From positions 1-64,000 of the forward strand of contig JAHLWP010000014.1 of NCBI GenBank assembly GCA_019057865.1: DNA of 64,000 bases, given 5' to 3'. This DNA comes from Promethearchaeota archaeon (GTDB lineage Archaea; Asgardarchaeota; Lokiarchaeia; Sigyniarchaeales; SOKP01). This document shows positions 1 to 64,000 of the stretch, one piece after another. The first letter of the stretch is position 1; the number at the start of each line of letters is the position of its first letter. The notes beneath the pieces were generated by a model. It saw only the letters and a list, made by a program, of their open reading frames with translations, searched no databases and had not been told where the DNA came from. The position numbers were made by a program, and so were the translations under genes.

Positions 1-230
1 ATAGAATAAGTCACAGTTCATTAGGATTCAGACTTTAAAATCCTTTGATACTGTTCTATATTTTAAAAATATTCACAAATAAATCATAAATTAGTTTATA
101 ATAATATAAATTATTTTGGAACAATTTTAGGTTTTATAATGCCAAATTTTTATTTATTTTACAATTTTGGCTTTTTTAAAAAAAGATTATGTTATATATT
201 ATTAACGGTTGCTAGATCCCTTTAACTATC

Positions 231-1235
231 TTATCGTTCCATAAGTCTCTTTCTTTTACGTGGCATACTCTCTTTATAACTATCTAACATTGCGTTGAAA
301 AGCTTCGGACCTAAGGATAATCCCCAGGTTGAGCCTAAATTTGATTCCCGATATTGAATCTCGTTAGGGACATCAAATTTATTTTTAATGTCTTCGAAAA
401 ATTTACGACTACCCGACCACAATCGTGATGTGCCCTCTTCTCCATCACCATCAAAACATCCAAGAAGGAATGGTAAATACAATTCACAAGGATTTAAACA
501 AGGCAATCTAATTTTTTTTGATTTTTTAGGAATCACACCATTACTTATTAAATCCCTTGCCATTACTTGATTTGCAAAGTGAATTCGGAAATACTCAACT
601 TCATATAATTTCCCTTCAATCTCTTGTAGTTCTTTATATCTATGTTTATAATCAGGATTTAATCCGAGAGTTCTTATGAATCTATCGATTAATTCTTCAT
701 CTTCTATTTTTATTTTTAACCCTATACGATAATAAGATCTATACTTATCAAATTCTTCTACAATGTATCCATCTGCATACATAAATCCCAGCCAGTATGC
801 CTTTTCATTAGTATCAATTGTTTCGAAAAATTCCTCTCTAAGATTCGGATGATATAATTTCGATCGATTGCTAGATCTTATTAGAAAATGTTTTGGTAAA
901 AAATCTTCATATTGTTCCAAAGCCTCTATAAGTTCTTTACTCATAATATGAGAAATTTCACTAAAATATACGGATAATATACCTTTAATTTGATCATATT
1001 TTTCTGGTGTAATATAGCCTTGTTTTCCTTTTCTAATATAATGATATTTTTTAGTGATATAATTCTCATTAAACCCAAGAAATTGTGATAATTTATCGTT
1101 ATTAATTTCAATCTCATGAATATTCTTAAATTCTTTCCTAATAGCTTCAATTAATATTACAGACGGATTACTGAATATGTCTCTATTTTCAGATCGGGGT
1201 CTACCCCCCGTTCTATTTGGTCTGAAGAATTCCAT
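231..1235 (-). CDS. Stand-alone double-motif LAGLIDADG endonuclease-like protein with N-terminal extension
   Basis: Motifs AYWLGFMYADGYI and PFLLGCFDGDG; no intein or intron context visible. Confidence 0.85.
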   Translation of the reverse strand: MEFFRPNRTGGRPRSENRDIFSNPSVILIEAIRKEFKNIHEIEINNDKLSQFLGFNENYITKKYHYIRKGKQGYITPEKYDQIKGILSVYFSEISHIMSKELIEALEQYEDFLPKHFLIRSSNRSKLYHPNLREEFFETIDTNEKAYWLGFMYADGYIVEEFDKYRSYYRIGLKIKIEDEELIDRFIRTLGLNPDYKHRYKELQEIEGKLYEVEYFRIHFANQVMARDLISNGVIPKKSKKIRLPCLNPCELYLPFLLGCFDGDGEEGTSRLWSGSRKFFEDIKNKFDVPNEIQYRESNLGSTWGLSLGPKLFNAMLDSYKESMPRKRKRLMER

Positions 1236-1623
1236 AATAATGACAAAATAACTGTTTAATTATTTAAAATTTAATTATAAAATTTGTTTTCAATAAAATT
1301 GATGAAGTTACTATTATATAAATTTTTGTAGGTAAACAGATTTTTAATTTACATTTTTTTCTTTTTATATAACTTAATAAACTTCGATTAATTTTGCCTT
1401 TATAAACATTTGGAATATCATTTATCATAATATGCATATTGGACATTTAATACTACTATAAAGTATTCAATACATGTTTTTTATGATTCAGCTTTCTAAT
1501 CTCTTTTTTTAAATACTAATTTATTGATAATTACAAATTATTATTAGAAGTCAAAAAATCTAATTCCTCTTATTCATTAAATACTTCAAAAATATTACTA
1601 ACTTAGACAAATTGAGATGCTAA

Positions 1624-1819
1624 ATGAAAAGAAAAGTTTCAATAAACCGAAGTAAACCAACTAAATGTCCTCATTGTAGCAAAGAAATTATTCCTTACTA
1701 TCTAGAAAAAAGTGAACAAAAAAAACATAGCAAAAAATTCTGATCCTGTAAATCCAAATATTTATTTAGATCTCTGTGGATGTCCTAACTGTAAAAAAGT
1801 GTTTATTATAGAAAAGTGA
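1624..1819 (+). pseudogene. Small zinc-ribbon protein split by a frameshift in an A8 tract
   Basis: ATG 1624 gives MKRKVSINRSKPTKCPHCSKEII...; removing one A from 1718-1725 joins NIAKNSDPVNPNIYLDLCGCPNCKKVFIIEK*, completing CxxC...CxxC. Confidence 0.6.
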
Positions 1820-1960
1820 AGTCTATGTGACACATTTCTTAATAAAATGCATTTAATATACAAAAACGATTTAAATCTTTAATATTCCATACTCTAATTT
1901 TATTAAGATATATCATTGAACGATTTTAAATTATTAATAGAATCATTTTAATTTCTAATT

Positions 1961-1980
1961 ATCAGTACTTGACTAAATAA
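1961..1980 (+). repeat. Left arm of perfect 20-bp inverted repeat
   Basis: atcagtacttgactaaataa is the exact reverse complement of 4900-4919. Confidence 0.9.
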
Positions 1981-2054
1981 ATAAAAAATTACTTTTATTC
2001 CTTAATCCCTTTATTTTTTTTTAGCACTTTTAAAGTACTTCTCTTTTCTTCAAA

Positions 2055-2273
2055 GGCTAATATGTTCGATTTGCCAAACTTGTCTAAATCGTCTTTGCTA
2101 AATTTTAAATTATATTCAGCACGTTCGAAAGCGTAGCTAAAATTTTCTTTCCATTATATCGGGGGCAACGGAAATCTGTCATTTTTCAATTAACGATCGC
2201 ATTATTTATAAATAATAGTATCTTAATATTAAAACGATATCTTTAAGAAAATTAAATATAGTGGTGTAAATCA
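2055..2273 (+). repeat. Duplicated non-coding leader, copy 1
   Basis: Colinear and highly similar to 3964-4179 (ggctaatatgttcgatttgccaaac...gtggtgtaaatca). Confidence 0.9.
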
Positions 2274-3350
2274 ATGCAGAAATCAAAAAAAAAATTTAAA
2301 TCAAATAAATTAAGGATCTTGCTGATTATTGTACTTATTTCAATACTTATCGTAATTCCAAATTTGTTAATAAGTATACAAAGAGATAGCGAAATTCCCA
2401 TTGAAGAGAAGAATCTTAACGAGATTATTAATACACGCCCGCCCCAAGAATCTTCTGTCTACTACGAAGACACGACAGGACGTGCACTTAGCGTTTACGT
2501 GAGCGGAGATTACGCCTACGTGGCGGATGAAGGTTCGGGCTTGGCGGTCATCGACATTTCCGACCCGACGAACCCGGGAACGCCCGTTTACGAAAACACG
2601 ACCGGACGGGCATATTACGTTTACGTGAGCGGAGATTACGCCTATGTGGCGGATGATGATTCGGGCTTGGCGGTAATTGACATTTCCGACCCGACAAACC
2701 CGGGAACGCCCGTCTACGAAGACACGACCGGATCTGCTTATGGTGTTTACGTGAGCGGAGATTACGCCTATGTGGCAGATTATGATTCCGGTTTGGCGGT
2801 CATCGATATTTCCGAGCCTATAGACCCGGGAACGCCCGTCTACGAAGACACGACCGGATATGCTTATGGCGTTTACGTGAGCGGAGATTACGCCTATGTG
2901 GCGGATTGGACTTCGGGCTTGGCGGTCATTCAAGTACGAAAGAGGGTTGATAATGAAGCCCCGATAATATCAAACGCTCCGAGCGATTTCAATGTGGAAG
3001 CGGGATATACAGGGCAGGGTATTTCTTGGACGGCAACTGATGCAAATCCAGACACTTATACGATCGAACTGCTCGGGACGGGAATAGTTGCAGGACCTAC
3101 TGTCTGGACATCTGGCGTAGCAATTACATATAACATCCCGGACGGCTTTTCTCCTGGTGTTTATACGTATAACATAACTTTTACAGACGAAAGTGGCAAT
3201 TCTATCTCGAACACAGTTACGGTAACTATTAAATCAATCCCTGGAGGAGCACTTCCTTTCGAATTAATTATTATAGCTTCGGTTATTGGTGGAGGAGCAG
3301 TAATAGGCGTTGCAGTCGTAATATTACTAAGAAGAAAGAGGAAAGAATAA
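2274..3350 (+). CDS. Membrane-anchored LVIVD-repeat protein with four 42-aa blades, a beta-rich domain and a C-terminal TM
   Basis: N-terminal hydrophobic anchor; repeats VYVSGDYAYVAD..SGLAVIDISDP; TM plus RRKRKE tail. Confidence 0.9.
   Translation: MQKSKKKFKSNKLRILLIIVLISILIVIPNLLISIQRDSEIPIEEKNLNEIINTRPPQESSVYYEDTTGRALSVYVSGDYAYVADEGSGLAVIDISDPTNPGTPVYENTTGRAYYVYVSGDYAYVADDDSGLAVIDISDPTNPGTPVYEDTTGSAYGVYVSGDYAYVADYDSGLAVIDISEPIDPGTPVYEDTTGYAYGVYVSGDYAYVADWTSGLAVIQVRKRVDNEAPIISNAPSDFNVEAGYTGQGISWTATDANPDTYTIELLGTGIVAGPTVWTSGVAITYNIPDGFSPGVYTYNITFTDESGNSISNTVTVTIKSIPGGALPFELIIIASVIGGGAVIGVAVVILLRRKRKE
2463..2930 (+). repeat. Intragenic 126-bp GC-rich tandem repeat, about 4 units
   Basis: Units start at 2463, 2589, 2715, 2841. 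Confidence 0.95.
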
Positions 3351-3376
3351 ACAAAACTAAAATCCTATAATTTTAT

Positions 3377-3775
3377 CTAACATTTTTTTTTATCGTATAT
3401 TTCTTTTGCGTTTAGAACTATATCTTTATATTCTTCGTTTGGTTCTCCGTTTTCTAAACGAATTTGACTAGTTTCATAAAAATCGTGAACCATTTCAACG
3501 ATATCGCTTAATTTCTTTAAATAATCTTCGAAATTTTTGTCGCACCCCTTTCTTGGAATGGTTATTACTCTTCTCTATACTATTTTGATAATCCCTCTTT
3601 CATTATTACTATTTTTAAAAGAAGATGTAAGAACTATTGGATAAACTAAGTCAGTTTTTCCTTTAAGGTCTCTATGATTTGTATGCATGACGAGAGCTAA
3701 TCTGTTTACATCGATGGACATTTTATCGAAACTGTTCACAGAAAAATTGAACACATGATTAACACTGAGACACAT
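3377..3775 (-). pseudogene. Hypothetical gene remnant with an in-frame TAG
   Basis: ORF 3575-3775 continues in frame past TAG as RRVITIPRKGCDKNFEDYLKKLSDIVEMVHDFYE...DKKKC*. Confidence 0.45.
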
Positions 3776-3963
3776 ATTATATACTGAGATTTACTAGAGT
3801 TATATTCCCTAATTTTTGAGATGTAAAAGAGTATAGTGATTATAAATAAAATTAAGGTTAGAACGAAATAAATCTCTAAAGAAAACATTTAATGCTTATT
3901 ATAATAATACTTTTTTAAAATACACTAATCGTTTAAGTGTCCGGACCTAAAACTAATCTAAAT

Positions 3964-4179
3964 GGCTAATATGTTCGATTTGCCAAACTTTTCTAAATCG
4001 GCTTGACTAAATTTAAAATTATATTCAGCACGTTCGAAAGTATCGTTATATTTTTCTTTCCATTATACCGGGGGCAACGGAGATCTGTCGTTTTCAATTA
4101 CAGATCACATTCTTTAAAAGTAATAGTATCTTAATATTAAAACGATATCTTTAAAAAAATTAAAGAGTGGTGTAAATCA
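3964..4179 (+). repeat. Duplicated non-coding leader, copy 2
   Basis: Paralog of 2055-2273. Confidence 0.9.
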
Positions 4180-4822
4180 ATGCAGAAATCAAAAAAGAAA
4201 TCAAAAAAAAATAAAGATCTTGTTGATTATTCTACTTGTTTCAATGTTTATCGTAATTCCAAATTTGTTAATAAGTATACAGAGAGATAGCGAAATTCCC
4301 ATTGACGAGAAGAAGCCTAACGAGATTATTAATACACGCCCTCCCCAAGAATCTTCTGTTTACTACGAAGACACGATAGGATATGCATATAGTGTTTACG
4401 TGAGCGGAGATTACGCCTATGTGGCGTATGATTCTTCCGGCTTGGCGGTCACCGACATTTCCGACCCGACAAACCCGGGAACGCCCGTCTACGCTGACAC
4501 GATCGGATCTGCACATAATGTTTACGTGAGTGGAGATTACGCCTACGTGGCGGATGGTCCTTCCGGCTTGGCGGTCATCGATGTTTCCGACCCGACAAAC
4601 CCGGGAACGCCCGTCTACGAAAACACGACTGGAAGGGCAATTAGCGTTTACGTGAGCGGGGTTTACGCCTATGTGGCAAATGGTTATGAGGGCTTGGCGA
4701 TCATCGACATTTCCATCCCTATAGCAATTCCATTTGGTAATTCTTTCTTGATATTCATTGGATTTAGCGTAATTTGCTTAATTTTTACCAAAAAACGCCA
4801 GATCGTTCGTGAATCCAGATAA
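4180..4822 (+). CDS. Second LVIVD-repeat protein (3 blades, IPFG+TM tail); homologous start frameshifted at an A9 tract
   Basis: ATG 4180 (MQKSKK) matches 2274; A9 at 4203-4211 puts it out of frame and A8 would restore it; TTG 4220 is an alternative start; repeat units at 4364, 4490, 4616. Confidence 0.8.
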
Positions 4823-4848
4823 TAAATCAAAAATCCAACAAATTAACA

Positions 4849-4885
4849 TTAACACCTTTAGGTGTTAAAGAAATTTTTTTTCTTT
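4849..4885 (+). terminator. Hairpin plus T-tract after the second LVIVD gene
   Basis: ttaacacc-ttta-ggtgttaa (4849-4868) followed by T runs. Confidence 0.5.
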
Positions 4886-4899
4886 TACTTCTTCTCTTA

Positions 4900-4919
4900 T
4901 TATTTAGTCAAGTACTGAT
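4900..4919 (-). repeat. Right arm of perfect 20-bp inverted repeat
   Basis: ttatttagtcaagtactgat. Confidence 0.9.
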
Positions 4920-4986
4920 TATCATAAAATCCAAATGAAACGATTCAAAATTTTCATTTCCATTATCATATATAATTATTAATCCA

Positions 4987-5542
4987 TTATTTTATCCTAT
5001 TTTTTATAATATTAAAGGATGGCAATTTTTTATATGTAATTCTAACCTCACCTATTTGCATTTTATGTTCAGAAATACCCTCTGCAGATTCATAAGCATC
5101 TACAAAAGCTTGCCCATATAAAGGTTGTTTTTCAAAATTTGGAAGTTCACTTAATTCCATTATTTTAAGATCTCCAAATGCAATAGCACATTTAGTCATA
5201 AATTTAATATCAACATAATTTTCATAACCTGAACTAGGAATAAGAAATTCCTTATTCAATTTAGAAACGATTTTTAGAATTTCACTAAGTCCTTTGATTG
5301 ATTGTTCAGAATCGATTTCTTGAATATTTTTTTTAAAGTAAATAATTCCTGTATCGGAAAAAAAAAGTCCATGGAAAATTCCTTTTTTTTTTTAAATTCT
5401 CTATACCCAACTGCATAAAATCTTGTAAGAACTTTAAGTCCCATTTCATGTCTAATATATTTTTTAAACCCAGAGATATCAAAATATGCAATCCAAGTCT
5501 TTCCTCTAAAATTAAATTTATTTTCTTCGATAAATTAATCAC
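4987..5542 (-). pseudogene. Frameshifted class III nucleotidyl cyclase-like gene
   Basis: Joined frames give TWIAYFDISGFK...HGLFFSDTGII...KCAIAFGDL...LYGQAFVDAY; breaks near the start and at T11 5383-5393. Confidence 0.65.
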
Positions 5543-5628
5543 TTCATGCTTATTTTTTCTTGCTTGTAGTTGAACAAGTTAACTTTCCTAATTTTTATAT
5601 GTATAGTTTGTAATTTCAATGTCTCTTA

Positions 5629-6768
5629 TTAATTTTCAAATATTAATACACAGTTTCCCTGAGAACATATCCCGTTCATTCCATAAGCTAAACCAATCTT
5701 TGCGTTAGGAACTTGTCTTTTATCTGCCTTACCCTTTAATTGTAACGCAATTTCAGCTACTCTAATTAAACCATTTGCCATTATGGGATTACTTGATAAC
5801 ACTCCTCCAGAGGGATTTACTGGAATAGAACCATTCATCTCTGTTTCCCCTCCCTCTATAAATTTACCACCTTCTCCAGGAGCGCATAACCCTAGTGCTT
5901 CGTAAATCATTAATTCGTGAGTACTGAAGTTTTCGCTTACTTCACAAACATCTATTTCTTTAATAGGATCAGTAATACTCGCCATTTTATAAGCTTGTTT
6001 AGCGGCTAATTCTAAACCTACCAAATCCGTCATGTTCCTATGTCCTAAATAATACGCATCAGTACAACTTCCATAACCATTAAGCCAAACAGGCGTATCT
6101 GTCATCTTTTTAGCTATATCTTCTTTTGCTAATAGCATAGCAACTGCTCCATCTGAAAATGGAGGAAAATCTAGTTCTTTCAGAGGATACGCCATTATCT
6201 TAGAATTAAGTACATCTTTAATTGTAATTCCTTCCCGTAAATGCGCGTAAGGGTTGTTGAGGGCATTTTCTCGATTTTTAACCACAACCATAGCAGCTTG
6301 TTCTTCAGTCACACCGTATTTATTCATATACATGTTTGCCATTAAACCAGCAGATGAAATTTGATCAAGACCTAAGTGCCTTTGATAATAAGGATCAAAG
6401 ATAGAGTTATTTATTAGGTACTGATTTCCTTCAGAGCACTTACAATGTGATACTACTAGTACAGTATCATAATATTCTGATAGGATTCTCATAGCTCCAT
6501 AAATATATGCAAAAGCACCATCACCAGAAACTCTAGATTCTGATTTTCTCACAGCTCCTACAGCATCTTGAATTGCCATATTAGCGATTGTACGTCCATC
6601 ATTGAAATCATTGGAACTAGTTATTACACAACCAACATCATCATTTGTAATTCCTAAGTCTTCATGAAGTTTTTTTACCACCTCGAATACAAGCTCTGAA
6701 TATGTTTGATCAATTTTATCCGCTTCATATTTAGTTTGAGCTACTCCCACTATTCCTATTTTTTCCAT
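5629..6768 (-). CDS. Thiolase-superfamily protein, SCP2/Ltp3-Ltp4-like
   Basis: IGIVGVAQTKY, FSDGAVA, VNPSGGVLSSNP; likely start MEKIGIVG at 6768. Confidence 0.9.
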   Translation of the reverse strand: MEKIGIVGVAQTKYEADKIDQTYSELVFEVVKKLHEDLGITNDDVGCVITSSNDFNDGRTIANMAIQDAVGAVRKSESRVSGDGAFAYIYGAMRILSEYYDTVLVVSHCKCSEGNQYLINNSIFDPYYQRHLGLDQISSAGLMANMYMNKYGVTEEQAAMVVVKNRENALNNPYAHLREGITIKDVLNSKIMAYPLKELDFPPFSDGAVAMLLAKEDIAKKMTDTPVWLNGYGSCTDAYYLGHRNMTDLVGLELAAKQAYKMASITDPIKEIDVCEVSENFSTHELMIYEALGLCAPGEGGKFIEGGETEMNGSIPVNPSGGVLSSNPIMANGLIRVAEIALQLKGKADKRQVPNAKIGLAYGMNGICSQGNCVLIFEN

Positions 6769-6969
6769 TTTTCTATTATCTCCGCTTATTATTTCTTTTT
6801 TTGTCAAGATAATTAATATATTTGATATGAGTTGATGGAATATAAAATCTTTTACCTTCAAAATGTCTTATACAATTAAGTTAACTAGTTTGACAAAAAT
6901 ATAGATAAAGCTTTACATAAATAATTCATTTCTCGTATATATCATAATTTTATAAAGATTTAAGTAAAA

Positions 6970-7785
6970 ATGAGTATTGAAGATTTCGAGGATATTCTTT
7001 ATGACAAGGAAGATAATGGTATCTGTACAATAACAATTAGTAAACCTGAAAGAAGAAATGCAGTTACCTATATTACTTTTATAGAGATATATAAAGTCTT
7101 GGAAGACATGGAAAAGGATAAAAATTCAAAAGTTCTAATTATAACAGGAGATCCAAAGGGCAACGCTTTCACTTCAGGTGGATATTTTAAAAAAGAAATG
7201 TTTCCTAAAATGAAGAAATATCCAGAAATTGATCTCATGGATATCGCACAGAAAAAAATGTGTTTAAAATTCTGGGATTTTACTAAACCCGTTATTGCTG
7301 CCATTAATGGAATGGCTATAGGAGGAGGTGTGACAATGCCTTTAGCTGGAGCAGATCTTATTTATATGTCTGAAGATGCTTGGTTTGGTTTTTATTTTAG
7401 CAGAAGAGGCATAATTCCCGAATTTGGAGCTACTTTCATATTGCCCTTTTTAGTTGGATTTCAAAAGGCTAAAGAAATATGCTATTTTGGTCAAAAAATT
7501 ATGGCCCAAGAGGCTTATGAATTAGGGATTGTTAATAAAGTGCTTCCTAACAATGAATTAATTTCGTATGCTAGAGAAATTGCTTTAAGGCTTATTCCCC
7601 CCAAAGGGGCAAGTTTATCAATAAAATTAATGAAAAAAACTATGCATGCCTACTTTAAAGATATTTTAAGTAAAACCTTGGATTTAGAAAATAAAGCGCT
7701 AAGAAAGCTTTTTGCTTCTCATGACTTTAAAGAATCAATGACGGCATTGAAAGAAAAAAGAGATGCGATTTTTATAGGACGCTAA
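6970..7785 (+). CDS. Enoyl-CoA hydratase/isomerase family protein
   Basis: KPVIAAINGMAIGGG, RGIIPEFG. Confidence 0.92.
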   Translation: MSIEDFEDILYDKEDNGICTITISKPERRNAVTYITFIEIYKVLEDMEKDKNSKVLIITGDPKGNAFTSGGYFKKEMFPKMKKYPEIDLMDIAQKKMCLKFWDFTKPVIAAINGMAIGGGVTMPLAGADLIYMSEDAWFGFYFSRRGIIPEFGATFILPFLVGFQKAKEICYFGQKIMAQEAYELGIVNKVLPNNELISYAREIALRLIPPKGASLSIKLMKKTMHAYFKDILSKTLDLENKALRKLFASHDFKESMTALKEKRDAIFIGR

Positions 7786-7898
7786 AGATTAAACATCTCT
7801 TTAAAAAAGTTTTACAATCATAAAAGTTTAAAAAATTATATGTTGAATTATAATAATATTTCTAATAATTAAAAATAAAACAATATAGGATAAATATT

Positions 7899-9452
7899 AT
7901 GGAAGGAAAAGATTTTGATAAAAATCGAGTTATTTCGAGTTATCCAATTATAGTCATTGGCGCTGGTCTAGGTGGATTGGGTGCTGCTTGCCAACTCGCC
8001 TACTTAGAGAAAAAAGTCTTATTACTCGAAAAACATAATGTTCCTGGAGGTTTTGCAACTTCATTTGTTAGGGGACGATTTGAATTTGAAGGAGCTCTAC
8101 ATGAATTAAGTGATCTTGGTACGGAAGCGAACCAAGGGAGTTTATACCGTTTTTTAGAAAGACTTGGAGTAATTCCTGATAAAATTCAATTTAAACAAGT
8201 CCCAGAATTTTATCGAAGTGTATTTCTAGATGGATACGATGTTACAATGCCTATTGGTGTAGAAGAATATACTAATATGCTGATTGAATTATTTCCTTCT
8301 GAAAAGAAAGGAATAGAAGAATTTATGGAAATGTGTAAGGCAGTGTTAGAAGGGATTAAATTTATTGTTCGTAAAAGGGGCAAATATTCCGCTGGAGAAG
8401 TTTTAAAGGAACATCCTTGGCTTGCTCGCGTATCAGGTCTTACATTAGCGGAAGTATTTGAAAAATTTTTTACCAATAAAAGGTTAATGGCCCTTATAGC
8501 ACAATTATGGGGTTATCTGGGGTTACCACCTCATAGAGTCAATGCCTATGCATTTTTAGCCATGTTAATAACATATCTAAAATTTGGGGCAGCATTTCCT
8601 ATGGGGAGGTCGCATGCTTTTACAAGTGCCATGGTAAAATCTTTTGAGGAATTAGGCGGAGAGGTAAGGTATAATGCTCTAGTAGATCGCATACTAGTAG
8701 AAAATGGTAGAGTATGTGGTGTAGAACTTCTTAATGGTGATATATATCTTTGTGATGCTGTTATATCAAATGTTAATCCCATCTGTACTACAATGAAAAT
8801 GCTTCCAGAAGAAGTTGTACCAGAAAGTTATAAAAAACAGATCTATGCTCCTGAAATAGGACCTTCAGGATTTTCAGTTTATATAGGACTTAACGCCTCA
8901 TATAAAGAATTAGGGCTTAATGCTCATGAAACCTTCATTAATGAAACTGATGATCTAAAAAAAGCCTATGAGTCATTTACTAAACTCGAACCTCCTAAGT
9001 ATATTGTTGCTGCTTGTTATAATCATATTTATGAAGATATAAGTCCTCCTGGTACTACACAGCTGGTTCTTACTACACTTCAAATGGGTAAACTATGGCA
9101 AGGGATTTCGCCTGATCAATATCATAATATTAAGGATTATATTGCTGATAAAATGGTTGAGATGGTTAATGATACTATCTGCCCTAATATTAGAGATTAT
9201 ATAGAGGTAGCAGAAACAGCAACTCCTCTCACCTATTACCGCTATTCAAAAAATATAGAAGGCGCTATATATGGCTACACGCAAGATATTTTAAACGGTC
9301 CAACATTAAGATTAAAAAGTAGAGGTTCCATTCCGGGTCTATATCAAGTAGGTGCTTGGACTAATATTGGAGGGGGATTTTCTTCATCAATTCTTAGTGG
9401 AAGAATTGCCGCAGGTATGTATTTAAAAGATATACGAGAGGGGAGGTGGTAA
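7899..9452 (+). CDS. Phytoene desaturase/retinol saturase-like FAD oxidoreductase
   Basis: IVIGAGLGGL, LEKHNVPGG, ATPLT...GAIYG, GLYQVG. Confidence 0.88.
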   Translation: MEGKDFDKNRVISSYPIIVIGAGLGGLGAACQLAYLEKKVLLLEKHNVPGGFATSFVRGRFEFEGALHELSDLGTEANQGSLYRFLERLGVIPDKIQFKQVPEFYRSVFLDGYDVTMPIGVEEYTNMLIELFPSEKKGIEEFMEMCKAVLEGIKFIVRKRGKYSAGEVLKEHPWLARVSGLTLAEVFEKFFTNKRLMALIAQLWGYLGLPPHRVNAYAFLAMLITYLKFGAAFPMGRSHAFTSAMVKSFEELGGEVRYNALVDRILVENGRVCGVELLNGDIYLCDAVISNVNPICTTMKMLPEEVVPESYKKQIYAPEIGPSGFSVYIGLNASYKELGLNAHETFINETDDLKKAYESFTKLEPPKYIVAACYNHIYEDISPPGTTQLVLTTLQMGKLWQGISPDQYHNIKDYIADKMVEMVNDTICPNIRDYIEVAETATPLTYYRYSKNIEGAIYGYTQDILNGPTLRLKSRGSIPGLYQVGAWTNIGGGFSSSILSGRIAAGMYLKDIREGRW

Positions 9453-9455
9453 TTG

Positions 9456-10655
9456 ATGGAAAAAGATATAATGGCAGACATAAAAAAATATCAAAAAGCA
9501 GAAAAGTTAAAGAAGTGGAGAGATGAAGTACAACCCATTCCTTGGTATTTTGATGGACTGGAAAATCTCTGTAATAGGATTCATCCTGAAAAACAAATAT
9601 TACAAGTATCAGATATACAACAGCTCTCTCATGATACAAAATTGTACCGATTTATATCAGCAAATCCGAATAAATTATTAGCTCCTTTCCGAGCAGGTCA
9701 ATACATTGGTTTAACCGTAGAAATTAATGGAGTGCGAACTTCTCGTGCTTTCTCACTTATTTCTTCTCCAAATCAACTTGCTTACTACGAGTTAGGAATA
9801 AAGAGAAAGGAAGGGGGTTTTGTTAGCCCTTATATCCTTGATAACATAAAGGTTGGTGATGTTTTAGAAGCTACAGAACCTATGGGAAATTTATATTATA
9901 ATAGGATTTTCCATGGAAAAGATTTAGTTTTTATTGCTGGTGGAAGTGGAATAACACCCTTTATTTCAATGTTAAGAAACATTTCTGAGCGTATGTTGCC
10001 TTTAAATGTCTGGTTAATATTTGGGTGTTTAACTGAGAAAGACATATTATTTAGAGAGGTGCTACAAGACATGCAGTCGCGACGTTCAAATATAAGAGTT
10101 AAATATATTCTTTCAGAACCCGGATCTGGATGGACTGGAGCCTGTGGATTTATCACAAAAGAGGAAATTTTAGATGAAATTGGATCAACTGATAAAAAAT
10201 ATTTCTACGTGGTTGGAAATAGGCCTATGTATTTCTTCATAGAAGAACAATTAAAAGCAATGGGTGTCCCTAGACATCGTATTATTTATGAAGCTTTTGG
10301 AGTTCCAGATGATATAACAGAAGTAATGGGATGGCCTGAAGAGATTGATACTTCAAAAAAAGTAATAATTACTGTTGAATTTATAAAACAAGGAAAGAAA
10401 CAAAAAGAAACTTTTGAAGCTCAATGCACTGAACCAATTTTAAACAGCCTTGAACGAGAAAAGGAATTAGGCTTAGAGATTAATAATAGTTGTCGCTCAG
10501 GTGCCTGTGCTCTGTGTAGAACAAAATTTGTTTCTGGTAAAGTATTCGTACCTCCTGAAGTAATAATACGAGAAATAGATCAAGAATTTGGGTTCATTCA
10601 TCCATGTGTATCTTACCCTCTAACGGATATCCATTTAGATTTAACTCAAACTTGA
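9456..10655 (+). CDS. FAD/NAD(P)H reductase fused to C-terminal 2Fe-2S ferredoxin
   Basis: FRAGQY, RAFS, GGFVS, IAGGSGITPF, CRSGACALC...HPC; GGAGGTG site upstream. Confidence 0.9.
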   Translation: MEKDIMADIKKYQKAEKLKKWRDEVQPIPWYFDGLENLCNRIHPEKQILQVSDIQQLSHDTKLYRFISANPNKLLAPFRAGQYIGLTVEINGVRTSRAFSLISSPNQLAYYELGIKRKEGGFVSPYILDNIKVGDVLEATEPMGNLYYNRIFHGKDLVFIAGGSGITPFISMLRNISERMLPLNVWLIFGCLTEKDILFREVLQDMQSRRSNIRVKYILSEPGSGWTGACGFITKEEILDEIGSTDKKYFYVVGNRPMYFFIEEQLKAMGVPRHRIIYEAFGVPDDITEVMGWPEEIDTSKKVIITVEFIKQGKKQKETFEAQCTEPILNSLEREKELGLEINNSCRSGACALCRTKFVSGKVFVPPEVIIREIDQEFGFIHPCVSYPLTDIHLDLTQT

Positions 10656-10978
10656 AAAATTATTGAACTACAATCCTATCTTTTAATTTATTTTAAATTT
10701 TTAATAATATATTTCATTTATTTTAAAACAATAATTTATAAAATTGGAAATTAAATAATTTATCTGTAAAAAAACCAGAACTTGGAAAGTTAATTAGCTA
10801 CTTTTTATACTTAGTGGCAATTACTGGAATCAGTTTTTCGAAATTATCTGAAAAAAGTGATCAACCTGTTGAGCAAACGATTTCCTTCTAAAATTTTCTT
10901 TATAGAAAAAATAATAAATTAAAAGATTTTTATTTCCACTTATGTTTATTATTTAACGAGCTAAGCGAACATAACAAT

Positions 10979-11686
10979 TTGTTTGAAAAAACAATTTTTA
11001 TAAAATCTTCTTACTTAAATATTAATATACTATATAGGCGATTAATTATATCAAATCTAAAGAAATATATTTATCTTTTAAATCTGTTTGGAGGAATACT
11101 TTTTATTATAGCATTCTTTACTCCAGCAATGTATGTAGATATGGATTACTGTACTTTTTACTATTGGTATTGGGGCTTAACGTATTGCAACCCTGATTTT
11201 GTTTTTAATAAAATTACTCCAGATCTAGTCATCTCTGGAACAACTATGGGAATTATTATTTTAGTAAGTGGATGTAATTTAATTATTTCAGTAAATAAAA
11301 TTAGAACAGAGAAAAAAAGTATTAAAACTGAGAATAAAAAACTAATTACTTTTTCAATTTTACCAATTTTAATAGGTTTTTTTTGGATCTTGGGTATTGA
11401 TACTATCTGGAGACATTATTTCATAAATCCTGACTATAATGTATGGGATTTTTATTCCTTTGGATTTGGATTAATTGGCGTTTTTATTGGTGGAGGAATT
11501 TCTCTATTAGGAACAATCCTAGGTTTCATCATTTTTAAAAATTATACTTATACCTATAAAAGACCCGCATTACCAAAAAAAGAGGTAAAGCAATTAAATA
11601 TGACTAAATCATATTGTCCTCATTGTCCATTGGCTCTTAAATTAGGGTTAAAAGAATGTCCTGAATGCGGTAAAAGCTTCAAATAA
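10979..11686 (+). CDS. Four-TM membrane protein with C-terminal zinc ribbon; start uncertain
   Basis: Hydrophobic segments; CPHC...CPECG. Confidence 0.7.
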   Translation: MFEKTIFIKSSYLNINILYRRLIISNLKKYIYLLNLFGGILFIIAFFTPAMYVDMDYCTFYYWYWGLTYCNPDFVFNKITPDLVISGTTMGIIILVSGCNLIISVNKIRTEKKSIKTENKKLITFSILPILIGFFWILGIDTIWRHYFINPDYNVWDFYSFGFGLIGVFIGGGISLLGTILGFIIFKNYTYTYKRPALPKKEVKQLNMTKSYCPHCPLALKLGLKECPECGKSFK

Positions 11687-11806
11687 AAAAAAATTATTAA
11701 ATTAATAATAAAACTGTTTTGATATTCAATTAGATTTAAAATACATTTAATTCTCTATCTTTTTTATTAAAAATTCTAAAATAAAAGAACATAAATTAAA
11801 AAATTT

Positions 11807-12631
11807 TTACTTCCATTTCCATTTTGGTTTGGTTTTAGTTAAACGAGCAAGAGCGGCAGAAACAGCGTCTTTAGTTTGAAGCAATTGGGAACTTACTAAT
11901 GTTTCAAGTTCCAATCCAAAAGCAGTATCTTTACCATAACAATCATCAATCAATTTTTTTGCAAGTCCAACCGCTAAAGGACCACTCGTCATAAGTTCGT
12001 TAGTATACATTTTAATTATAGAATCCAGCTCATCATGGGTTTTAGCAACACGATTTACCACCCCCAATCTATAAGCCTCATTTCCATCAAATCTACGTCC
12101 AGTTAAAATGATATCTTTGGTATTTTGGATACCCACAAGCCTTGTTAACCTAATTGTGCCACCTACGTCTGGGTTCATAGAAATCTTAGATTCCAACATA
12201 TGGAATTCAGCTGATTCTGTGCAGAATCGAAAGTCGCATGCTAAAGCGAGTTCAAAAGCCATTCCATAGCAATATCCATTTATTTTAGCTATTACTGGTT
12301 TTTCCATTTTTTCTATTTTCGTGAAAATTGGATGGATCCAAGTATTTGCAAAATATCTGAAATTCCGTGGAATTCGTAAATCAGGGATAACACCTTCGGG
12401 ATCTTTCTCTTGGCCAGTAAGAAAGTTTAAATCTATTCCTGAACTAAAAAATTCGTCTCCTCCCGTAATAATAACAACTCTTGTATTAGTTCGTTCCACT
12501 TTATCAATAGCTTTTACAAGCCCAACCATTAAATCATAATTCATCGCATTTTTTTTATCAAGGCGATTCATTTTTATTGTGGTTATGGTTTTATCTTCGT
12601 TTTCCTCTATTAAAATAATGTTTTCACTCAT
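11807..12631 (-). CDS. Enoyl-CoA hydratase/isomerase family protein
   Basis: FSSGIDL, KPVIAKINGYCYGMAFELALACD, PDVGG. Confidence 0.92.
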   Translation of the reverse strand: MSENIILIEENEDKTITTIKMNRLDKKNAMNYDLMVGLVKAIDKVERTNTRVVIITGGDEFFSSGIDLNFLTGQEKDPEGVIPDLRIPRNFRYFANTWIHPIFTKIEKMEKPVIAKINGYCYGMAFELALACDFRFCTESAEFHMLESKISMNPDVGGTIRLTRLVGIQNTKDIILTGRRFDGNEAYRLGVVNRVAKTHDELDSIIKMYTNELMTSGPLAVGLAKKLIDDCYGKDTAFGLELETLVSSQLLQTKDAVSAALARLTKTKPKWKWK

Positions 12632-12866
12632 TTTTCATCATTATTTAAATTTAACTTTTGAATATTATAATTTTATTTTGATAAAAAAATTATTTCTTTT
12701 CCAATTTTAATAGAAAATTGATTATAAAAATAGCTTAATCCATTGATTAGCTGTCCTCTTTACTAAAACGTATAAAAAATAGCAACCTTTTATTTTAATC
12801 TAATTAAATTTTAATAAATTACAGTGTTATTCTTTTTAAATAATAATATAATATTGAGGATTAAAA

Positions 12867-14882
12867 TTGAAGTTCTTTAAACTGTTTACTCCTTTTAAGA
12901 TAAGAAATTTGGATGTGTCGAACCGTATTATAATGCCTGCTTTAAATCTTAATCTGGCTAGTGATGGTTTTATTACGAAGAAATTAATCGATTTTTATGT
13001 TGAAAGGGCTAAGGGTGGTGCAGGTATGTTAATAGTTGGAGGATGTTATGTATCTATTTATGGAAAAGGTTTACCGATGATGATCGCTGTTGACGATGAT
13101 AAATATATTCCAAAATTAACAGAATTTACAGAGGCTATACATAAAGCTCGTGATGATGTAAAAGTTTGTTGTCAATTGTACCATGGTGGGGCTTATTCTA
13201 TGCCTCAAATAATTGGTAGAACTCCGATCGCTCCTTCTGCTCTATTTAGCAACTTCAGTAAGACCACTCCTCGAGAAATGACTCTTGAAGATATCAAGAG
13301 AGAGCAACAAGCATTTGCGGATGCTGCTGTACGTGCTAAAAAGGCAGGGTTCGATGCCACTGAAATTTGCGCTAATGCTGGATATTTATTTACTCAATTT
13401 ACATCTCCAAAAACAAATAAACGAACTGATAAATATGGGGGTAGTCTTGAAAATCGTCTAAGATTTCCAGTTGAAACACTTGAATTAATAAGATCAAGTG
13501 TAGGTAATGATTTTGTTATAGGTTATCGTATTTCAGGGGATGATTTTGTTCCAGAAAGTAATACTTATAAGGAAAAAGCCATCATAGCTGAAAAATTAAG
13601 TAATTATTTAGATTACTTTAATGTTACTGGAGGTTGGCATGAGACAAAAACGCCACAAACAACTATGGATGTTCCAGAGGGATGTTATTCTTATTTAGCA
13701 GAAAATGTCAGAAATAATGTATCAATTCCTGTTTTTTCATCCAATCGTATTAATGATCCAGTTTTAGCAGAACAAATTTTAATGGCTGGAAAAGCTGATG
13801 CTATTTGTATGGGGAGACCATTAGTGGCGGATCCTTATTTGCCTATTAAAGCGAGGAAAGGTGAAATACGAGACATTATGAACTGTGTTGGTTGCAATCA
13901 AGGATGTTTTGACGCAATTTTTAAATTGAAACCAATTTCTTGTTTAAGAAATGCTAGAGCTGCAAATGAAGCTAAAACTGAATTAAAACCCATTAAGCAG
14001 AAAAAGAAAATAATGGTGATTGGGTCTGGACCTGGAGGATTGGAAGCTGCGAGAGTTGCTCGAATAAGGGGTCATGAAGTTCATTTATTTGAAAATGACG
14101 ATATAATTGGCGGATTAATAAATCTAATTTGGAGAGCACCTGGAAGAAATGAATTTAAAAGAATCATTGAAAACTATTCATACTGGATTCAAAAACATGG
14201 AATTCATTTACATTTAGATAAAGAAGTAACTCTTGATGTTGTGAAAGAATTTAATCCAGATATTGTTATTGTAGCAACCGGATCAATTCCCTTAAAACCT
14301 CCGATTAAAGGTATAGAACGTAATAATGTATATTTTGCTAATGATGTTTTTAGTGGAGATGCACCAATCGGAAAAAATAATGTTATAATTGGAGGAGGAG
14401 CTACTGGTGTTGAGTTGGCAATGTATATAGCAAAGTTTGGTTCATTAAGTCTTGAAGCTTTCGAATTTCTAACTCTTTATAATGCTTTAGAACCCGAAGT
14501 TGCATTAAAAATGCTTCATGAGGGAAGAAATAAGGTAACGGTACTAGAACAATTACCTAAACTAGGATCAGCTCTAGGAAAGACAACTAAATGGGTTCTC
14601 CTTGATAAATGTGACGCTTTAGATGTAAAATTTCTTACAAGTGTAAGTGTAACTGAAATAGGAGATAATTATGTTAGTTACACCGATGCAGCAGGAAAAG
14701 ATCAAGTTATAAATGATGTAGATATGGTATATTACGCTACAGGCGTTACTCCAAACAATAGTCTTTTCAAAGAAATAAACAATCTAGGAAATATAGATGT
14801 GCATAAAATCGGTGATGCGAAAAAACCTCAAACTGTCTTAGAAGCCATAGAAACTGCCTATAAAGTGGCTAATAGGATATAA
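12867..14882 (+). CDS. fadH: 2,4-dienoyl-CoA reductase-like NADH:flavin oxidoreductase
   Basis: ERAKGGAG, NKRTDKYGGSLENR, CVGCNQGC, VIGSGPGG, IIGGGATG. Confidence 0.8.
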   Translation: MKFFKLFTPFKIRNLDVSNRIIMPALNLNLASDGFITKKLIDFYVERAKGGAGMLIVGGCYVSIYGKGLPMMIAVDDDKYIPKLTEFTEAIHKARDDVKVCCQLYHGGAYSMPQIIGRTPIAPSALFSNFSKTTPREMTLEDIKREQQAFADAAVRAKKAGFDATEICANAGYLFTQFTSPKTNKRTDKYGGSLENRLRFPVETLELIRSSVGNDFVIGYRISGDDFVPESNTYKEKAIIAEKLSNYLDYFNVTGGWHETKTPQTTMDVPEGCYSYLAENVRNNVSIPVFSSNRINDPVLAEQILMAGKADAICMGRPLVADPYLPIKARKGEIRDIMNCVGCNQGCFDAIFKLKPISCLRNARAANEAKTELKPIKQKKKIMVIGSGPGGLEAARVARIRGHEVHLFENDDIIGGLINLIWRAPGRNEFKRIIENYSYWIQKHGIHLHLDKEVTLDVVKEFNPDIVIVATGSIPLKPPIKGIERNNVYFANDVFSGDAPIGKNNVIIGGGATGVELAMYIAKFGSLSLEAFEFLTLYNALEPEVALKMLHEGRNKVTVLEQLPKLGSALGKTTKWVLLDKCDALDVKFLTSVSVTEIGDNYVSYTDAAGKDQVINDVDMVYYATGVTPNNSLFKEINNLGNIDVHKIGDAKKPQTVLEAIETAYKVANRI

Positions 14883-14912
14883 TTTTTTTAAATTTTTATT
14901 TTTCTTAAATTT

Positions 14913-16049
14913 TCAAGATAAACTCGTTTTTAATTTCTTAGGCGGTATAAATACATGCCTAGGGCCAATTCGTTCTAGATGCATAGCTTCCTCTGGACAG
15001 TGGTGAGCACAAACTCCACATCCTATACATAGTTCATCGTTCACAATAGCTATTGTATCATCTAAATCGATAGTTTCCATTGGACATTTCTCAACGCACG
15101 TTCCACAACCTATGCATACTTCCTCATCAACTTTCGCAAGGTAAGAGCTAATAGTATGTAAAGGCATTACTCCTCGATAATACATTTGAAGCATCCCACA
15201 GCAGCAAGAACAACAATTACATATTGCTTCAATACCTATATTTGGGTCTGAGTGAACATGGAACACTTTATGAACTAACCCGTGATCTTCTGCTTCTCTA
15301 AAAATTCTCAAAGCTTCTTCTTTTGAAACTCGGTTTCCAAACTCTTGTTCTATAGCAAATTTGGCACTCTTGTCAAAAAGAAAACAATTCTTTATAGGAG
15401 CCTTAATTTTACAAGGATCATTAATAAGTTCATTTTTATGACGACAATAGCAATTTGCTAAAGCAATATCGTCATAATCTTCTATATATTTTTTTATATC
15501 CTCATATGGCAGAGTGGATTCAGTTCCTACTTCTACCTCTTTCTCAACAGGAACAGTTCTGTCCGTTGCTGGAGTATCTTTAAACATATTCAGGATGCTT
15601 TCATAATTTTTCTGAGCTCCAATGCTCATTTCTTGAAATAAATTCTCAAATAATCTTGCTACTTTTTTATCTTTTTCAGTTTTAGTTCCACGTAGAAATT
15701 GATATTCAAAAATTCCTGGGTATATCGGCATCAAGCGATATACCATAACTCCAGCACTATTACTCATTGCGCCAATGATAATTCCTGTAAACATCAATTC
15801 ATCCAACATTTTCATAATTGAATTTTCATCCAGCTCTGACCTTTTTTTAATTTCCTCAAGTGTTAAAGATGGTTTTTTAAAATTTAAAAGGAATCTTGCT
15901 TGTTCTTCATTCATTAAGTTCTTTAATAAATCTATTAAAGTGTCACTGATTGGAAAAGGAAATCTCCCAGCTTTTACAATAGTTCTTGCTACTTTATACC
16001 AAAATTTGTCAGTCAATTTTATCTTTACCCTAATTAAAGATAATCTCAT
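14913..16049 (-). CDS. Fe-S protein with C-terminal 2x[4Fe-4S] ferredoxin domain
   Basis: CYCR, ICNCCSCCCG, CIGCGTCVEKCP, CIGCGVCAHHCP. Confidence 0.88.
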   Translation of the reverse strand: MRLSLIRVKIKLTDKFWYKVARTIVKAGRFPFPISDTLIDLLKNLMNEEQARFLLNFKKPSLTLEEIKKRSELDENSIMKMLDELMFTGIIIGAMSNSAGVMVYRLMPIYPGIFEYQFLRGTKTEKDKKVARLFENLFQEMSIGAQKNYESILNMFKDTPATDRTVPVEKEVEVGTESTLPYEDIKKYIEDYDDIALANCYCRHKNELINDPCKIKAPIKNCFLFDKSAKFAIEQEFGNRVSKEEALRIFREAEDHGLVHKVFHVHSDPNIGIEAICNCCSCCCGMLQMYYRGVMPLHTISSYLAKVDEEVCIGCGTCVEKCPMETIDLDDTIAIVNDELCIGCGVCAHHCPEEAMHLERIGPRHVFIPPKKLKTSLS

Positions 16050-16100
16050 TTAATTGTTTGATAGATTAAAAATTCCATAACTTAATTATATTTCGAGAAT

Positions 16101-16177
16101 AATTGATGACAAAAATGTGTCCTTTATGGTGATGTTAAGACAAGATAATCCATGAAATCTTCTACCCCCTCTGATTT
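16101..16177 (+). ncRNA. Candidate C/D box sRNA
   Basis: TGATGA 16104-16109, CTGA 16171-16174 preceded by tcttctaccccct; intergenic; T-tract follows; internal boxes degenerate. Confidence 0.35.
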
Positions 16178-16240
16178 TTATATTAGAAAAAAATAAGAAT
16201 CTATTAAATCATATAATTTTTTATTTGAGGGAAAAGAATT

Positions 16241-16414
16241 ATGATGAGAGAAGTAGAAGAAAGAATAAGCAAATTAGAACTTTCAATAGAAATTTTAAAA
16301 GATCATCTAAAAAAATATGGTCATCGAATTGAACCTAAAGCTTATGATTATATTAAAAATCAGATTGAATCATATAAGCTGGAACTTCAAATTCGGAGAG
16401 ATTATCCTATTTAA
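16241..16414 (+). CDS. 57-aa hypothetical helical protein
   Basis: MMREVEERISKLELSIEILKDHLKKYGHRIEPKAYDYIKNQIESYKLELQIRRDYPI; GAGG upstream. Confidence 0.65.
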   Translation: MMREVEERISKLELSIEILKDHLKKYGHRIEPKAYDYIKNQIESYKLELQIRRDYPI

Positions 16415-16425
16415 TACTCCTCAAT

Positions 16426-16854
16426 TTATAATGGTTCTCTTACTAAATAATAAATTTTATTAGATTCGCACTTTGGGCAATTGACTTTCTTATCTTTCGA
16501 AGCATTTTCATCTTCCCATTCTTTGTCGCAATTCAGACATCCATAACCGATAAATCCCTGTTTATAATCGATATTACCTCCATAAACTCTTATTTCTTTT
16601 CCTTCCATGAGTGCTTGAGTTGCTTTTTGATGGGCATTTTCTAAAATTCTAGAAAAAGTAGGCTGAGAAACTCCCATTTTTTCAGCTGCATCTTTTTGAT
16701 TTAGATTGATATAATGTTTTAAGCGCATTGCCTCAAATTCAGCAACAGTTAAAATGACAAATTGCTCTGTAGTTGAGCTTGATTCACTAACTCCAGTGAA
16801 ATAAATGTTATCTGGAGTCCTCTTGACGAATCTCATGCGCTTACGGCGTCCCAT
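16426..16854 (-). CDS. DUF134 HTH protein with zinc ribbon
   Basis: EFEAMRL...QKDAAEKMGVSQPTFSRIL; CLNC...CPKC. Confidence 0.9.
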   Translation of the reverse strand: MGRRKRMRFVKRTPDNIYFTGVSESSSTTEQFVILTVAEFEAMRLKHYINLNQKDAAEKMGVSQPTFSRILENAHQKATQALMEGKEIRVYGGNIDYKQGFIGYGCLNCDKEWEDENASKDKKVNCPKCESNKIYYLVREPL

Positions 16855-17108
16855 CTCTAATCAGAAGGCTCTTTTGTACAATAATTAATAATTATTTAGA
16901 TCCATTTTCAGAATTATAATAATATATATTCAAAATAATAATTTTAATTATAAGGTTTTAGGTTATTAATTTTCAATTATTTATCTCAAGATGGATATAT
17001 TATTGTAAAGACAAGTTGTATTAATTTTATAAATGTCTAAATATAAAAATTATATTAACTTTTAAGATACAAATTTAAAATATTATTAAACAACAACATT
17101 GATTAACC

Positions 17109-18410
17109 ATGGAAAAAAGCAAAACTGAATTTAAAAGTTCTTATATAGGAATATTTTCCCTAAATTATTTCTTTCAAGGAATTAATCAATCGATGTTTGC
17201 AGTTATTGTACCAATTTATTTAATCATGGAACTTAAGGCGATATCAGGAGCCGATATATCTTTCTTATTATCAATAGTTTTAATGCCCTTTGCCATAAAA
17301 TTCATATATGGTATGTTAAGCGATAAATATGCCCTTAAAAACTTAGGCAGGCGGAAGCCGTGGATTATCATTCCAGTCTCTTTTTCTGGTTTACTCTGGA
17401 TTTTAATACCTTTTATTATCACCACTAATACAGCGTTTATGATATTTACAGTGGTGGGTGTACTTATTGTTCTAGGAGTAGCTATTGCAGACACAGCAAT
17501 AGATGGGTTAATACTTGATATAACACCAAAAGAAAAGCTAGGGCGTGTTCAAGGTGTCTGTTGGGGTATCAGATCAGTTGGAATAATTATAGGAGGACCT
17601 TTAATCGTGGCTTTTTATATGCTTGCAGGTGGAAGTATTGAATTAGTTTTCATAGGATTAGGAATCGTAATGATTTTAACATCCTTGACTATTCTTATTG
17701 TTAAAGAAGCAGTTACTCATATTGACTTTAGTATCAAAACCAATTTAAAATTAATTTTTGGGAAGGGAAAAAATTGGAAAGTTTATATGTTTGCATTATT
17801 TAATTCATTTGTAGACGGCGTTATTTTTGTATTCTTATCTCTTTACATTATTATAGAAGCGGGTTTTATTGTAGCAGAGGGCGCTACAATCGAATTGTTA
17901 GAGACTAATGAATCATTATACGAACCAAATGCATTTATATCCTTATTCATTGGTTTAGGAGTAATATTAGGAGCATTAATAGGAGGTTATATTTCAGATT
18001 TAAAAACGAGGAAGCTTGGAGTTTTCTCTTCACTTTTAGTGACAACAGTATCACTATTATTGTTCTTGATCCCAACTATAGTTCCGCTTCTGATATTTTT
18101 TGCATTTCTTATTGGTTCCTCTGCAGGTTGGAGGAATTCATCTTATTCTGCAGTAGTAGGTCAAATATCAACATTGTATCCTGAAGTTGATAGTACTTAT
18201 TATGCTACATGTAATTCATTTGTAAATATTGGTACTGTCATAGGATTACAATTAACAGGAATTTTATTTAGTACTTTAGAGGGATTAAGTACATATACAA
18301 TTTATGCAATATTATTTATCTTCATGGCAATTATTTCAAATATTGGAATTATTCCTTTTTTAATGATGGATTCTAAAGAATATGAGTTAAGTGATAAAAA
18401 TAGGGATTAA
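17109..18410 (+). CDS. MFS transporter
   Basis: About 12 TM; GMLSDK...GRRKPW, ADTAIDG, GGYISD. Confidence 0.9.
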   Translation: MEKSKTEFKSSYIGIFSLNYFFQGINQSMFAVIVPIYLIMELKAISGADISFLLSIVLMPFAIKFIYGMLSDKYALKNLGRRKPWIIIPVSFSGLLWILIPFIITTNTAFMIFTVVGVLIVLGVAIADTAIDGLILDITPKEKLGRVQGVCWGIRSVGIIIGGPLIVAFYMLAGGSIELVFIGLGIVMILTSLTILIVKEAVTHIDFSIKTNLKLIFGKGKNWKVYMFALFNSFVDGVIFVFLSLYIIIEAGFIVAEGATIELLETNESLYEPNAFISLFIGLGVILGALIGGYISDLKTRKLGVFSSLLVTTVSLLLFLIPTIVPLLIFFAFLIGSSAGWRNSSYSAVVGQISTLYPEVDSTYYATCNSFVNIGTVIGLQLTGILFSTLEGLSTYTIYAILFIFMAIISNIGIIPFLMMDSKEYELSDKNRD

Positions 18411-18553
18411 TTTTTACATCCTGACTAAATTAAAACTTTTCTAATTTTTTTGTTCTTACAAAAATAAAAATAAAAATTATCAAAACTAATATTAATCTTA
18501 TTGGAGAAGAAAATTAAATCTCAATAAATTATATAAAATATTGGTGAAATAAG

Positions 18554-19612
18554 ATTAGATATATCGAATATCAAATTGTTATTGGAGATGCTCCTCCAGG
18601 TTTAATTTCTAAAGATCTTAAAAAATTAGGTTATTCAATTAATTATCAAATCCCTTCTCAAAAAATAGAAAAAGAATCATTATTCCCAGAGGGAGTAATA
18701 CATCATCTCGCCAAAGAGAGTTATGTTTGGAATTTTTCATTAATTTATAGAGAGAGAAATTTCGATATAATTAAATGGAGAACTTCATTTGCTTGGAAAG
18801 AAGAAGATGCGCAAGATTTAATGATGGAAAAAGGGTTATTTATAGGTGTGAGTGGGGGTGTATTTTTCATTAAAATTGATGAGGATATAGGTGATAATTT
18901 TATACAACTTGCTGATATTATGGATACTTTCATTGAAAAAACACACATGGAGCATGAAGCTCCTTTTATAGTTTATGGAGTTATTGAAGATCAGAAAAAA
19001 ATAGCTGAATTAAAAACAAACGAAGAAATGTTAAAAAATCTGGCAGATGTGAAAAAGTGGGTTGCTCAACATAGAGGAGAATTTAAACTTGAGAATTTAA
19101 AAGAAATTAAAATGAACTTAACCTATCTTGTTAGAGATTTTACTCACTTTATACTTACTAAACTTAAATCAAAAACTAATTATTCAGATCTCCAATTAAG
19201 AGAAGTCCATTTTCTAGATTATCAAGATATTAGTGCATTAAAGGAAATCGAGGCTGCTTTAACAGAACAAGCTAAAGCAGGAGAAACTGTTGATCAATTA
19301 TTATCTGAGCTTTTCTTCAAATATTTAAAATTACCAGAATTTCAAGAAGAAGCTATTACTAAACCTATTGAGATTCCAGAAGTATCCAAACCGGCTCCAT
19401 CAAAAATTAAAATTATACTAGAGGAAATTAGAAAGGGATTAAGAAGGCAATGCCCAAAATGTTTTAATAACGATCGAAACAAAATACGTGAAGTAATAGA
19501 TCGGGAAAATATTATTATGGAAAATCCCAATATTTATGGTTTCAAGTATATTTGCGGCATGTGTGGTCATGAGTGGAGAACCAAAAGGGATTGGAAGATT
19601 GAAGATAGTTAA
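18554..19612 (+). CDS. Hypothetical protein with C-terminal zinc ribbon; probable ATT start
   Basis: Frame open from 18548; GGTGA precedes ATT 18554; CPKC...CGMCG. Confidence 0.65.
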   Translation: MRYIEYQIVIGDAPPGLISKDLKKLGYSINYQIPSQKIEKESLFPEGVIHHLAKESYVWNFSLIYRERNFDIIKWRTSFAWKEEDAQDLMMEKGLFIGVSGGVFFIKIDEDIGDNFIQLADIMDTFIEKTHMEHEAPFIVYGVIEDQKKIAELKTNEEMLKNLADVKKWVAQHRGEFKLENLKEIKMNLTYLVRDFTHFILTKLKSKTNYSDLQLREVHFLDYQDISALKEIEAALTEQAKAGETVDQLLSELFFKYLKLPEFQEEAITKPIEIPEVSKPAPSKIKIILEEIRKGLRRQCPKCFNNDRNKIREVIDRENIIMENPNIYGFKYICGMCGHEWRTKRDWKIEDS

Positions 19613-19703
19613 ATTATGAATTCGAAAAATTTTTATTATTCTTTAAACAAAATAATATTACTTCTTTTCTAATATCTTATTTTAATAATAAAGTGATTTG
19701 AAG

Positions 19704-20879
19704 ATGAAAATAGAATATGCTGAAAGAGTAAACAGATTACCAAAATATATTTTCGTGGCAATTGAAGAATTAAAAGCTAAGAAAAAGAAAGAAGGAATAG
19801 AATTCATTTCATTGGGAATAGGAGATCCCGATCTGACGACTCCGAAATTAATTATAAATGAGTTGATCAATCAGGTAAAAATTCCTGAAAATCAAAATTA
19901 TCCTGCTAGTATGGGAGAAGAGATCTTCAGAGAAGGGATTGCTAGATGGTATAAGGTAAGATTTGGGTTAGATTTTAATGCTGATAGAGAGGTTACTAAT
20001 GTATTAGGAGGAAAAGAAGGAGTTGCTAATATTGCAAGAGCATTTATCAATCCAGGAGATATTGTGCTATGTCCTAATCCAGGATATCCTGTTTATGCAA
20101 ATGGAGCAACAAAACTATGTGACGGAGAACCATATTTAATGCCATTAACAAAAGAGAATAAGTTTCTCCCAAATTTAGAAGCAATAGAGACTAAAATTCT
20201 AAAAAAAGCAAAAATGATGTATTTAAATTATCCTAATAATCCTACTGGAGCCATAGCACCTATAGAATATCTTAAAAAAGCTGTAGATTATGCTGAAGAT
20301 TATAATTTTATTATTATATACGATAATCCTTATTCTGAATTCACTTTTGGCGATTATATTGCCCCAACTTTATTACAAATCAATTCTGATCATATTGAAA
20401 TTAATAGTGCATCAAAAACATTTAATATGACAGGATTTAGATGTGGATGGGCAGTGGGCAATCAGGAAATTATTGAAGGATTAAGAAAAATAAAATCTCA
20501 AATTGATTCAGGGTGTCCAATTTTTATACAAAAAGCAGTAATAAAAGGATTAAATGAATATAAATCAGAAAAAAAACCAGAAATCGTGGATAAAAACATG
20601 AAGATTTATGAAAAAAGACGTAATGTACTGGTTGAAGGATTAAATAAGATTGGTTGGGAAATAGATAAACCAAAAGCAACTTTTTATGTATGGACTCAAA
20701 TTCCTGAGGGAGAAACCAATAGTATGGATTTTGTTAAAAAATTGATTAATGTAGGTGTAATTATAACTCCAGGGATTGGTTTTGGTCAATATGGAGAAGG
20801 ATTTGTAAGATTTGCTTTAACTCAACCTATAGAAAGAATTAAAGAAGCATTAGAAAGGATAGATAAAGCCCTTAACTAA
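19704..20879 (+). CDS. dapL: Class I PLP aminotransferase, LL-diaminopimelate aminotransferase-like
   Basis: SLGIGDPD, GGKEG, NYPNNPTG, SASKTFNMTGFRCG. Confidence 0.78.
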   Translation: MKIEYAERVNRLPKYIFVAIEELKAKKKKEGIEFISLGIGDPDLTTPKLIINELINQVKIPENQNYPASMGEEIFREGIARWYKVRFGLDFNADREVTNVLGGKEGVANIARAFINPGDIVLCPNPGYPVYANGATKLCDGEPYLMPLTKENKFLPNLEAIETKILKKAKMMYLNYPNNPTGAIAPIEYLKKAVDYAEDYNFIIIYDNPYSEFTFGDYIAPTLLQINSDHIEINSASKTFNMTGFRCGWAVGNQEIIEGLRKIKSQIDSGCPIFIQKAVIKGLNEYKSEKKPEIVDKNMKIYEKRRNVLVEGLNKIGWEIDKPKATFYVWTQIPEGETNSMDFVKKLINVGVIITPGIGFGQYGEGFVRFALTQPIERIKEALERIDKALN

Positions 20880-20919
20880 CAAAAATAAGTAAAGTAATTT
20901 TAAAAAAAAAAAAAAATTT

Positions 20920-21105
20920 TTATTTAGAAGATTTTTGATACTTGTTCCAAAGATAAGCTAGTTTTTTCTCATCTTCAGATTCTATTTTCCCAGGATTATC
21001 ATCCGAGTTATCTAGTATCATCATGACTGGAGTTTTATCAGAATCCCAATCTTTATAGTAATCAAGTATCATATAGGGATCTTTTTTGCTTAACTTATTT
21101 CCCAA
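20920..21105 (-). CDS. 61-aa microprotein A
   Basis: GGAGGTGA upstream of TTG; similar to 42076-42249. Confidence 0.75.
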   Translation of the reverse strand: MGNKLSKKDPYMILDYYKDWDSDKTPVMMILDNSDDNPGKIESEDEKKLAYLWNKYQKSSK

Positions 21106-21132
21106 CTATTTTTCACCTCCTTTTTTTGATTT

Positions 21133-21341
21133 AGCTTTCACTAGGAGAATGAAATCAGGATCTGACCTTTTTCGAATAAATTTTACATAGTTATTATATG
21201 TTAAGAGAATAAACCAATAAAAAATATAAGAAACAGGTCAAGAGATTTGATTTATTCTCTCTTAATAATACTACGGATGAATACAGCTATTACACCTAAA
21301 TGTAATCTACACCAATATGTCGTAGTATTATTTGAAAAGCT
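21133..21341 (-). ncRNA. Predicted multibranch structured 5' leader
   Basis: Stems 21133-21140/21333-21341, 21145-21173/21230-21259, and perfect 12-bp 21264-21275/21321-21332. Confidence 0.65.
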
Positions 21342-21364
21342 CATTATTAGAAAAGTAAAAAAAA

Positions 21365-21385
21365 TCCTTTATAAACTTTACCCAT
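21365..21385 (-). promoter_or_regulatory. Putative BRE/TATA promoter
   Basis: Minus strand gggtaaag-tttataaa, about 25 nt before the closing stem. Confidence 0.5.
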
Positions 21386-21673
21386 TTATTTCCCATTTTT
21401 CTCAAATATCGTGAATTATACAAAAAAGTAGTAATGATTTCAAAATTTGTCATTACTTTTCAATGATTTATGTTATCTTAATTATTAATTCTAAAAAAAT
21501 GGCAGCAGAAAACATCTTTAATGAGATGAATGTATTACAAAAGAAATATCTCCCGAAATTTATATAAAATTCATCTTTTCATAATATTTTTTTTAATGAA
21601 GAAAATTTTATGATACATTTTTTAATTAATATTTCCTATATACTCAAGATAATATTTTAAATTATCTTGAGAT

Positions 21674-24600
21674 ATGAAATCTGTAAAACCAGAAAATTCT
21701 GAAGAAAAGATTAAAAAAATAACAGAATTCCTTACAAAATTATTTAGATTTTGCTTTTTCCTAATAATTGCACCTTTCGCTATTTCTTTAGCTGGATTTG
21801 GGATCTTGGTACAATTTCCTTGGGCTTCATATATAGCGTTTACTATTTCTGTAATAATTTTTACGTTTGCTTTCCTCTTTTTTTATAAAAGTTTTGACAA
21901 ATATCGAAATAACCCTTTCTTTTATAATAAATCCAATAACCCAATTGCCAGAGTACATGTCATATTTTTAATATCTATATTATCTTATGTTGTAACCCCA
22001 ATTTTCGATCTCATTACGCCCAAACATTGGTCGTTTATATATCTTCCGTTGATTTCTTTTTCTCTTTTATATAATATTGTGTATTATTACTACTACTTTC
22101 AGCCTATCGATTTTTTCAATATAGGCGAAGGAGAGTTTAAGCATGCTATTAGTTTAAAATTGATGTTAAAACAACCCTATAATTTTGTTATTGTTATTAA
22201 TTATCTTATTCAAATATTATATCTATCTTTTATAACTTCTTCTGACTTTGCTTGGCTTTTTGGGCTTATTAATAATCTAATTTTTTATTTGATTACTTTT
22301 GCGTCTGTAAGTAAGCAACAGAATGAAATCAAAAAATCTATCGAAGATAACAAACCATTCTTAAAAAATCTAACAAAATTTAAGCGTAAATTTGTTACAT
22401 CTTTAGCTAGCTTTATGTTTGTTCTTTTGATTCAAATGCCTTTTATATCATTGGTATTTTTAATTCAGAGAGGTCAATTTTCAGTTAATATTCTTATAGA
22501 TGATGCGTTTCTAAGTTTTTTATTCCTCTTACTCTTTCTTAAAACTGTACTTTATATCTACTTACATTATGAATTTTTATTTGAGTTATACAAAAACCCC
22601 GAAACATCAAGGAATTCTGAAGAAGAAAATAAAGATACAAAAGTCAAATATCAAAAGTTAAGTTCGATATTAACAGGAATTTTAATATTATTAATAACAT
22701 TATACACTTTTCTTATAGAGTTACCTTATATTACGCTAATTATTCTTCCATTTTTTTTTATTTTTACTCATTATGAGCATAAATCAAATTATTCCTTTAG
22801 AAAATATGATAATTTTATAATTTTATTATACAGTCTTGCATTTTTAGCTTCTATCTCTTTTGGAATCTTACCTTCTATTTCAGATCTTATTAATTTCAAT
22901 ATTCAATTAATTGTTTTTTTCATTTCCTTTTATTTCATGTTAGAATTATTTAGAAGGGTTAATTATTTTAAAAAAGGAAATATCCTAATAACTCAAAATA
23001 TTCTTGCAATAATCGCATTTTTCTTGATCATTCTTAACTATGTTTATATTTCCACAGATCCTTATCTGACGCTTGTTTCTAACGTTTTTATAATTCTAAT
23101 TCTTTTCTTTGTTGTTTTATTACTTTCATTTTACAGATTATATGCAATTTTCTTCAAAGAAAAATACTCAAAAACATTCAAAATATGCGTACTAATGAAT
23201 TTATTTCTGATAGAATTAATTATCTTTATTCTCATCAATTTTAATACCTACTTTACAGTGAGTTTTAACCTTTTCATTAAGCTTTTAGTCATTTCTACTA
23301 TTTTATTTCCGTTAATATTCATGCTTTTTGTGTTATTGAATTATTTAATTGGCATGATTAACTTAAAGACGCTTTTAGCATCAATTTATTATTCTTTTTG
23401 GTCATTAATAGTAATTATTTTTCTATCTATACTCATTACATTCTTCCCAAACTATATTATGATGATTTTCAATTTCCTGCTTTTATTAATTCTTATTAAT
23501 TTCAGTTTGAAATTTGGGGTAAAAATAGCAAAAGTAAAAGAAGAAACCTATAAAAAGGCTATGAGTGTTTTATCTTATCCAATATTTTTGTTACTTTTAG
23601 CTTTAATTTTCTCTATATTTTATGCTTCCTTTCAATTTCTACTTTTAATCGACAACATAATTCTTTCATCATTTCTTACCTTAATTATTACATGTGTCTT
23701 AATAAATTGTTTTTCTAAAATAGAATTCTTATTTACAAGAGCTATATCCATCAATGTTAATTTGTTAACCCTATTACTCAGCTCAATCTATTTATTTTAC
23801 TATTTAAGGTTGTTATCTTTGATTTTAGGAACTTTTTATCTATTTACATTTCCCGTAATAATTACGTGCTCATTTTTTTATCTTCCAATAATGTATTCAT
23901 TAAAGAAAAATATAGCGCCAAAATTAACAAAAACAGCATTAGTATATAATGGCATATTTTTATCTGTATTTCTGGCCCTCATTCCAACATTCATTTATTT
24001 AGAATTAATTAATCTAGGATATAGAGTTAATATTATCACAGTATTTAATGTTATCAATTTTACTCTTTATATTCTCTTTGGAATTCTACTCATTTACCGC
24101 TTTAAAATAAGAGAAAATCTTAAGAGAATTATTTTAATATCTGCACTTTTAATTGCTTTTCTTTTAACTGGAACAACTGTATTTTTTTACTTTTTTATAA
24201 TATTTTATGAGACTTCATTTAGATTTTTATTACCATTAATGATAGCATCCTCTTACTTCTTCATCCCTACTACTTACTCTTATAGAAAAAGACTTATGAA
24301 GGAATCTATAGGGAAGAAAATCTTAACTTATAACATCTTACTATTATCTGGGTTGATATTATGTATTCCAACATTCATCTATCTAGAATTAATTAATCTA
24401 GGATTACCTGTTGATATTATCACAGTTATTACTGATATCAATTTTACTCTTTATACTCTCTTTGGAATTTTAATCATTATAAACTTTAAAGTAAGAGAAA
24501 ATCTTAAAATATTTATTTTAAAATTGGAAGTTTTAATTGCCACCCTTTTAACTGGAACAACAGTATTCTTTTACTTTTTTATAATTTTCTATGAGACTTC

Positions 24601-27600
24601 ATTTAGATTTTTGTTACCATTAATGCTAGCATCCTCTTACTTCTTCATACCTAGTACTTACTCTTATAGAAAAAGACTTTTGAAAGAGTCTATTGGGAAG
24701 AAAATCTTAACCTATAACACTTTGTTATTATCTGGATTGATATTATGTATTCCAACATTCATTTATTTAGAATTAATTAATCTAGGATTACCTGTGAACG
24801 TTATCACACTTATCACAGATGTCAATTTTACTCTTTATACTCTCTTTGGAATTTTAATTATTATAAACTTCAAAATAAGAGAAAATCTTAAAAGATTTAT
24901 TTTAAAATTGGAAGTTTTAGTTGCTACCCTTTTAACTGGGACGACTGTATTTTTTTACTTTTTTATAGTTTTCTATGACACCCTATTCAGATTTTTGTTA
25001 CCATTAATGCTAGCATCCATATACTTCTTCATACCTAGTACTTACTCTTATAGAAAAGGACTTCTAAAGGAATCTATAGGGAAAAAAAGCTTAATTTATA
25101 ATAGTGTATTTTTATCTGGAATAATTTTATGCGTTCCAACTCCAATGGGTTTACAAATAGAACGAATGGGTTTAAGCGTTGATTACATTCTCATCTTAAT
25201 TTTTACAATCTTCATTTTATTTGTCATTTTAAGGATTTTTGATTCAATGGCTGAAAATTTTAAATTAAAAGAGATCTACATCAAAGCTTTAAGATTTCTT
25301 CAGATCTTTGTTTGGTTAATCTTCTCCTTTTTTATATCACTTGAGATTATACTATTAGGTTTAACACAATCTCTTCTTACAATAAGACTTTTAATAATAA
25401 GCTGTTCTATTTTAACTTTCTTTATTATTAATACTTATACTTTAAAATTACTTCAACTCTATTCAAAAGAATTAACTTTCCTTAGATATCTAAAAGATAC
25501 TTTATACTATGGTCTAATTTTTTCTCCATCATTAGTGATTTTTTCTTTAATACAGTTAAGCGAAGTTTTAAAATATTTACCTACAGAAATGCAACCTTTC
25601 AATCTGTTTTGGTATCTCGGTTTCTTTTTCCTGATAGTATTTATATCATTTAAGTTTAGCAGTGCTTTAATAAAAGCCGAATTTCCTAAATTACAGAGGA
25701 ATATTGAATTTGTATCGTGGCTAATTGCTAAAGTTTGTATCTGCTTTTTTATATCCTTTATTCTTACCTACTTTTTATCATTAGTTCAGTTTTCAGTTTT
25801 TAATCTAACAATTACTTTCATTCTAATTGTTTCACTATTATCCCCTATTACTTTTTCCTATTTCGAGAAATTTGAGTTAGTTTCTGAAGAATATCGATTC
25901 TTTATCAAAAGATTCACTGTAATTCTATTTATTACTGACATTTTAAGTTTTATATCGTATTCATGGCTTTTTAATAATCCTATTTATGGTCAATTTAATT
26001 TGATTCTTACAGCTACATTAACATTAAGTCTTACTGGATTAGCCTATGTTTTATTATTTTATAAATCACGATTACCATTAAGAAGAATTTCTTTCTTTAT
26101 AGTTTTACCATGCATTGTTATCAGCTTTCCTATTTTCTTATATTTCTTTATTAGTGTGTCTCTTTCCATACCATTTGGAGATATGTTTCCATTAATCATA
26201 GCTATTGATGTTGGAATTTTTCTTTTCTATTTATCTATTGGAATATATCAGTGGAAATTTTCTTGGGCAATTTGGAGGACAGGATGGTATGCCTGGTTTA
26301 TTGTACCTTTTGTTAATTTTTATCTATTATATAGAAGTCTTAAAGGTGTCGATATAGCTACAAGTGCTATAGATTTTTTTGGATATGAAATAAATGGATC
26401 ATTTCTTCTCACTACTGTGATCTTTTTTCTATTTTTCTTACCTATTGCATATACAAAAATTAAGATATATTTCTATCAAATTTTACTCATTATTTGGGGC
26501 ATAAACCTAGCTTTACTTTATTGGATTAGTCAAAATCTATTTCTGACTAATTTCTTATTAAGATATTTGGTATTTGCTCTTTTTGCAGCCGTTTTATTAG
26601 CGCCCCTGTTCTATAAATTGAAATTTTGGAAAACAATCTCGTTCGTATGGCTAATCCTTATAGCAATTAATGCAAATTTTTTAATTTTCTTTCTATTATC
26701 ATTAAAAATCCCTTTAGACATTGCGATTTCAATTGATATTTTCGCCATTGCCATGTTGGTTTTAATTTTATCATTTTTTCCTGCTTTTAAATCAATAAAA
26801 AATCTCGTTATCATTAGTTCTTACATAACAGCGATAATTGGGATTTTTCTAACAATTTATTTTATATTGTTTCATATAATCTTAGATCCAATTTTTGCTT
26901 TAAATATAACTTTTATATTTGTTGGATTTAGTTTATTTTCTTCTAAATATATTAAACCAATTAAACGATTAACAGACATGATATCTTCTTGGATTCTAAT
27001 ATTTGGTATTTCATGGTTAACTTTTAATTCATTTAATTTGCTGCCTAATCTACTATTTTTTGCTATATTTCTAGCAATTGCTGTGTGGGGCGGTTCTTTT
27101 TATGTTTTTAATTACTATAAAATGAAAATTCATATCCACAAAATAATTCCCTTTTCAGCGGTATCATTTGGTATTTCTTCTGCTGTTTCTTCCTTTCTGG
27201 TCATATTTCTGCCAGAAAATCCATTTTTTATAGCTAGTATTTTTGTATTGATTTCTCTGTTATTCGTTTACTATCCGTTAGGCAATTATAGATTATATTT
27301 ATGGTATTTGTTTCCCTTACCGTTGACATTTATTTTTCAGGAATTATTCTTAATGATTGATTTTATTCAATCTTCCCTCTTTTTAGCAATTTTAATATTT
27401 TTGGTTGATTATTTGATAATGTACCAACTAATAATGAATATTTCAAATTCTCACTATGAAGAAGCTAAAATAAAAGGAGAGAATACTTTATCGTATTTTT
27501 TCAAAGATAAGAATCAAATTAAATTACAAAATCTAATCTGCTTTATAATAAATTCAATTTATTTTTCAATACTCATATCAGTTATTAGTGCAAATATATT

Positions 27601-30600
27601 TAAACAAGTATTATTCAGAGATTTAATATTAGTTTATCAGATTCTTAATATTCTGATCATTCTACCCTTTCTTCTATTATTTTGCATAAAATATATTATA
27701 AAATCAGAACTTGAATTAAAAGTTAAAAATATATTAATTTATATTCACAAAATAAGTTATTTTATATATTTAATTGTCCCATTGGCAACAGCTTTTAATC
27801 TTTTCTTATTAATGCTTAAATTAGATGTTACTCTAACAAATTCTCTTTATTTATTCTTAATAATCTTAAGTGGAATGTTATTTACTGAATTATTTATTTT
27901 TGATAATCGATATTTTTATTACTTATTCGTTGCTGCTCGGAATAAGTTAATGTTTTGGTCATGGGTGATATTCGGTAATTTCTCTTGCATTTTCCTTTAT
28001 TTCTTCCATTTAGATGAATATATTTTAATATTATCATTCTCTCTGGTAAATTTAATTGATTCTTACTTCATTTCATATTTTAATATCAAAAACGAAAATT
28101 TAGCATCAATAATACACTTAATACTAATCTATAATTCATTTATATGGGTTTCATTTTACATTTCTTCTCTAATATCTAACGGAATAGTATTAATTCTTGA
28201 AGAAGTGCGTGGGATACCCTCACTTTTATTATTCATTCAAAATTCAATATTATTTCTATTTATATTTAGTTTTTTCATAAGAAAAGCTAAAGAAAAGATA
28301 AAAATTACTATAAAACTCCTATTAATAGCCGGTTTTCATATAATTTTTGCCATAAATTGGATTGTTATATTTTCAGTATTCAATATTTTAGATCTTTTCA
28401 CAATTTATTTTACCATTTTAATTGAAACATGCATATCATTTATTACAGTCAAATTAATGGATAGTTTAGTTAAAAAAGAAAAGTTTCCTAACTTTCTAAC
28501 GAAATCTAATTCTTTAATTGTATTTTTATTATATCTTGAAACAAGTTTAATGGTTTATGGACTTGCAATTGAATTTTTAGGATTTTTCGAAAGTATTTCT
28601 CTGTCTCAATTGACTTTATTTATTTTAACTTCATTTGATATATATTTTCTAAAAAAAATAAGAGAAACTTATGGAAGATTAATTCACACAATTAGTTATT
28701 TTATACTCTCCTTATCAACTCTTTTAATCCTAAACCAGTTTGTAAAATTTAATCCCCTTCTAATTAGTATAGAAGTCTTTATCTTTTTAATTATGCAATT
28801 TTATACAAATCATTCACTTTTTCTTTCTTTATCTCACTTTTATCCTGATAAAGCAGAAACCTTTAAACGCCATAAACTTAAAACACATCATTCTTTAGGG
28901 ATATTTTTATACGTTTCTGTACTATTAATTATAATTCAATCTCTTCTTATAATCGGAGTTGAAATTTCTTTACTCATTCTTATAACAAGTCTTTTTCTCC
29001 ACGGATTAATGATTCTTGATGCTTATCAATTAAAACTTTTAGGAAAGCTTTCAATATACCTTAAAGGAATTTCTTGGCTTTTATTTAAAATATTTTTTGC
29101 CATAAATTGGATTGTTATATTTTCAGTATTCAATATTTTAAATCTTTTCACAATTTATTTTCTCATTTTAATTGAAACATGTTTAACATTTATTACAATC
29201 AAATATTTGGATGGGTTATTTAAAGAAGGAAAATTTCCTAACTTTCTAACGAAATCTAATTCTTTAATTATCTTTTTATTATATCTTGAGACAAGTGTAA
29301 TGATTTATGGACTTGCAATTGAATTTTTAGGATTTTTCGAAAGTATTTTTATATCTCAATTAACTTTATTTATTTTAACTTCATTTGATATCTATTTTCT
29401 AAAAAAAATAAGAGAAAGTTATGGAAGACTAGTTCACACAATTAGTTATTTTATACTCTCCTTAACAACTCTTTTAATCTTAAACCAATTTGTAAAAATT
29501 AATCCCCTTCTAATGAGTATAGAAGTCTTTATCTTTTTAATTATGCAATTTTATACAAATCATTCACTTTTTCTTTCTTTATCTCACTTTTATCCTGATA
29601 AAGCAGAAACCTTTAAACGCCATAAACTTAAAACACATCATTCTTTAGGGATATTTTTATACGTTTCTGTACTATTAATTATAATTCAATCTCTTCTTAT
29701 AATCGGAGTTGAAATTTCTTTACTCATTCTTATAACAAGTCTTTTTCTCCACGGATTAATGATTCTTGATGCTTATCAATTAAAACTTTTAGGAAAGCTT
29801 TCCATATACCTTAAAGGAATTTCTTGGCTATTATTTATCTTCTTTTCAAATTTTTATTTATTATCGATTTATCTAACTTATTTATCTGACATTTTGATTT
29901 CTTCTATTCCGCCTTTAATTTTGCTCTTTATCATAGAACTTTTCTATTTAATTAAATTGGTTGAATTTTTGCCGAAACTGAGCTCAAATAAAGATAAAAT
30001 TAGAAAAAGTTTGCTTCTTATATTATGTTTTGATTTTATAATTTGGCCTTTATTTTTCTTAGGATTCAATTTAATTCTTAATATTACTCTATTCCTAATT
30101 TCATTTTATGTTCTAGTCATAATCTCTTATATTGATGAAAGAATATCTCATATTTTTGAAGAGAAATTCTTAAAAAAGCTTAGATTTACTACTTCCTTCA
30201 TAATTCTAATAATATTAATAGTTGATATTTTTCTTTGGTTACATCTCTCATTTAATCTTTCTCTCCCACTAAATACCTGTATTTCCCTTTTAATCTTTTC
30301 AATATTTAACATTGGATTACTTAAGCCATTTAAAAGAGCTCCTAATTTTTCCTTTGCTTATGGGGGGTTTATCTCTTTATTAATAAGTTTGATAATTTAT
30401 TTTGCAACCTCTCAAACGTTAACAAGTATTGTTCTCTTTCCTATAATGCTTACTTTTTATCTCTTTATATTTATGCTTGAAGTTTTAAAGACATTTTTTA
30501 ATAAACTTTTAGACCTTTTAATACATTTTTTCAGTCGATTAAAAAAATTTATAAAATATATTGGTATCAAGATTTTCAATTTTTTAAAATTACATTATAA

Positions 30601-31048
30601 AATTATCTGGGTCTCATTTAGTTTATTTCTTGCAGTTTCAATTGGCATTCTTTTATCTCCATTGCAACTAAATTATTTAAATTGGTATCATTCTGTTTTT
30701 GTTATGCTTGGACTTTTTGGTCTACTTTCTTTATTTTTACCTTCTAAAAAAACAGAAGATGTTGATTTGATGTTCAAACATAGAATGAGAAAACTAATTA
30801 CCTCATGGATAACAGTGATCGCAATATTATTCCTGTTTATTCCTGATCCTGTTTGGTACATAATTGCTTTTTGGATATCTATTTGGATTTTGGGAATAAT
30901 TCTATTACCTTATGTTATTTATAAAGAAAGAAAAGATAATATTTCAGTCAAGTGGAGATTTTATACACTAATTATTATCCTAACAGCTATTATTCTCGTA
31001 GGAATACCTGCTATATTTAGTATCTTAATAGAATTTAATGTAATTTGA
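21674..31048 (+). CDS. Giant 3124-aa polytopic membrane protein of unknown function
   Basis: Uninterrupted ORF of successive hydrophobic helices with short Lys-rich loops. Confidence 0.88.
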   Translation: MKSVKPENSEEKIKKITEFLTKLFRFCFFLIIAPFAISLAGFGILVQFPWASYIAFTISVIIFTFAFLFFYKSFDKYRNNPFFYNKSNNPIARVHVIFLISILSYVVTPIFDLITPKHWSFIYLPLISFSLLYNIVYYYYYFQPIDFFNIGEGEFKHAISLKLMLKQPYNFVIVINYLIQILYLSFITSSDFAWLFGLINNLIFYLITFASVSKQQNEIKKSIEDNKPFLKNLTKFKRKFVTSLASFMFVLLIQMPFISLVFLIQRGQFSVNILIDDAFLSFLFLLLFLKTVLYIYLHYEFLFELYKNPETSRNSEEENKDTKVKYQKLSSILTGILILLITLYTFLIELPYITLIILPFFFIFTHYEHKSNYSFRKYDNFIILLYSLAFLASISFGILPSISDLINFNIQLIVFFISFYFMLELFRRVNYFKKGNILITQNILAIIAFFLIILNYVYISTDPYLTLVSNVFIILILFFVVLLLSFYRLYAIFFKEKYSKTFKICVLMNLFLIELIIFILINFNTYFTVSFNLFIKLLVISTILFPLIFMLFVLLNYLIGMINLKTLLASIYYSFWSLIVIIFLSILITFFPNYIMMIFNFLLLLILINFSLKFGVKIAKVKEETYKKAMSVLSYPIFLLLLALIFSIFYASFQFLLLIDNIILSSFLTLIITCVLINCFSKIEFLFTRAISINVNLLTLLLSSIYLFYYLRLLSLILGTFYLFTFPVIITCSFFYLPIMYSLKKNIAPKLTKTALVYNGIFLSVFLALIPTFIYLELINLGYRVNIITVFNVINFTLYILFGILLIYRFKIRENLKRIILISALLIAFLLTGTTVFFYFFIIFYETSFRFLLPLMIASSYFFIPTTYSYRKRLMKESIGKKILTYNILLLSGLILCIPTFIYLELINLGLPVDIITVITDINFTLYTLFGILIIINFKVRENLKIFILKLEVLIATLLTGTTVFFYFFIIFYETSFRFLLPLMLASSYFFIPSTYSYRKRLLKESIGKKILTYNTLLLSGLILCIPTFIYLELINLGLPVNVITLITDVNFTLYTLFGILIIINFKIRENLKRFILKLEVLVATLLTGTTVFFYFFIVFYDTLFRFLLPLMLASIYFFIPSTYSYRKGLLKESIGKKSLIYNSVFLSGIILCVPTPMGLQIERMGLSVDYILILIFTIFILFVILRIFDSMAENFKLKEIYIKALRFLQIFVWLIFSFFISLEIILLGLTQSLLTIRLLIISCSILTFFIINTYTLKLLQLYSKELTFLRYLKDTLYYGLIFSPSLVIFSLIQLSEVLKYLPTEMQPFNLFWYLGFFFLIVFISFKFSSALIKAEFPKLQRNIEFVSWLIAKVCICFFISFILTYFLSLVQFSVFNLTITFILIVSLLSPITFSYFEKFELVSEEYRFFIKRFTVILFITDILSFISYSWLFNNPIYGQFNLILTATLTLSLTGLAYVLLFYKSRLPLRRISFFIVLPCIVISFPIFLYFFISVSLSIPFGDMFPLIIAIDVGIFLFYLSIGIYQWKFSWAIWRTGWYAWFIVPFVNFYLLYRSLKGVDIATSAIDFFGYEINGSFLLTTVIFFLFFLPIAYTKIKIYFYQILLIIWGINLALLYWISQNLFLTNFLLRYLVFALFAAVLLAPLFYKLKFWKTISFVWLILIAINANFLIFFLLSLKIPLDIAISIDIFAIAMLVLILSFFPAFKSIKNLVIISSYITAIIGIFLTIYFILFHIILDPIFALNITFIFVGFSLFSSKYIKPIKRLTDMISSWILIFGISWLTFNSFNLLPNLLFFAIFLAIAVWGGSFYVFNYYKMKIHIHKIIPFSAVSFGISSAVSSFLVIFLPENPFFIASIFVLISLLFVYYPLGNYRLYLWYLFPLPLTFIFQELFLMIDFIQSSLFLAILIFLVDYLIMYQLIMNISNSHYEEAKIKGENTLSYFFKDKNQIKLQNLICFIINSIYFSILISVISANIFKQVLFRDLILVYQILNILIILPFLLLFCIKYIIKSELELKVKNILIYIHKISYFIYLIVPLATAFNLFLLMLKLDVTLTNSLYLFLIILSGMLFTELFIFDNRYFYYLFVAARNKLMFWSWVIFGNFSCIFLYFFHLDEYILILSFSLVNLIDSYFISYFNIKNENLASIIHLILIYNSFIWVSFYISSLISNGIVLILEEVRGIPSLLLFIQNSILFLFIFSFFIRKAKEKIKITIKLLLIAGFHIIFAINWIVIFSVFNILDLFTIYFTILIETCISFITVKLMDSLVKKEKFPNFLTKSNSLIVFLLYLETSLMVYGLAIEFLGFFESISLSQLTLFILTSFDIYFLKKIRETYGRLIHTISYFILSLSTLLILNQFVKFNPLLISIEVFIFLIMQFYTNHSLFLSLSHFYPDKAETFKRHKLKTHHSLGIFLYVSVLLIIIQSLLIIGVEISLLILITSLFLHGLMILDAYQLKLLGKLSIYLKGISWLLFKIFFAINWIVIFSVFNILNLFTIYFLILIETCLTFITIKYLDGLFKEGKFPNFLTKSNSLIIFLLYLETSVMIYGLAIEFLGFFESIFISQLTLFILTSFDIYFLKKIRESYGRLVHTISYFILSLTTLLILNQFVKINPLLMSIEVFIFLIMQFYTNHSLFLSLSHFYPDKAETFKRHKLKTHHSLGIFLYVSVLLIIIQSLLIIGVEISLLILITSLFLHGLMILDAYQLKLLGKLSIYLKGISWLLFIFFSNFYLLSIYLTYLSDILISSIPPLILLFIIELFYLIKLVEFLPKLSSNKDKIRKSLLLILCFDFIIWPLFFLGFNLILNITLFLISFYVLVIISYIDERISHIFEEKFLKKLRFTTSFIILIILIVDIFLWLHLSFNLSLPLNTCISLLIFSIFNIGLLKPFKRAPNFSFAYGGFISLLISLIIYFATSQTLTSIVLFPIMLTFYLFIFMLEVLKTFFNKLLDLLIHFFSRLKKFIKYIGIKIFNFLKLHYKIIWVSFSLFLAVSIGILLSPLQLNYLNWYHSVFVMLGLFGLLSLFLPSKKTEDVDLMFKHRMRKLITSWITVIAILFLFIPDPVWYIIAFWISIWILGIILLPYVIYKERKDNISVKWRFYTLIIILTAIILVGIPAIFSILIEFNVI
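23981..25140 (+). repeat. Intragenic 384-bp tandem repeat x3
   Basis: attccaacattcat at 23981, 24365, 24749; gttccaac at 25133. Confidence 0.92.
28344..29833 (+). repeat. Intragenic 750-bp tandem duplication
   Basis: cataaattggattg at 28351 and 29101; distal parts nearly identical. Confidence 0.92.
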
Positions 31049-31195
31049 ATTAAAGGGTTTTGATTTTCCTTAAATTCCTTCTTTCTTCAAATAGAAAAGT
31101 GACTAATAATTTTTGCTAGATATAAACACTAATTAAAAAAGAATTAAAAAAAAAAGTAAATTTTAGATAAGTATTTTCTACTTTTGTTGCCTTTA

Positions 31196-32800
31196 TTACG
31201 ATTTCCTTTTAATTATCGATATAACTAATGCTACTGCACCAAGAGCAAGAAGAGCAATTCCAGGGATCATTAATCCATATAATAGTCCATCTGCTAATGT
31301 ATAGGCGTCAGTTGGCAAATCATATTTCTCTTGTGCGAGATATGGTGTAACATCATCTCTGAATTTAGGTAGCCAGTCCATGATCATTAACATTTCAGCA
31401 TCTGTTAGCATAATACCTGCCTTTATAGCAACATAGTTGGAATCATTAACTTTTGTCTTATACCATTTTGCAAGACCATCGTCATTGACTAGAGATAGTG
31501 TATTAGTTTCAGTAAAAAGAAGTACTGCTGATGTAACTGACATACCGGTAGGAGTAGGTACACCTACCTCCCAACCCTTACCTTTATTGGGTATAGTAAG
31601 ATCAAGACCAGTTGGATACCAAGATCCATTAGCCCATTGTGGCAAGAAAAATTTGACATTTGTCAATTCCCACATTGTTAATCCTTCAAAGGCTAGAACC
31701 ACAACTGGAACCACATTAGGCTTGAAAACGGTAAATAGCCAGGTAGCAACTAATCCTAACTGAGTAGGAGTAAGGCCAGTAAAAGCACTTACTATTGCTA
31801 TAGCTTCAGGACCACCAGGATTCTGAGCAGCTGCTGCCCATGCCAAAATTCCACCTGCTAAGTCATCATTTGTGAACGCCAAAAGGTTTGTATCATTAAA
31901 AAGTTCTTTAGCTATACCTAACGGAATACCTGTTGGAGTTGGTATGCCTGCTTCTAACCCAAAAACAGGTTCTGTTATTATGTCACTTAATTGACTAAGG
32001 TCAAGTCCAGTTGGTGCCAACTGTAAAGTATCGTTAGCCCATTGCCCATAAAACAATTTTTCAGCAACTTCTTCTACAGAAGTACCTAGGGAAAGATAGT
32101 AACCATAGACTACAACTCCAATCATATAGGTTGATAAATAATCTGCCATCGCAGAAAGTTGTAACCAATTTGCTCCATAACCAGCTATCATTGAAGCATT
32201 TACCCCTGGAACTGAAGTAGCTGCAGCTTGATACGCTTCAAGAAAGTATAAAACTCCAAATCCAAAGTCAGTATCCATCATAATGCCTGGAATAGTCTTG
32301 TTATATAGTGGGGACGTTATAGTAGCACCAGTTATCATTAACGCTTGTTGAGCTGTTGGTGTAAAGCTAAGGTTGCCCAACATCCCACCCATAAAGTACT
32401 CTGATACACCCTTAAGGTTTAAAAATCCCATGGTAGTAGTGTTGTATGTAGGATCATTAAAGAAATATTCAAGAGCAGTAACTAAATCAGGGAAAAATCC
32501 AAACCCAACAGACGCATAAACAGTTCCATTTATTATATTGGCAGCTGTGCTTCCATTAACTATAGCAGGTAATGCAGCATCCGCTTCTTCTTTAATCCCA
32601 AGAATAACTTCAGGAATCGCCAGAGTCGCTACTGTGTCTTCTGCATCCTCAATAACACCCTCTTGAATTTCTAATAACCCCTCACCAACTCCCTCGCGAA
32701 CCTCGGTGCGAAGATAGTCACTTGCAAATATTCCAGTTGGTACCGCTATTGCGCCAAGAACTAGAAGTACAATCCCAATAATACTAGTTTTCTTCGACAT
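31196..32800 (-). CDS. Protein with terminal TM helices and a large ectodomain carrying an internal repeat
   Basis: Two copies of QWAN..PTGLDL..G.E.G.PTPTG..LF..TN....NDD; many NxS/T sequons. Confidence 0.85.
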   Translation of the reverse strand: MSKKTSIIGIVLLVLGAIAVPTGIFASDYLRTEVREGVGEGLLEIQEGVIEDAEDTVATLAIPEVILGIKEEADAALPAIVNGSTAANIINGTVYASVGFGFFPDLVTALEYFFNDPTYNTTTMGFLNLKGVSEYFMGGMLGNLSFTPTAQQALMITGATITSPLYNKTIPGIMMDTDFGFGVLYFLEAYQAAATSVPGVNASMIAGYGANWLQLSAMADYLSTYMIGVVVYGYYLSLGTSVEEVAEKLFYGQWANDTLQLAPTGLDLSQLSDIITEPVFGLEAGIPTPTGIPLGIAKELFNDTNLLAFTNDDLAGGILAWAAAAQNPGGPEAIAIVSAFTGLTPTQLGLVATWLFTVFKPNVVPVVVLAFEGLTMWELTNVKFFLPQWANGSWYPTGLDLTIPNKGKGWEVGVPTPTGMSVTSAVLLFTETNTLSLVNDDGLAKWYKTKVNDSNYVAIKAGIMLTDAEMLMIMDWLPKFRDDVTPYLAQEKYDLPTDAYTLADGLLYGLMIPGIALLALGAVALVISIIKRKS

Positions 32801-33361
32801 AAATTTTTATCACTTTTTTATTAGATTTTACATTGATCAATTTACTATTTTATTTAACTATTATTTAAACATTTACACTTTTTCAAAAATTAATTACTAA
32901 ATTTTGTCGTATTACATCCCTATCTTAAGATTAAATATTTGGGTTTTTGATGCTAACTAATACCTTCATTATTGAATTTTCCTTATAAGTACGTTAAATT
33001 CTTTCTTGACCTTTATTTTCGAAATTAAGAGTAAATTATTGATTCCACCCAGATGTTTTCTTAAAAAAACAAGATTTATCACCTTTAGATTATAGATTTG
33101 ATTAAATAAATTGGAATTTTCATTTTCTTTGTTCTTTCAAATAACAATATTCTTAGAATTAACTTAAAGAGAGTAATTTCATATGAGAGATTAGCAACAT
33201 TGATTTAAAAAAGAAAAATTAATGAGCTTTAAATTTAATTGTATTATTTATTTGATGAGATTTTAAAATTTTAATTTCGAAAAAGTGTAAATGTTTAAAT
33301 AATAGTTAAATAAAATAGTAAATTGATCAATGAAAAATCTAATATAAAAGTGATTTATAAA

Positions 33362-34951
33362 ATGAAAAAACAAATGCAAAGAATATTAGCCATAGTTCTT
33401 GTTGCAGTTATTGGTATTGGTATTGGCGTAGGTGCTTACTTTTTTCTAGCTACGGAAGCTTTTGAATATAAATGGGAAGCACCAGGGGCTCCTGAAGGAA
33501 TTTCTCAAGACCGGATAATTAAGATTGGAGTACTCGATGATATGAACTATATTACCGGTAAAGGAGCATCTAACGGAGCTTGGTTGGCTGCTTATGAGAT
33601 TAATACGAGAGGAGGTATAGAGATTGGCAATGAAACATATTATATAGGAGTAGCAACTGAAGACACTGAAGAGGCAAATCCTGCACTGGATCTTTCAAGA
33701 GGAGTTGCTGCTGCTGAAAGGTTGCTAAACTATAAAAAAGCCCAATTCTATCTTGGTGGATTCAGAACAGAGGCATTACAAGCATACAGAGAAATTGTAA
33801 TGTTAAAAAATAAACTCTTTATTGGTACAGGTAGCGCAACAGCAAAATTCTGCCAAGATGTTTGGGAGAACTATAATAAATACAAATATTATTTCAGGAT
33901 TCAACCAATCAATGAAGTATTTCTTGCTGGAGAAGTTCTTAGAATGTTGATGGCCACAATATATGATCAAAAAACAAACTTTGCTAGAAATATAACTAAA
34001 GTTGCAATTTTGAGAGAAGATTTAGCGTGGACAAAAAGAATGTCTGATAGTATTAATGGTCTTATGCCATTTTTCTCTATGTTTTTTTATGGTGATGGAT
34101 ATCTTGATCCAAAAACACTCACTGTTGTTGAAGAGATTGCTTATCCCCAAACTGCAGGAAAAGTTGACTTTTACGGGTATTGGGCAGATATTAAGGCTTC
34201 AGGAGCTGAAGTAACCATCCCGATAATCTCTGGACCTACTGGATTATATTATTCAGACGTATATGGGGATACTAACCAGCCATCACTCTCATTAGGTATA
34301 AATGTTATGGGACAACAAAATATCTTCTGGGAACAAACTGGAGGAAATTGTGAATATGAAATCTCGATGTGCAGTTTTATTAGACATAATAAAACACCCT
34401 ATACAGTTACATTTTGGGATAATTATGTAGATCGTTTTGGTATTGCTCCTATCTATACTGCAATAGGTGCCTATGATGCTGTACTAACATATTCTGACGC
34501 TATATATAAAGCTCAATCAATAGATACAGATGACGTATTAGCCCAATTGGAGGTATCAGAATTCCAGGGTGGGGTGGATTTAGCAAGCCGAGCTAGAACT
34601 GCAGGGACTATTTATCCCGATTTGGGATCCCCTACTGCCATATGGGGTGTTTGGACAGACGCGACCTATCCACGAGATATCGATAGTGCAACTGATGGAC
34701 TTCAATTATCAAGACATGATACATTAGAAGGGTCAGATCCATTTGGACATGCAGTGTTTGTACAATGGGTATATGATCCCCTCCATCCAACGTTAGGGAA
34801 ATGGGAATGTGTTCCATTAGGAGCAATACCTGGTATTGCAGCAGACTATTTTCTAGGAGTCGGCGGGGCGGCCGCGGATTTGTCATCTTGGGAACCTCCA
34901 ATGTATTCAGCAGATATTGTTACGGCAAATATAACATTTCCAGTTCGATAA
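33362..34951 (+). CDS. livK: Liv-family ABC transporter substrate-binding protein
   Basis: N-terminal TM; IKIGVL, AAYEIN..GG, GGFRTE, GAYDA; substrate uncertain. Confidence 0.8.
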   Translation: MKKQMQRILAIVLVAVIGIGIGVGAYFFLATEAFEYKWEAPGAPEGISQDRIIKIGVLDDMNYITGKGASNGAWLAAYEINTRGGIEIGNETYYIGVATEDTEEANPALDLSRGVAAAERLLNYKKAQFYLGGFRTEALQAYREIVMLKNKLFIGTGSATAKFCQDVWENYNKYKYYFRIQPINEVFLAGEVLRMLMATIYDQKTNFARNITKVAILREDLAWTKRMSDSINGLMPFFSMFFYGDGYLDPKTLTVVEEIAYPQTAGKVDFYGYWADIKASGAEVTIPIISGPTGLYYSDVYGDTNQPSLSLGINVMGQQNIFWEQTGGNCEYEISMCSFIRHNKTPYTVTFWDNYVDRFGIAPIYTAIGAYDAVLTYSDAIYKAQSIDTDDVLAQLEVSEFQGGVDLASRARTAGTIYPDLGSPTAIWGVWTDATYPRDIDSATDGLQLSRHDTLEGSDPFGHAVFVQWVYDPLHPTLGKWECVPLGAIPGIAADYFLGVGGAAADLSSWEPPMYSADIVTANITFPVR

Positions 34952-35208
34952 TTTGAGCAATATTGTAAAATATTGATTAATTAAATTCTATTCTTTTTTT
35001 TTCTTTCTTTTATTAAAATCTAACAAATTATACTCTTTATATTAATCATTTTATCATTCCAGATCAAAAGAAGGAACAATCTTTACAAAAAGGTCTTTTT
35101 AAAAATGTTAAACAACTACCTTTATAAAAAATGGAGTAAAATTACAAATAATAAATAATTAAATAAAAATTAATAATTAATTAAAAAATCTCGCTAGGTT
35201 ATGTTATT

Positions 35209-36093
35209 ATGATAACCGATATTATGCAAGTATTAATACTTGGGTCTGTACAAGGAGCAATATATATGTTGATTGCCGTAGGTTATTCTTTAGTGTACGG
35301 AGCTGGAGGAATTATGAATTTAGCTCATGGTGCATTTTACTTAATCGCGGGATATATATTATATTGGTATTTAGGAAGTTTAGGTCTGTGGATGGCGGTT
35401 ATTTTAGCATTAGTTGTTGTCACTCTTGTTGGAGGGATTTCATATATAGCACTTATTAAACCGTTAGAAAAAAAAAGCCATTTAAGTGTTGTAATGATAA
35501 CTTTTGCAATTGCCTTTTTTATAGAACAGATTGTAAGACTTGGATGTAATATACTCGGTTTCGAACAAGAATCTACTTTACCTAATTTAATAGAAATTAA
35601 TGGAAAGGTTTCTTTTGAACTTCTTGGAATTCAAATTCCTTTTGATTATATTTTCATTCTGATAATTTCTTTCCTTATTGTAGGTATAATAACGCTATTT
35701 ATCAGCAAATCAAAGCTTGGTACATCAATTCGAGCTATTTCTCAAGATCGAGAGGCTGCCTCGCTTATGGGAATAAATGCTGATAGGGTTCTCATGTATA
35801 CTGTAATGATTTCTGCCTTTCTTGCTGGTGTAGCTGGTGTTATATATGCTCCTGAAGGGGTATTTCCATGGCAGGGATGGAATATCTTACTAAATTCGTT
35901 TGCTGTAGTGATTCTTGGAGGAATGGGAAGTCTTCCTGGTGCCGTACTTGGAGCTTTCATTTTATCATACACTAGTCATTTTACTCGAGTCTTTATAGAT
36001 CCAGCTATTTCTACTTTAGTTCCCATGTTTGTTATCGTAGTGATGCTTGTGTTAAGACCTCGGGGAATCCTTGGAAAGAAGGAGATTGATTAA
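35209..36093 (+). CDS. livH: Liv-family ABC permease
   Basis: GYSLVYG..MNLAHG, AASLMGIN, ILGGMGS, RPRGILG. Confidence 0.9.
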   Translation: MITDIMQVLILGSVQGAIYMLIAVGYSLVYGAGGIMNLAHGAFYLIAGYILYWYLGSLGLWMAVILALVVVTLVGGISYIALIKPLEKKSHLSVVMITFAIAFFIEQIVRLGCNILGFEQESTLPNLIEINGKVSFELLGIQIPFDYIFILIISFLIVGIITLFISKSKLGTSIRAISQDREAASLMGINADRVLMYTVMISAFLAGVAGVIYAPEGVFPWQGWNILLNSFAVVILGGMGSLPGAVLGAFILSYTSHFTRVFIDPAISTLVPMFVIVVMLVLRPRGILGKKEID

Positions 36094-36137
36094 TTTACTG
36101 AAAAGAGGATAATAATAATTATAGGAGAAAAAGGAAA

Positions 36138-37373
36138 ATGCAAATAAGATTTCTTAATAGGATAAAAGAAAATTCACTTCTCATTACTTATTTTACATTA
36201 CTTTACTTGATTTTACTAGCTTACATACTTACTCTACTTTACTACTTTACTTATACTAGTTTAGTTTTCTCAACTATTCTTTACTTTACTTTGTTTTACT
36301 TTACTTTTCTTTACTTAGCTTTTAAATTTACTGAGTTATCAGCTGGAATAAAACGTAACATTAAAGAAATACCTTCAGCAATGAGCCGTCTGAAGACTTG
36401 GCTTGGAACCTTCAAAGGAGGTTTAACTCTATTCTGTATGCTTATAATTGCAATTATCCCTTTATTGACTCAAAATGCTTATTATTTAGGGTCAATGTTT
36501 ATCGTAGCTATGATATATACTATTTATGCAGCAAGTTGGGATTTTTTGGCAGGATATACTGGTCAAGTTAGTTTTGGTCAAGCTGCGTTTTTCGGATTTG
36601 CGGGATATGTCACAGCAGATTGTTTAATTATTCAAAATTGGCATTGGTTGCCTTCTCTATTTTTTGGAGCATTAATGGCAGTACTCATTAGTTTAATTAT
36701 TGGTATTCCAGCACTAAGATTAAAAGGACCTTACCTTGCTTTAGGAACTTTGTCATTTGCCATGATCTTATATCTTTTATTTGCAATGCCAGATATTCTA
36801 TATGGTTCAGAAGGTTTATTTGGTGTTCCACGTTTATCAAACAATGTTGTCATTGAATATTATTTTGTGTTTATTTTTGTGATTATATCACTAACAATTA
36901 TGAAAGCGATTAGTAATTCAAAACTTGGTACTGTTTTTAAATCAATTCGAGACGATGAAACAGGCGCAGAAGCTTCAGGGATTAATACAACGAAATACAA
37001 GATTCTAGCATTCATGATAAGTGCATTTTTTGCAGGGATAGCCGGTGGTTTTTTTACTATGCGCAATACAGCAGTCAGTGCTCAAATCTTTGGTTCTACA
37101 TATTCATTTTACCCTATTGTGATGGTTGCTATAGGGGGAATAGCCACAATATCAGGAGCAGGAGTAGGTGCCTTTTTCTTCATATTTCTTATTGAAATAC
37201 TAAGGGGTGTTGCAGATTTGGCTTGGCTTCCAGCAGGTGCTGCAGACTTTCTTGACGATGCATTAATATTTTCTGTGCTTTTAATACTTGTAATTAGATT
37301 TGCGGGAACGGGAGTTTTGAAATCTGCTATTGAGCGCCTTAAAAATTTATGGGATATTTTATTAGGTAGATAA
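36138..37373 (+). CDS. livM: Liv-family ABC permease with low-complexity N-terminal insert
   Basis: GYTGQVSFGQAAFFG, LRLKGPYLALGT, IRDDE. Confidence 0.9.
   Translation: MQIRFLNRIKENSLLITYFTLLYLILLAYILTLLYYFTYTSLVFSTILYFTLFYFTFLYLAFKFTELSAGIKRNIKEIPSAMSRLKTWLGTFKGGLTLFCMLIIAIIPLLTQNAYYLGSMFIVAMIYTIYAASWDFLAGYTGQVSFGQAAFFGFAGYVTADCLIIQNWHWLPSLFFGALMAVLISLIIGIPALRLKGPYLALGTLSFAMILYLLFAMPDILYGSEGLFGVPRLSNNVVIEYYFVFIFVIISLTIMKAISNSKLGTVFKSIRDDETGAEASGINTTKYKILAFMISAFFAGIAGGFFTMRNTAVSAQIFGSTYSFYPIVMVAIGGIATISGAGVGAFFFIFLIEILRGVADLAWLPAGAADFLDDALIFSVLLILVIRFAGTGVLKSAIERLKNLWDILLGR
36184..36332 (+). repeat. Degenerate (TTTAC)n microsatellite within livM
   Basis: For example ttactttactttgttttactttacttttctttactt. 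Confidence 0.7.
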
Positions 37374-37412
37374 ATTTTCAAAATAAATTAACAATAGTAT
37401 GTGAATTAAAAA

Positions 37413-38153
37413 ATGGGTGTTATTCTAGAAGTAAAAAATTTAACAAAAAAGTTTGGTGGGCTTACAGCAGTCAATGATTTTAGTTTTGAAATCGAGCGTG
37501 GAGAATTTATTGGCTTGATTGGCCCTAATGGTGCAGGGAAAACCACAGTTTTTAACTTAATATCAGGATTCGAGAGACCTAGCTCTGGTAGTATTCGATT
37601 TGATGGGATTAATATTACTAGCATGAGTCCTTATAAAATTGTTAATTTAGGGATTGCTCGAACGTTCCAGTTAGTAAGGTCATTTAAATTCCTTACAATT
37701 CTTGATAATGTATCAGTTTCATGTCTTTCTCCAAGAGGTAAAGAAGTTTCTAAAGATATAGGTACAGAAGAGTATGCTAGCTCAATACTTACAGCTGTAG
37801 GTCTTGTAGATAAAGCTAGGATACCACCAATAGTATTACCACATGGAGATTTAAGAAAATTACAAATTGGTAAAGCAATTGGAACCAATCCTCAATTACT
37901 TCTTCTTGATGAGCCATTTAGTGGTTTATCATACGAAGAACAATTGATTATTACTGATTTAATTAAAAAATTACATGATGATGGTGTAACAATATTTATA
38001 ACAGGTCATGTTTTACGTGAACTAATGACATTAGTTCCAAGAGTACTTGCAATGCATCAAGGTAAACTCATTGCTGATGGACCCCCTAGGGAGGTTGCAA
38101 GTCATAAAATTGTTCTAGAAGCATATTTAGGAAGAGGTGAAGGTTTTGCTTGA
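37413..38153 (+). CDS. livG: ABC ATPase
   Basis: GPNGAGKT, ARTFQ, LLLLDEP. Confidence 0.92.
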   Translation: MGVILEVKNLTKKFGGLTAVNDFSFEIERGEFIGLIGPNGAGKTTVFNLISGFERPSSGSIRFDGINITSMSPYKIVNLGIARTFQLVRSFKFLTILDNVSVSCLSPRGKEVSKDIGTEEYASSILTAVGLVDKARIPPIVLPHGDLRKLQIGKAIGTNPQLLLLDEPFSGLSYEEQLIITDLIKKLHDDGVTIFITGHVLRELMTLVPRVLAMHQGKLIADGPPREVASHKIVLEAYLGRGEGFA

Positions 38154-38850
38154 ATTAAGAAAAATCTATCATTATTATGGAAGTGCAAAAGCGCTTGAGG
38201 AGGTTAATCTAGAAGTTGATGAAAAAGCGCTTGACGCTGTTATTGGACCAAATGGTGCTGGAAAGTCGACTCTTCTAAGAGTAATATCTGGTTTAGAAGA
38301 ACCTGATAGAGGAAAAGTAATTTTTGAAGGAGAACGTATTGATGAGTTAGATGCTCATAAAATTGCCAAAAAAGGAATTGCACATTGTCCAGAACGTCGA
38401 AGATTATTCTATGATCTATCTGTTCTTGAAAATCTTAAGATGGGATCATATGCATTAAAAGATAAAAAAAAATTAAAAGGACTATTAGATTTTGTGTACG
38501 AAATATTTCCTCGTCTTAAAGAAAGAAAAAAGCAGCGAGCAGGAACATTAAGTGGAGGTGAACAACAAATGTTAGCACTAGCTCGAGCAATCATGTCTAA
38601 CCCTAAATTACTTTTATTAGATGAACCTTCTTTAGGGCTAGCTCCAAAAGTTAAAGCACAGATTTTTAGTGCTATCCAAAAAATTAGAGATGAAGGCACA
38701 ACTACCTTATTGGTTGAACAAGATGCTATGCTTGCTATGAATGTTGCAGATTATATTCACGTTCTTGAAGAGGGAAAAATCGAGATGAGAGGTACTAAAG
38801 AAGAACTAGAAAAAGAACCTCGAATAAAACAAGTATATTTAGGTATATAA
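38137..38850 (+). CDS. livF: ABC ATPase
   Basis: GPNGAGKS, LSGGEQQML, LLDEPSLGLAP. Confidence 0.92.
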   Translation: MKVLLELRKIYHYYGSAKALEEVNLEVDEKALDAVIGPNGAGKSTLLRVISGLEEPDRGKVIFEGERIDELDAHKIAKKGIAHCPERRRLFYDLSVLENLKMGSYALKDKKKLKGLLDFVYEIFPRLKERKKQRAGTLSGGEQQMLALARAIMSNPKLLLLDEPSLGLAPKVKAQIFSAIQKIRDEGTTTLLVEQDAMLAMNVADYIHVLEEGKIEMRGTKEELEKEPRIKQVYLGI

Positions 38851-38862
38851 GGTGGTTTAGAA

Positions 38863-40209
38863 ATGTCAATCCCATTAGATAAACTGTTAAGAGATGCTAG
38901 AGTTGATTTAGTACTTTCAAGAATTGAAAAAGATTCATCTATAATCAATGATGTAATAAATTACTTAGATAGTGATATTCGATCTATTCGATTCAATTCT
39001 ATATTTGTATTAGGAGAATTAAGTCAAAAATCTGAAGCAGCAATTTCTAAATTAATCGGATGTTTGCAAGATACTGATTGGAGTATACGTCGTGAAACCG
39101 CACGAGCATTAGGAAAAATAGGAAAAATAGCTAATAATGCTGTTTCCCCATTGACTAAATTATTAATGGATGAAGAGGTTTCAATTCGAAAGGAAGTTGC
39201 AACATCTTTAGGAAAAATATGTTATGCTTCAGATGAATGCATTTCCACTCTTATAAATACATTAAAAGATCAAGATGAGGAAGTTCGGGCAGAAGCAGCA
39301 AAAGCTTTAGGAGAATTAGGTTCAGATGCTTATAATGCTATTCCAAATTTAATGAAAAGTACTAAAGACGTAAGTTGGACTGTTAGAACAGCATCTGCTC
39401 AATCAATTAGTCTTATTGGAAGAGAATCTACTAAAGCGATACCTACATTAATAAATGCTCTTGAAGATGAAGATTGGCGAGTAAGGTATCGAGTTATTGA
39501 CACCCTTGCAAAGATTGGAGAAGAAGTAATACCAAACGTTTTAGAAATTCTTAATCATAGAAATCCAACTGTCAGAAAAGGTGTTATCGAGGTTTTGGGG
39601 GAGTTAAGAATATCCAAACCCGAAATAATTAATAACTTAGCCAATATGTTATTTGATAAAGTTGAGAGTGTACGTGGAAAAGCTGTTGATGCACTTCGAA
39701 GTATTGGCAGAGAAGCAGTTCCTACTATAATTGAAGCAATGCAAAGATCTAATTCAGCAATGAAAAGGCTTTTAATTTCTGGCCTTATGGGAATAGGTAC
39801 AGATGCAAAAGTAGCAATCCCTACCCTAAGTGATATTTTAATAATTGAATCAACAAAAGCTTTTATTCGAGTTGAAGCAGCAAGAGCATTAGGTAAGATC
39901 GGGGAAGGTTCGGAAGAAGCAGTTAATGCTTTACAAGAATCTTTAACAGATAAAAAAGCGATCGTAAGAAGAGAAGCAGCACTAGCTTTAGGTAAACTAG
40001 GTTCCTTTTCATCCGTAGCAGTTCCCTCATTAATAAAAGCATTAAATGACAAGAATCCGGATGTAAGATGGAGAGCTTCTGAAGCATTAGGTTTAATTAA
40101 AGTAAATAATCCCGAAGTTATTTCTGGTTTGGAAGGGCTAGTGCATGATGTATGTGATTACGTTTGCGAATCAGCTATAAATGCTCTCGATAATATTACT
40201 GAAGAATAA
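38863..40209 (+). CDS. HEAT/PBS-lyase repeat protein
   Basis: Recurrent L.D....VR..AA.ALG.IG. Confidence 0.9.
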   Translation: MSIPLDKLLRDARVDLVLSRIEKDSSIINDVINYLDSDIRSIRFNSIFVLGELSQKSEAAISKLIGCLQDTDWSIRRETARALGKIGKIANNAVSPLTKLLMDEEVSIRKEVATSLGKICYASDECISTLINTLKDQDEEVRAEAAKALGELGSDAYNAIPNLMKSTKDVSWTVRTASAQSISLIGRESTKAIPTLINALEDEDWRVRYRVIDTLAKIGEEVIPNVLEILNHRNPTVRKGVIEVLGELRISKPEIINNLANMLFDKVESVRGKAVDALRSIGREAVPTIIEAMQRSNSAMKRLLISGLMGIGTDAKVAIPTLSDILIIESTKAFIRVEAARALGKIGEGSEEAVNALQESLTDKKAIVRREAALALGKLGSFSSVAVPSLIKALNDKNPDVRWRASEALGLIKVNNPEVISGLEGLVHDVCDYVCESAINALDNITEE

Positions 40210-40289
40210 TACTTAAAAATTTTATTGGTTTTTACAATTATAATGTTAATTTTTATATTTGAATTAAAAATAAGAGGTAATTAAGCAAA

Positions 40290-41975
40290 ATGAGTGAAAA
40301 TCCGTATGCCGCAAAACCTTGGCTAAAACATTATGATGAGGGTGTTCCCACAGAAATCGATTTTCCTGAAATGAATATTTATGAGTTTCTCGATAATTCC
40401 ACAGCTGATTTTGGTGGACGAACAGCAATTTGGTTCTTGAAAAATAAAATATCGTATAAAAAGTTCAAAGATATTGCAGATAGATTAGCTACTGCTCTTG
40501 TAGATTTAGGTCTTAAGAAAGGTGATATTGTGGCTATATTGCTACCTAATTTCCCTCAATTCATGTTCGCTTTCTATGGTATCTTAAAAGCAGGAGGAAT
40601 TGTGTCAGCATGCAGTGTTCTCCATACAGAACACGAATTAGCATATCAATTGAACGATTCTGGAGCAGAAATAATTATTGCATGGGATGCCCAAATAGAA
40701 AAAATTAACAACGTAAAGAATAGAACGCGTTTAAGGCATATAATCATAACTAATGTATTTGATTATGGACCTAGTGCTCCCACTAGTCCACCTGAGATAG
40801 CAGGAACTATACAATTTTTAAACTTAATTCAAAAAACAAAACCAAATCCTCCTAAATTTGAAATTAATGCAAAAGAAGATATTGCTGTACTCCAATATAC
40901 TGGAGGTACTACTGGCTTACCTAAAGGAGCAATGTTAACTCATTATAATCTTGTATCTAATGCTCTAACTTTGGCTATTTGGATATCAAATGTAGCGCAG
41001 AGAGGAAAAGATACAGCACTTACAACTTTACCACTATTTCATATTTATGGGATGACGGTTTGTATGAATACATACATATATTATGGAACTACTATTGCTT
41101 TACACCCAGATCCTCGAGATCAAAAAGGATTATTTGAGGTAATCAAAGCAACTCAACCTAGCTTCTTTCCAGGTGTACCAACGATGTATATACGTCTCTT
41201 AGAAAGAGATGACCTTGAAGATTATGCTAAGGATCTTAGATCAATCAAAGTTTGCAATACTGGTGCTGCTCCTATGCCTCCAGAAGTTCTTAAGGAGTTT
41301 GAGGAAAGAACTGGAGCTACAATAATTGAAGGATATGGATTGACAGAGGCTTCCCCAGTGACTCATGCTAATCCATTTGCAGGAACAAGAAAAATAGGTT
41401 CTGTAGGTCTTGCATTGCCAAATACTGAAACTAAAATCGTTGATATTGATGATTACACTAAGATTGTCCCTATTGGTGAAACAGGTGAGATAATGATTAA
41501 AGGTCCTCAAATTATGAAAGGATATTGGAATAAACCAGAAGAAACAGCTAATCAACTGAAAGAGGGATGGCTTTTGACAGGTGATATTGGAAAACTAGAT
41601 GAGGATGGCTATCTATACATTGTTGATAGGAAAAAAGATATGATAAATATTAGTGGATTCAAAGTATACCCAAGAGAAGTTGAAGATGTTCTATTTGAAC
41701 ATGAAGCTGTTGAAAATGCATCGATTATAGGAATTCCTGATCCAGAACTACCAGGTAGTGAACATGTAAAAGCATATATAGTATTAAAGGATGGATATAA
41801 AGAAACTGAAGAGATACAAAATGAAATCAAAGAATTCCTTAGAAAGAATGTAGCTCCCTACAAGGTTCCGAAATATATAGAATTCAGAAAAGAACTTCCA
41901 GAAACATTAGTGGGTAAAGTTCTTAGAAAGGATTTAAAAGAGATAGAAGCAAAAAGACGCGGAGAAGAAGTATAA
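40290..41975 (+). CDS. fadD: Long-chain acyl-CoA synthetase
   Basis: YTGGTTGLPKG, EGYGLTE, TGDIG, VDRKKDMI. Confidence 0.88.
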   Translation: MSENPYAAKPWLKHYDEGVPTEIDFPEMNIYEFLDNSTADFGGRTAIWFLKNKISYKKFKDIADRLATALVDLGLKKGDIVAILLPNFPQFMFAFYGILKAGGIVSACSVLHTEHELAYQLNDSGAEIIIAWDAQIEKINNVKNRTRLRHIIITNVFDYGPSAPTSPPEIAGTIQFLNLIQKTKPNPPKFEINAKEDIAVLQYTGGTTGLPKGAMLTHYNLVSNALTLAIWISNVAQRGKDTALTTLPLFHIYGMTVCMNTYIYYGTTIALHPDPRDQKGLFEVIKATQPSFFPGVPTMYIRLLERDDLEDYAKDLRSIKVCNTGAAPMPPEVLKEFEERTGATIIEGYGLTEASPVTHANPFAGTRKIGSVGLALPNTETKIVDIDDYTKIVPIGETGEIMIKGPQIMKGYWNKPEETANQLKEGWLLTGDIGKLDEDGYLYIVDRKKDMINISGFKVYPREVEDVLFEHEAVENASIIGIPDPELPGSEHVKAYIVLKDGYKETEEIQNEIKEFLRKNVAPYKVPKYIEFRKELPETLVGKVLRKDLKEIEAKRRGEEV

Positions 41976-42075
41976 ACTAAAATTTTAAATATAATTATTT
42001 TTCTTAAACATTTTTCAGTATTTACAAAGTGAAATAAAAATAATTATTACTGAAAACAAAAATACCCAAAATTTC

Positions 42076-42249
42076 TTAAGTTAAATTACTTTTTTTCCAT
42101 TTTGTCATAAAATCTTTAAAGCTTTCACCAGAAATACCGAGAGAATTAACTGCTTTATCTTCATTATCAAGACTATTCTTTGATTTTTTTTTGAAAGTTA
42201 ATTCCCAATCATAATATGAAAGTGAATTTGATGAAGCTGCTTTTGACAT
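42076..42249 (-). CDS. 57-aa microprotein B
   Basis: MSKAASSNSLSYYDWELTFKKKSKNSLDNEDKAVNSLGISGESFKDFMTKWKKSNLT; resembles 20920-21105. Confidence 0.6.
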   Translation of the reverse strand: MSKAASSNSLSYYDWELTFKKKSKNSLDNEDKAVNSLGISGESFKDFMTKWKKSNLT

Positions 42250-42489
42250 GATCTTATAATTTCTCTTATACCTAATAAATTAATACAGAGTATTGGTTTT
42301 TTATTAACCAAAAAAGTAATACAAATTTGTATATTTAGATTTAAGTTTTTTGTCAAATTTTCGTACCAAAAGAACGAATTAGACAATTTAGTATGCTTAT
42401 TTTTCCATGAAGTGTTCTAAATAGTCCCGACAAAAAAGAAGTTTAAATTGAAATGAATAAATTTTATGAACAAAACGATAATCATATAA

Positions 42490-44901
42490 TTATTGAGCAA
42501 AAGATATTAAATCTTTTTGAGTGGATTTCTTGTTATAATCAGATGTCAATAGTTCTTCAAGCTCGGGGAACTCGAATGGGAAGATGTTCTCGAAAGCTCT
42601 TTTTAACAATTCAACATATTTTTTTCGATCATATTCGTGCCTTGTATCAGCATATAGATCTGAGAGGATGACTTTTTTTTCAGGAAAGTTAGGATCTGCA
42701 TCGGCGTTAAGAATAATATATCTCACGTTTTTTCCAGCAGATGCTACAAAGCCAGATCGTTCTAATTGTCTTGCGGCAACTGCTTGGTAGGAATTTACCT
42801 TATATTGGGAAGGTTTCCGAGATATTTTTTGCCGTATTGTAAGCTCATCTCTAGATACCCGACCTGAATATACTCTGTCTACATATTCATAGAGCTTTTT
42901 CTTTGCTTTTGGGATTCTTTCCATGAACTCCTCAACAGTCTCAGCACCTTGAAATACATCAATAAATGCATATTGAGCATCCTTTACGATTTTTGGAATA
43001 TCTCTACGTCTAACCTCAATACCTCTCACCTTTACTTCACCATCACTTTTTATCCCCCAATAATGGCTAAGCGCGGGAACATCTCGCTCTGCTCGAGAAG
43101 GAAGAAAGACAATGTTATTAAATCTCCCATCCCAACTCATAGGAATTCCTATCTTTTCTGTTATTTCTTCAGCAATCTTTTGAGTAAGTTTATCGAATTC
43201 CTCCGGTGATCTTCCTTTCGTATCTTGAAGCCACATTGAATCAACAATTCCATGAACGACTTTGCAACCATGTTCTTTGGCAATCTCGGCAGAGCGCATA
43301 AGGAATTCTCGAGCAAAGGCGCAGACCGCTTGATGGGCTTCAATTTTACCAAAACGAGCATTCTTGAAGCCTAAGTATCCAAAACTTACTACAAGCACCC
43401 ATTTTAGTGCGATATCTGTAAATTTATATCGAAGGTCATCATGTGTTTTATTGTATTCTTTGTATTCCAACCTTTTTCTTAACGGTAAGCTAATCGACTT
43501 TGAAATAATTCCTTCTCTCTTGGAACAGATGTGAAAGTTCAATCCTGGCACTTTTATACCTGTACCATCGTCTTTACAACATTTGCAATTTAGGGTCTCT
43601 GAAGAAATATTGAAATTTGCCATTAAAGAGGGATACATAGAGGAGAAATCTAATTCTACCACTTGATCAAAAATTCCAATAAGAGGCTCAAAAATGTGTC
43701 CACCTCTGTCGCTCACGATAAGTTCCATACCTGTCTTAAAATCTTCAGGACTCTTTTTGAAGGGAGGAATTAAATGATCAAGCTTATACGCATTGTAAAA
43801 TTGTATTGACTGAAGTGCCCCCCCAATTGTCACTCGACACAATCTTTGAAGTGGCACCCGTGAAACGCGAGCAACTTCAATCACTCCAGGGATGTTTCCC
43901 TCACTAAAATGTAAACTACCGTATGCAGTTGTATCTAAGTGAAATCGACCAGTAAAATACACTTGAGTTTTTGACCGGCGCATTATTATTCCGTAAGACA
44001 TATAGTGGTCTGATCCACCGGAAAGTTCGAAAATGCAATTTTTTAATGGCGTTTTTGTGCGGGAAAAGTAAAGATGTCTTGATACACGATTGATGGATGC
44101 TCGTGCTGCTAAATAGGGAAATACAAATTCGTCTCCTCCGTGAGTAAGAATAATGTCTGGATCCAACCTCTCGATTACTTTGCTAATTATTTTTAACTTA
44201 TCTGCTTCATCCGCTCTATTAATGAGAAATTTTCTTTTTTTCTGCCCATCTGCCCTTGGGATGTTACTGTTTTCATCCTTTTCGACAATGCTGATTTCTG
44301 CATATTCAAGAGGGTCATTATAATAAGGTCTTAACCCTTTTTGTTGGACTTTAATATCTAACCATACAGCCTTTAGAGGGGGTAAATCGTAAAATAGCTC
44401 CTCGTTATCATCTTTTAACACTAATGCCACTAACTTTATCGTATTCCTGTTGCTGTTTTTGTCCTTTACAACTTTTGTCCTGAAATTACAAAGAGACATT
44501 GGAAATAAATCGTTCACGTAAAAATACATCTGTGAGATTGGAAGATCCGTATTATATAATATAAAAAGACCTATTTCGTTAATTTCTTGAATTGTTTTTT
44601 TGAATACCGAGGGTTTAGCAACTGAAACTCCTAAGATTTTTCTCTTCTTATGATCTTCCAGCCTGACATATTTTTCACACACTCTCACACTTTTTACATT
44701 TGGGTGGCCCTCTAGGATTTTTTTAAATCTTTTTAAGTCAGAGCCTGTTTTTTTCCTTGGGACCGCGAAAAACTCAGGATGAAACTCATCAAGTATTTCT
44801 AGAATTTTTTGCTCATTCACGGTTTTAACCCAAAGAATAACTCCCTCTCCATATGTAGAAACATCTAAAAGCCATCCATCAAATTGATCTTGCTGATCCA
44901 A
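42490..44901 (-). CDS. polB2: Family B DNA polymerase, PolB2-type
   Basis: LDFSSMYPS, KWVLVVSFGYLG, HGIVDS, RGIEVRRRD; exonuclease motifs degenerate. Confidence 0.88.
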   Translation of the reverse strand: MDQQDQFDGWLLDVSTYGEGVILWVKTVNEQKILEILDEFHPEFFAVPRKKTGSDLKRFKKILEGHPNVKSVRVCEKYVRLEDHKKRKILGVSVAKPSVFKKTIQEINEIGLFILYNTDLPISQMYFYVNDLFPMSLCNFRTKVVKDKNSNRNTIKLVALVLKDDNEELFYDLPPLKAVWLDIKVQQKGLRPYYNDPLEYAEISIVEKDENSNIPRADGQKKRKFLINRADEADKLKIISKVIERLDPDIILTHGGDEFVFPYLAARASINRVSRHLYFSRTKTPLKNCIFELSGGSDHYMSYGIIMRRSKTQVYFTGRFHLDTTAYGSLHFSEGNIPGVIEVARVSRVPLQRLCRVTIGGALQSIQFYNAYKLDHLIPPFKKSPEDFKTGMELIVSDRGGHIFEPLIGIFDQVVELDFSSMYPSLMANFNISSETLNCKCCKDDGTGIKVPGLNFHICSKREGIISKSISLPLRKRLEYKEYNKTHDDLRYKFTDIALKWVLVVSFGYLGFKNARFGKIEAHQAVCAFAREFLMRSAEIAKEHGCKVVHGIVDSMWLQDTKGRSPEEFDKLTQKIAEEITEKIGIPMSWDGRFNNIVFLPSRAERDVPALSHYWGIKSDGEVKVRGIEVRRRDIPKIVKDAQYAFIDVFQGAETVEEFMERIPKAKKKLYEYVDRVYSGRVSRDELTIRQKISRKPSQYKVNSYQAVAARQLERSGFVASAGKNVRYIILNADADPNFPEKKVILSDLYADTRHEYDRKKYVELLKRAFENIFPFEFPELEELLTSDYNKKSTQKDLISFAQ

Positions 44902-44917
44902 TTTTATCCTTTTCCTT

Positions 44918-45175
44918 TCACTTTTTTTCTAATTCCTGTACTCTTTTTTCTAAGCTTTCAATCCTTTTCTCTTGTTCAATCGCAAAAGAAATGAAAAGTA
45001 TTTCGGAAAGCATCGGACGAGCACTTAGACTACCAGCATCGGCATGTATTCGTGCAAAATTCATTAATTTGTCAAATATTTTCTGATCTTCTGGTCTAAG
45101 TGCTCTTTTAAAGTCTTTCCAGCTTTCAATCTCATGCTCTAATGCAGGTCTAAAAGAGGGGACTGTTCTACCCAT
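44918..45175 (-). CDS. Small PolB2-associated protein (arCOG07300-like)
   Basis: MGRTVPSFR...W..FKRALR.ED...FD.L; directly upstream of polB2. Confidence 0.85.
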   Translation of the reverse strand: MGRTVPSFRPALEHEIESWKDFKRALRPEDQKIFDKLMNFARIHADAGSLSARPMLSEILFISFAIEQEKRIESLEKRVQELEKK

Positions 45176-45339
45176 AATAAAACAACCATGAGAAGAAATT
45201 CTTTGTAAAATTTAAAAAAAAGTACATTGAAGATTTATCGATTTCTATATATCGTTGACTCAATTTTTAAACCATTAGATAACACTAATTCTTTTAAATT
45301 TAGCTAAATTTTTTTATTTCCCTTAATTAAATAATTATT

Positions 45340-47928
45340 ATGTTTATTTATTTGGAGAATTTAATTGAATCCGAAGATAACACGAAAGAAATATTTCTAA
45401 TTCCTTACCCTCGCTATCTTAAATTAAAAAATTTTCAAAAAATAAAGGTTACTGAACATACTAAATTATTTACAGACCTAAAAGAAGATTTTTTATTAAT
45501 TATAGAACAATTTCAAGAGAAATTGAAATTTCTTGGGTTAAAAAACAAGTTAGAAATTCAAAAAGTAAGGGATTTTAGTAAATTTCCAAATATAGAGTTA
45601 GTTATTAAAAAATTCAGAAGCAGTTTTCCAGAAGAACTTTATAATAAAATAGTAAATGAAAAAATTTATATTCAACAAGGATATTTTTTAGTTTCAGAAG
45701 GATCTGAACTTTATTTAGAAGCTTCTACACCTCAAGGGATGTTTTATGGGATTCAAACCTTAATTCAATTGTTGAATTCAAGTCAAGACAAATTATCATT
45801 AAATGAATTAAGAATAATAGATTTTCCCGCTTTAAAAATCAGAGGAGTATCAGATGATATCTCAAGAGGACAAGCACCTACTATTAAAAATTTGAAGAAA
45901 TTTGTCGAAGAATTAAGCCATTATAAAGTAAATCAATATTATTTAGTCTATATGCAAGATATGTTTAAATTTACAAACCATCCTGAAATCGGAAAAGAAC
46001 GGGGGGCATATTCAAAAGAAGATATAATAAAATTACAAAATTTTGCAAAGGAACATTTTATAGAAATAATTCCAATTTTCCAAACCATAGGTCATTGGGA
46101 AAATATTTTACATCATCCTGATTATTGGAAATATGGAGAGTTTCCTGGTTCGAATAGTTTAAACATCGTAAATGAAGAAATTTATGATCTTTTAGATGAA
46201 ATGATTGGTGAATTAAGTGAAGCTTTTAAATCAGAGTATTTTCATATTGGAGCAGATGAGAGCTGGGATGTTGGGAAAGTAGCTTCAAAAAGCTTTATTG
46301 AAAATGTTGGTATTGGAAAAGCTTATCTTAATCATTACAAGAGAGTATACGATATTGTCAAAAAACATGGTTATAAAAAAGTAATCATATATCATGATAT
46401 CCTCTATAAGTATAAGGAAGTTCTTGAGGGATTACCAAATGATATGATAATAATGTATTGGAAATATAATACAAAACAAAAATATCCAATATTAAATAAA
46501 ATAAAAGAATATGGTTTTCCAATTATAGTTAGTCCATCAATAATGGATTTTAATCGAATTTTTCCATCGATAGATAAATATGAAAAAAACATTGTAAATT
46601 TAATTAAATTTGGTTATGATAGACAAATAATTGGAGAAGTGACTTCAAGTTGGGGAGATTATAGAAATAAAGAAATTAGAGAGAATCGATTTTATGGTTT
46701 TATTTTTTCTGCCATGGTCGGTTGGAATCCCACAAAAGAAATAAAGATTATAAACTTCTGGAAAGGTCTTTTTATACATTTTTTTGGAATTATAGATTCT
46801 AAATTATTAACTATATTTGGCAAAATTCGGGCAATTCTAGACCGAAAATTATTACATACAAGTCCTTTATCATATTATAACCATTTTTTTTCGCATCCAT
46901 ATGCTAAGAACAATTCAAAGTATAGAAAAAATATAAAAATTTCTGGATTTGATAATATAATTTCTGATATGAATGCTATAATTAAATTATGTGAAGAGTT
47001 AGAAGTAGATGTACCTAAAAATGAAGTTAACATCAAAAATCTAGCATTTGTGGCAAAACATATTAGATTTTATTGTAAGAAGCGACTAAACTCAAGATCT
47101 TTAGTTCAATTTTCTCCAATTACAAAAAATTATAAGAACCAAAAAATCAAGGAGATTGAAAATTTAAAAGATAAACTAATTCTGTTACTAGATGAGTATG
47201 AGCACTTATGGCTGAAAAGTGCGAGGATAGAAGGTTTTCAAGCAATTAAAACACGATATTTATGGTTAATAAAAATTTATGATGATAAGATCGAACAATT
47301 GAAAAATGATGTTAATTGGGAAGATCCTAATATCCCAAGTGAGTTAATTTATTTAGATAATAAAGAATTGCATAGAGAGCATACCACGTTTTATCAGAAA
47401 ATTATAAATATTGATAATAAAGTAGAGCAAGCACATTTGCAGGTCAGTGCTGGTACTTTTGCTAAACTTTTTATAAATAACTCATATATTGGCCATATAA
47501 TCACTCGACATTCGCTTAATTATGTAATTTTAGAAAATAATATTCAAATTTTCGATATAAAAGAATATTTAAAACAAGGTGAAAATAAAATTACAATTGA
47601 AAATACCGATTTCATTGGTGGTGTAGGTCCTATAAATGTATATGGTGAAATTGAACTAGCTAATAAGGAGGCTATTCAAATAAATACAGATAAAACGTGG
47701 TTAGCTACAAGAGAAATCAATAAACAATGGAGTAATGTGAATAGTTTTGGCAAACCTCCTAAAGCTACAGGAGGTTTATATTATCCAAATTTTACTGAAA
47801 ATTTGCACTCAAAAGAAACTGACTCAATGGCATTTTTAAATACAATCGCTAGTAGAAAGTCTAAAAAATTCTTTTGGATACTAAAATTAGTCTTTAAACT
47901 CTTTTATCGTTATGATATTTTAGAATAA
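45340..47928 (+). CDS. GH20 beta-N-acetylhexosaminidase-like glycosidase
   Basis: FYGIQTL.Q, IIDFP..RG..DISRG, FHIGADE. Confidence 0.88.
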
Positions 47929-47986
47929 GATTTAGTTAAATTAATTATGAAATTAAAGAGAAAAAATTTGAAATTAGGTATAGTTT

Positions 47987-48403
47987 ATGACTGAAGAATT
48001 AAAAAAATGGCACGCTCCTTGTGGAATCTATTGTAAAAGATGTCCTGGTATAAAAGCGTTTAACTGTAAAGGATGCCGAGAGCAAAAGGGTCAAATACTT
48101 AAGTTCCCGGTATGTAAAACATATGAATGCGTTACTAGTAAGGGATATGAATTCTGTTATGAGTGTGAGGATTTCCCCTGTGAGATGCTCCAGCCAATTG
48201 TTAATTTTGAAATTTTTGCTCCTCATAACTCTAAAGTGTATAATTCAGTTATGATACAAAAAATTGGATTAGAAGAATGGAATAAAATATGTGAAGAAAA
48301 ATCTACTCTTTATTACCAAGGAAAAAAAATACAATATGGCGGCGATCCCCTTACTCTTGAAAAAAAAGACAGTAATATGTATAAAAAAAAGAAAAAAGAC
48401 TAA
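47987..48403 (+). CDS. Cys-rich DUF3795-like protein
   Basis: APCGIYCKRC, CKGCR, FCYECEDFPC. Confidence 0.8.
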   Translation: MTEELKKWHAPCGIYCKRCPGIKAFNCKGCREQKGQILKFPVCKTYECVTSKGYEFCYECEDFPCEMLQPIVNFEIFAPHNSKVYNSVMIQKIGLEEWNKICEEKSTLYYQGKKIQYGGDPLTLEKKDSNMYKKKKKD

Positions 48404-49221
48404 AACCACACATCTAAAGTCATATTTCTTAAAGGAACTTTCTTCTTTGGTTCACGAGGCTTCCATCTTAATAACCGATTTTCTGGCAAGTATGGATGCT
48501 GAACGAGGGTGTATTCTACAAATCGCTCATCATCTCTTATCAGTACTAGCACCTTCCCAAAATGAGAAAGTATCTTTCCCCCTTTAGGCCTGAAAAGGGA
48601 GTATTCACTTAAAGGTGTAGTTATAATAATTAAGGGATTTGTTTTTGAGAGCATTCTTTTAATTCCGTCTATTGTCCTTAGTAAGTCTTCGAAAGTTTGT
48701 TTTTCATAATTTGGCCATAATTTAGTTATCCCCGAGATTAACACAACTTTAATATTTTCAAGTTTATCAAGTCGATTCTCTAAGATCTCAACCAGTTGAT
48801 CCCAAGTAAAAGCGCGTGAAATCAGTATGTTTTCTAAAACTTTCCTAGGTGATAAATTTTGTGAAACGGCAAACTTACTTATATTATAAGGATTAAATCG
48901 ATTGTTGACATCAACATAAGCAACTTTAATATCATCTCCAAGCCCTCCATTGTTAAATGATTTTTGAGCAATAACAGAGGTTGTTAACAAAATGTTAGAT
49001 GTAATTTTCTTATCTCCATAGAGTAGATAAATTAAATCTCGGTGAAAACCCCCAGAAAGTAATTCATCTAACGTCTTATCTCCACTTGAAACGAGTGGAA
49101 AACGAGTATTCTTTTTGTATACCTTGAATCCTGAATTAAACGTCATCATATTAAGTAACATTTCTTCAAAATAAAACACGAATACACCGACAATTTTTTG
49201 AAAAGTGCCCATTTTATTCAT
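48400..49221 (-). CDS. RadA/RecA-fold protein with degenerate Walker A; start may be 49162
   Basis: SGDKTLDELLSGGF, LYGDKKIT, YVD..NRF.P, LENILISRAFT..Q. Confidence 0.82.
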   Translation of the reverse strand: MNKMGTFQKIVGVFVFYFEEMLLNMMTFNSGFKVYKKNTRFPLVSSGDKTLDELLSGGFHRDLIYLLYGDKKITSNILLTTSVIAQKSFNNGGLGDDIKVAYVDVNNRFNPYNISKFAVSQNLSPRKVLENILISRAFTWDQLVEILENRLDKLENIKVVLISGITKLWPNYEKQTFEDLLRTIDGIKRMLSKTNPLIIITTPLSEYSLFRPKGGKILSHFGKVLVLIRDDERFVEYTLVQHPYLPENRLLRWKPREPKKKVPLRNMTLDVWF

Positions 49222-49398
49222 AGTTAAGTAATAATGTTTCCTTTCTCAAGAAAAAATGTTCTTTTAAGAGTAAAACTCTTTCATGGAGACAGGGAGAGGA
49301 GAGTAAAAGTAAAAGTAAACAAATCCAAACTTGAATAGTTTTGAATTGCCGACAAAAATAGAGAGAAAATAATCAAGATCAATATGTTCATTTATGAT

Positions 49399-50163
49399 TT
49401 ATTTGTTCTTAACAAGATCTACAACCTTGGGGAGAACTTCGCCTATTTTTTCATGAATTACAACTTCAGCTGATCCATCCATTTCTGTTTCTTGAATATT
49501 GATAATAGCTAATTTTGCTCCTTGTGAAAGAGCTTTATGAGGATAAAAAGCTGCGGGATATACAACAAGTGAACTCCCTAAAACAATCATTAAATCACAG
49601 TTCAAAATCATTAGATCTGCTGCAAATAATGTCTCAGATTCTAATGGTTCTCCAAAAAATATTGCATTAGGTTTTAATAATCCATTACAAACCTCACATG
49701 AAGGAACTTTCCTTTCTTTGAGAAATTGATTTATCATTGTTGTAATTGGATAGACTTTCTTACACCTCATACATTTGGCTTCATTTACAGTCCCATGTAA
49801 TTCTATGATATTTTTAGTCTTCGCCTTATGATGTAGGCCGTCTATATTCTGGGTGAGAACTCCCTTTAATTTCCCTAATTTCTGTAATTTAGTTAAAGCC
49901 TTATGACCTCTGTTAGGTCTAGCCTTAAAAATCTGTAACCCCATTTCCAACATAAAGTCTAAATTCTTACCAGTGTCCGCGACATATGAATGAATAGAGG
50001 CAAATTCATTGGGATCTACTTTAGTCCATAATCCTGATTCAGGACTTCTAAAATCAGCAATTCCACTCTCGGTACTCATACCTGCACCTGTTAATGCTAC
50101 GATATCCTTTGAGTCTAAAATTAGTTGAACAAGAGTTTCAATTTTTTCCTCCAAACTCTTCAT
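49399..50163 (-). CDS. cobB: Sir2-family NAD-dependent deacylase
   Basis: TGAGMSTESGIADFRS, TQNIDGLH, ELHG, GSSLVVYPAA. Confidence 0.93.
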   Translation of the reverse strand: MKSLEEKIETLVQLILDSKDIVALTGAGMSTESGIADFRSPESGLWTKVDPNEFASIHSYVADTGKNLDFMLEMGLQIFKARPNRGHKALTKLQKLGKLKGVLTQNIDGLHHKAKTKNIIELHGTVNEAKCMRCKKVYPITTMINQFLKERKVPSCEVCNGLLKPNAIFFGEPLESETLFAADLMILNCDLMIVLGSSLVVYPAAFYPHKALSQGAKLAIINIQETEMDGSAEVVIHEKIGEVLPKVVDLVKNK

Positions 50164-50332
50164 ACCAAAAATGCTCCAAAAAAGTAAATAAAACAAAAAA
50201 AATTAATAACTATTATTTTTATTTATTGAATATAATATAATAATATAATGAATATATCAGTTAATAAACCATAAATTAAGAACATTAAATCATTCAATGA
50301 AAATTAGCTCTTGATTAACCAAATAAACCCAA

Positions 50333-50896
50333 ATGGTGAATAAATTAACCCAAATAACCAAATCATTTATATATAAGGTTTGCGTTTGTGGCGATGGAGG
50401 TGTAGGTAAAACCTCCCTTGTTTTGCGTTATTGCGAAAATTCATTTAAAGAAAATTACATAATGACCATCGGATCTAACTTCTCGACGAAGACTGTAGAG
50501 CTAACTGAGTATCCGGAGTATCAAGTTAAGCTTCAACTATGGGATCTCGCAGGACAAAAGCACTTTAGCTTTGTACGTCCAGCATTCTATCGCGGGACTA
50601 GTGGTCTTATATATACGTTCGATCTCACCCGACGGAGCTCTTTCTCTAACATTTTAGAATGGAAGAGTGAAGTAGAAAAGGTAATTGGTCAAGGTAAACC
50701 AAGTGTTTTAGTTGGAAATAAAATTGATTTAGCAAATCAAGGGAACAGAGAAGTTGGAGAACAAGATGGAATAGCTTTACAATATGAATTAGGAGCAATA
50801 GACTATTTTGAGGCAAGTGCTAAAGATGACATTTTGGTTGAACCTGTTTTTAAAGATATCACACTCGCAATTCTGAGGGCATCAAGCAAAATTTAA
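50333..50896 (+). CDS. Rab-like small GTPase
   Basis: GDGGVGKTS, TIG, WDLAGQ, GNKID, EASAK. Confidence 0.93.
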   Translation: MVNKLTQITKSFIYKVCVCGDGGVGKTSLVLRYCENSFKENYIMTIGSNFSTKTVELTEYPEYQVKLQLWDLAGQKHFSFVRPAFYRGTSGLIYTFDLTRRSSFSNILEWKSEVEKVIGQGKPSVLVGNKIDLANQGNREVGEQDGIALQYELGAIDYFEASAKDDILVEPVFKDITLAILRASSKI

Positions 50897-51008
50897 AAAT
50901 TTAATTTGTTATAAACATTAAATTCTTATTTATTAGTTAATTGTTAAATATTAAAAGTTTTAAATTTCAAAAATATCAAAATAATATAAGGAGATTGATG
51001 AGTTAATC

Positions 51009-51728
51009 ATGTTTGGCGGACAAGCGATGAAATATGACCGTGCTCTAACCGTATTTTCACCTGAGGGGAGATTATTTCAAGTAGAATATGCTCTAGAAGC
51101 TGTTAGAAGGGGAACCATAGCAGTTGCAGTAAAATCTGAAGAAGATGTATGCTTAGCGGCTCAAATTAAAATCCCTTCTGTATTAATGGATGCTGATTCT
51201 ATTGATAAAATCTTTCAAGTTGATGAGCACATAGGTGTAGCAATCTCTGGATTACATGCTGATTCACGTGCTTTAATTAATTATGCAAGGGTCCAAGCAC
51301 AATCATTTAGATTAACGTATGATGAACCCGCTCGACTTAAAATGCTCGTAAAAACTATTGCAGATATGAAACAAATCTATACCCAATATGGAGGAATTAG
51401 ACCTTTTGGATGTGCTCTTTTCTTTATTGGCATAGATGCTGCTGGAACTCAGATATTTACAACATCTCCTAGCGGTATTTACCGTTCATTTAAAGCATAT
51501 GCGCTTGGAAGTGGTGAAGCGCGTGCTCGAGAATACCTTACAGATAACTATAAGCCTGACATGTCATTTGAGGAGATCATTGATTTATCATTAAAAGCTC
51601 TTAAAGAGTCAATTGATGAGGAAATGACGAAAGAAACTATTCGGCTTGCCTATGTTAGATCTAAAGATAAAAATTTTATAATGGCAGAGAAGTCAGAAAT
51701 TGAGCAATATTTAAGCAAACTTCAATAA
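51009..51728 (+). CDS. psmA: Proteasome alpha subunit
   Basis: YDRALTVFSPEGRLFQVEYA, TQYGGIRPFG. Confidence 0.95.
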   Translation: MFGGQAMKYDRALTVFSPEGRLFQVEYALEAVRRGTIAVAVKSEEDVCLAAQIKIPSVLMDADSIDKIFQVDEHIGVAISGLHADSRALINYARVQAQSFRLTYDEPARLKMLVKTIADMKQIYTQYGGIRPFGCALFFIGIDAAGTQIFTTSPSGIYRSFKAYALGSGEARAREYLTDNYKPDMSFEEIIDLSLKALKESIDEEMTKETIRLAYVRSKDKNFIMAEKSEIEQYLSKLQ

Positions 51729-51878
51729 GATTTAAATTATAATACTTTTACTAATTATTTGCTTATTTCTTTTAATATAAAAGATCTTATAAAGTATATT
51801 TTTTAATAATAAATTAAAGATAATTGAACAATTTAAAGAGTTTTACTTATTAGAAATTAAGTGTAATGTGTAAAATAT

Positions 51879-52274
51879 ATGGGGAAAAAAAAGAAAATCC
51901 GGGAGCAATTTGATGAAATATTTAGATCTGGAAATGAAAAAGCAATAAAAAAAATATTAGAAAAAAATCCTTGGTTACTTAATGAAGTTTCACAAAACTT
52001 TGATGCTGGAATGTCGGAGCAAAACCAAGCCATTGCTGCTTTAGGTGTAATGGAAGATGAATTAGGAGGAGCAGTTCCAATTGATGAAATAGTATTTAGT
52101 TTAAGAGTTGATTTTAACATTCGAAAACCAGAGGTAGATGTATTAGAAATTTTAAAAAACATTGAAACTCTAAATCTTGTAAAACGTGAATCCAATGGTT
52201 GGAGTTTAACATTAGAAGGAGGAAAAATTTGTGATGATTATCTTAATAAAAGTCTTGGAGATATTGAATTATAA
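51879..52274 (+). CDS. Hypothetical protein, possible C-terminal winged helix
   Basis: ILKNIETLNLVKRESNGWSLTLEG. Confidence 0.65.
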   Translation: MGKKKKIREQFDEIFRSGNEKAIKKILEKNPWLLNEVSQNFDAGMSEQNQAIAALGVMEDELGGAVPIDEIVFSLRVDFNIRKPEVDVLEILKNIETLNLVKRESNGWSLTLEGGKICDDYLNKSLGDIEL

Positions 52275-52388
52275 TTACTTAAATTTTTATGTTTAATATA
52301 TGATTTTTAAAATATAACTATATTATTATATTTAATTAAAAGAAGATTTTAAGATAGCAGTTTCATTTTTAATCCTTTTTAAAAATAG

Positions 52389-55300
52389 TTGATTTTTATG
52401 GATGAAGATAATAATGAAGAGTTCGATGAGAACGGATTTGATCCCACAAAAGAAGCTTTTTTTACTGATTTAATGGAAATGGAAGACGAACTCGCCTCAG
52501 AAGCATATGAATTAGTTGAACATGCTTTAAATTTGATTGCTTCAAAATATTATGATGATGGCATTGAAACTTTACGGCAAGCAATTGGATTATATAGTCA
52601 AATTAATAGAGAAGAAGAAGTTAAGGCAATTAATGAAAAAATATCTGAAATTTATATCCTAAAAGAACGAGAATTTCGAGATATTGAAGCTAAACCTGAA
52701 GAAGAAATTGCTGAATTAGAAATATCGAAATTTACAGAAGAATTTGCGGTTTCTGATATATCAAAAGAAATTGAAAAAGAACAAGTTGAAGTGGATAGAT
52801 CGGGTGAAGCGGAAAGCGTAATATCAGAAGCACAAGAGTTAGTAAAAATGGAAGATTTTGAAGGTGCTCTTGATAAATATGATGAAGCTATTAACATATT
52901 TGAAGAAATGAATATACCAGATCAAGTCGAGAGAGTGTATAAATTAATTGAAGATTGTTATAATAAGAAGGCAGAATTTCTGCGAAGAATTAAAAAAGAA
53001 GTGGTTGTAGAAGAAACAAAAACTGAAGTAGAAGAAGTTCCTAAAATGGAGGAAATACAAAAAGAAGCAAAGATTACGTCTTATCTCGAGTCTAAAAAGC
53101 GTGAGGAGGAACTCTCAACTCGGGCTTATGATCTACTAGGACAAGGTGCTGAACTAGCTAAAAGTCGCCAATATGATAAAGCCTTAGAATTATTTGAAGA
53201 AGGGGCTAATTTATTTAATGAATTAAACTGGAATTATGAAGTAAAGAAAGTTCGAGCTACTATTACCCAATTAGAAGAAGAAAAAGATTTATATTTAAAA
53301 GAGCTTGATAGAATTAAATTAGAAAGAGAAAAGGAATTTAAATTAAAAGTAAAACAAGAAGTACTTTTAGAAAAGCATGTTAAAGAAATAGAGAAACAAA
53401 AAGCAATTACAAAGATGGAAAAAGTAAAAGAACTTGAATTGCAAAAAATGGAAGATGAATATTTTCAAGTCCAAATTGCTAATATGGTTAATGAAGCAGA
53501 TAAGATAGCAAGAGAATATGAATTAGACATGAAAAAAGCAATAAAGGAAGGATCTATTATTGAAACGTCCTCTTATCATGAAGTTATTCAATTATATGAG
53601 AAAGTTCGAAATTTATTAATTGAAAAGGGTTGGAAAGACCAAGTACCAATTTACACTAATCAAATTAATATATATTATGAAAAGTTAGAAAAATATAACA
53701 AATTAAAGCAAATTGAAGCACAAAAATTAGAAAAACAAAAAGCTATTGAAGAAATGCATAAAATTAAAGAAGAGGACACACAAATAGCTTATGATGCTGA
53801 AAAAATGAAAATACTTGAGGAAACAAAAAAGAAAGAAATGGAAGTCCAAATTTTCATAAAACAAATCGATGAAATGGTTAATAGCGTAGAGAGATTGGCA
53901 AGAGAATATGAAGTAGCCTTAAGGAAGGGTCAATTCGAAAGAAGTTGTCCTTATCCTAAAATCATTAACACTTATGAGAAAATAAGAAATATGTTATTAG
54001 AAAGAGGATTGAAAGATGACGCTGCTATTTATACAACTCAAATTCAAGCATACAAGGAAAAGTTAGTAAAAGATAAGAGATTACGCGAAATAGAGGCTCA
54101 AAAAATTGAAAAACAAAAAGAAATCGAAGAAATGCATAAGGTTGGAAAAGAAGTTAAACCTATAAAGATCGAAAAAGGTAAAATGGTTGAAGAACAGAAA
54201 TTTGAAGAATTTATAACAGAAATGGTCAATAAAGCAGAAAAATTAGCCAGAGATTATGAAATTGCATTGAAAAAAGCTAAAAATAAGGTGGAAATAATAG
54301 AAAATAATCCATACCTCCAAGTTATTGAAATATACAGAGAGATTAGAGAAAAGCTATACGCTAGAGGTTGGAAGGACCAGGCAGAGATATATACTAATCA
54401 AATCAAAATTTATCAAGAAAAATTAGAAAAAGATAAAAAATTACTTGAGATTGAATTCCAGAAATTAGAAAAGGAGAAAGAATTAGAGGAATTTTATAAA
54501 GTTCAAAAAATAGAAAAAGAAAGACCTCCAACAGAAAAAGATTTAAAGGCTATTGAAAAGAAAAAGGAAGAAGAGGAATTTGAGAAACATTTAGCCGATA
54601 TGGTTAATAAAGCAGAAAGACTTGCTCGAGACTTCGAAATTGCTATGAAAAAAGCTATGAGGGATGGAAAAATAATTGAAACGACCCCTTATCCTGAAGT
54701 TATTGATATTTATAAACAGATTAGGGAAAATGTTTATGCAAGAGGATGGAGAGAGCAAGCAGAGATATATGCCAATCAAATAAAAATATATCAAGAAAAA
54801 TTGAATAAAGTTGAGAAATTACGTGAAATTGAAGCTAAAAAAATAGAAAAACGGAAAGAAATCGAGGAAATGCATAAAGTTGAAACAAAAATTAAATCAA
54901 TTAAACCCAAAAAAATAAAAAAAGAAGATCGAAAGGAAGACCTGCTGCTAGATAAAGCGATGAAACTAATTGATAAAGCAGAAAAAATGGCAAGAAACTA
55001 TGAAATAAAATTGAAAGTTGATATTTTAAGTTATGATAGTCCCTATGAAACTGTTATATCTTATTATGATGAGGCCAGAAAAATATTCCATAAAATTGGT
55101 TGGAAAGATGAAGCCCGTCGATTAATAAATACAATTAAATTTTATACAGAGAAAAAGGAAAAGGATGAAAAATTAAGAATTTTTGAGCAAAGGAAGTTAA
55201 AAGAGGCAGAGTTAGAAGTAGTGGCTGTTAAACCAGAATCTGAAGAAGAAATACTTGTTAGACATAAAAAGATAATAGAATATGAAAAGAAAAAACAAGA

Positions 55301-56915
55301 AAAAACCCATAACGCTGATGAAATATTTCAAATGATTAATGATGCTGAAAGGATGGCACAGGAATATGAAGTAAATATAAAAGAAGGGATTCTTAAGCAC
55401 GAATGCCCTTATAGTAAGATCATTGAAGTCTACCGAGATGCGAAAAAGGGCTTTGAAAATATAGGATGGACTGAAGAAGCAAGTAAGTTAGTAAGTTCAA
55501 TTAATTTTTATAAGGAAAAATTGGAAAAAGATATAAAATTACGAGCTCTAGAAACTTCAAAAGTCAGAAGAAGAGAGGAAGAGATATTGCAACAACAAAA
55601 ATTAATTGAAAAATCTCGATTAGAACAACTTAGATTACAAAAACAAAAACACAAATCTCTATTATTACAAAGAACTCAAGAATCCGAATTTGAAAAAGAA
55701 AAGAATAAAGCTTTTGATTTAATGGATCGTGCAAAAGCAGAATTAAAACAAAATAATTTTGAAAAAGCAATTGAATTATACAAGGAAAGTGAAAAGATAT
55801 TTTCTAATATAAAATGGAAAGAAGGTATTACCATGGTTCGGGGCACTATAACACTAATTAAAAGTAAGAAAGAAAAGTTTGAAGTCAAATTAAAAACAAT
55901 CAAAGAAAGGGAAGTTAAACAGTTGGAGTTAGAAGAAAAATTAGAAGAAAAATTAGCCGAAGCTCAAGAGTTAAGGAAATTTCACCAAAAACAAAAGAAA
56001 AAAGAATTTCTGAAAATCCAAATGCAAAAAGAATGGGAAAAAGAGATTTCAGAAGAAGCATATCAAATTTTAGAACAAGGAACAGCATTATTAGAGCGTA
56101 AAAAGTTTGATGATGCTTATGAGAAATATATTAAAGCCAGAGAACTGTTTAATAAAATATCCTGGCAAAGGGAAGTTTCTCGTATTAACAACGAACTTTT
56201 ATTCAAATTGCAAAGAGAGCGGAAGAAATCTGAGATTTTAAAGGACATAGGTAAGAAAAAAGCTGAAGAAAAAGAGAAAATAGAACAAATGATGATTGAA
56301 GCACTAAAAGAAAGGAAAGAAATTGAAAAAAGAAAGAAAAAGGAGAAATTTAAAGAACTAGAAAAAGAGAGGATTGAAGATATTTTTAAAGAAGTAGAGA
56401 GAGCAAAAAAACTCATTGAAGGTTTCAATTATAATCAAGCTGTTCAAATACTTAAGAAAGAGATAAAAAGGATGAAGAAGAGAAAAAAACTTGAAGAGGC
56501 TTCAGAAATCGAAGAATTAATCAATAGTGTAATACTCCAATCGCAGGTCCCTTTAATCACCTTAGAAGAACTTGATGATAATGAAAACTTAAAAAAATTC
56601 AAGTTAGCATACGAAGCATTAGACAGAGCACAACTAGCCATATCAGATAATCGGTATATGAAGACAGTTTCAGAATTACGTGAAGCTCTCTATAATTTAA
56701 AAGAAACCAAGATTGGAGCAAAATATCTCAATGATATAAAAGCCAAAATAAAAGAATTTGAAGAAAAACTTGGAAAAAAACCTCCTGAAGCTAAACCTGA
56801 AAAGGAAGCAGTAATTTTAGAAAGTGAAATGGAAGACTTAAAAGCAAGAATTGCAAAAAGAAGAGAAGAAAGGAAGAAAAAAGTCCTTGAATTATTAAAA
56901 AAGGGAAAAGAATAG
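52389..56915 (+). CDS. 1508-aa E/K-rich helical repeat protein
   Basis: TPR-like units plus six copies of A..AR.YE...Y..VI..Y...GW...A..Y..QI..Y.EK. Confidence 0.85.
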   Translation: MIFMDEDNNEEFDENGFDPTKEAFFTDLMEMEDELASEAYELVEHALNLIASKYYDDGIETLRQAIGLYSQINREEEVKAINEKISEIYILKEREFRDIEAKPEEEIAELEISKFTEEFAVSDISKEIEKEQVEVDRSGEAESVISEAQELVKMEDFEGALDKYDEAINIFEEMNIPDQVERVYKLIEDCYNKKAEFLRRIKKEVVVEETKTEVEEVPKMEEIQKEAKITSYLESKKREEELSTRAYDLLGQGAELAKSRQYDKALELFEEGANLFNELNWNYEVKKVRATITQLEEEKDLYLKELDRIKLEREKEFKLKVKQEVLLEKHVKEIEKQKAITKMEKVKELELQKMEDEYFQVQIANMVNEADKIAREYELDMKKAIKEGSIIETSSYHEVIQLYEKVRNLLIEKGWKDQVPIYTNQINIYYEKLEKYNKLKQIEAQKLEKQKAIEEMHKIKEEDTQIAYDAEKMKILEETKKKEMEVQIFIKQIDEMVNSVERLAREYEVALRKGQFERSCPYPKIINTYEKIRNMLLERGLKDDAAIYTTQIQAYKEKLVKDKRLREIEAQKIEKQKEIEEMHKVGKEVKPIKIEKGKMVEEQKFEEFITEMVNKAEKLARDYEIALKKAKNKVEIIENNPYLQVIEIYREIREKLYARGWKDQAEIYTNQIKIYQEKLEKDKKLLEIEFQKLEKEKELEEFYKVQKIEKERPPTEKDLKAIEKKKEEEEFEKHLADMVNKAERLARDFEIAMKKAMRDGKIIETTPYPEVIDIYKQIRENVYARGWREQAEIYANQIKIYQEKLNKVEKLREIEAKKIEKRKEIEEMHKVETKIKSIKPKKIKKEDRKEDLLLDKAMKLIDKAEKMARNYEIKLKVDILSYDSPYETVISYYDEARKIFHKIGWKDEARRLINTIKFYTEKKEKDEKLRIFEQRKLKEAELEVVAVKPESEEEILVRHKKIIEYEKKKQEKTHNADEIFQMINDAERMAQEYEVNIKEGILKHECPYSKIIEVYRDAKKGFENIGWTEEASKLVSSINFYKEKLEKDIKLRALETSKVRRREEEILQQQKLIEKSRLEQLRLQKQKHKSLLLQRTQESEFEKEKNKAFDLMDRAKAELKQNNFEKAIELYKESEKIFSNIKWKEGITMVRGTITLIKSKKEKFEVKLKTIKEREVKQLELEEKLEEKLAEAQELRKFHQKQKKKEFLKIQMQKEWEKEISEEAYQILEQGTALLERKKFDDAYEKYIKARELFNKISWQREVSRINNELLFKLQRERKKSEILKDIGKKKAEEKEKIEQMMIEALKERKEIEKRKKKEKFKELEKERIEDIFKEVERAKKLIEGFNYNQAVQILKKEIKRMKKRKKLEEASEIEELINSVILQSQVPLITLEELDDNENLKKFKLAYEALDRAQLAISDNRYMKTVSELREALYNLKETKIGAKYLNDIKAKIKEFEEKLGKKPPEAKPEKEAVILESEMEDLKARIAKRREERKKKVLELLKKGKE

Positions 56916-56977
56916 CTTTATCTAATTTTTATTTACTAAAATATCTAAAAAATTAAGAGAAAAATAAAAAAATAAGT

Positions 56978-57199
56978 TTATATTAATAATTTTTCTTGAA
57001 TCTCATTTTCAACGGATTCTTCAATAATCATTGGTGAAATATTTCTACTAACAGATTCCTCAAGCAAATATTCTGTTTTTATTAAGTCCCTTATAGCCAC
57101 GCGTATTGCTTCACTTCTATTCGGAAATTTCTGTTCCGCTACTAAAATTTCTAACACCTTTAAATACGTTTCAGGTATGTTTACTGAAATTAATTTCAT
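56978..57199 (-). CDS. Ribbon-helix-helix regulator, CdrS-like
   Basis: LISVNIP...FPNRSEAIRVAIRDL. Confidence 0.85.
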   Translation of the reverse strand: MKLISVNIPETYLKVLEILVAEQKFPNRSEAIRVAIRDLIKTEYLLEESVSRNISPMIIEESVENEIQEKLLI

Positions 57200-57515
57200 T
57201 AAAATAATCTCCTATTCTTTTATTTACAAGATAATAATGATTTGTATATATACAGATATGATGGAGGTGATATTTAAAGCTATTGTGGAAATTAACCCCA
57301 AGAAACCCGACAAAATCTCTAAAGTGATTTTAATTGCTTTTAAGGTTAAGATTCTGGAACTTAACAATAGATGTGGAATAAAAATTTAACAGAAAGAACT
57401 TTGATTAATATTCAAAATTGAAAAAATATTTATATATGGTATTATATGTAACGTTTTACATAAAAAAAATAAAAGAAATTGTAAAATAAATAATAAAAAC
57501 CAGAATTGATTCAAT

Positions 57516-57836
57516 ATGTCTGATATAGAAAACCAATTGAAAGATCATTTAAAAAATAGTAAAGATTGGGAAAAGATGGATACTCCTATTCAAGGAATTA
57601 GTGTTGTTAAAGTTCCTGCAACAAAGACCAGACCTGCATTACTATTCTTAGAGATTAATCCTTTAAAAGAAGATGGCAGCCCTATGAAACGAAAAGGTTT
57701 ATTTGTAGGAAGCAAGGAAATGCTTATTAAATTTAGCGAAGCTTTAAATGATGATAAGACATTTCAATTAATCCAAGAACTTGAGCGGGTTAATCCAAAA
57801 GAAACCAAGAATAGCATTAAGAAATTAGAGATGTAA
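57516..57836 (+). CDS. Hypothetical protein
   Basis: Clean 106-aa ORF, LEINP...PMKRKGLFV. Confidence 0.75.
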   Translation: MSDIENQLKDHLKNSKDWEKMDTPIQGISVVKVPATKTRPALLFLEINPLKEDGSPMKRKGLFVGSKEMLIKFSEALNDDKTFQLIQELERVNPKETKNSIKKLEM

Positions 57837-58085
57837 ATTTTCTATTATTTTTTTAATTTTTTCCTATTTCTATATATAAATAGAGTAAATAGTAATTATA
57901 AATTTAAATTTAAAAAGGTTTAATTTTTATTTATATCTTCTTTTTTCCATCAGTGAAAGAGTATTTCTTTCTCTCACTTATATATAATTAAATTTATGAA
58001 ATAATTTTTTTAAGTTTATATATTTGAAAACTTTCTCATAACTTTTTTCTTTTAAATATATTCACTACCAATTTTTGATAATAAT

Positions 58086-58646
58086 TTGATTTTTTTTTTT
58101 AAAAAGAATGATAATAAAAAAGTTATGATTATGAGAATGGATATAAAACTAAGAATTAAGGATGCCTTTAAAGGTGATTTCGGGAAGGGTATTGCTCGAA
58201 TTGATCCAAAAATAGTTTCAGAGAGTAATATCAATGTTAGTGATACCATTTGCATTTATAATGATTCTACAAAAAAAAGAACGGCTGCTATGGTGTTACC
58301 CAGTGTTATTAAAGATAATGGTACAAATATAATTAGAATTGACGCATTATTAAGGAGAAATCTAAGTGCATCTCTAGAAGATATCGTAAGGACGAAAAAA
58401 ACAAAAAATCATCTTGCTCAACAAGTTTCTTTTGCAGGATATAAAAAAGGAATAATTCTAAAAAATCCAATTGGTTTAGTAAAAAACTTAGAAGATCGAG
58501 TAGTTTCAAAAGGAGACATTTTTACTTTTCAGTGTGGAAGTAATAAAATTGATTTAATAGTTATAAATCATACACCACAAACTGAAGTAGTGAAAATCCA
58601 TAATGGAACTAATATTTTCTGCCAAAAACAGGCATATTATCTTTAA
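58086..58646 (+). CDS. Stand-alone Cdc48/VAT N-terminal domain protein; start probably 58125-58137
   Basis: DFGKGIARIDP, IRIDALLRRN, VSKGD; no Walker motifs. Confidence 0.82.
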   Translation: MIFFFKKNDNKKVMIMRMDIKLRIKDAFKGDFGKGIARIDPKIVSESNINVSDTICIYNDSTKKRTAAMVLPSVIKDNGTNIIRIDALLRRNLSASLEDIVRTKKTKNHLAQQVSFAGYKKGIILKNPIGLVKNLEDRVVSKGDIFTFQCGSNKIDLIVINHTPQTEVVKIHNGTNIFCQKQAYYL

Positions 58647-58649
58647 TTT

Positions 58650-59756
58650 GTGAGGGGCAAAATGATGATGTCATTAAAAAGTAAAGAATTTCAAGTAAAT
58701 CGATATATCACACTAAGACTAGAAAATGAAGAAACTGTTGTATATGTTAATGATGAGAAATTTATCCAATGTAAATATCTATTATTAAATATTCCTAAAG
58801 AAAAAATTGAAGAATATGAGAATATAGAATCTATTGATGAAGTAGCAGAGAATTTGGATAAATCGTTAGAATATGAAAATATGATAAATTTTTATTTTCC
58901 TCCTGAACTCGAATTTTGGGGACATTGTTCAAATTTGCAAGTATGGGTGGAGAATGATTATAATTCCTGCTTACTTCATAGAAATTTAGCATTTCCCTTA
59001 TTAAAAAAGTTGACGGAATTAGGGGATCCTTTAGCTAGAATTGTTTTCAAAGAAGAGATCGCTAAAAGGTTCTCTAGTGGCTTTCAATCTGTAATAACTT
59101 ATTTAGTCGAAGAAAATTATTTGTATTATTTAAATCCAGAGGAGATCAATTGCTTATTAGAAGATTATAGAGATTCCCTTGGTGACTCATACTGTCAATA
59201 TATACTTAGAAAAGCAGCAAGATATTGGTCTTTTAAAGGATTGGATTATTTTAGGAATAATAAATATAATAAGGCGATAAAATTTTTCAAGCAATCACTT
59301 CAACTCTCTCCAAATGATGTAAAGACATTGAATAATCTTGGAGATGTATTAAGAGATAAGGGAAATATTGATAAATCAATTGAAATCTATAATAAAGCTA
59401 TTAAAATAGATAGATACTACTCAAAGGGGTATATTAATTTATCAAGAGCCTACATTCAAAAAGGTGATTATGATAAATCAATTAATATCTGCAATTTAGC
59501 TTTAAACATCAATCTAAATCTAGTTGAATTAGAGTCTATATGCTATTATCTATGTGAGTCTTATTATTATAAAGGTAAATTCAAAGAAGTGAGAAAAGCA
59601 CGCAGGAAGATCAAAAAAATAAATAGAAAAATAAGAAAAGAGATGAAATTAGGGCTTACTTGGTACAATAGAATAGATTATATCCCTGAGATAGTAGGTC
59701 TCATACTTTTGAGTTTTTCAAGTTTTGTATTTTTCTTACTTTCATTTTTTATTTAA
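58650..59756 (+). CDS. Lokiarchaeal-type N-terminal domain plus TPR repeats and C-terminal TM
   Basis: EFWGHCSNLQ.W, LHRNLAFPLLKKL; TPRs such as LNNLGDVLRDKGNIDKSIEIYNKAI. Confidence 0.82.
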   Translation: MRGKMMMSLKSKEFQVNRYITLRLENEETVVYVNDEKFIQCKYLLLNIPKEKIEEYENIESIDEVAENLDKSLEYENMINFYFPPELEFWGHCSNLQVWVENDYNSCLLHRNLAFPLLKKLTELGDPLARIVFKEEIAKRFSSGFQSVITYLVEENYLYYLNPEEINCLLEDYRDSLGDSYCQYILRKAARYWSFKGLDYFRNNKYNKAIKFFKQSLQLSPNDVKTLNNLGDVLRDKGNIDKSIEIYNKAIKIDRYYSKGYINLSRAYIQKGDYDKSINICNLALNINLNLVELESICYYLCESYYYKGKFKEVRKARRKIKKINRKIRKEMKLGLTWYNRIDYIPEIVGLILLSFSSFVFFLLSFFI

Positions 59757-59770
59757 ATATATGGAAAAAA

Positions 59771-62700
59771 ATGATAAATAAAAATAATAAAAGAAAGAAG
59801 GATGAGAAAATGAGTAATTTTATTCCAAAACAATATCAAAACGATGCTAAAATTATTGGAGAGCAAGAAAATTCTCATGATTATTTAGATATTTGGGATG
59901 TGAATCCTTCATATAAGGATATTAATTCGAGATTTTCCATACTTAAAGGAATATCATTAACAATTATTCTTTTTTTTTTAGCTATTTTAACATATCAATT
60001 AACTACTAATATTTATATTTCAATCGGATTAACAATTTTTACATTGCTCTTTTTCATATTTTGTTTCTCTGATAATTTCTTTAATCTCAGAAATTTATAC
60101 TATTATCTATTCCATAAATTTATTTCTATAAATCCTTTTGAGAATTTATCTTTTTGCACAATTAGACAGGAACCTACTTTTCTTTTAATTTTAAACAAAA
60201 AGGATGCCATATCTACAGCAATGCGAATATTCAAAATTGAAACACTTCCAGAAAATGTTTATCCCACGTTGAATCAATTTCTCAAGGCATTAAATAAAGG
60301 TCAAATATCATATACATACCAAGTGGTTCAAAGTCCGTATTTAGATTTCTCTGAACCATCCTCTGAAAATAAATTTCAAGTGGAATCAATTAGATCTCAA
60401 AATTTAAGTTCTATTGATTCATTACATACCTCAATTTATTTTTGTGTGTATTATAATATAAATGGGATTTTATCTAGCAATAAAATAGATAAACTAATAG
60501 AAATTGTTAATGATCTTTCTAATGAGCTCAAATCAAATTTTAGTGCTAACTTTCACCATACAAAAATCTCATTATTAGGTGGAATTGATTTAATAAATGC
60601 AATAAGAACATTTTTCTGTAAATCATCCATACAACCTGCCGATAAAGAGGCAGATCTTTTTATAGCTAAAAGAAATTTGCCAAAAGTATTATTCAAAACA
60701 GGTTTTGTGTCTTTTCTTATAATATCTCTCTCATATTTATTATTAAGTCTAATTTTTCCATTAGGATTTATAATACTCATTAATTTCCTCTTGGAATTGC
60801 TTATAATTTGTATATGGTGGAGAGAAATTCTTTTTTATTTCTCAAAATCGCGTCTATCTCGTAATTTGGAATTAACTCAAATAAATCCATTTACAGATGT
60901 TGAGTTTTATCGATTAAATAAATACAATGATCTAATTTTTACTTATATTGACAACCAATTACTATTGGCTTCAAAAATATTTAACCTCAAATTTGCCGCA
61001 CAGCCAACTTTAACTTATTTTGATAAATTTATTAGGGGAATCGATAAATATAAGATTATTTTCAATTACAATTTACAAGTTACTCCAATATCTGCTAATC
61101 TCTTTTCAAAAGAATGTCTTAAGTTGTTGAATGATAAAACGAAAGAAAGCCTCGAAGGAATACTATATATTACTTTAGATAAAACTTCTTCAAAAAAAGT
61201 TAAGCATCCGGAAGTTGAATTTGAAAAATGGTTAGATATGAGATCTGGTGTTTGGAAGACAATGTTAACTGTGTCAACCTCTTCCTATTTATTTACAAAA
61301 GACTTAACATTTAAGAATTTCATTGAGTTAGAAAAAGAATTATCCACAAATGCAAAAATTTTGAAAAGAACATTTGAAGATAATTTCTTAAATTTTAAAC
61401 TTGTTGGATTAAAAAACCAACTCTTAATTTCAGGATTTTTAAGTGAATGTCTTAAAAATCATTCCTTTAGATTGAATGGAACTCATTTAAATTATGTATA
61501 CTTCCAAGGTAAAAGTCTAATAGAGCTTGCGAAGATAGTTAATGAATTTAAAAAAGGAATAGATACGAGAATTGCTGCTGAATTTAATACTCCTTTACAA
61601 TTAAAAAATTTTATAACAATTGGAAATACAATCAATACGGAGTTCTTAGATGAAGAGGTCCCTTTTGGGTTGACTTTTGACCAATTGCAACAATTACTTA
61701 TAACAAATGGTCTTTCTTACAATCGAGAACATACAAAAATGAAAATTGTGTCTGAGCTTGTCAAAGCAAATAAATCCTGTATAGTTTTTGATTACTCAGG
61801 AAAATGGTCAAAATTAATGAATTTTTTCAAAGACTCTCAATATAATGGAAATATTTTGTATTTCAAGTTGGGAAGTTCATTTAGCATCGATCTAAAGCAC
61901 TCGGGTATGAAATATGATAAAAATAATATTGATTATTTAAATTTATTCTTTGATACGTTTGCTTTAGCCTTTAAAGCAGAAAAAAGATATGTCGATCTTC
62001 TAAAAGACTCTTTTTTAAGACAGGATGAGTTTGATGTATCATCAATTTCCTTAGATCTTGAAATGAAAAATAAATGGGAAAGAGATTACAAAACTAATAA
62101 TTTAATAGCAATATTTAGGGATTTTAGAAATCAGAGTCAAATTTTTTCTAATTTAACACTTGATCATGAGGATGAGATTAATCCAATTGACTTTTTGAGA
62201 AATGATAAGTCAATTATAGTCGATCTTTCAATTTTAAAAGACTTAGAGCAAAAAACTTTTGTCACTTTTATAATTATTTCAAAACTAATTCATTACATCC
62301 AAAATTCTACAGATTATTATAAAAAAGTCATTTTCATTCCTAATATTGATATGTTTTTTGATTCCTTTTTTATTGATAATAACTATAATACCACAAATTA
62401 CGGAAAAGTCAGTAAATTTTTAGAACCTTTTCTTGAATGCGGATTTGGATTAATATGCTCAGCAAATCAGATAAGATATCTTCACCCTCATGTTTTCAGT
62501 TTTTTACATAATATCATAACTTTTAGAGCAAATGATACACGAGATATAGCCGTATTGAAAAATCAAATGAATTTACAAGAATTACAGGGTACTGGATATT
62601 ATAGCTCTAAAAGGAATAATACTTATCAAATTAATTATTTAATGAATATGCGTGAAAATGAAGTAATAATTAAAAGATCAGATATTTATCAACCTTTTCC

Positions 62701-63658
62701 AGGAGTTGTTGACTTGAACGAACTTAAAGGTATTGAGCCTCTTCAATATGAAAAAATTTTAATTTATATGGAAAAACAAGGGTATAAATTAAAATTAGCT
62801 GAAAGAAGAATAACAGAGAAAGCTAAAAAAACCCTATTTGAAAAAGATTTAGGTCTGTATATTGACTTTATTGATGAGATTATCAACTTTCTAAATGCTG
62901 TGAAAACTGTTGATAAAGTAGGAGGATTATACCGCCAAAAACTTAAAAGTGAACTTTCAAAGTTCATAGCTTCAAAAGCTTCTAAAAAAGTAAAAAATAA
63001 AAAGCAGATAAGCGAATTACGAGATGATTTGTTCCATATTCTTGTTAAACACGGATATTTAATTGAAACTCATCCTAACAAAGCAGGTGGTTCAGAATCC
63101 ATTAGGACTTGTTATGAAGTGGGATCAAAATACAATGAAGCTTTGAATGATTACTTTCAAACAGAAGGAGATTATTTACCCAATGTTTCTGTGGATATTA
63201 TTGAGGGAAATTCTGATTCAGATTCAAATATTCTTGATTATTTTCGGAAAGAAACCAAGAAGGAAATTATAAATCAAGAAAAGTTCGATGAGATATTACT
63301 TGAACAATGTAGTAAAATGTTATGGAAATTATATCAAATGTATTCTGCTAATAACAAAAACGAATTTGAAAAATCTCTTAAAATTGGAGAAAATTTCATT
63401 AAAGACTTCTTAATAAATCTCCATCAATCTTATCTCCAAGAAAATAATATCTCTATACCTGAGATTAATGATCCAGAAATATTTTTTGACCATTTAGCTA
63501 AAAATAACCTAATTCCTTTAACTAAAGATGAACTTAGAGATTATTTTAAAAAATCCAAGGAAATTATATCAAATACCACAAATATTGAAAAAACTGCTAA
63601 AGATCTTCATGATTTATTATTTGAGTTTTATAATAAATTTCAATCCTATATAAGCTAA
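59771..63658 (+). CDS. Membrane-anchored VirB4/HerA-like protein with degenerate ATPase motifs
   Basis: Two TM hairpins; QLLITNG, CIVFDYSGKW, IIVDLS, GFGLICSANQ, NIITFR. Confidence 0.65.
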   Translation: MINKNNKRKKDEKMSNFIPKQYQNDAKIIGEQENSHDYLDIWDVNPSYKDINSRFSILKGISLTIILFFLAILTYQLTTNIYISIGLTIFTLLFFIFCFSDNFFNLRNLYYYLFHKFISINPFENLSFCTIRQEPTFLLILNKKDAISTAMRIFKIETLPENVYPTLNQFLKALNKGQISYTYQVVQSPYLDFSEPSSENKFQVESIRSQNLSSIDSLHTSIYFCVYYNINGILSSNKIDKLIEIVNDLSNELKSNFSANFHHTKISLLGGIDLINAIRTFFCKSSIQPADKEADLFIAKRNLPKVLFKTGFVSFLIISLSYLLLSLIFPLGFIILINFLLELLIICIWWREILFYFSKSRLSRNLELTQINPFTDVEFYRLNKYNDLIFTYIDNQLLLASKIFNLKFAAQPTLTYFDKFIRGIDKYKIIFNYNLQVTPISANLFSKECLKLLNDKTKESLEGILYITLDKTSSKKVKHPEVEFEKWLDMRSGVWKTMLTVSTSSYLFTKDLTFKNFIELEKELSTNAKILKRTFEDNFLNFKLVGLKNQLLISGFLSECLKNHSFRLNGTHLNYVYFQGKSLIELAKIVNEFKKGIDTRIAAEFNTPLQLKNFITIGNTINTEFLDEEVPFGLTFDQLQQLLITNGLSYNREHTKMKIVSELVKANKSCIVFDYSGKWSKLMNFFKDSQYNGNILYFKLGSSFSIDLKHSGMKYDKNNIDYLNLFFDTFALAFKAEKRYVDLLKDSFLRQDEFDVSSISLDLEMKNKWERDYKTNNLIAIFRDFRNQSQIFSNLTLDHEDEINPIDFLRNDKSIIVDLSILKDLEQKTFVTFIIISKLIHYIQNSTDYYKKVIFIPNIDMFFDSFFIDNNYNTTNYGKVSKFLEPFLECGFGLICSANQIRYLHPHVFSFLHNIITFRANDTRDIAVLKNQMNLQELQGTGYYSSKRNNTYQINYLMNMRENEVIIKRSDIYQPFPGVVDLNELKGIEPLQYEKILIYMEKQGYKLKLAERRITEKAKKTLFEKDLGLYIDFIDEIINFLNAVKTVDKVGGLYRQKLKSELSKFIASKASKKVKNKKQISELRDDLFHILVKHGYLIETHPNKAGGSESIRTCYEVGSKYNEALNDYFQTEGDYLPNVSVDIIEGNSDSDSNILDYFRKETKKEIINQEKFDEILLEQCSKMLWKLYQMYSANNKNEFEKSLKIGENFIKDFLINLHQSYLQENNISIPEINDPEIFFDHLAKNNLIPLTKDELRDYFKKSKEIISNTTNIEKTAKDLHDLLFEFYNKFQSYIS

Positions 63659-63682
63659 TATATATGAAAATGTGATAAAAAT

Positions 63683-64000
63683 ATGTTTGAGGAAATACCA
63701 GTTATTATTATTTTTCTATTGTTCTCACTTGTTGTTTCCTATCTTTTGTTGAAATATACTCCTGAACCGTTCAAAAAGATTATTGTAGGTCTAATGATGG
63801 TAGGTATCATTATTCACGAATTCTTTCATGTTGTCATGTGTATAATTACAAATACTCCCATTAAAAATATAAAATTTTTAGAAATAACCAAAACAGAATT
63901 GAATCCAAATTATAAAAAATATGAATTTAATGGATGTATAATGATTAAAGGAGAAGATAAGATGACTTTCCTTCAAGCACTTTTAGTAGGATTAGCTCCT
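63683..64000 (+). CDS. M50-like membrane metallopeptidase, truncated by window end
   Basis: GIIIHEFFH in a TM context; LVGLAP. Confidence 0.7.
   Translation, partial: MFEEIPVIIIFLLFSLVVSYLLLKYTPEPFKKIIVGLMMVGIIIHEFFHVVMCIITNTPIKNIKFLEITKTELNPNYKKYEFNGCIMIKGEDKMTFLQALLVGLAP

Follow-up and report, generated by a model that had tools for sequence, protein, structure and literature searches.

The 64,000-nucleotide window analyzed here, from a contig of a Promethearchaeota archaeon, carries two genes that probably belong to a family of Asgard surface proteins built on LVIVD propellers, in which the loop codons are diversified by selection and the repeats recombine, with no mutator involved, and which has spread horizontally. 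Both genes encode predicted membrane-anchored cell-surface proteins (Table 1), and positive selection in their repeats is confined to a few codons per unit.

The units of the two genes are LVIVD repeats (PF08309) with a 126-bp period that corresponds to 42 residues, and seven of them lie in register, starting at 2457, 2583, 2709 and 2835 in gene 1 and at 4358, 4484 and 4610 in gene 2. The profile matches the gene 1 protein in four stretches (E 2.3e-43, 145.7 bits) and the gene 2 protein in three (E 7.3e-31, 105.7 bits; the cut-off is 20.2), and single units are recognized with E-values from 1e-13 to 6e-6. As judged by eye from the sequence and from the model of a relative, both proteins possess a Lys-rich and hydrophobic segment near the N-terminus and, at the C-terminus, a hydrophobic helix that ends in a basic tail. 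The gene 1 product consists of a Lys-rich start, a hydrophobic signal or anchor, four LVIVD blades, an Ig-like domain that weakly matches Big_9 (residues 227-318, below the cut-off of that family), a C-terminal membrane helix and a basic tail. Gene 2 has the same MQKSKK start as gene 1, followed by three LVIVD blades, an IPFG motif, a hydrophobic helix and a KKRQ tail; this C-terminal arrangement is the same in relatives with 7 and 14 blades. The LVIVD and weak Ig-like matches are the only Pfam matches in the two proteins, and in neither of them did Pfam detect an NTPase domain of the NACHT or NB-ARC type attached to the repeats. No exact copy of either protein was present in the protein collection searched, and the JGI metagenomes contained no near-identical alleles of the window genes (none above 91%). 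No relatives of the proteins were detected among viral contigs.

Table 1. Positions, within the window, of the two LVIVD genes, their repeat arrays and the associated non-repeat DNA
Feature	Positions	Strand	Basis or remark
Upstream non-coding region of gene 1	2052..2273	+	direct-repeat families D3, D4
Gene 1, 358 aa	2274..3350	+	ORF and translation, PF08309
Four LVIVD units, gene 1	2457..2960	+	last unit turns into the conserved array-end motif VIQVRKRV
C-terminal part of gene 1 outside the repeats, with Ig-like domain and membrane anchor	2931..3350	+	GC 0.43
Second copy of the upstream region, preceding gene 2	3961..4179	+	direct repeats; 89-91% identical to 2052..2273
Gene 2	4180..4822	+	ORF, PF08309; C-terminus as in L031 and L024
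Run of nine A in gene 2	4203..4211	+	nearest relatives have eight A; the extra base is a frameshift
Three LVIVD units, gene 2	4358..4735	+	end of third unit degenerate
3' end of gene 2 and about 100 bases downstream	4723..4919	+	87-95% identical to family-gene ends in other species

The duplicated upstream region is probably the promoter and 5' leader of each gene. At 4180, gene 2 has an ATG that is not in frame with the remainder of the gene; the open frame runs from a TTG at 4220. In the family, 17 of 18 starts are in frame, mostly with a tract of eight A; phase variation through the poly-A tract as a family-wide habit was considered and rejected, out-of-frame starts amounting to 1 of 18. 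No synteny between the window flanks and related loci was detectable at the DNA level.

Among the seven units, residue identity is 84% in the scaffold and only 17% at codons 9, 11, 12, 25 and 26, which are located at +24, +30, +33, +72 and +75 from the unit start. An initial annotation of this DNA had listed the residues at these five codons, and realignment of the units reproduced its series exactly, along with the count of 31 codons out of 35 that end in T or C. The GC-richness of the repeats that it described holds as well, the arrays having a GC content of 0.52-0.54 against 0.20-0.30 in the flanks and 0.291 in the genome. Its description of the scaffold as almost invariant even at synonymous sites was overstated: 18-20% of the scaffold codons for the same residue differ among units, and four-fold sites have a nucleotide diversity (pi) of 0.24. 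Variability at codons 9, 11, 12, 25 and 26 recurs in Loki relatives that have 5-19 units, where scaffold identity is 0.79-0.90, in Hermod-, Thor- and Wukongarchaeota, and in many bacterial phyla.

In a set of 124 units from 11 loci, codons 9, 11, 25 and 26 accommodate 16-17 residue types with an entropy of 3.1-3.5 bits, codon 12 has an entropy of 1.8 bits, and most scaffold codons remain below 1.4 bits, with a maximum of 2.2; the pattern of variability at the five codons is not due to chance. The site-wise comparison of replacement and synonymous change suggested by the initial annotation was made with Nei-Gojobori counts, which give pN of 0.57-0.68 at codons 9, 11, 25 and 26, compared with pS of 0.37 and pN of 0.10 in the scaffold; these counts treat the repeat units as sequences, so that recombination or gene conversion among units can distort them, and, the variable sites being saturated, the replacement-to-synonymous ratio is only a lower bound. 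At the variable codons, pi is 0.64-0.68 at bases 1 and 2, near saturation, and 0.25-0.26 at base 3, matching the four-fold scaffold sites (0.24-0.26); the bootstrap interval of the difference excludes zero. The saturation of bases 1 and 2 next to a quiet base 3 fits selection for residue change rather than local hypermutation. In the closest unit pairs, with 3-5 scaffold differences, 59% of the variable bases already differ, a figure that we do not use as a rate because picking the closest of 7626 pairs of short, star-like sequences is biased.

Two other accounts of the variable codons have to be weighed against positive selection. One is that the five positions are unconstrained loop residues that drift neutrally, or a local mutation hotspot; the positions do sit in loops, and the corresponding positions vary in all other LVIVD lineages examined, but under drift or a hotspot all three bases should diverge alike, and instead pi reaches 0.68 at bases 1-2 and 0.26 at base 3, with replacement diversity at the variable codons in excess of synonymous diversity in the scaffold, so that we consider this account quite improbable. 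The other is that a diversity-generating retroelement (DGR), or other templated mutagenesis, uses a template copy to rewrite the five codons. Variation of the NNY type is typical of DGR targets, and several features of the units resemble it: at the four strongest variable sites 79% of the codons have T or C as their last base, Lys does not occur (0 of 496), Arg is mostly encoded by CGT, whereas the genome prefers AGA, and a quiet base 3 beside saturated bases 1-2 is what template codons of the form AAY would produce. The rest of the evidence contradicts a DGR. The remaining codons at these sites, approximately 21%, end in a purine (Glu, Trp, Gln, Met), and the adenines of the scaffold are not preferentially changed (pi at bases 1-2 is 0.115 for A, 0.120 for C and 0.131 for G). 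The search for a template and a remote reverse transcriptase that the initial annotation had proposed turned up neither a template copy nor a suitable enzyme: every DNA-level copy of the unit found in the whole genome with BLAST and a DNA profile is one of the seven coding units, and the sole reverse transcriptase of this 99.7%-complete genome, a protein of 1026 aa encoded on another contig, is defence-like, with best matches to the UG5/UG25/DRT models of PADLOC. Of five related genomes with family members, four lack PF00078, one of these being a single-contig chromosome that carries 14 units. (The fifth relative has one PF00078 match, which is uncharacterised.) Furthermore, in a relative for which two near-identical assemblies were compared, L024 and L127 differ at nine of 8216 bases (0.11%) and at 1 of 70 variable codons. 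The 12 family loci share no recurrent neighbour gene, the only conserved neighbours being family members and spurious antisense frames. We therefore reject a DGR, to which hardly any probability can be assigned, and conclude that no dedicated mutator is involved; the initial annotation was right that this is not a classic DGR, and the unknown templated mechanism that it offered as an option gains no support from the enzyme, template, adenine and neighbourhood data or from the stability of the variable codons between near-identical strains.

The number of units in homologues ranges from 3 to 19, and several pairs of alleles are mosaic. P0016 and P0064 differ up to the middle of the last unit and show 100% identity beyond that point; P0003 and P0004 have six residue differences, five of which fall within 22 residues; and L120 and L134 are near-identical over 1500 bases, after which 23 mismatches occur in 190 bases inside the array. 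The one indication of within-population polymorphism at the window locus is P0032, a protein from another assembly that resembles gene 1 with two units, the second of which is a mosaic. Units from one gene do not resemble each other more than they resemble units from the closest other species, so that the comparison gives no evidence of ongoing homogenisation within this gene. The initial proposal of a receptor or adhesin system diversified by gene conversion and selection, taken as recombination between repeats plus selection, is supported by the saturated replacement sites, the topological placement of the loops on one face (see below), the mosaic alleles and the differences in unit number.

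The GC-rich DNA of the arrays is also atypical in its codons, with GC3 of 0.51 in the scaffold compared with 0.21 in the other window genes. Between species, 46-51% of the same-residue codons differ in PolB orthologues, compared with 19-30% in the units, 8-14% in the leader and 20-26% in the C-terminal domain; low synonymous divergence of this kind could in part reflect constraint or GC-biased conversion instead of transfer. Of 201 genomes in the phylum, 14 have units detectable at the DNA level, and about 9 of 30 congeners possess close protein relatives. The unusual codon use, the low synonymous divergence between species and the patchy occurrence together suggest horizontal spread among Loki lineages, and the source of the GC-rich DNA was possibly a mid-GC bacterium; deltaproteobacterial and myxococcal versions of the family exist.

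For the repeats and their composition, too, other explanations can be put forward. An assembly artefact, in which repeats were collapsed or made chimeric, might account for the pattern or for the presence of just four and three units; the sequence comes from a metagenome bin, P0032 looks like a two-unit gene 1 with a mosaic second unit, and other LVIVD fragments lie at contig ends. Such an artefact is nevertheless very unlikely, given that the scaffold and the variable-codon pattern recur in dozens of independent assemblies, closed chromosomes included, that the variable codons are less than 45 bases apart, which makes each unit unique for an assembler, and that two independent assemblies agree on an array of 14 units. 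With regard to composition, the uniform GC-rich scaffold could be maintained within each genome by frequent GC-biased gene conversion rather than result from recent transfer. Consensus units hardly differ between many species (that of the window has 94-99% DNA identity to those of seven other species), repeats are good substrates for conversion, and the short clustered differences between alleles resemble conversion tracts. However, low synonymous divergence or 87-95% DNA identity extends to the non-repeat parts, namely the AT-rich leader, the Ig-like domain and the 3' flank; occurrence is patchy within the genus; third-position changes from the consensus run more often from GC to AT (0.28 per site) than from AT to GC (0.18); and some Asgard lineages preserve the residue scaffold at GC3 of 0.12-0.31. 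Conversion as the main cause accordingly appears unlikely to us, and we prefer to interpret the GC excess as a mark of foreign or recently spread DNA.

To place the variable codons on a fold, we relied on a seven-unit relative (L031:6001-7125), for which AlphaFold2 returned a model with pLDDT 89 overall, 94-98 in the blades, and four strands per unit. The best Foldseek matches of this model in the PDB are WD40 propellers, including the seven-bladed TLE1 and beta-TrCP (TM 0.6-0.73), and no solved structure matches by sequence. The relative is thus predicted to fold as a seven-bladed WD40-like propeller. In its DSSP pattern, codons 9, 11 and 12 map to the junction of strands 1 and 2, and codons 25 and 26 to the turn that joins strands 3 and 4; by the strand order of a beta-meander, both variable loops are predicted to lie on the same face, in line with the mapping on a propeller that the initial annotation had envisaged. 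The four-blade protein of gene 1, modeled with AlphaFold2 without an alignment, yielded pLDDT 46 and an unusable model. Four or three blades alone cannot close a WD40-like ring; units may have been lost in assembly, or the proteins may pair.

Under the preferred scenario of selected loops on recombining, mobile repeats, the outer part of the proteins would be an LVIVD beta-propeller with 42-residue blades and a WD40-like fold; relatives often have 7 or 14 such blades. A blade would combine a fixed four-strand scaffold with four to five varying positions, of which codons 9, 11 and 12 would belong to the loop that leads into strand 2 and codons 25 and 26 to the strand 3-4 turn, and about 35 variable residues, with Tyr, Gly, Ser, Arg and Asp abundant among them, would form the single binding surface of a seven-blade ring. 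Ordinary point mutations are fixed by positive selection at the variable codons, as the diversity data show; whole or half units are also duplicated, lost and recombined between the highly similar repeats, which is documented in part; and horizontal spread among Loki lineages may account for the GC-rich, codon-atypical DNA and the similarity across species. The proteins may serve recognition or adhesion, with partner cells, viruses or substrates as candidate targets. Asgard archaea and their partner bacteria live in close contact, and patchy, fast-evolving, predicted membrane-anchored propellers whose selected variable loops are predicted to share one face are a concrete candidate for cell or virus recognition in these organisms. 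A more far-reaching proposal, namely a surface-recognition repertoire exchanged horizontally among Asgard archaea and their bacterial neighbours and directed at syntrophic partners, kin or viruses, with copies toggled by length changes of the conserved poly-A tract (codons 4-8) and sets of four and three blades pairing into mixed seven-blade rings, is speculative and, in this full form, unlikely.

The LVIVD repeat was described as a 42-residue repeat of archaeal and bacterial cell-surface proteins (Adindla 2004, PMC2447325), a description in which near-identical blades and selection on variable loops do not feature. Highly repetitive beta-propellers that were amplified recently are known as well (Pereira and Lupas 2022, PMC9218822; Afanasieva 2019, PMC6805158), and short blade sets have been proposed to form oligomeric rings; the text of Pereira and Lupas (PMC9218822) mentions neither LVIVD nor hypervariable positions, and the emphasis here is on the selected loop codons. 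With DGRs the family shares NNY-biased codons and variable residues predicted to be surface-exposed but not a DGR-type reverse transcriptase, a template repeat, adenine specificity or strain-level hypervariation, a warning that NNY-biased variable codons in repeats are insufficient for calling a DGR. The closest parallel comes from the HNWD/NWD proteins of Podospora anserina (het-d, het-e, het-r) and other fungal NLRs with highly conserved WD40, ANK or TPR repeats (Paoletti 2007 and Chevanne 2010, as reviewed in PMC4986451). HNWD blades of about 42 residues have approximately 85% internal identity, with about four positions per repeat under positive diversifying selection on the propeller, and repeats differ in number and are exchanged within and between paralogues. 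The window family is similar in scaffold identity (0.84), in the few selected codons, in unit numbers of 3-19 and in mosaic alleles. The HNWD proteins are intracellular NACHT/NB-ARC receptors of a eukaryote in which RIP adds mutations, whereas the window proteins are predicted extracellular, membrane-anchored LVIVD propellers of archaea and bacteria, without an NTPase domain and with horizontal spread likely. By analogy, the mode of evolution appears to be the same as the one already known from fungal HNWD-type receptors, and receptor diversity based on a fixed scaffold and selected loops, best known from fungal immune receptors, would thus also operate in predicted extracellular prokaryotic proteins without a mutator.

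The window analyzed here is the initial 64-kb stretch of contig C22, which belongs to a metagenome bin (4.26 Mb, 87 contigs, GC 0.291). Tandem Repeats Finder detected two arrays of period 126 (2462-2929 and 4363-4714), one in each of two paralogous genes on the plus strand. Both gene products match PF08309 (LVIVD repeat) far above the cut-off (E 2.3e-43 for gene 1 and 7.3e-31 for gene 2), and the non-repeat domain of gene 1 shows weak Ig-like matches. The ~220 bases 5' of each gene are duplicated as well, with 89-91% identity, which points to a tandem duplication of the gene together with its promoter region.

Features of the window discussed in the text
Feature	Coordinates	Strand	Description
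Gene 1	2274-3350	+	358 aa; Lys-rich start, hydrophobic segment, 4 units, non-repeat domain, C-terminal hydrophobic helix and basic tail
Gene 2	4180/4220-4822	+	start and leader as in gene 1, 3 units, C-terminal IPFG motif, then hydrophobic helix, KKRQ
Units of gene 1	starts 2457, 2583, 2709, 2835	+	in register
Units of gene 2	starts 4358, 4484, 4610	+	in register
Conserved gene 2 end	4723-4919		3' end and ~100 non-coding post-stop bases
Antisense open frame	2367-2933	-	188 aa; spans the GC-rich repeats
Long open frame	21674-31048		3124 aa
Long open frame	52389-56915		1508 aa
Long open frame	59771-63658		1295 aa

The ATG of gene 2 is out of frame with the gene body (4180-4222), the offset being caused by nine A where the conserved run has eight (codons 4-8, in the Lys-rich start). 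In 17 of the 18 family members examined the start is in frame; that of gene 2 could mark a pseudogene or a phase-off state, or could stem from a sequencing slip. The true numbers of units may exceed four and three. Family genes of other species have ends that match the end of gene 2 and its post-stop bases at 87-95% identity, the corresponding PolB level being far lower (73-76%). Antisense frames similar to that of gene 1 occur at nine related loci; the 188-aa frame is almost certainly no gene and arises because GC-rich DNA within this AT-rich genome is poor in stop codons.

Between the seven 42-residue units, residue identity is 84% in the scaffold versus 17% at the five variable positions (codons 9, 11 and 12 in loop 1, 25 and 26 in loop 2). 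The residue series quoted for these positions in the initial annotation are all correct, as are its count of T/C-ending variable codons (31 of 35) and its statement that the arrays are GC-richer than their flanks (0.52-0.54 versus 0.20-0.30). Its description of the scaffold as nearly invariant even at synonymous sites is overstated: 18-20% of the same-residue codons differ and four-fold nucleotide diversity (pi) is 0.24.

This arrangement is a trait of the family. Scanning a single genome for each species yielded 297 related stretches, and a DNA profile built from the seven units found near-identical units in ten other Loki loci, with 5, 7, 9, 14 (the most frequent number) or up to 19 units. 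Among 124 units, residue entropy reaches 3.4, 3.2, 3.1 and 3.5 bits at codons 9, 11, 25 and 26, respectively, with 16-17 residue types; it is 1.8 bits at codon 12 and below 1.4 at most scaffold codons. The same arrangement extends to Hermod-, Thor- and Wukongarchaeota as well as to many bacterial phyla; the scaffold variant is specific to each lineage, and the variable positions are unchanged. In-frame stops in or near a unit in two related genomes (L025:3455-3580 and G210:C1:2327144-2327911) suggest decaying copies. The genome under study also encodes distant LVIVD proteins, namely a 1043-aa frame on C17 (4546-6312) and contig-end fragments (C13:11328-11420 and C55:2-94), the latter being possible remnants of additional repeat genes that assembly has fragmented.

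Several processes could generate such variable codons. Neutral drift or a local mutation hotspot would affect all three codon bases alike, but at the four strongest variable codons pi is 0.68 at bases 1 and 2 versus 0.26 at base 3 (bootstrap interval of the difference, 0.37-0.46), the latter value equaling that of four-fold scaffold sites. Because base 3 is quiet while bases 1 and 2 are diverse, the pattern fits selection for residue change rather than drift or a hotspot. By Nei-Gojobori counts over the 54 closest units, scaffold pS is 0.37 and pN 0.10, whereas pN is 0.57-0.68 at codons 9, 11, 25 and 26. The third base of variable codons is T in 64%, and non-glycine four-fold families comprise 115 NNT and 5 NNA codons, their genome-wide usage being about equal; this excess is simply an unchanged third base. 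Rewriting by a diversity-generating retroelement (DGR) with AAY template codons would also fit the base pattern, but is rejected on other, independent evidence. In this genome, which is 99.7% complete, the sole reverse transcriptase (G000:C11:9019-12099, or L022:259-3339; 1026 aa with a central RT domain) best matches defence-type models (UG5-nitrilase, UG25, UG34, DRT), and PF00078 is absent from four of the five related genomes carrying the family, including one assembled as a single contig. The genome contains no eighth copy of the unit, scaffold adenines are no more variable than C or G, and no gene recurs beside family members. The earlier view that this is no classic DGR therefore stands. 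Moreover, a related locus (L024) and a metagenome contig (L127) differ at 9 of 8216 bases and at 1 of 70 variable codons; the variable codons are thus stably inherited over short time scales.

Several comparisons are consistent with units being exchanged, either whole or in halves. Proteins P0016 and P0064 differ in their upstream parts but share every residue from midway through the last unit onward; five of the six differences between P0003 and P0004 lie within 22 residues; and loci L120 and L134 are nearly identical over 1500 bases, after which 23 of the following 190 bases, inside the array, are mismatched. Loop 1 codons are identical in 46 unit pairs, in 39 of which loop 2 differs. P0032 (274 aa, from a 5-kb contig of an ENA assembly), the last 165 residues of which are identical to gene 1, resembles a gene 1 product in which two units, the second a mosaic, stand in place of four, and it carries one further substitution; the repeats have either collapsed during assembly or differ in number between alleles. 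Any single mosaic could likewise be an assembly chimera. The GC excess also shows at third positions: GC3 is 0.51 for scaffold codons, against 0.28 for variable codons and 0.21 for the remaining genes of the window. Similar units have a GC of only 0.37-0.42 in low-GC bacteria, so the encoded residues do not force high GC; in some Asgard lineages the same residue scaffold has a GC3 of 0.12-0.31. The simplest reading is that a GC-rich version has recently spread by horizontal transfer and would now be decaying toward AT, given that GC->AT changes (0.28 per site) outrun the reverse (0.18); GC-biased conversion is a partial alternative. At the DNA level, the consensus unit and its counterparts in seven other species share 94-99% identity. 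PolB orthologues of four related genomes show 76-83% protein identity, with 46-51% of same-residue codons differing; against two of these genomes, the values are 19-23% in the units, ~10% in the leader and 20-26% in the C-terminal domain, although protein identity of the leader and C-terminal parts is only 58-84%. One of the PolB orthologues (L104, G001:C67:21747-24149) contains an in-frame TAA. Of 201 genomes sampled from the phylum, 14 carry DNA-level units, but the 10 congeners among the 201 have none; close protein relatives occur in ~9 of 30 congeners. The nearest non-Asgard scaffolds, in a Myxococcales and a deltaproteobacterial bin, share 81% scaffold identity, which does not imply a direction of transfer.

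We modelled a seven-unit relative with the leader and C-terminus of gene 2 (L031:6001-7125; alignment of 41 sequences). The model has a mean pLDDT of 89 (94-98 in the blades) and four strands per unit, and its best Foldseek matches are WD40 propellers, including the seven-bladed TLE1 and beta-TrCP (TM 0.6-0.73). In the model, codon 9 is the last position of the loop that follows strand 1, codons 11 and 12 begin strand 2, and codons 25 and 26 form the strand 3-4 turn. From the antiparallel meander topology, both variable connections are predicted to open on one face and, by analogy, would be the equivalents of the D-A and B-C loops, with which WD40 domains form their ligand face.

Among the listed titles of papers containing LVIVD, many of which use it as a cardiology abbreviation, none has variable loops as its topic. 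Highly repetitive propellers are continually re-amplified and often disrupted (PMC9218822); the text of that paper names neither LVIVD nor hypervariable positions. The closest parallel is the HNWD family of Podospora, in which this kind of system is already known: the WD40 repeats are ~85% identical, four positions per repeat, on the interaction face, are under diversifying selection, and repeat-number polymorphism is accompanied by repeat exchange (PMC4986451). HNWD and LVIVD units share a few diversified positions in each of several highly similar repeats, a varying repeat number and, probably, the exchange of repeats.

Follow-up and report, generated by a model that had tools for sequence, protein, structure and literature searches.

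Textbooks describe leader-peptide attenuation as a bacterial mechanism, one that depends on the coupling of transcription to translation. In the enterobacterial attenuators (ilvL, ivbL, leuL and pheM-pheST), a leader ORF led by its own Shine-Dalgarno (SD) sequence is followed by a GC-rich terminator hairpin and a U-tract, which are read by the bacterial RNA polymerase. The T-box riboswitches of Gram-positive aminoacyl-tRNA synthetase (aaRS) and amino-acid genes make direct contact with uncharged tRNA by means of a specifier codon and the T-box sequence, and no translation is involved. In mycobacteria, ribosomes stalled on leaderless poly-Cys short ORFs block the structure that conceals the following gene's ribosome-binding site (Canestrari et al., bioRxiv 10.1101/834739), and both the leuS attenuators of Streptomyces and the actinobacterial LEU element have been put forward as predictions (Seliverstov et al. 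2005, PMC1262725). As reported in the latter paper, mutating the run codons of the similar-looking ilvB and leuA leader peptides of Streptomyces coelicolor gave results that did not behave as attenuation, and attenuation was likewise judged unlikely for the LEU element after codon mutations (PMC1262725). The S. coelicolor result is a warning against assuming attenuation logic, and the caveat applies to the Asgard leader described here as well. For archaea, a full-text literature search of incomplete coverage returned no published case of leader-peptide sensing, and no paper on this leader RNA was found in the literature searched.

The locus lies in a stretch of 64,000 nt from a Promethearchaeota archaeon (GCA_019057865.1, JAHLWP010000014.1:1-64000; hereafter the window), and all of its features given below by position, counted from the first letter of the window, are on the minus strand. 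A sequence-only reading had described a TATA-like box, a structured region of about 210 nt and an ORF for a 61-aa microprotein, and had proposed an undescribed cis-regulatory RNA or a dual-function transcript. Checked letter by letter, every feature that it described is present on the minus strand where it had been placed. The idea of a cis-regulatory RNA holds in that the element is conserved, structured, cis-acting and situated before a real microprotein gene, but the element is probably not an untranslated 5' leader, as it opens with a conserved ORF of 25-32 codons (ORF1). This ORF, 30 codons long in the window, had gone unnoticed, and the notion of a dual-function transcript comes closer to the evidence than that of an untranslated 5' leader. 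We consider the locus to be, with fair probability, a ribosome-read leader-peptide switch, namely the Val/Ile-type member of a family of such switches in one Promethearchaeia (Asgard archaea) family; we are more confident of this for the entire family, and less so of how the mechanism works in detail and of its sign. The locus would form one transcription unit, consisting of a promoter, the leaderless 30-codon ORF1, an RNA switch of ~130 nt and the SD-led microprotein gene (ORF2), where the transcription start site (TSS), the translation of ORF1 and the single transcript are what we infer from the sequence. Three RNA runs from marine sediment, compared at 85% similarity, yielded no contig, a result that carries no weight as to expression.

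The TATA-like box reported by the earlier reading is confirmed at 21375-21368 (TTTATAAA). Directly 5' of it, a 7-nt motif occurs twice in direct orientation (21396-21390 and 21385-21379), at a distance of one helical turn; the pair (21379..21396) is almost invariant across 20 same-genus genomes, is missing from the copy of the leader that precedes leuS, and represents a candidate transcription-factor or BRE-proximal site. In 19 of 20 same-genus genomes placed in a multiple alignment, the ATG of ORF1 follows the end of the TATA box by exactly 24 nt, and across the wider family a TTTAWA hexamer starts 28-37 nt 5' of ORF1 in 103 of 135 members, with modes at 31 and 34 nt. The usual archaeal spacing between TATA box and TSS puts the TSS at the AUG or within ~3 nt upstream of it. 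Since ORF1 starts 24 nt after the TATA box, its mRNA is probably leaderless, and the transcript most likely begins at the ORF1 AUG or within 3 nt of it, that is, it would be leaderless or nearly so. A TSS close to the ORF had been named by the sequence-only reading as an outcome that would refute its proposal; this argument cuts the opposite way here, because the TSS predicted from the sequence is close to ORF1 and not to ORF2.

ORF1 itself (21344-21252, stop codon at 21254-21252) occupies the first 93 nt of the leader. Its frame (25-32 codons) is open in 53 of 53 close homologues, and a stop mostly ends the remaining two frames there after 0-5 codons. The indels inside ORF1 are all multiples of 3, with five different lengths in the main group, which is not the case for indels in the spacer behind it. 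About 80 of the more distant leader copies were retrieved, and of those examined all but three have an ORF1 of 20-36 codons (for L134, L156 and L158, our script called no frame). In all 109 distinct leaders scored, the conserved RNA segment termed box A either contains the stop codon of ORF1 or is preceded by it at a distance of ~6 nt or less. The third codon positions of the first four and last four ORF1 codons are invariant, and one subgroup reads the same nucleotides in another frame, ending at an earlier stop. Reading both strands of an RNA hairpin, P1, in frame yields the peptide motifs N-T-T (near the start) and V-V-L (at the end); constraint on the RNA therefore explains part of the conservation of ORF1, and the conservation of the peptide is inseparable from that of the hairpin. 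The main group of genus g1, to which the window belongs, reads through the old stop in another frame and ends ORF1 12 nt further, inside box A. The last ten residues in the window, VFIRSIIKRE, include 3 Ile, 1 Val and no Leu, with no clean codon run, and ORF1 of the window is, by its sequence, a derived form (Ile/Val, without a clean run). Given such a tail, it may sense Ile/Val weakly, or its function may have shifted or drifted from sensing.

We compared the folding energy of the RNA with that of dinucleotide shuffles, a check that the sequence-only reading had proposed. A 240-nt stretch folds at -52.4 kcal/mol, compared to -38.1 ± 4.2 kcal/mol for 200 shuffles, none of which folds as well (z = -3.40). 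The plus strand folds almost equally well (z = -3.30), and folding energy alone is therefore insufficient to tell the strand. G-U pairs had been thought not to settle this question either; in fact they do, since many conserved G-U pairs would become A-C on the opposite strand (for example, U-G in 43 of 53 sequences at one P2 pair), and together with the two ORFs they assign the element to the minus strand. Consistently, a covariance model (R1), built from 11 sequences with the helices P0, P1 and P2, scores 89-260 bits on the strand of the ORFs and 25-40 bits on the opposite one.

Covariation across homologues, another proposed check, revealed compensatory changes in P1, P2, P3 and partly P0. 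In an alignment of 53 distinct homologues to R1, the stem that closes the ~210-nt region, P0 (21341-21333, in codons 1-4 of ORF1, with 21140-21133), has 85% of its cells paired and changes on both sides in 4 of 11 pairs, and its sequences in the leuS and FrhB copies differ with complementarity kept. This helix is weaker across the leaders (mean z = -1.55), and in the window it comprises 7-8 bp with z = -0.4. P1 (21264..21332) is situated within ORF1 and, as the earlier reading had it, is a perfect 12-bp stem (21332-21321 with 21275-21264) enclosing an inner hairpin, P1a (21306-21289), of 7 bp (21306-21300 with 21295-21289). It is paired in 92% of cells, with double changes in 7 of 14 pairs, and over 133 leaders the fold of the ORF1 interior is more stable than that of shuffles in 80% of cases (mean z = -3.4). 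The 3' strand of P1 coincides with the C-terminal (regulatory) codons of ORF1 and runs directly into box A (21249..21263), a purine-rich 15-mer that holds the ORF1 stop codon and is almost invariant in the genus.

Box A pairs with box A' (21201..21215) to form P2, of which 97% of cells are paired in the 53 homologues; the helix is mostly invariant, and one-sided changes in 13 inner pairs all keep the pairing. When 51 diverse family members were aligned with MAFFT, blind to structure, 9 of 15 P2 pairs showed double changes, a score reached by none of 500 shuffles. P3 is absent from the covariance model and joins box B with its extension (21241-21235 and 21233-21230), located in the loop of P2, to box B' (21173-21170 and 21168-21162). 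It is paired in 90.5% of cells of the 53 homologues, with double changes in 6 of 11 pairs, and on the structure-blind alignment of the 51 members in 7 of 11 pairs, again with 0 of 500 shuffles reaching the score. Of all column pairs, it is one in P3, 142-218, that covaries most strongly; beyond it, the all-against-all scan was too noisy, the sequences being related. In control runs for the helix pair counts, 0 of 500 shuffles reached the observed values and slid controls were only 41-50% paired, although these are counts over genomes of one family, whose kinship makes them overstate independence. Because box B sits in the loop of P2, P2 and P3 are either an H-type pseudoknot or alternatives to each other.

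A third segment, box A'' (21156-21144), is pyrimidine-rich and complementary both to box A, as its second partner, and to the SD of ORF2. Over 135 leaders the A:A'' duplex beats shuffled windows (mean z = -3.2, with 76% below -2), and A'' changes in concert with A between subfamilies. The long interrupted stem noticed by the sequence-only reading corresponds to the nested A:A''+B:B' fold of the MFE. Between B and A' there is an unpaired U-rich tract (21216..21229) that is conserved family-wide; that it acts as an RNA polymerase pause site or an oligo-U terminator is conjecture, and a by-eye check of the aligned subfamilies did not consistently find a conserved terminator hairpin with a U-tract after P2. 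On a plain MAFFT alignment, RNAalifold recovered nothing but P2 and an alternative, P0alt, in which the 5' end pairs with letters immediately 3' of the SD. P0alt is 96% pairable without compensatory change, and its conservation is accounted for by the SD and the spacer; we keep it as an option that is possible at most. Searches with cmscan (the window at gathering thresholds, the region at E ≤ 10) matched none of the Rfam leader families (Leu_leader, Thr_leader, His_leader, Trp_leader and Phe_leader), the T-box or the known riboswitches; the only hits were three to snoRNAs/sRNAs, at E > 6, which are due to chance. There was likewise no match to tRNA or tmRNA (ARAGORN), SRP RNA or RNase P RNA; for tRNA, SRP RNA and RNase P RNA this agrees with the first reading, which had recognised no such motifs.

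The RNA from the ORF1 AUG to just beyond the start of ORF2 can adopt two competing states in a nested energy model, which includes neither pseudoknot nor kinetics. The minimum (P2 state, -54.3 kcal/mol) combines P1, P2 and a hairpin that pairs A'' with the entire SD (GGAGGUGA, 21120-21113; core invariant in 20 of 20 genomes). The forced A:A'' state (-52.4 kcal/mol) is a three-way junction of P0, P1 and A:A''+B:B', in which the SD is wholly unpaired. The two folds of the window thus differ by 1.9 kcal/mol, and the individual duplexes amount to -14.7 (A:A'), -8.6 (A:A''), -10.8 (B:B') and -12.0 (A'':SD) kcal/mol. Among 27 relatives, the difference between states is 1.7 ± 4.4 kcal/mol, and the SD is paired at 0.64 in the P2 state versus 0.31 in the A:A'' state. 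Masking of the SD by A'' would accordingly be, in these models, a tendency across the genus and not a rule; it is clean in the closest relatives of the window, and the leuS copies do not evidently show it. Over 53 sequences, the A'':SD helix is 96% pairable, based on the pyrimidine run and with little covariation.

When a ribosome-sized mask was placed on the last ORF1 codon and box A, the probability that the SD is unpaired fell from 0.35 to 0.02 in the window and from 0.37 to 0.19 on average, and a mask six codons upstream did not lower it. The model therefore suggests that ribosome occupancy of the end of ORF1 can toggle the SD, and does not imply which direction is used in the cell. What is expected of an attenuator, namely mutually exclusive helices with one strand in reach of ribosomes at the stop codon, was found in A:A' versus A:A'', both of which covary.

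Judging from its sequence conservation, ORF2 is a real gene. It encodes an acidic microprotein of 61 aa (21105-20920) with a TTG start, and its frame ends upstream at an in-frame stop, TGA, formed by the final three letters of the SD. A peptide-motif search with one genome per species found ORF2 in 52 species-level genomes, giving an alignment with 8 invariant residues and codon-position diversities of 0.29/0.22/0.39, and the upstream element is present at all 51 ORF2 loci with enough upstream sequence. The first start-type codon, 7 nt past the SD core, is CTG in 24 of 53 and TTG in 15 of 53, and an internal ATG seen in some species is not conserved. Neither ORF2 nor the related microproteins belong to a Pfam or NCBIfam family; an AlphaFold2 model of ORF2 has two helices, of which the C-terminal one is basic, at low confidence (pLDDT 64.5), and there is no evident link of ORF2 to branched-chain amino acids. 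In the sister genera, we also observed a second unannotated microprotein family, of 45 aa. Oligo-T tracts are archaeal transcription terminators, and a T15 tract 3' of ORF2 (20902..20916), read from the sequence, is likely such a terminator. On one flank, a class I/II aminotransferase that is closest to LL-diaminopimelate aminotransferase converges with ORF2; the other flank holds a membrane protein of 3124 aa. Same-genus relatives have a 440-aa GH4-type gene divergently upstream, which in the window's genome is deleted to its last ~22 codons.

The element recurs in related genomes. By blastn, the region from just 5' of the TATA box through ORF2 is found at 68-94% identity in ~20 of 24 same-genus genomes, and R1 matches 69 of the 101 genomes in family f1, to which the window belongs, and none of 19 from three sister families. 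A core covariance model of P2 and its loop (R2) extends the matches to 82 of 101 genomes and 10 of 13 genera of the same Promethearchaeia family, usually with 2-4 copies each, in tandem in some genomes. The 4.26-Mb genome of the window contains a single copy of the element by BLAST and exactly two by R2, namely that of the window (91.6 bits) and one before leuS (73.6 bits; contig G000:C1, with leuS at 28363-31245); the leader of this leuS has a Leu-rich ORF1 of 28 codons and a compensated box A/A'. Two further marginal R2 matches in the genome (on C77 and C79) were rejected, being within coding sequence. We also rejected a MITE or other dispersed repeat, which the sequence-only reading had named as a possible identity that would refute its proposal: there is one BLAST copy, both model copies stand before genes, and the loci are syntenic across genomes.

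Given that these copies precede different genes, we compared the amino acids in the last 10 positions of ORF1 with the gene downstream. Before a class I tRNA synthetase of ~965 aa with a LeuRS editing domain (23 leaders in 5 genera), ORF1 ends contain on average 6.4 Leu, 0.1 Ile and 1.1 Val, and all 23 have Leu runs. Before an FrhB-like/TrmB fusion (9 leaders in 3 genera), the average is 4.7 Ile, and all 9 are Ile-rich. Microproteins at loci syntenic with the window, sharing the convergent aminotransferase, follow 11 leaders with an average of ~4 Val and ~4 Leu. Single leaders precede a branched-chain-aminotransferase-like (BCAT-like) gene, where ORF1 is Val/Ile/Ala-rich, and an acyl-CoA-dehydrogenase-like gene, where it is Val-rich. 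The synteny suggests that the copy in the window belongs to the valine-type, microprotein-linked group. Ribosome-read leaders are characterized by a codon run that suits the gene and an RNA core common to the copies, a combination that is hard to reconcile with a metabolite aptamer or a trans-acting peptide.

Other explanations were nevertheless weighed. It is unlikely that the locus is a plain two-gene micro-operon, in which ORF1 encodes a functional small hydrophobic peptide (a membrane peptide, toxin or signal) and the RNA serves stability, processing or translational coupling. The usual archaeal operon does have a leaderless first gene and an SD-led second one, as here, and the hydrophobic C-terminal halves of ORF1 in most family members, as well as the conserved N- and C-terminal residues of the genus g1 peptide, would fit such a product. 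However, the interior of the peptide is not conserved, its composition follows the downstream gene (Leu with LeuRS in every one of the 23 cases), the same device stands ahead of unrelated genes, and two competing covarying helices need a switch function. The last of these features would suit a riboswitch, with the P2/P3 pseudoknot acting as a ligand-binding aptamer or a T-box-like sensor of tRNA and ORF1 being incidental, which we regard as distinctly unlikely. A pseudoknot with strongly conserved unpaired loop nucleotides and an SD gated by two alternative folds are what one would look for in such an RNA, and the codon runs could in principle pair with anticodons. Yet ORF1 is kept open with frame-preserving indels despite unalignable interiors, its start codon keeps a fixed distance to the TATA box, one conserved core precedes genes for different amino acids with only the composition of ORF1 varying with the gene, and Rfam contains no matching T-box or riboswitch.

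A protein might instead operate the leader, if ORF2 or another RNA-binding protein bound P2/P3 in an autoregulatory manner and the codon runs were a by-product of the hairpin. The basic C-terminal helix of ORF2 and the precedent of the actinobacterial LEU element, for which a protein site was argued once codon mutations had turned out to be without effect (PMC1262725), lend this some appeal, but the leuS, FrhB, BCAT-like and acyl-CoA-dehydrogenase-like copies keep the core without ORF2 downstream, and the amino-acid-specific runs would be left unexplained, making this very improbable in our view. We give hardly any credence to the view that the element is a separate small RNA acting in trans, or a mobile or repeat sequence, and lies upstream of ORF2 only by chance: as compact and stable as the fold is, and even with 2-4 copies per genome and tandem copies in some, the element is always co-oriented with and directly before an SD-led start, the loci are syntenic without terminal repeats, and the window's own genome has only 2 copies.

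According to the leader-peptide switch that we favor, a ribosome slowed on, or released from, the last codons of ORF1 would determine if box A is accessible at the time of transcription of A' and, subsequently, A'', and the availability of box A would in turn set the translation of ORF2. In the energy model, a ribosome parked on box A would leave A'' free to mask the SD (off), and a free box A could open the SD. A broader proposition, namely that a leaderless mini-ORF, its codon run tuned anew to Leu, Ile or Val for each gene, was joined to a single homologous bistable core, that this is the first described archaeal family of its kind, and that the copy in the window gates a non-AUG microprotein of branched-chain homeostasis, is one for which we see the case for and against as evenly balanced. 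If true, archaeal ribosomes would be used as amino-acid sensors. A leaderless sensing ORF, a pseudoknotted switch that can be reused and codon runs corresponding to leuS and other branched-chain genes would then come together in one small and testable system, in which the coupling of transcription to translation and the leaderless initiation of Asgard archaea could be studied. It would also flag ORF2 and the 45-aa protein family as likely players in amino-acid physiology, and, for annotation, ORF1 and the CTG/TTG-start ORF2 exemplify types of genes that gene callers miss.

Compared with described systems, the Asgard leaders have in common with the enterobacterial attenuators that their helices exclude each other, that biosynthesis or aaRS genes stand downstream and, in the paralogues of the window's copy, that a short ORF has many codons for the amino acid concerned. 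They differ in that the ORF is predicted to be leaderless, there is no conserved terminator hairpin, the read-out in the window is apparently translational, and no Rfam leader family matches. Like the T-box, they appear to be one reusable RNA scaffold that is fitted to different amino acids, stands before aaRS genes and would report tRNA charging, but in the Asgard leaders the variable part would be a translated ORF, and Rfam detects no T-box motif. The predicted leuS attenuators of Streptomyces resemble the Asgard leuS copies in having a leader ORF with a Leu run before leuS, and the actinobacterial LEU element combines a leader ORF, a pseudoknot and pairing of the SD, as the Asgard leader is predicted to do; both differ from the Asgard leader in sequence and in domain of life.

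By analogy, the closest working counterpart appears to be the mycobacterial leaderless poly-Cys short ORF. Common to both are a leaderless short ORF that comes first in the transcript (in the Asgard case by prediction), a run of codons for one amino acid near the end of that ORF (in the Asgard case in the paralogues of the window's copy), and several loci with a shared logic (a 'ribulon'). The mycobacterial attenuators are bacterial and sense Cys, whereas the Asgard leaders are archaeal and concern branched-chain amino acids, and the two have no homology in sequence or structure. Moreover, the mycobacterial mechanism has been demonstrated by experiment, whereas that of the Asgard leader is one that we infer. 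The sign may differ as well, in that a stall gives ON in mycobacteria, whereas in the nested model of the Asgard leader masking the end of ORF1 and box A makes the SD less accessible (from 0.35 to 0.02). Finally, unlike the mycobacterial attenuators, the Asgard leaders reuse one homologous RNA core, consisting of P2/P3 and the competing A'', before different genes.

The leuS gene of the window's own genome is preceded by a paralogue of the structured leader (G000:C1, about 28100-28365, corresponding to L121 1225-1500), which has a TATA box, a 28-codon ORF1 with 10 Leu, a compensated box A/A' pairing, a B/B' pairing and the closing stem P0, which pairs the ORF1 start. Ile-rich copies of the leader sit before a gene encoding a fusion of FrhB/FdhB-like Fe-S domains and a TrmB-type HTH domain, at loci from related genomes (L116 285-1709, L128, L132, L133, L136, L143, L152 and L160). 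This arrangement suggests that the fusion protein takes part in isoleucine metabolism or helps to regulate it.

In sister genera, two small genes lie behind a Val-rich leader: the first encodes a conserved microprotein of 45 aa with I-A-W at its end, the second an ORF2-like protein of 56-63 aa. This arrangement was seen at L107-L112 and L120 (genera g15, g16 and g22), and neither protein from these genera matched a Pfam family. Leader and microprotein cassettes are also duplicated in tandem, with a spacing of about 625 nt, in genus g14 and its relatives (L118, G083:C235; L119, G108:C73; L088, L101 and L083).

Directly upstream of the TATA box in the window, a 7-nt sequence occurs twice in direct orientation, the copies being spaced by one helical turn (21379-21396, minus strand); the repeats are kept across the genus and missing from the leuS copy of the leader. 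The pair is a candidate transcription-factor site, and initiation of transcription at this locus may thus also be controlled.

Farther upstream, about the last 22 codons of a GH4/alpha-galactosidase-like gene persist as a remnant (21463-21567, plus strand). Relatives carry this gene whole (440 aa), divergent from the leader (L003 86-1408); its loss in the window's genome is a deletion, as a result of which the upstream region of a 3124-aa gene now adjoins the leader promoter. The latter gene (21674-31048, plus strand) lies in a stretch of 24% G+C, and its product is extremely hydrophobic and contains long internal near-repeats. On the other side, beside the convergent aminotransferase gene, a 263-aa ORF (18821-19612, plus strand) with a zinc-ribbon-like CxxC...CxxC C-terminal end had no Pfam match; the ORF is conserved beside that gene in the closest relative.

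In the window (21103-21120, minus strand) and in homologues, the ORF2 start codon is placed 7 nt past a full 8-nt SD, the final three letters of which form an in-frame stop. The start is CTG in 24 of 53 cases and TTG in 15; CUG as a regular start codon is unusual for archaea.

Follow-up and report, generated by a model that had tools for sequence, protein, structure and literature searches.

Is the 57-codon frame at 42076-42249, here termed ORF A, a gene, and if so, to which family does its product belong, how is it expressed and with which cellular process is it associated? The frame lies in the window, i.e., the whole stretch of 64,000 nucleotides of Promethearchaeota DNA that was analyzed. 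According to the original prediction, ORF A and a second small frame, ORF B, are members of one new microprotein family, each preceded by a long leader with stems, and together they represent a dispersed RNA-regulated microprotein system. The two frames and the downstream neighbor of ORF A are as follows:

42076..42249, minus strand: ORF A, a 57-codon ATG frame for a 57-aa small protein, MSKA..SYYDWEL..NSLGIS..FKDF..KWKK.N
40290-41975, downstream of ORF A and convergent with it: AMP-binding acyl-CoA synthetase
20920-21105, minus strand: ORF B, a real conserved gene, single-copy, present in 92 of 134 genomes of the family

The 57-aa minus-strand frame is present in the sequence at the predicted position, and it is indeed convergent with a core gene, which Pfam identified as the acyl-CoA synthetase. 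Genus-level orthologs of ORF A were found in 23 of 24 genomes by a single-protein search (41-59% identity), and in 48 of the 53 genomes of a larger genus set. A profile of 41 members detected the family in 118 of the 134 genomes, and in 12 of the 13 genera, of one GTDB family of Lokiarchaeia, with one to eight copies per genome that are often arranged in tandem; the same profile search gave 0 of 26 genomes in the other families of the class. Large protein collections contained 268 homologs, which fall into 192 clusters at 50% identity, are all named 'hypothetical protein' and all come from Lokiarchaeia/Promethearchaeota MAGs. Pfam, NCBIfam, PDB sequence, Foldseek and ESM Atlas searches yielded no match for ORF A. 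Judged by these comparisons, ORF A is a real conserved gene under purifying selection, and it founds a previously uncharacterised, lineage-specific small-protein family; to this extent the prediction of a new family was borne out, with conservation extending over the 192 clusters.

The conservation of the frame might in principle stem from a non-coding function, with the frame itself untranslated. This explanation is scarcely credible, because the substitutions are codon-periodic, with a column identity by codon position of 0.80/0.89/0.71 (the third being the most variable) and a median dN/dS of 0.31 among 22 orthologs, and because the frame is open in more than 200 loci, with the start codon kept as ATG or GTG; these properties indicate that ORF A is a coding rather than a non-coding sequence. 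The occurrence of the ORF A domain fused in frame to other proteins also argues against an untranslated frame. The copy in the window has a 5-aa insertion (ASSNS) relative to its orthologs. In addition, approximately 100 nt (41976-42075) separate the stop codon of ORF A from that of the acyl-CoA synthetase here, compared with only 10-30 nt in the orthologous loci.

The likeness between ORF A and ORF B that had been noticed by eye does exist, amounting to approximately 18 identities over 54 columns. BLASTP gave an E-value of 0.18 over 17 residues, and the Smith-Waterman score of 39 was reached by 4.4% of shuffles. Moreover, the two genes resemble each other in size, minus-strand orientation, taxonomic family and chromosomal neighborhood, which is syntenic; sequence-conserved non-coding DNA precedes both, and both products are predicted to have a short N-terminal helix followed by a C-terminal helix. 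ORF A and the close relatives of ORF B also share YY(K)DW near the N-terminus, which is rare, with four occurrences in the 1.06 million residues of the proteome. Nevertheless, the orthologue profiles, whose failure to cross-hit had been named beforehand as grounds for abandoning the idea of one family, did not cross-hit. In hhalign, the match between the two profiles covered 12 columns, in a register other than the proposed one, with a probability of 0.5% and an E-value of 0.12; the cross-wise hmmsearch gave E-values of at least 0.19 even in tiny databases, and in the six-frame search of the genome, neither profile found the other ORF. LDNxD, one of the proposed shared motifs, falls in the variable linkers of both families. 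The other, YY(K)DW, is invariant in ORF A, whereas remote ORF B members read DFYEN or YYKNFD, and thus it is not ancestral in the ORF B family. With profile similarity lacking, ORF A and ORF B are not detectably related at the sequence level, which illustrates that two small proteins may look alike by eye yet be unrelated.

ORF B further differs from ORF A in being single-copy and in having a Shine-Dalgarno sequence, a probable CTG or TTG start and a conserved long-range stem in its leader. Its apparent start is a conserved CTG (16 of 21 orthologs) or TTG, located 6-7 nt after the perfect Shine-Dalgarno sequence GGAGGTGA, and in five of its orthologs the stretch upstream of the conserved motif is devoid of ATG, GTG and TTG codons. 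The 330 nt upstream of ORF B (21106-21435) show a consensus structure that includes the stem, of 14 bp.

Concerning the upstream region of ORF A, a TATA-like box followed by a structured leader had been proposed. The TTTAAA at 42442-42447 and the palindrome ATACAAATTTGTAT at 42319-42332 are both present, and the proposed stems can be drawn in the sequence of the window, but they amount to no more than chance and are without covariation. The 176 nt before the ATG fold at -20.1 kcal/mol, compared with -20.5 +/- 3.4 kcal/mol for shuffles (z 0.12); an equal or better folding energy was obtained for 103 of 200 shuffles. Among 20 orthologs, pairing was seen in no more than 50-54% of cells for the outer stem and in 50-78% for the proposed stems overall, with no excess over column shuffles. 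RNAalifold found 0 pairs in the alignment of the region upstream of ORF A, on either strand and in every sub-block tried, whereas the same approach yielded a 28-pair consensus with the 14-bp long-range stem upstream of ORF B, and thus the method works on such DNA. Rfam searches of the whole window (gathering threshold) and of 42200-42500 and 21050-21700 (E-value threshold) returned nothing credible. The TTTAAA box, proposed as the promoter of a long leader, lacks conservation among the aligned orthologs. A conserved box was found nearer to the gene:

42274-42279, minus strand: TATA-like box TTTATT, with its 3' end 24 nt before the ATG of ORF A

The position of this box is constant in three ORF A paralog subfamilies (41 family members) and in 12 genera, and no Shine-Dalgarno sequence precedes ORF A. 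Across the genome, the frequency of TATA-like hexamers is highest at -32..-30 relative to start codons. As the conserved TTTATT lies at this peak, 24 nt from the ATG, and a Shine-Dalgarno sequence is lacking, ORF A is best read from its sequence as leaderless, with TTTATT as its core promoter. The upstream architectures of ORF A and ORF B therefore differ in kind: ORF B has GGAGGTGA and a structured leader, and ORF A has neither. The view of a single dispersed microprotein family, with each member under a long structured 5' leader RNA, has thus become very improbable, as it is opposed by the absence of profile cross-hits, by the 28 versus 0 consensus pairs and by the proximal TATA box of ORF A; the RNA-regulated system is rejected. 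More generally, what looks like a plausible 'leader with stems' may, in an AT-rich sequence, be no more than a normal promoter region.

The genes upstream of ORF A bear on its possible function. Three of them are considered here:

42490..44901, minus strand: PolB2-type family B DNA polymerase, 803 aa, directly upstream of ORF A, matching Pfam DNA_pol_B
44918..45175, minus strand: ORF X, an 85-aa DUF8156 protein gene that ends 17 nt before the start of PolB2
48400..49149, minus strand: ORF W, a 249-aa Rad51/RadA paralog with a degenerate Walker A (GDKKITS)

In an alignment to the P. abyssi PolB, motif C of the polymerase reads VVHGIVDS, with HxxxD instead of YxDTD, and Exo II reads GGDEFVFPYL, with Asp replaced by Val; Exo I, identified by eye, is probably WLDIKV, with Glu replaced by Lys. 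The HxxxD signature of PolB2 has been described (PMC8764526). From these residues, the PolB2 of the window is likely a proofreading-less translesion-type enzyme. ORF X homologs have a precomputed match to PF26485 (DUF8156); they are 75-85% identical and are located next to PolB2 in seven genera, including one without ORF A. ORF X is more conserved than ORF A and can be regarded as a candidate PolB2 partner. NCBIfam searches with ORF A, ORF B and ORF X yielded no match. Orthologs of ORF W match Pfam Rad51 with E-values of 2e-14 to 9e-17, and the copy in the window is 75% identical to the ortholog in genome G006.

The linkage between ORF A and PolB2 extends across genera. In four of them (g18, g20, g21 and g23), ORF A is located 110-270 nt downstream of PolB2, and in g16 it is divergent from the X-PolB2 operon owing to an inversion. 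Where both genes are on one contig, ORF A is beside PolB2 or within 10.3 kb of it in 70 of 72 genomes, while the acyl-CoA synthetase flank is conserved only within the genus. Genus g12 has kept X-PolB2 without ORF A, indicating that ORF A is not indispensable to PolB2. Four of the five genomes of the genus that lack ORF A also lack PolB2 and the W promoter, although an assembly gap could equally produce this co-absence since the genes adjoin. At L095 and L097 in genus g12, the C-terminal tail of PolB2 is partially repeated (..YDKKKYKELLTRAFENIFPFEL..) approximately 700 nt downstream of PolB2, after a gene for a 218-aa membrane or zinc-ribbon protein. This tail copy is suggestive of an insertion, with duplication of the target, at the site that ORF A occupies in other genera.

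In addition to their linkage, the genes share a promoter motif, which is found at three sites in the locus:

42281..42307, minus strand: ORF A upstream promoter element, TTAATAAAAAACCAATACTCTGTATTA; consensus TTAGAAAAYY-N2-3-ACWCTGTAT
45211..45242, minus strand: X-PolB2 operon promoter, a diverged version of TCAGAAAATT..TGTAT..TTTAAA
49168..49201, minus strand: ORF W promoter, TCAAAAAATTGTCGGTGTAT..TTTTATTTT, with a TATA box 18 nt before the ATG and a TTGTCGG core

The proximal arrangement TTAGAAAAYY..ACWCTGTAT..TTTATTT of the ORF A promoter is conserved across genera, and ORF W, too, is leaderless as far as its sequence indicates. A composite pattern, TYAGAAAAYY-N4-9-YGTAY-N2-8-TTTAWW, was built from the ORF A and X-PolB2 promoters, and whole genomes were scanned with it. 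In a scan of five genomes, eight of the nine hits fell at this locus; they included the W promoter, which had not been used to define the pattern and was found through the motif. Among 54 genomes of the genus, 129 distinct sites were detected, 42 at W, 34 at X-PolB2, 31 at ORF A and 22 elsewhere; these genomes are related, so that conserved linkage and orthologous promoters do not count as independent observations. The three module promoters thus account for 107 of the 129 sites, compared with 18 hits for a reversed control pattern, and, as the pattern was derived from the ORF A and X promoters, this result is independent only with respect to the hits at W and the lack of hits elsewhere. In the A2/A3 paralogs, which are encoded elsewhere in the genomes, the TATA box is adjoined by GAAATTTGTCGG, a variant form of the W promoter. 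The 12-mer GAAAWTTGTCGG gave 12 hits in five genomes, six of them at W or A-paralog promoters; the other six are inside genes or without promoter geometry, which is about the number expected by chance.

In the genome of the window itself, the strict pattern detected one unrelated site only, and it misses the module because all three local promoters deviate from it. At 42281-42307, 45211-45242 and 49168-49201, the G of the AGAAAA core has been lost (TCAAAAAATT, TTAATAAAAAACC and ATCGATAAATC). Two readings of this loss are conceivable: the promoters may have changed in concert with the regulator, or the regulation may be decaying.

Further upstream of ORF A, the DNA is also conserved. The block and the elements within it are as follows:

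42308..42441, minus strand: distal conserved non-coding block, approximately 130 bp, upstream of the promoter element
42424-42437, within the block: TTTTTTGTCGGGAC
42362-42376, within the block: CGTTCTTTTGGTACG
42319-42332, within the block: the palindrome ATACAAATTTGTAT
42310-42315, within the block: T-run

Within the genus, the region 42250-42441 shows a p-distance of 0.14-0.29, compared with 0.54 at synonymous sites of ORF A. The block is unique in the genome (nhmmer), occurs only upstream of A1-type orthologs and is weak or absent in other genera; where ORF A directly follows PolB2, it is missing. Its distribution in the sequences compared indicates that it is largely genus-specific. TTTGTCGG, which is also part of the block, is not enriched genome-wide (57 observed, approximately 60 expected). 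A coding function was rejected owing to stops in most frames and 1-nt indels, and when both strands of the consensus were inspected by eye, neither C nor D boxes were seen. The interval between PolB2 and the block is occupied by a TrmB-like gene, or by other genes spanning 1-10 kb, in most members of the genus (L005:1908-3008 and orthologous loci), while the genome of the window is without the TrmB-like gene and has a compact PolB2/ORF A arrangement. The TrmB-like gene was rejected as a cis-linked regulator, since it is absent from the genome of the window while the block persists.

Could the distal block instead be a functional RNA, which would be compatible with our main explanation? It might be a small RNA that lacks structure and terminates at the T-run (42310-42315); alternatively, a distal TTGTCGG-type promoter might give rise to a second, longer ORF A transcript, of which the block would be the 5' part. 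A tiny frame, ATGGAAAAATAA (42397-42408; MKVxx* among the orthologs), might then be read. The conservation of the block matches that of coding DNA, its first element is the TTGTCGG motif, which adjoins the TATA box of the W promoter and of the A2/A3 promoters, and the T-run follows the palindrome; in addition, 12 of 20 orthologs possess a frame of 3-9 codons that starts with ATG or GTG. However, that mini-frame is without a start codon in the other 8 of the 20, and the peptide is not conserved in the window. There is neither a consensus structure on either strand nor an Rfam match, and the block is missing in those genera where ORF A directly follows PolB2. Furthermore, the palindromes of the block are invariant rather than covarying, which suits protein-binding DNA better than RNA. 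We therefore regard a functional RNA as unlikely.

Taken as a whole, the data favor, with moderate confidence, an interpretation in which ORF A is a new lineage-specific helical small protein, leaderless and co-regulated with X-PolB2 and the RadA paralog in a DNA-damage-tolerance module. ORF A would be transcribed as a leaderless mRNA from the TTTATT 24 nt upstream of its ATG. Its promoter contains the composite element TYAGAAAAYY .. YGTAY .. TATA, which each genome otherwise has almost exclusively at X-PolB2 and W; given this near restriction to three promoters, ORF A is most likely co-expressed with PolB2 and W. We infer from this that ORF A may respond to DNA damage, its expression most likely being turned on in concert with that of a translesion-type polymerase and a recombinase paralog.

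An alternative hypothesis is that ORF A is a real gene but has no role in DNA metabolism. The PolB2 neighborhood would then be inherited synteny, and the motif would be a relic of a local promoter duplication or the site of a general regulator (e.g., of growth phase); indeed, the shared motif could reflect promoter DNA copied within the locus. All of the genomes come from one family, in which synteny is expected, g12 keeps PolB2 without ORF A, and the insertions of 1-10 kb between PolB2 and ORF A are tolerated. The A2/A3 paralogs, moreover, adjoin unrelated genes, encoding a zinc-ribbon protein and a ferredoxin-like protein. Nonetheless, these paralogs still carry the W-type motif although they are located elsewhere, the adjacency of ORF A and PolB2 has survived both the g16 inversion and the loss of the other flank, and the composite motif is nearly restricted to three promoters in each genome. 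Weighing these points, we consider a role of ORF A outside DNA metabolism rather improbable.

PolB2 enzymes were long thought to be inactive. To our knowledge, lesion extension and damage induction have been shown for PolB2 only in Sulfolobus, and we know of nothing reported on how Lokiarchaeia sense or tolerate DNA damage. In addition to a cis-element, the three-promoter motif points to a polymerase and two uncharacterised small proteins as candidates for testing.

In Sulfolobales, dpo2 (PolB2) is DNA-damage-induced via a promoter element at -23..-55 (PMC6061795). The Orc1-2 regulon with its ANTTTC element (PMC6061795) resembles the present module in that a short element just upstream of the TATA box, at -23 to -55 relative to the ATG, is shared by a few repair genes, including PolB2. 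The reverse complement of ANTTTC, GAAANT, is found in the W, X and A2/A3 promoters, although a match of six bases is weak; the A1 promoter reads GAAAAC where the Orc1-2 type would read GAAANT, and the copies in the window deviate further. The lokiarchaeal motif is also longer and differently composed (TYAGAAAAYY..YGTAY) and has the opposite orientation.

With regard to the protein itself, the AF2 model based on the alignment contains two helices, at residues 12-26 and 41-55, with a pLDDT of 74.5; the model is thus moderately confident only and is without a specific match. A Foldseek search of the PDB gave 0 hits, a wide VIA-align search gave generic helices only (Z < 4), and the ESM Atlas search gave nothing usable. 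The invariant residues are S11, W15, F44 and W51, while the linker between the helices is variable. ORF A is accordingly predicted to be a protein of approximately 52-57 residues with two helices bearing conserved aromatics (SYYDW on the first and F..F...W on the second), a variable and often basic linker, and no cysteines.

The role of such a small protein would probably be to bind PolB2, or else another module member, as a partner or adaptor. The more specific proposal, that family A is a small subunit or adaptor of Asgard PolB2 and forms, with X and W, a compact DNA-damage regulon with its own promoter element, is tentative and, in our estimate, doubtful; if true, it would provide a first sketch of a lokiarchaeal damage-response circuit. 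[quoted passage not shown] Similarly, two small genes (X, 85 aa; A, 57 aa) flank the family B polymerase here. On the other hand, no sequence likeness between ORF A and PBP1 or PBP2 was seen, and the cysteine-free ORF A has two predicted helices. PBP1 and PBP2 accompany PolB1, whereas the polymerase here is PolB2, with a putative association that gene linkage and the promoter motif suggest. Because sequence and predicted fold differ, membership of the ORF A module in the Sulfolobales families is not claimed.

A SinI-like anti-repressor was also considered. The helical hook of SinI/SinR (PF08671) is like ORF A in its size of approximately 57 aa, its two helices and a C-terminal pattern of the type G-[IV]-S-x3-F-[KR]-x-F..W, and weak, below-threshold Pfam hits to PF08671 were obtained for 4 of 41 ORF A members (best E 0.0093). 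The ORF A protein of the window had no hit to PF08671 in Pfam, a PDB sequence search with a cutoff of E 10 revealed neither SinR nor SinI chains, and Foldseek likewise gave no hit; this candidate was rejected, as no match exceeded the gathering score.

Several database proteins contain the ORF A domain in other contexts. In P0261, it precedes an RNase_T/DEDD-type exonuclease, a rare fusion from a single cluster; among 135 genomes of the family, this fusion was absent and only stand-alone exonucleases were found. In P0247, a whole flavodoxin domain is inserted in the linker of the ORF A domain, and P0260 contains five tandem copies of its C-terminal half.
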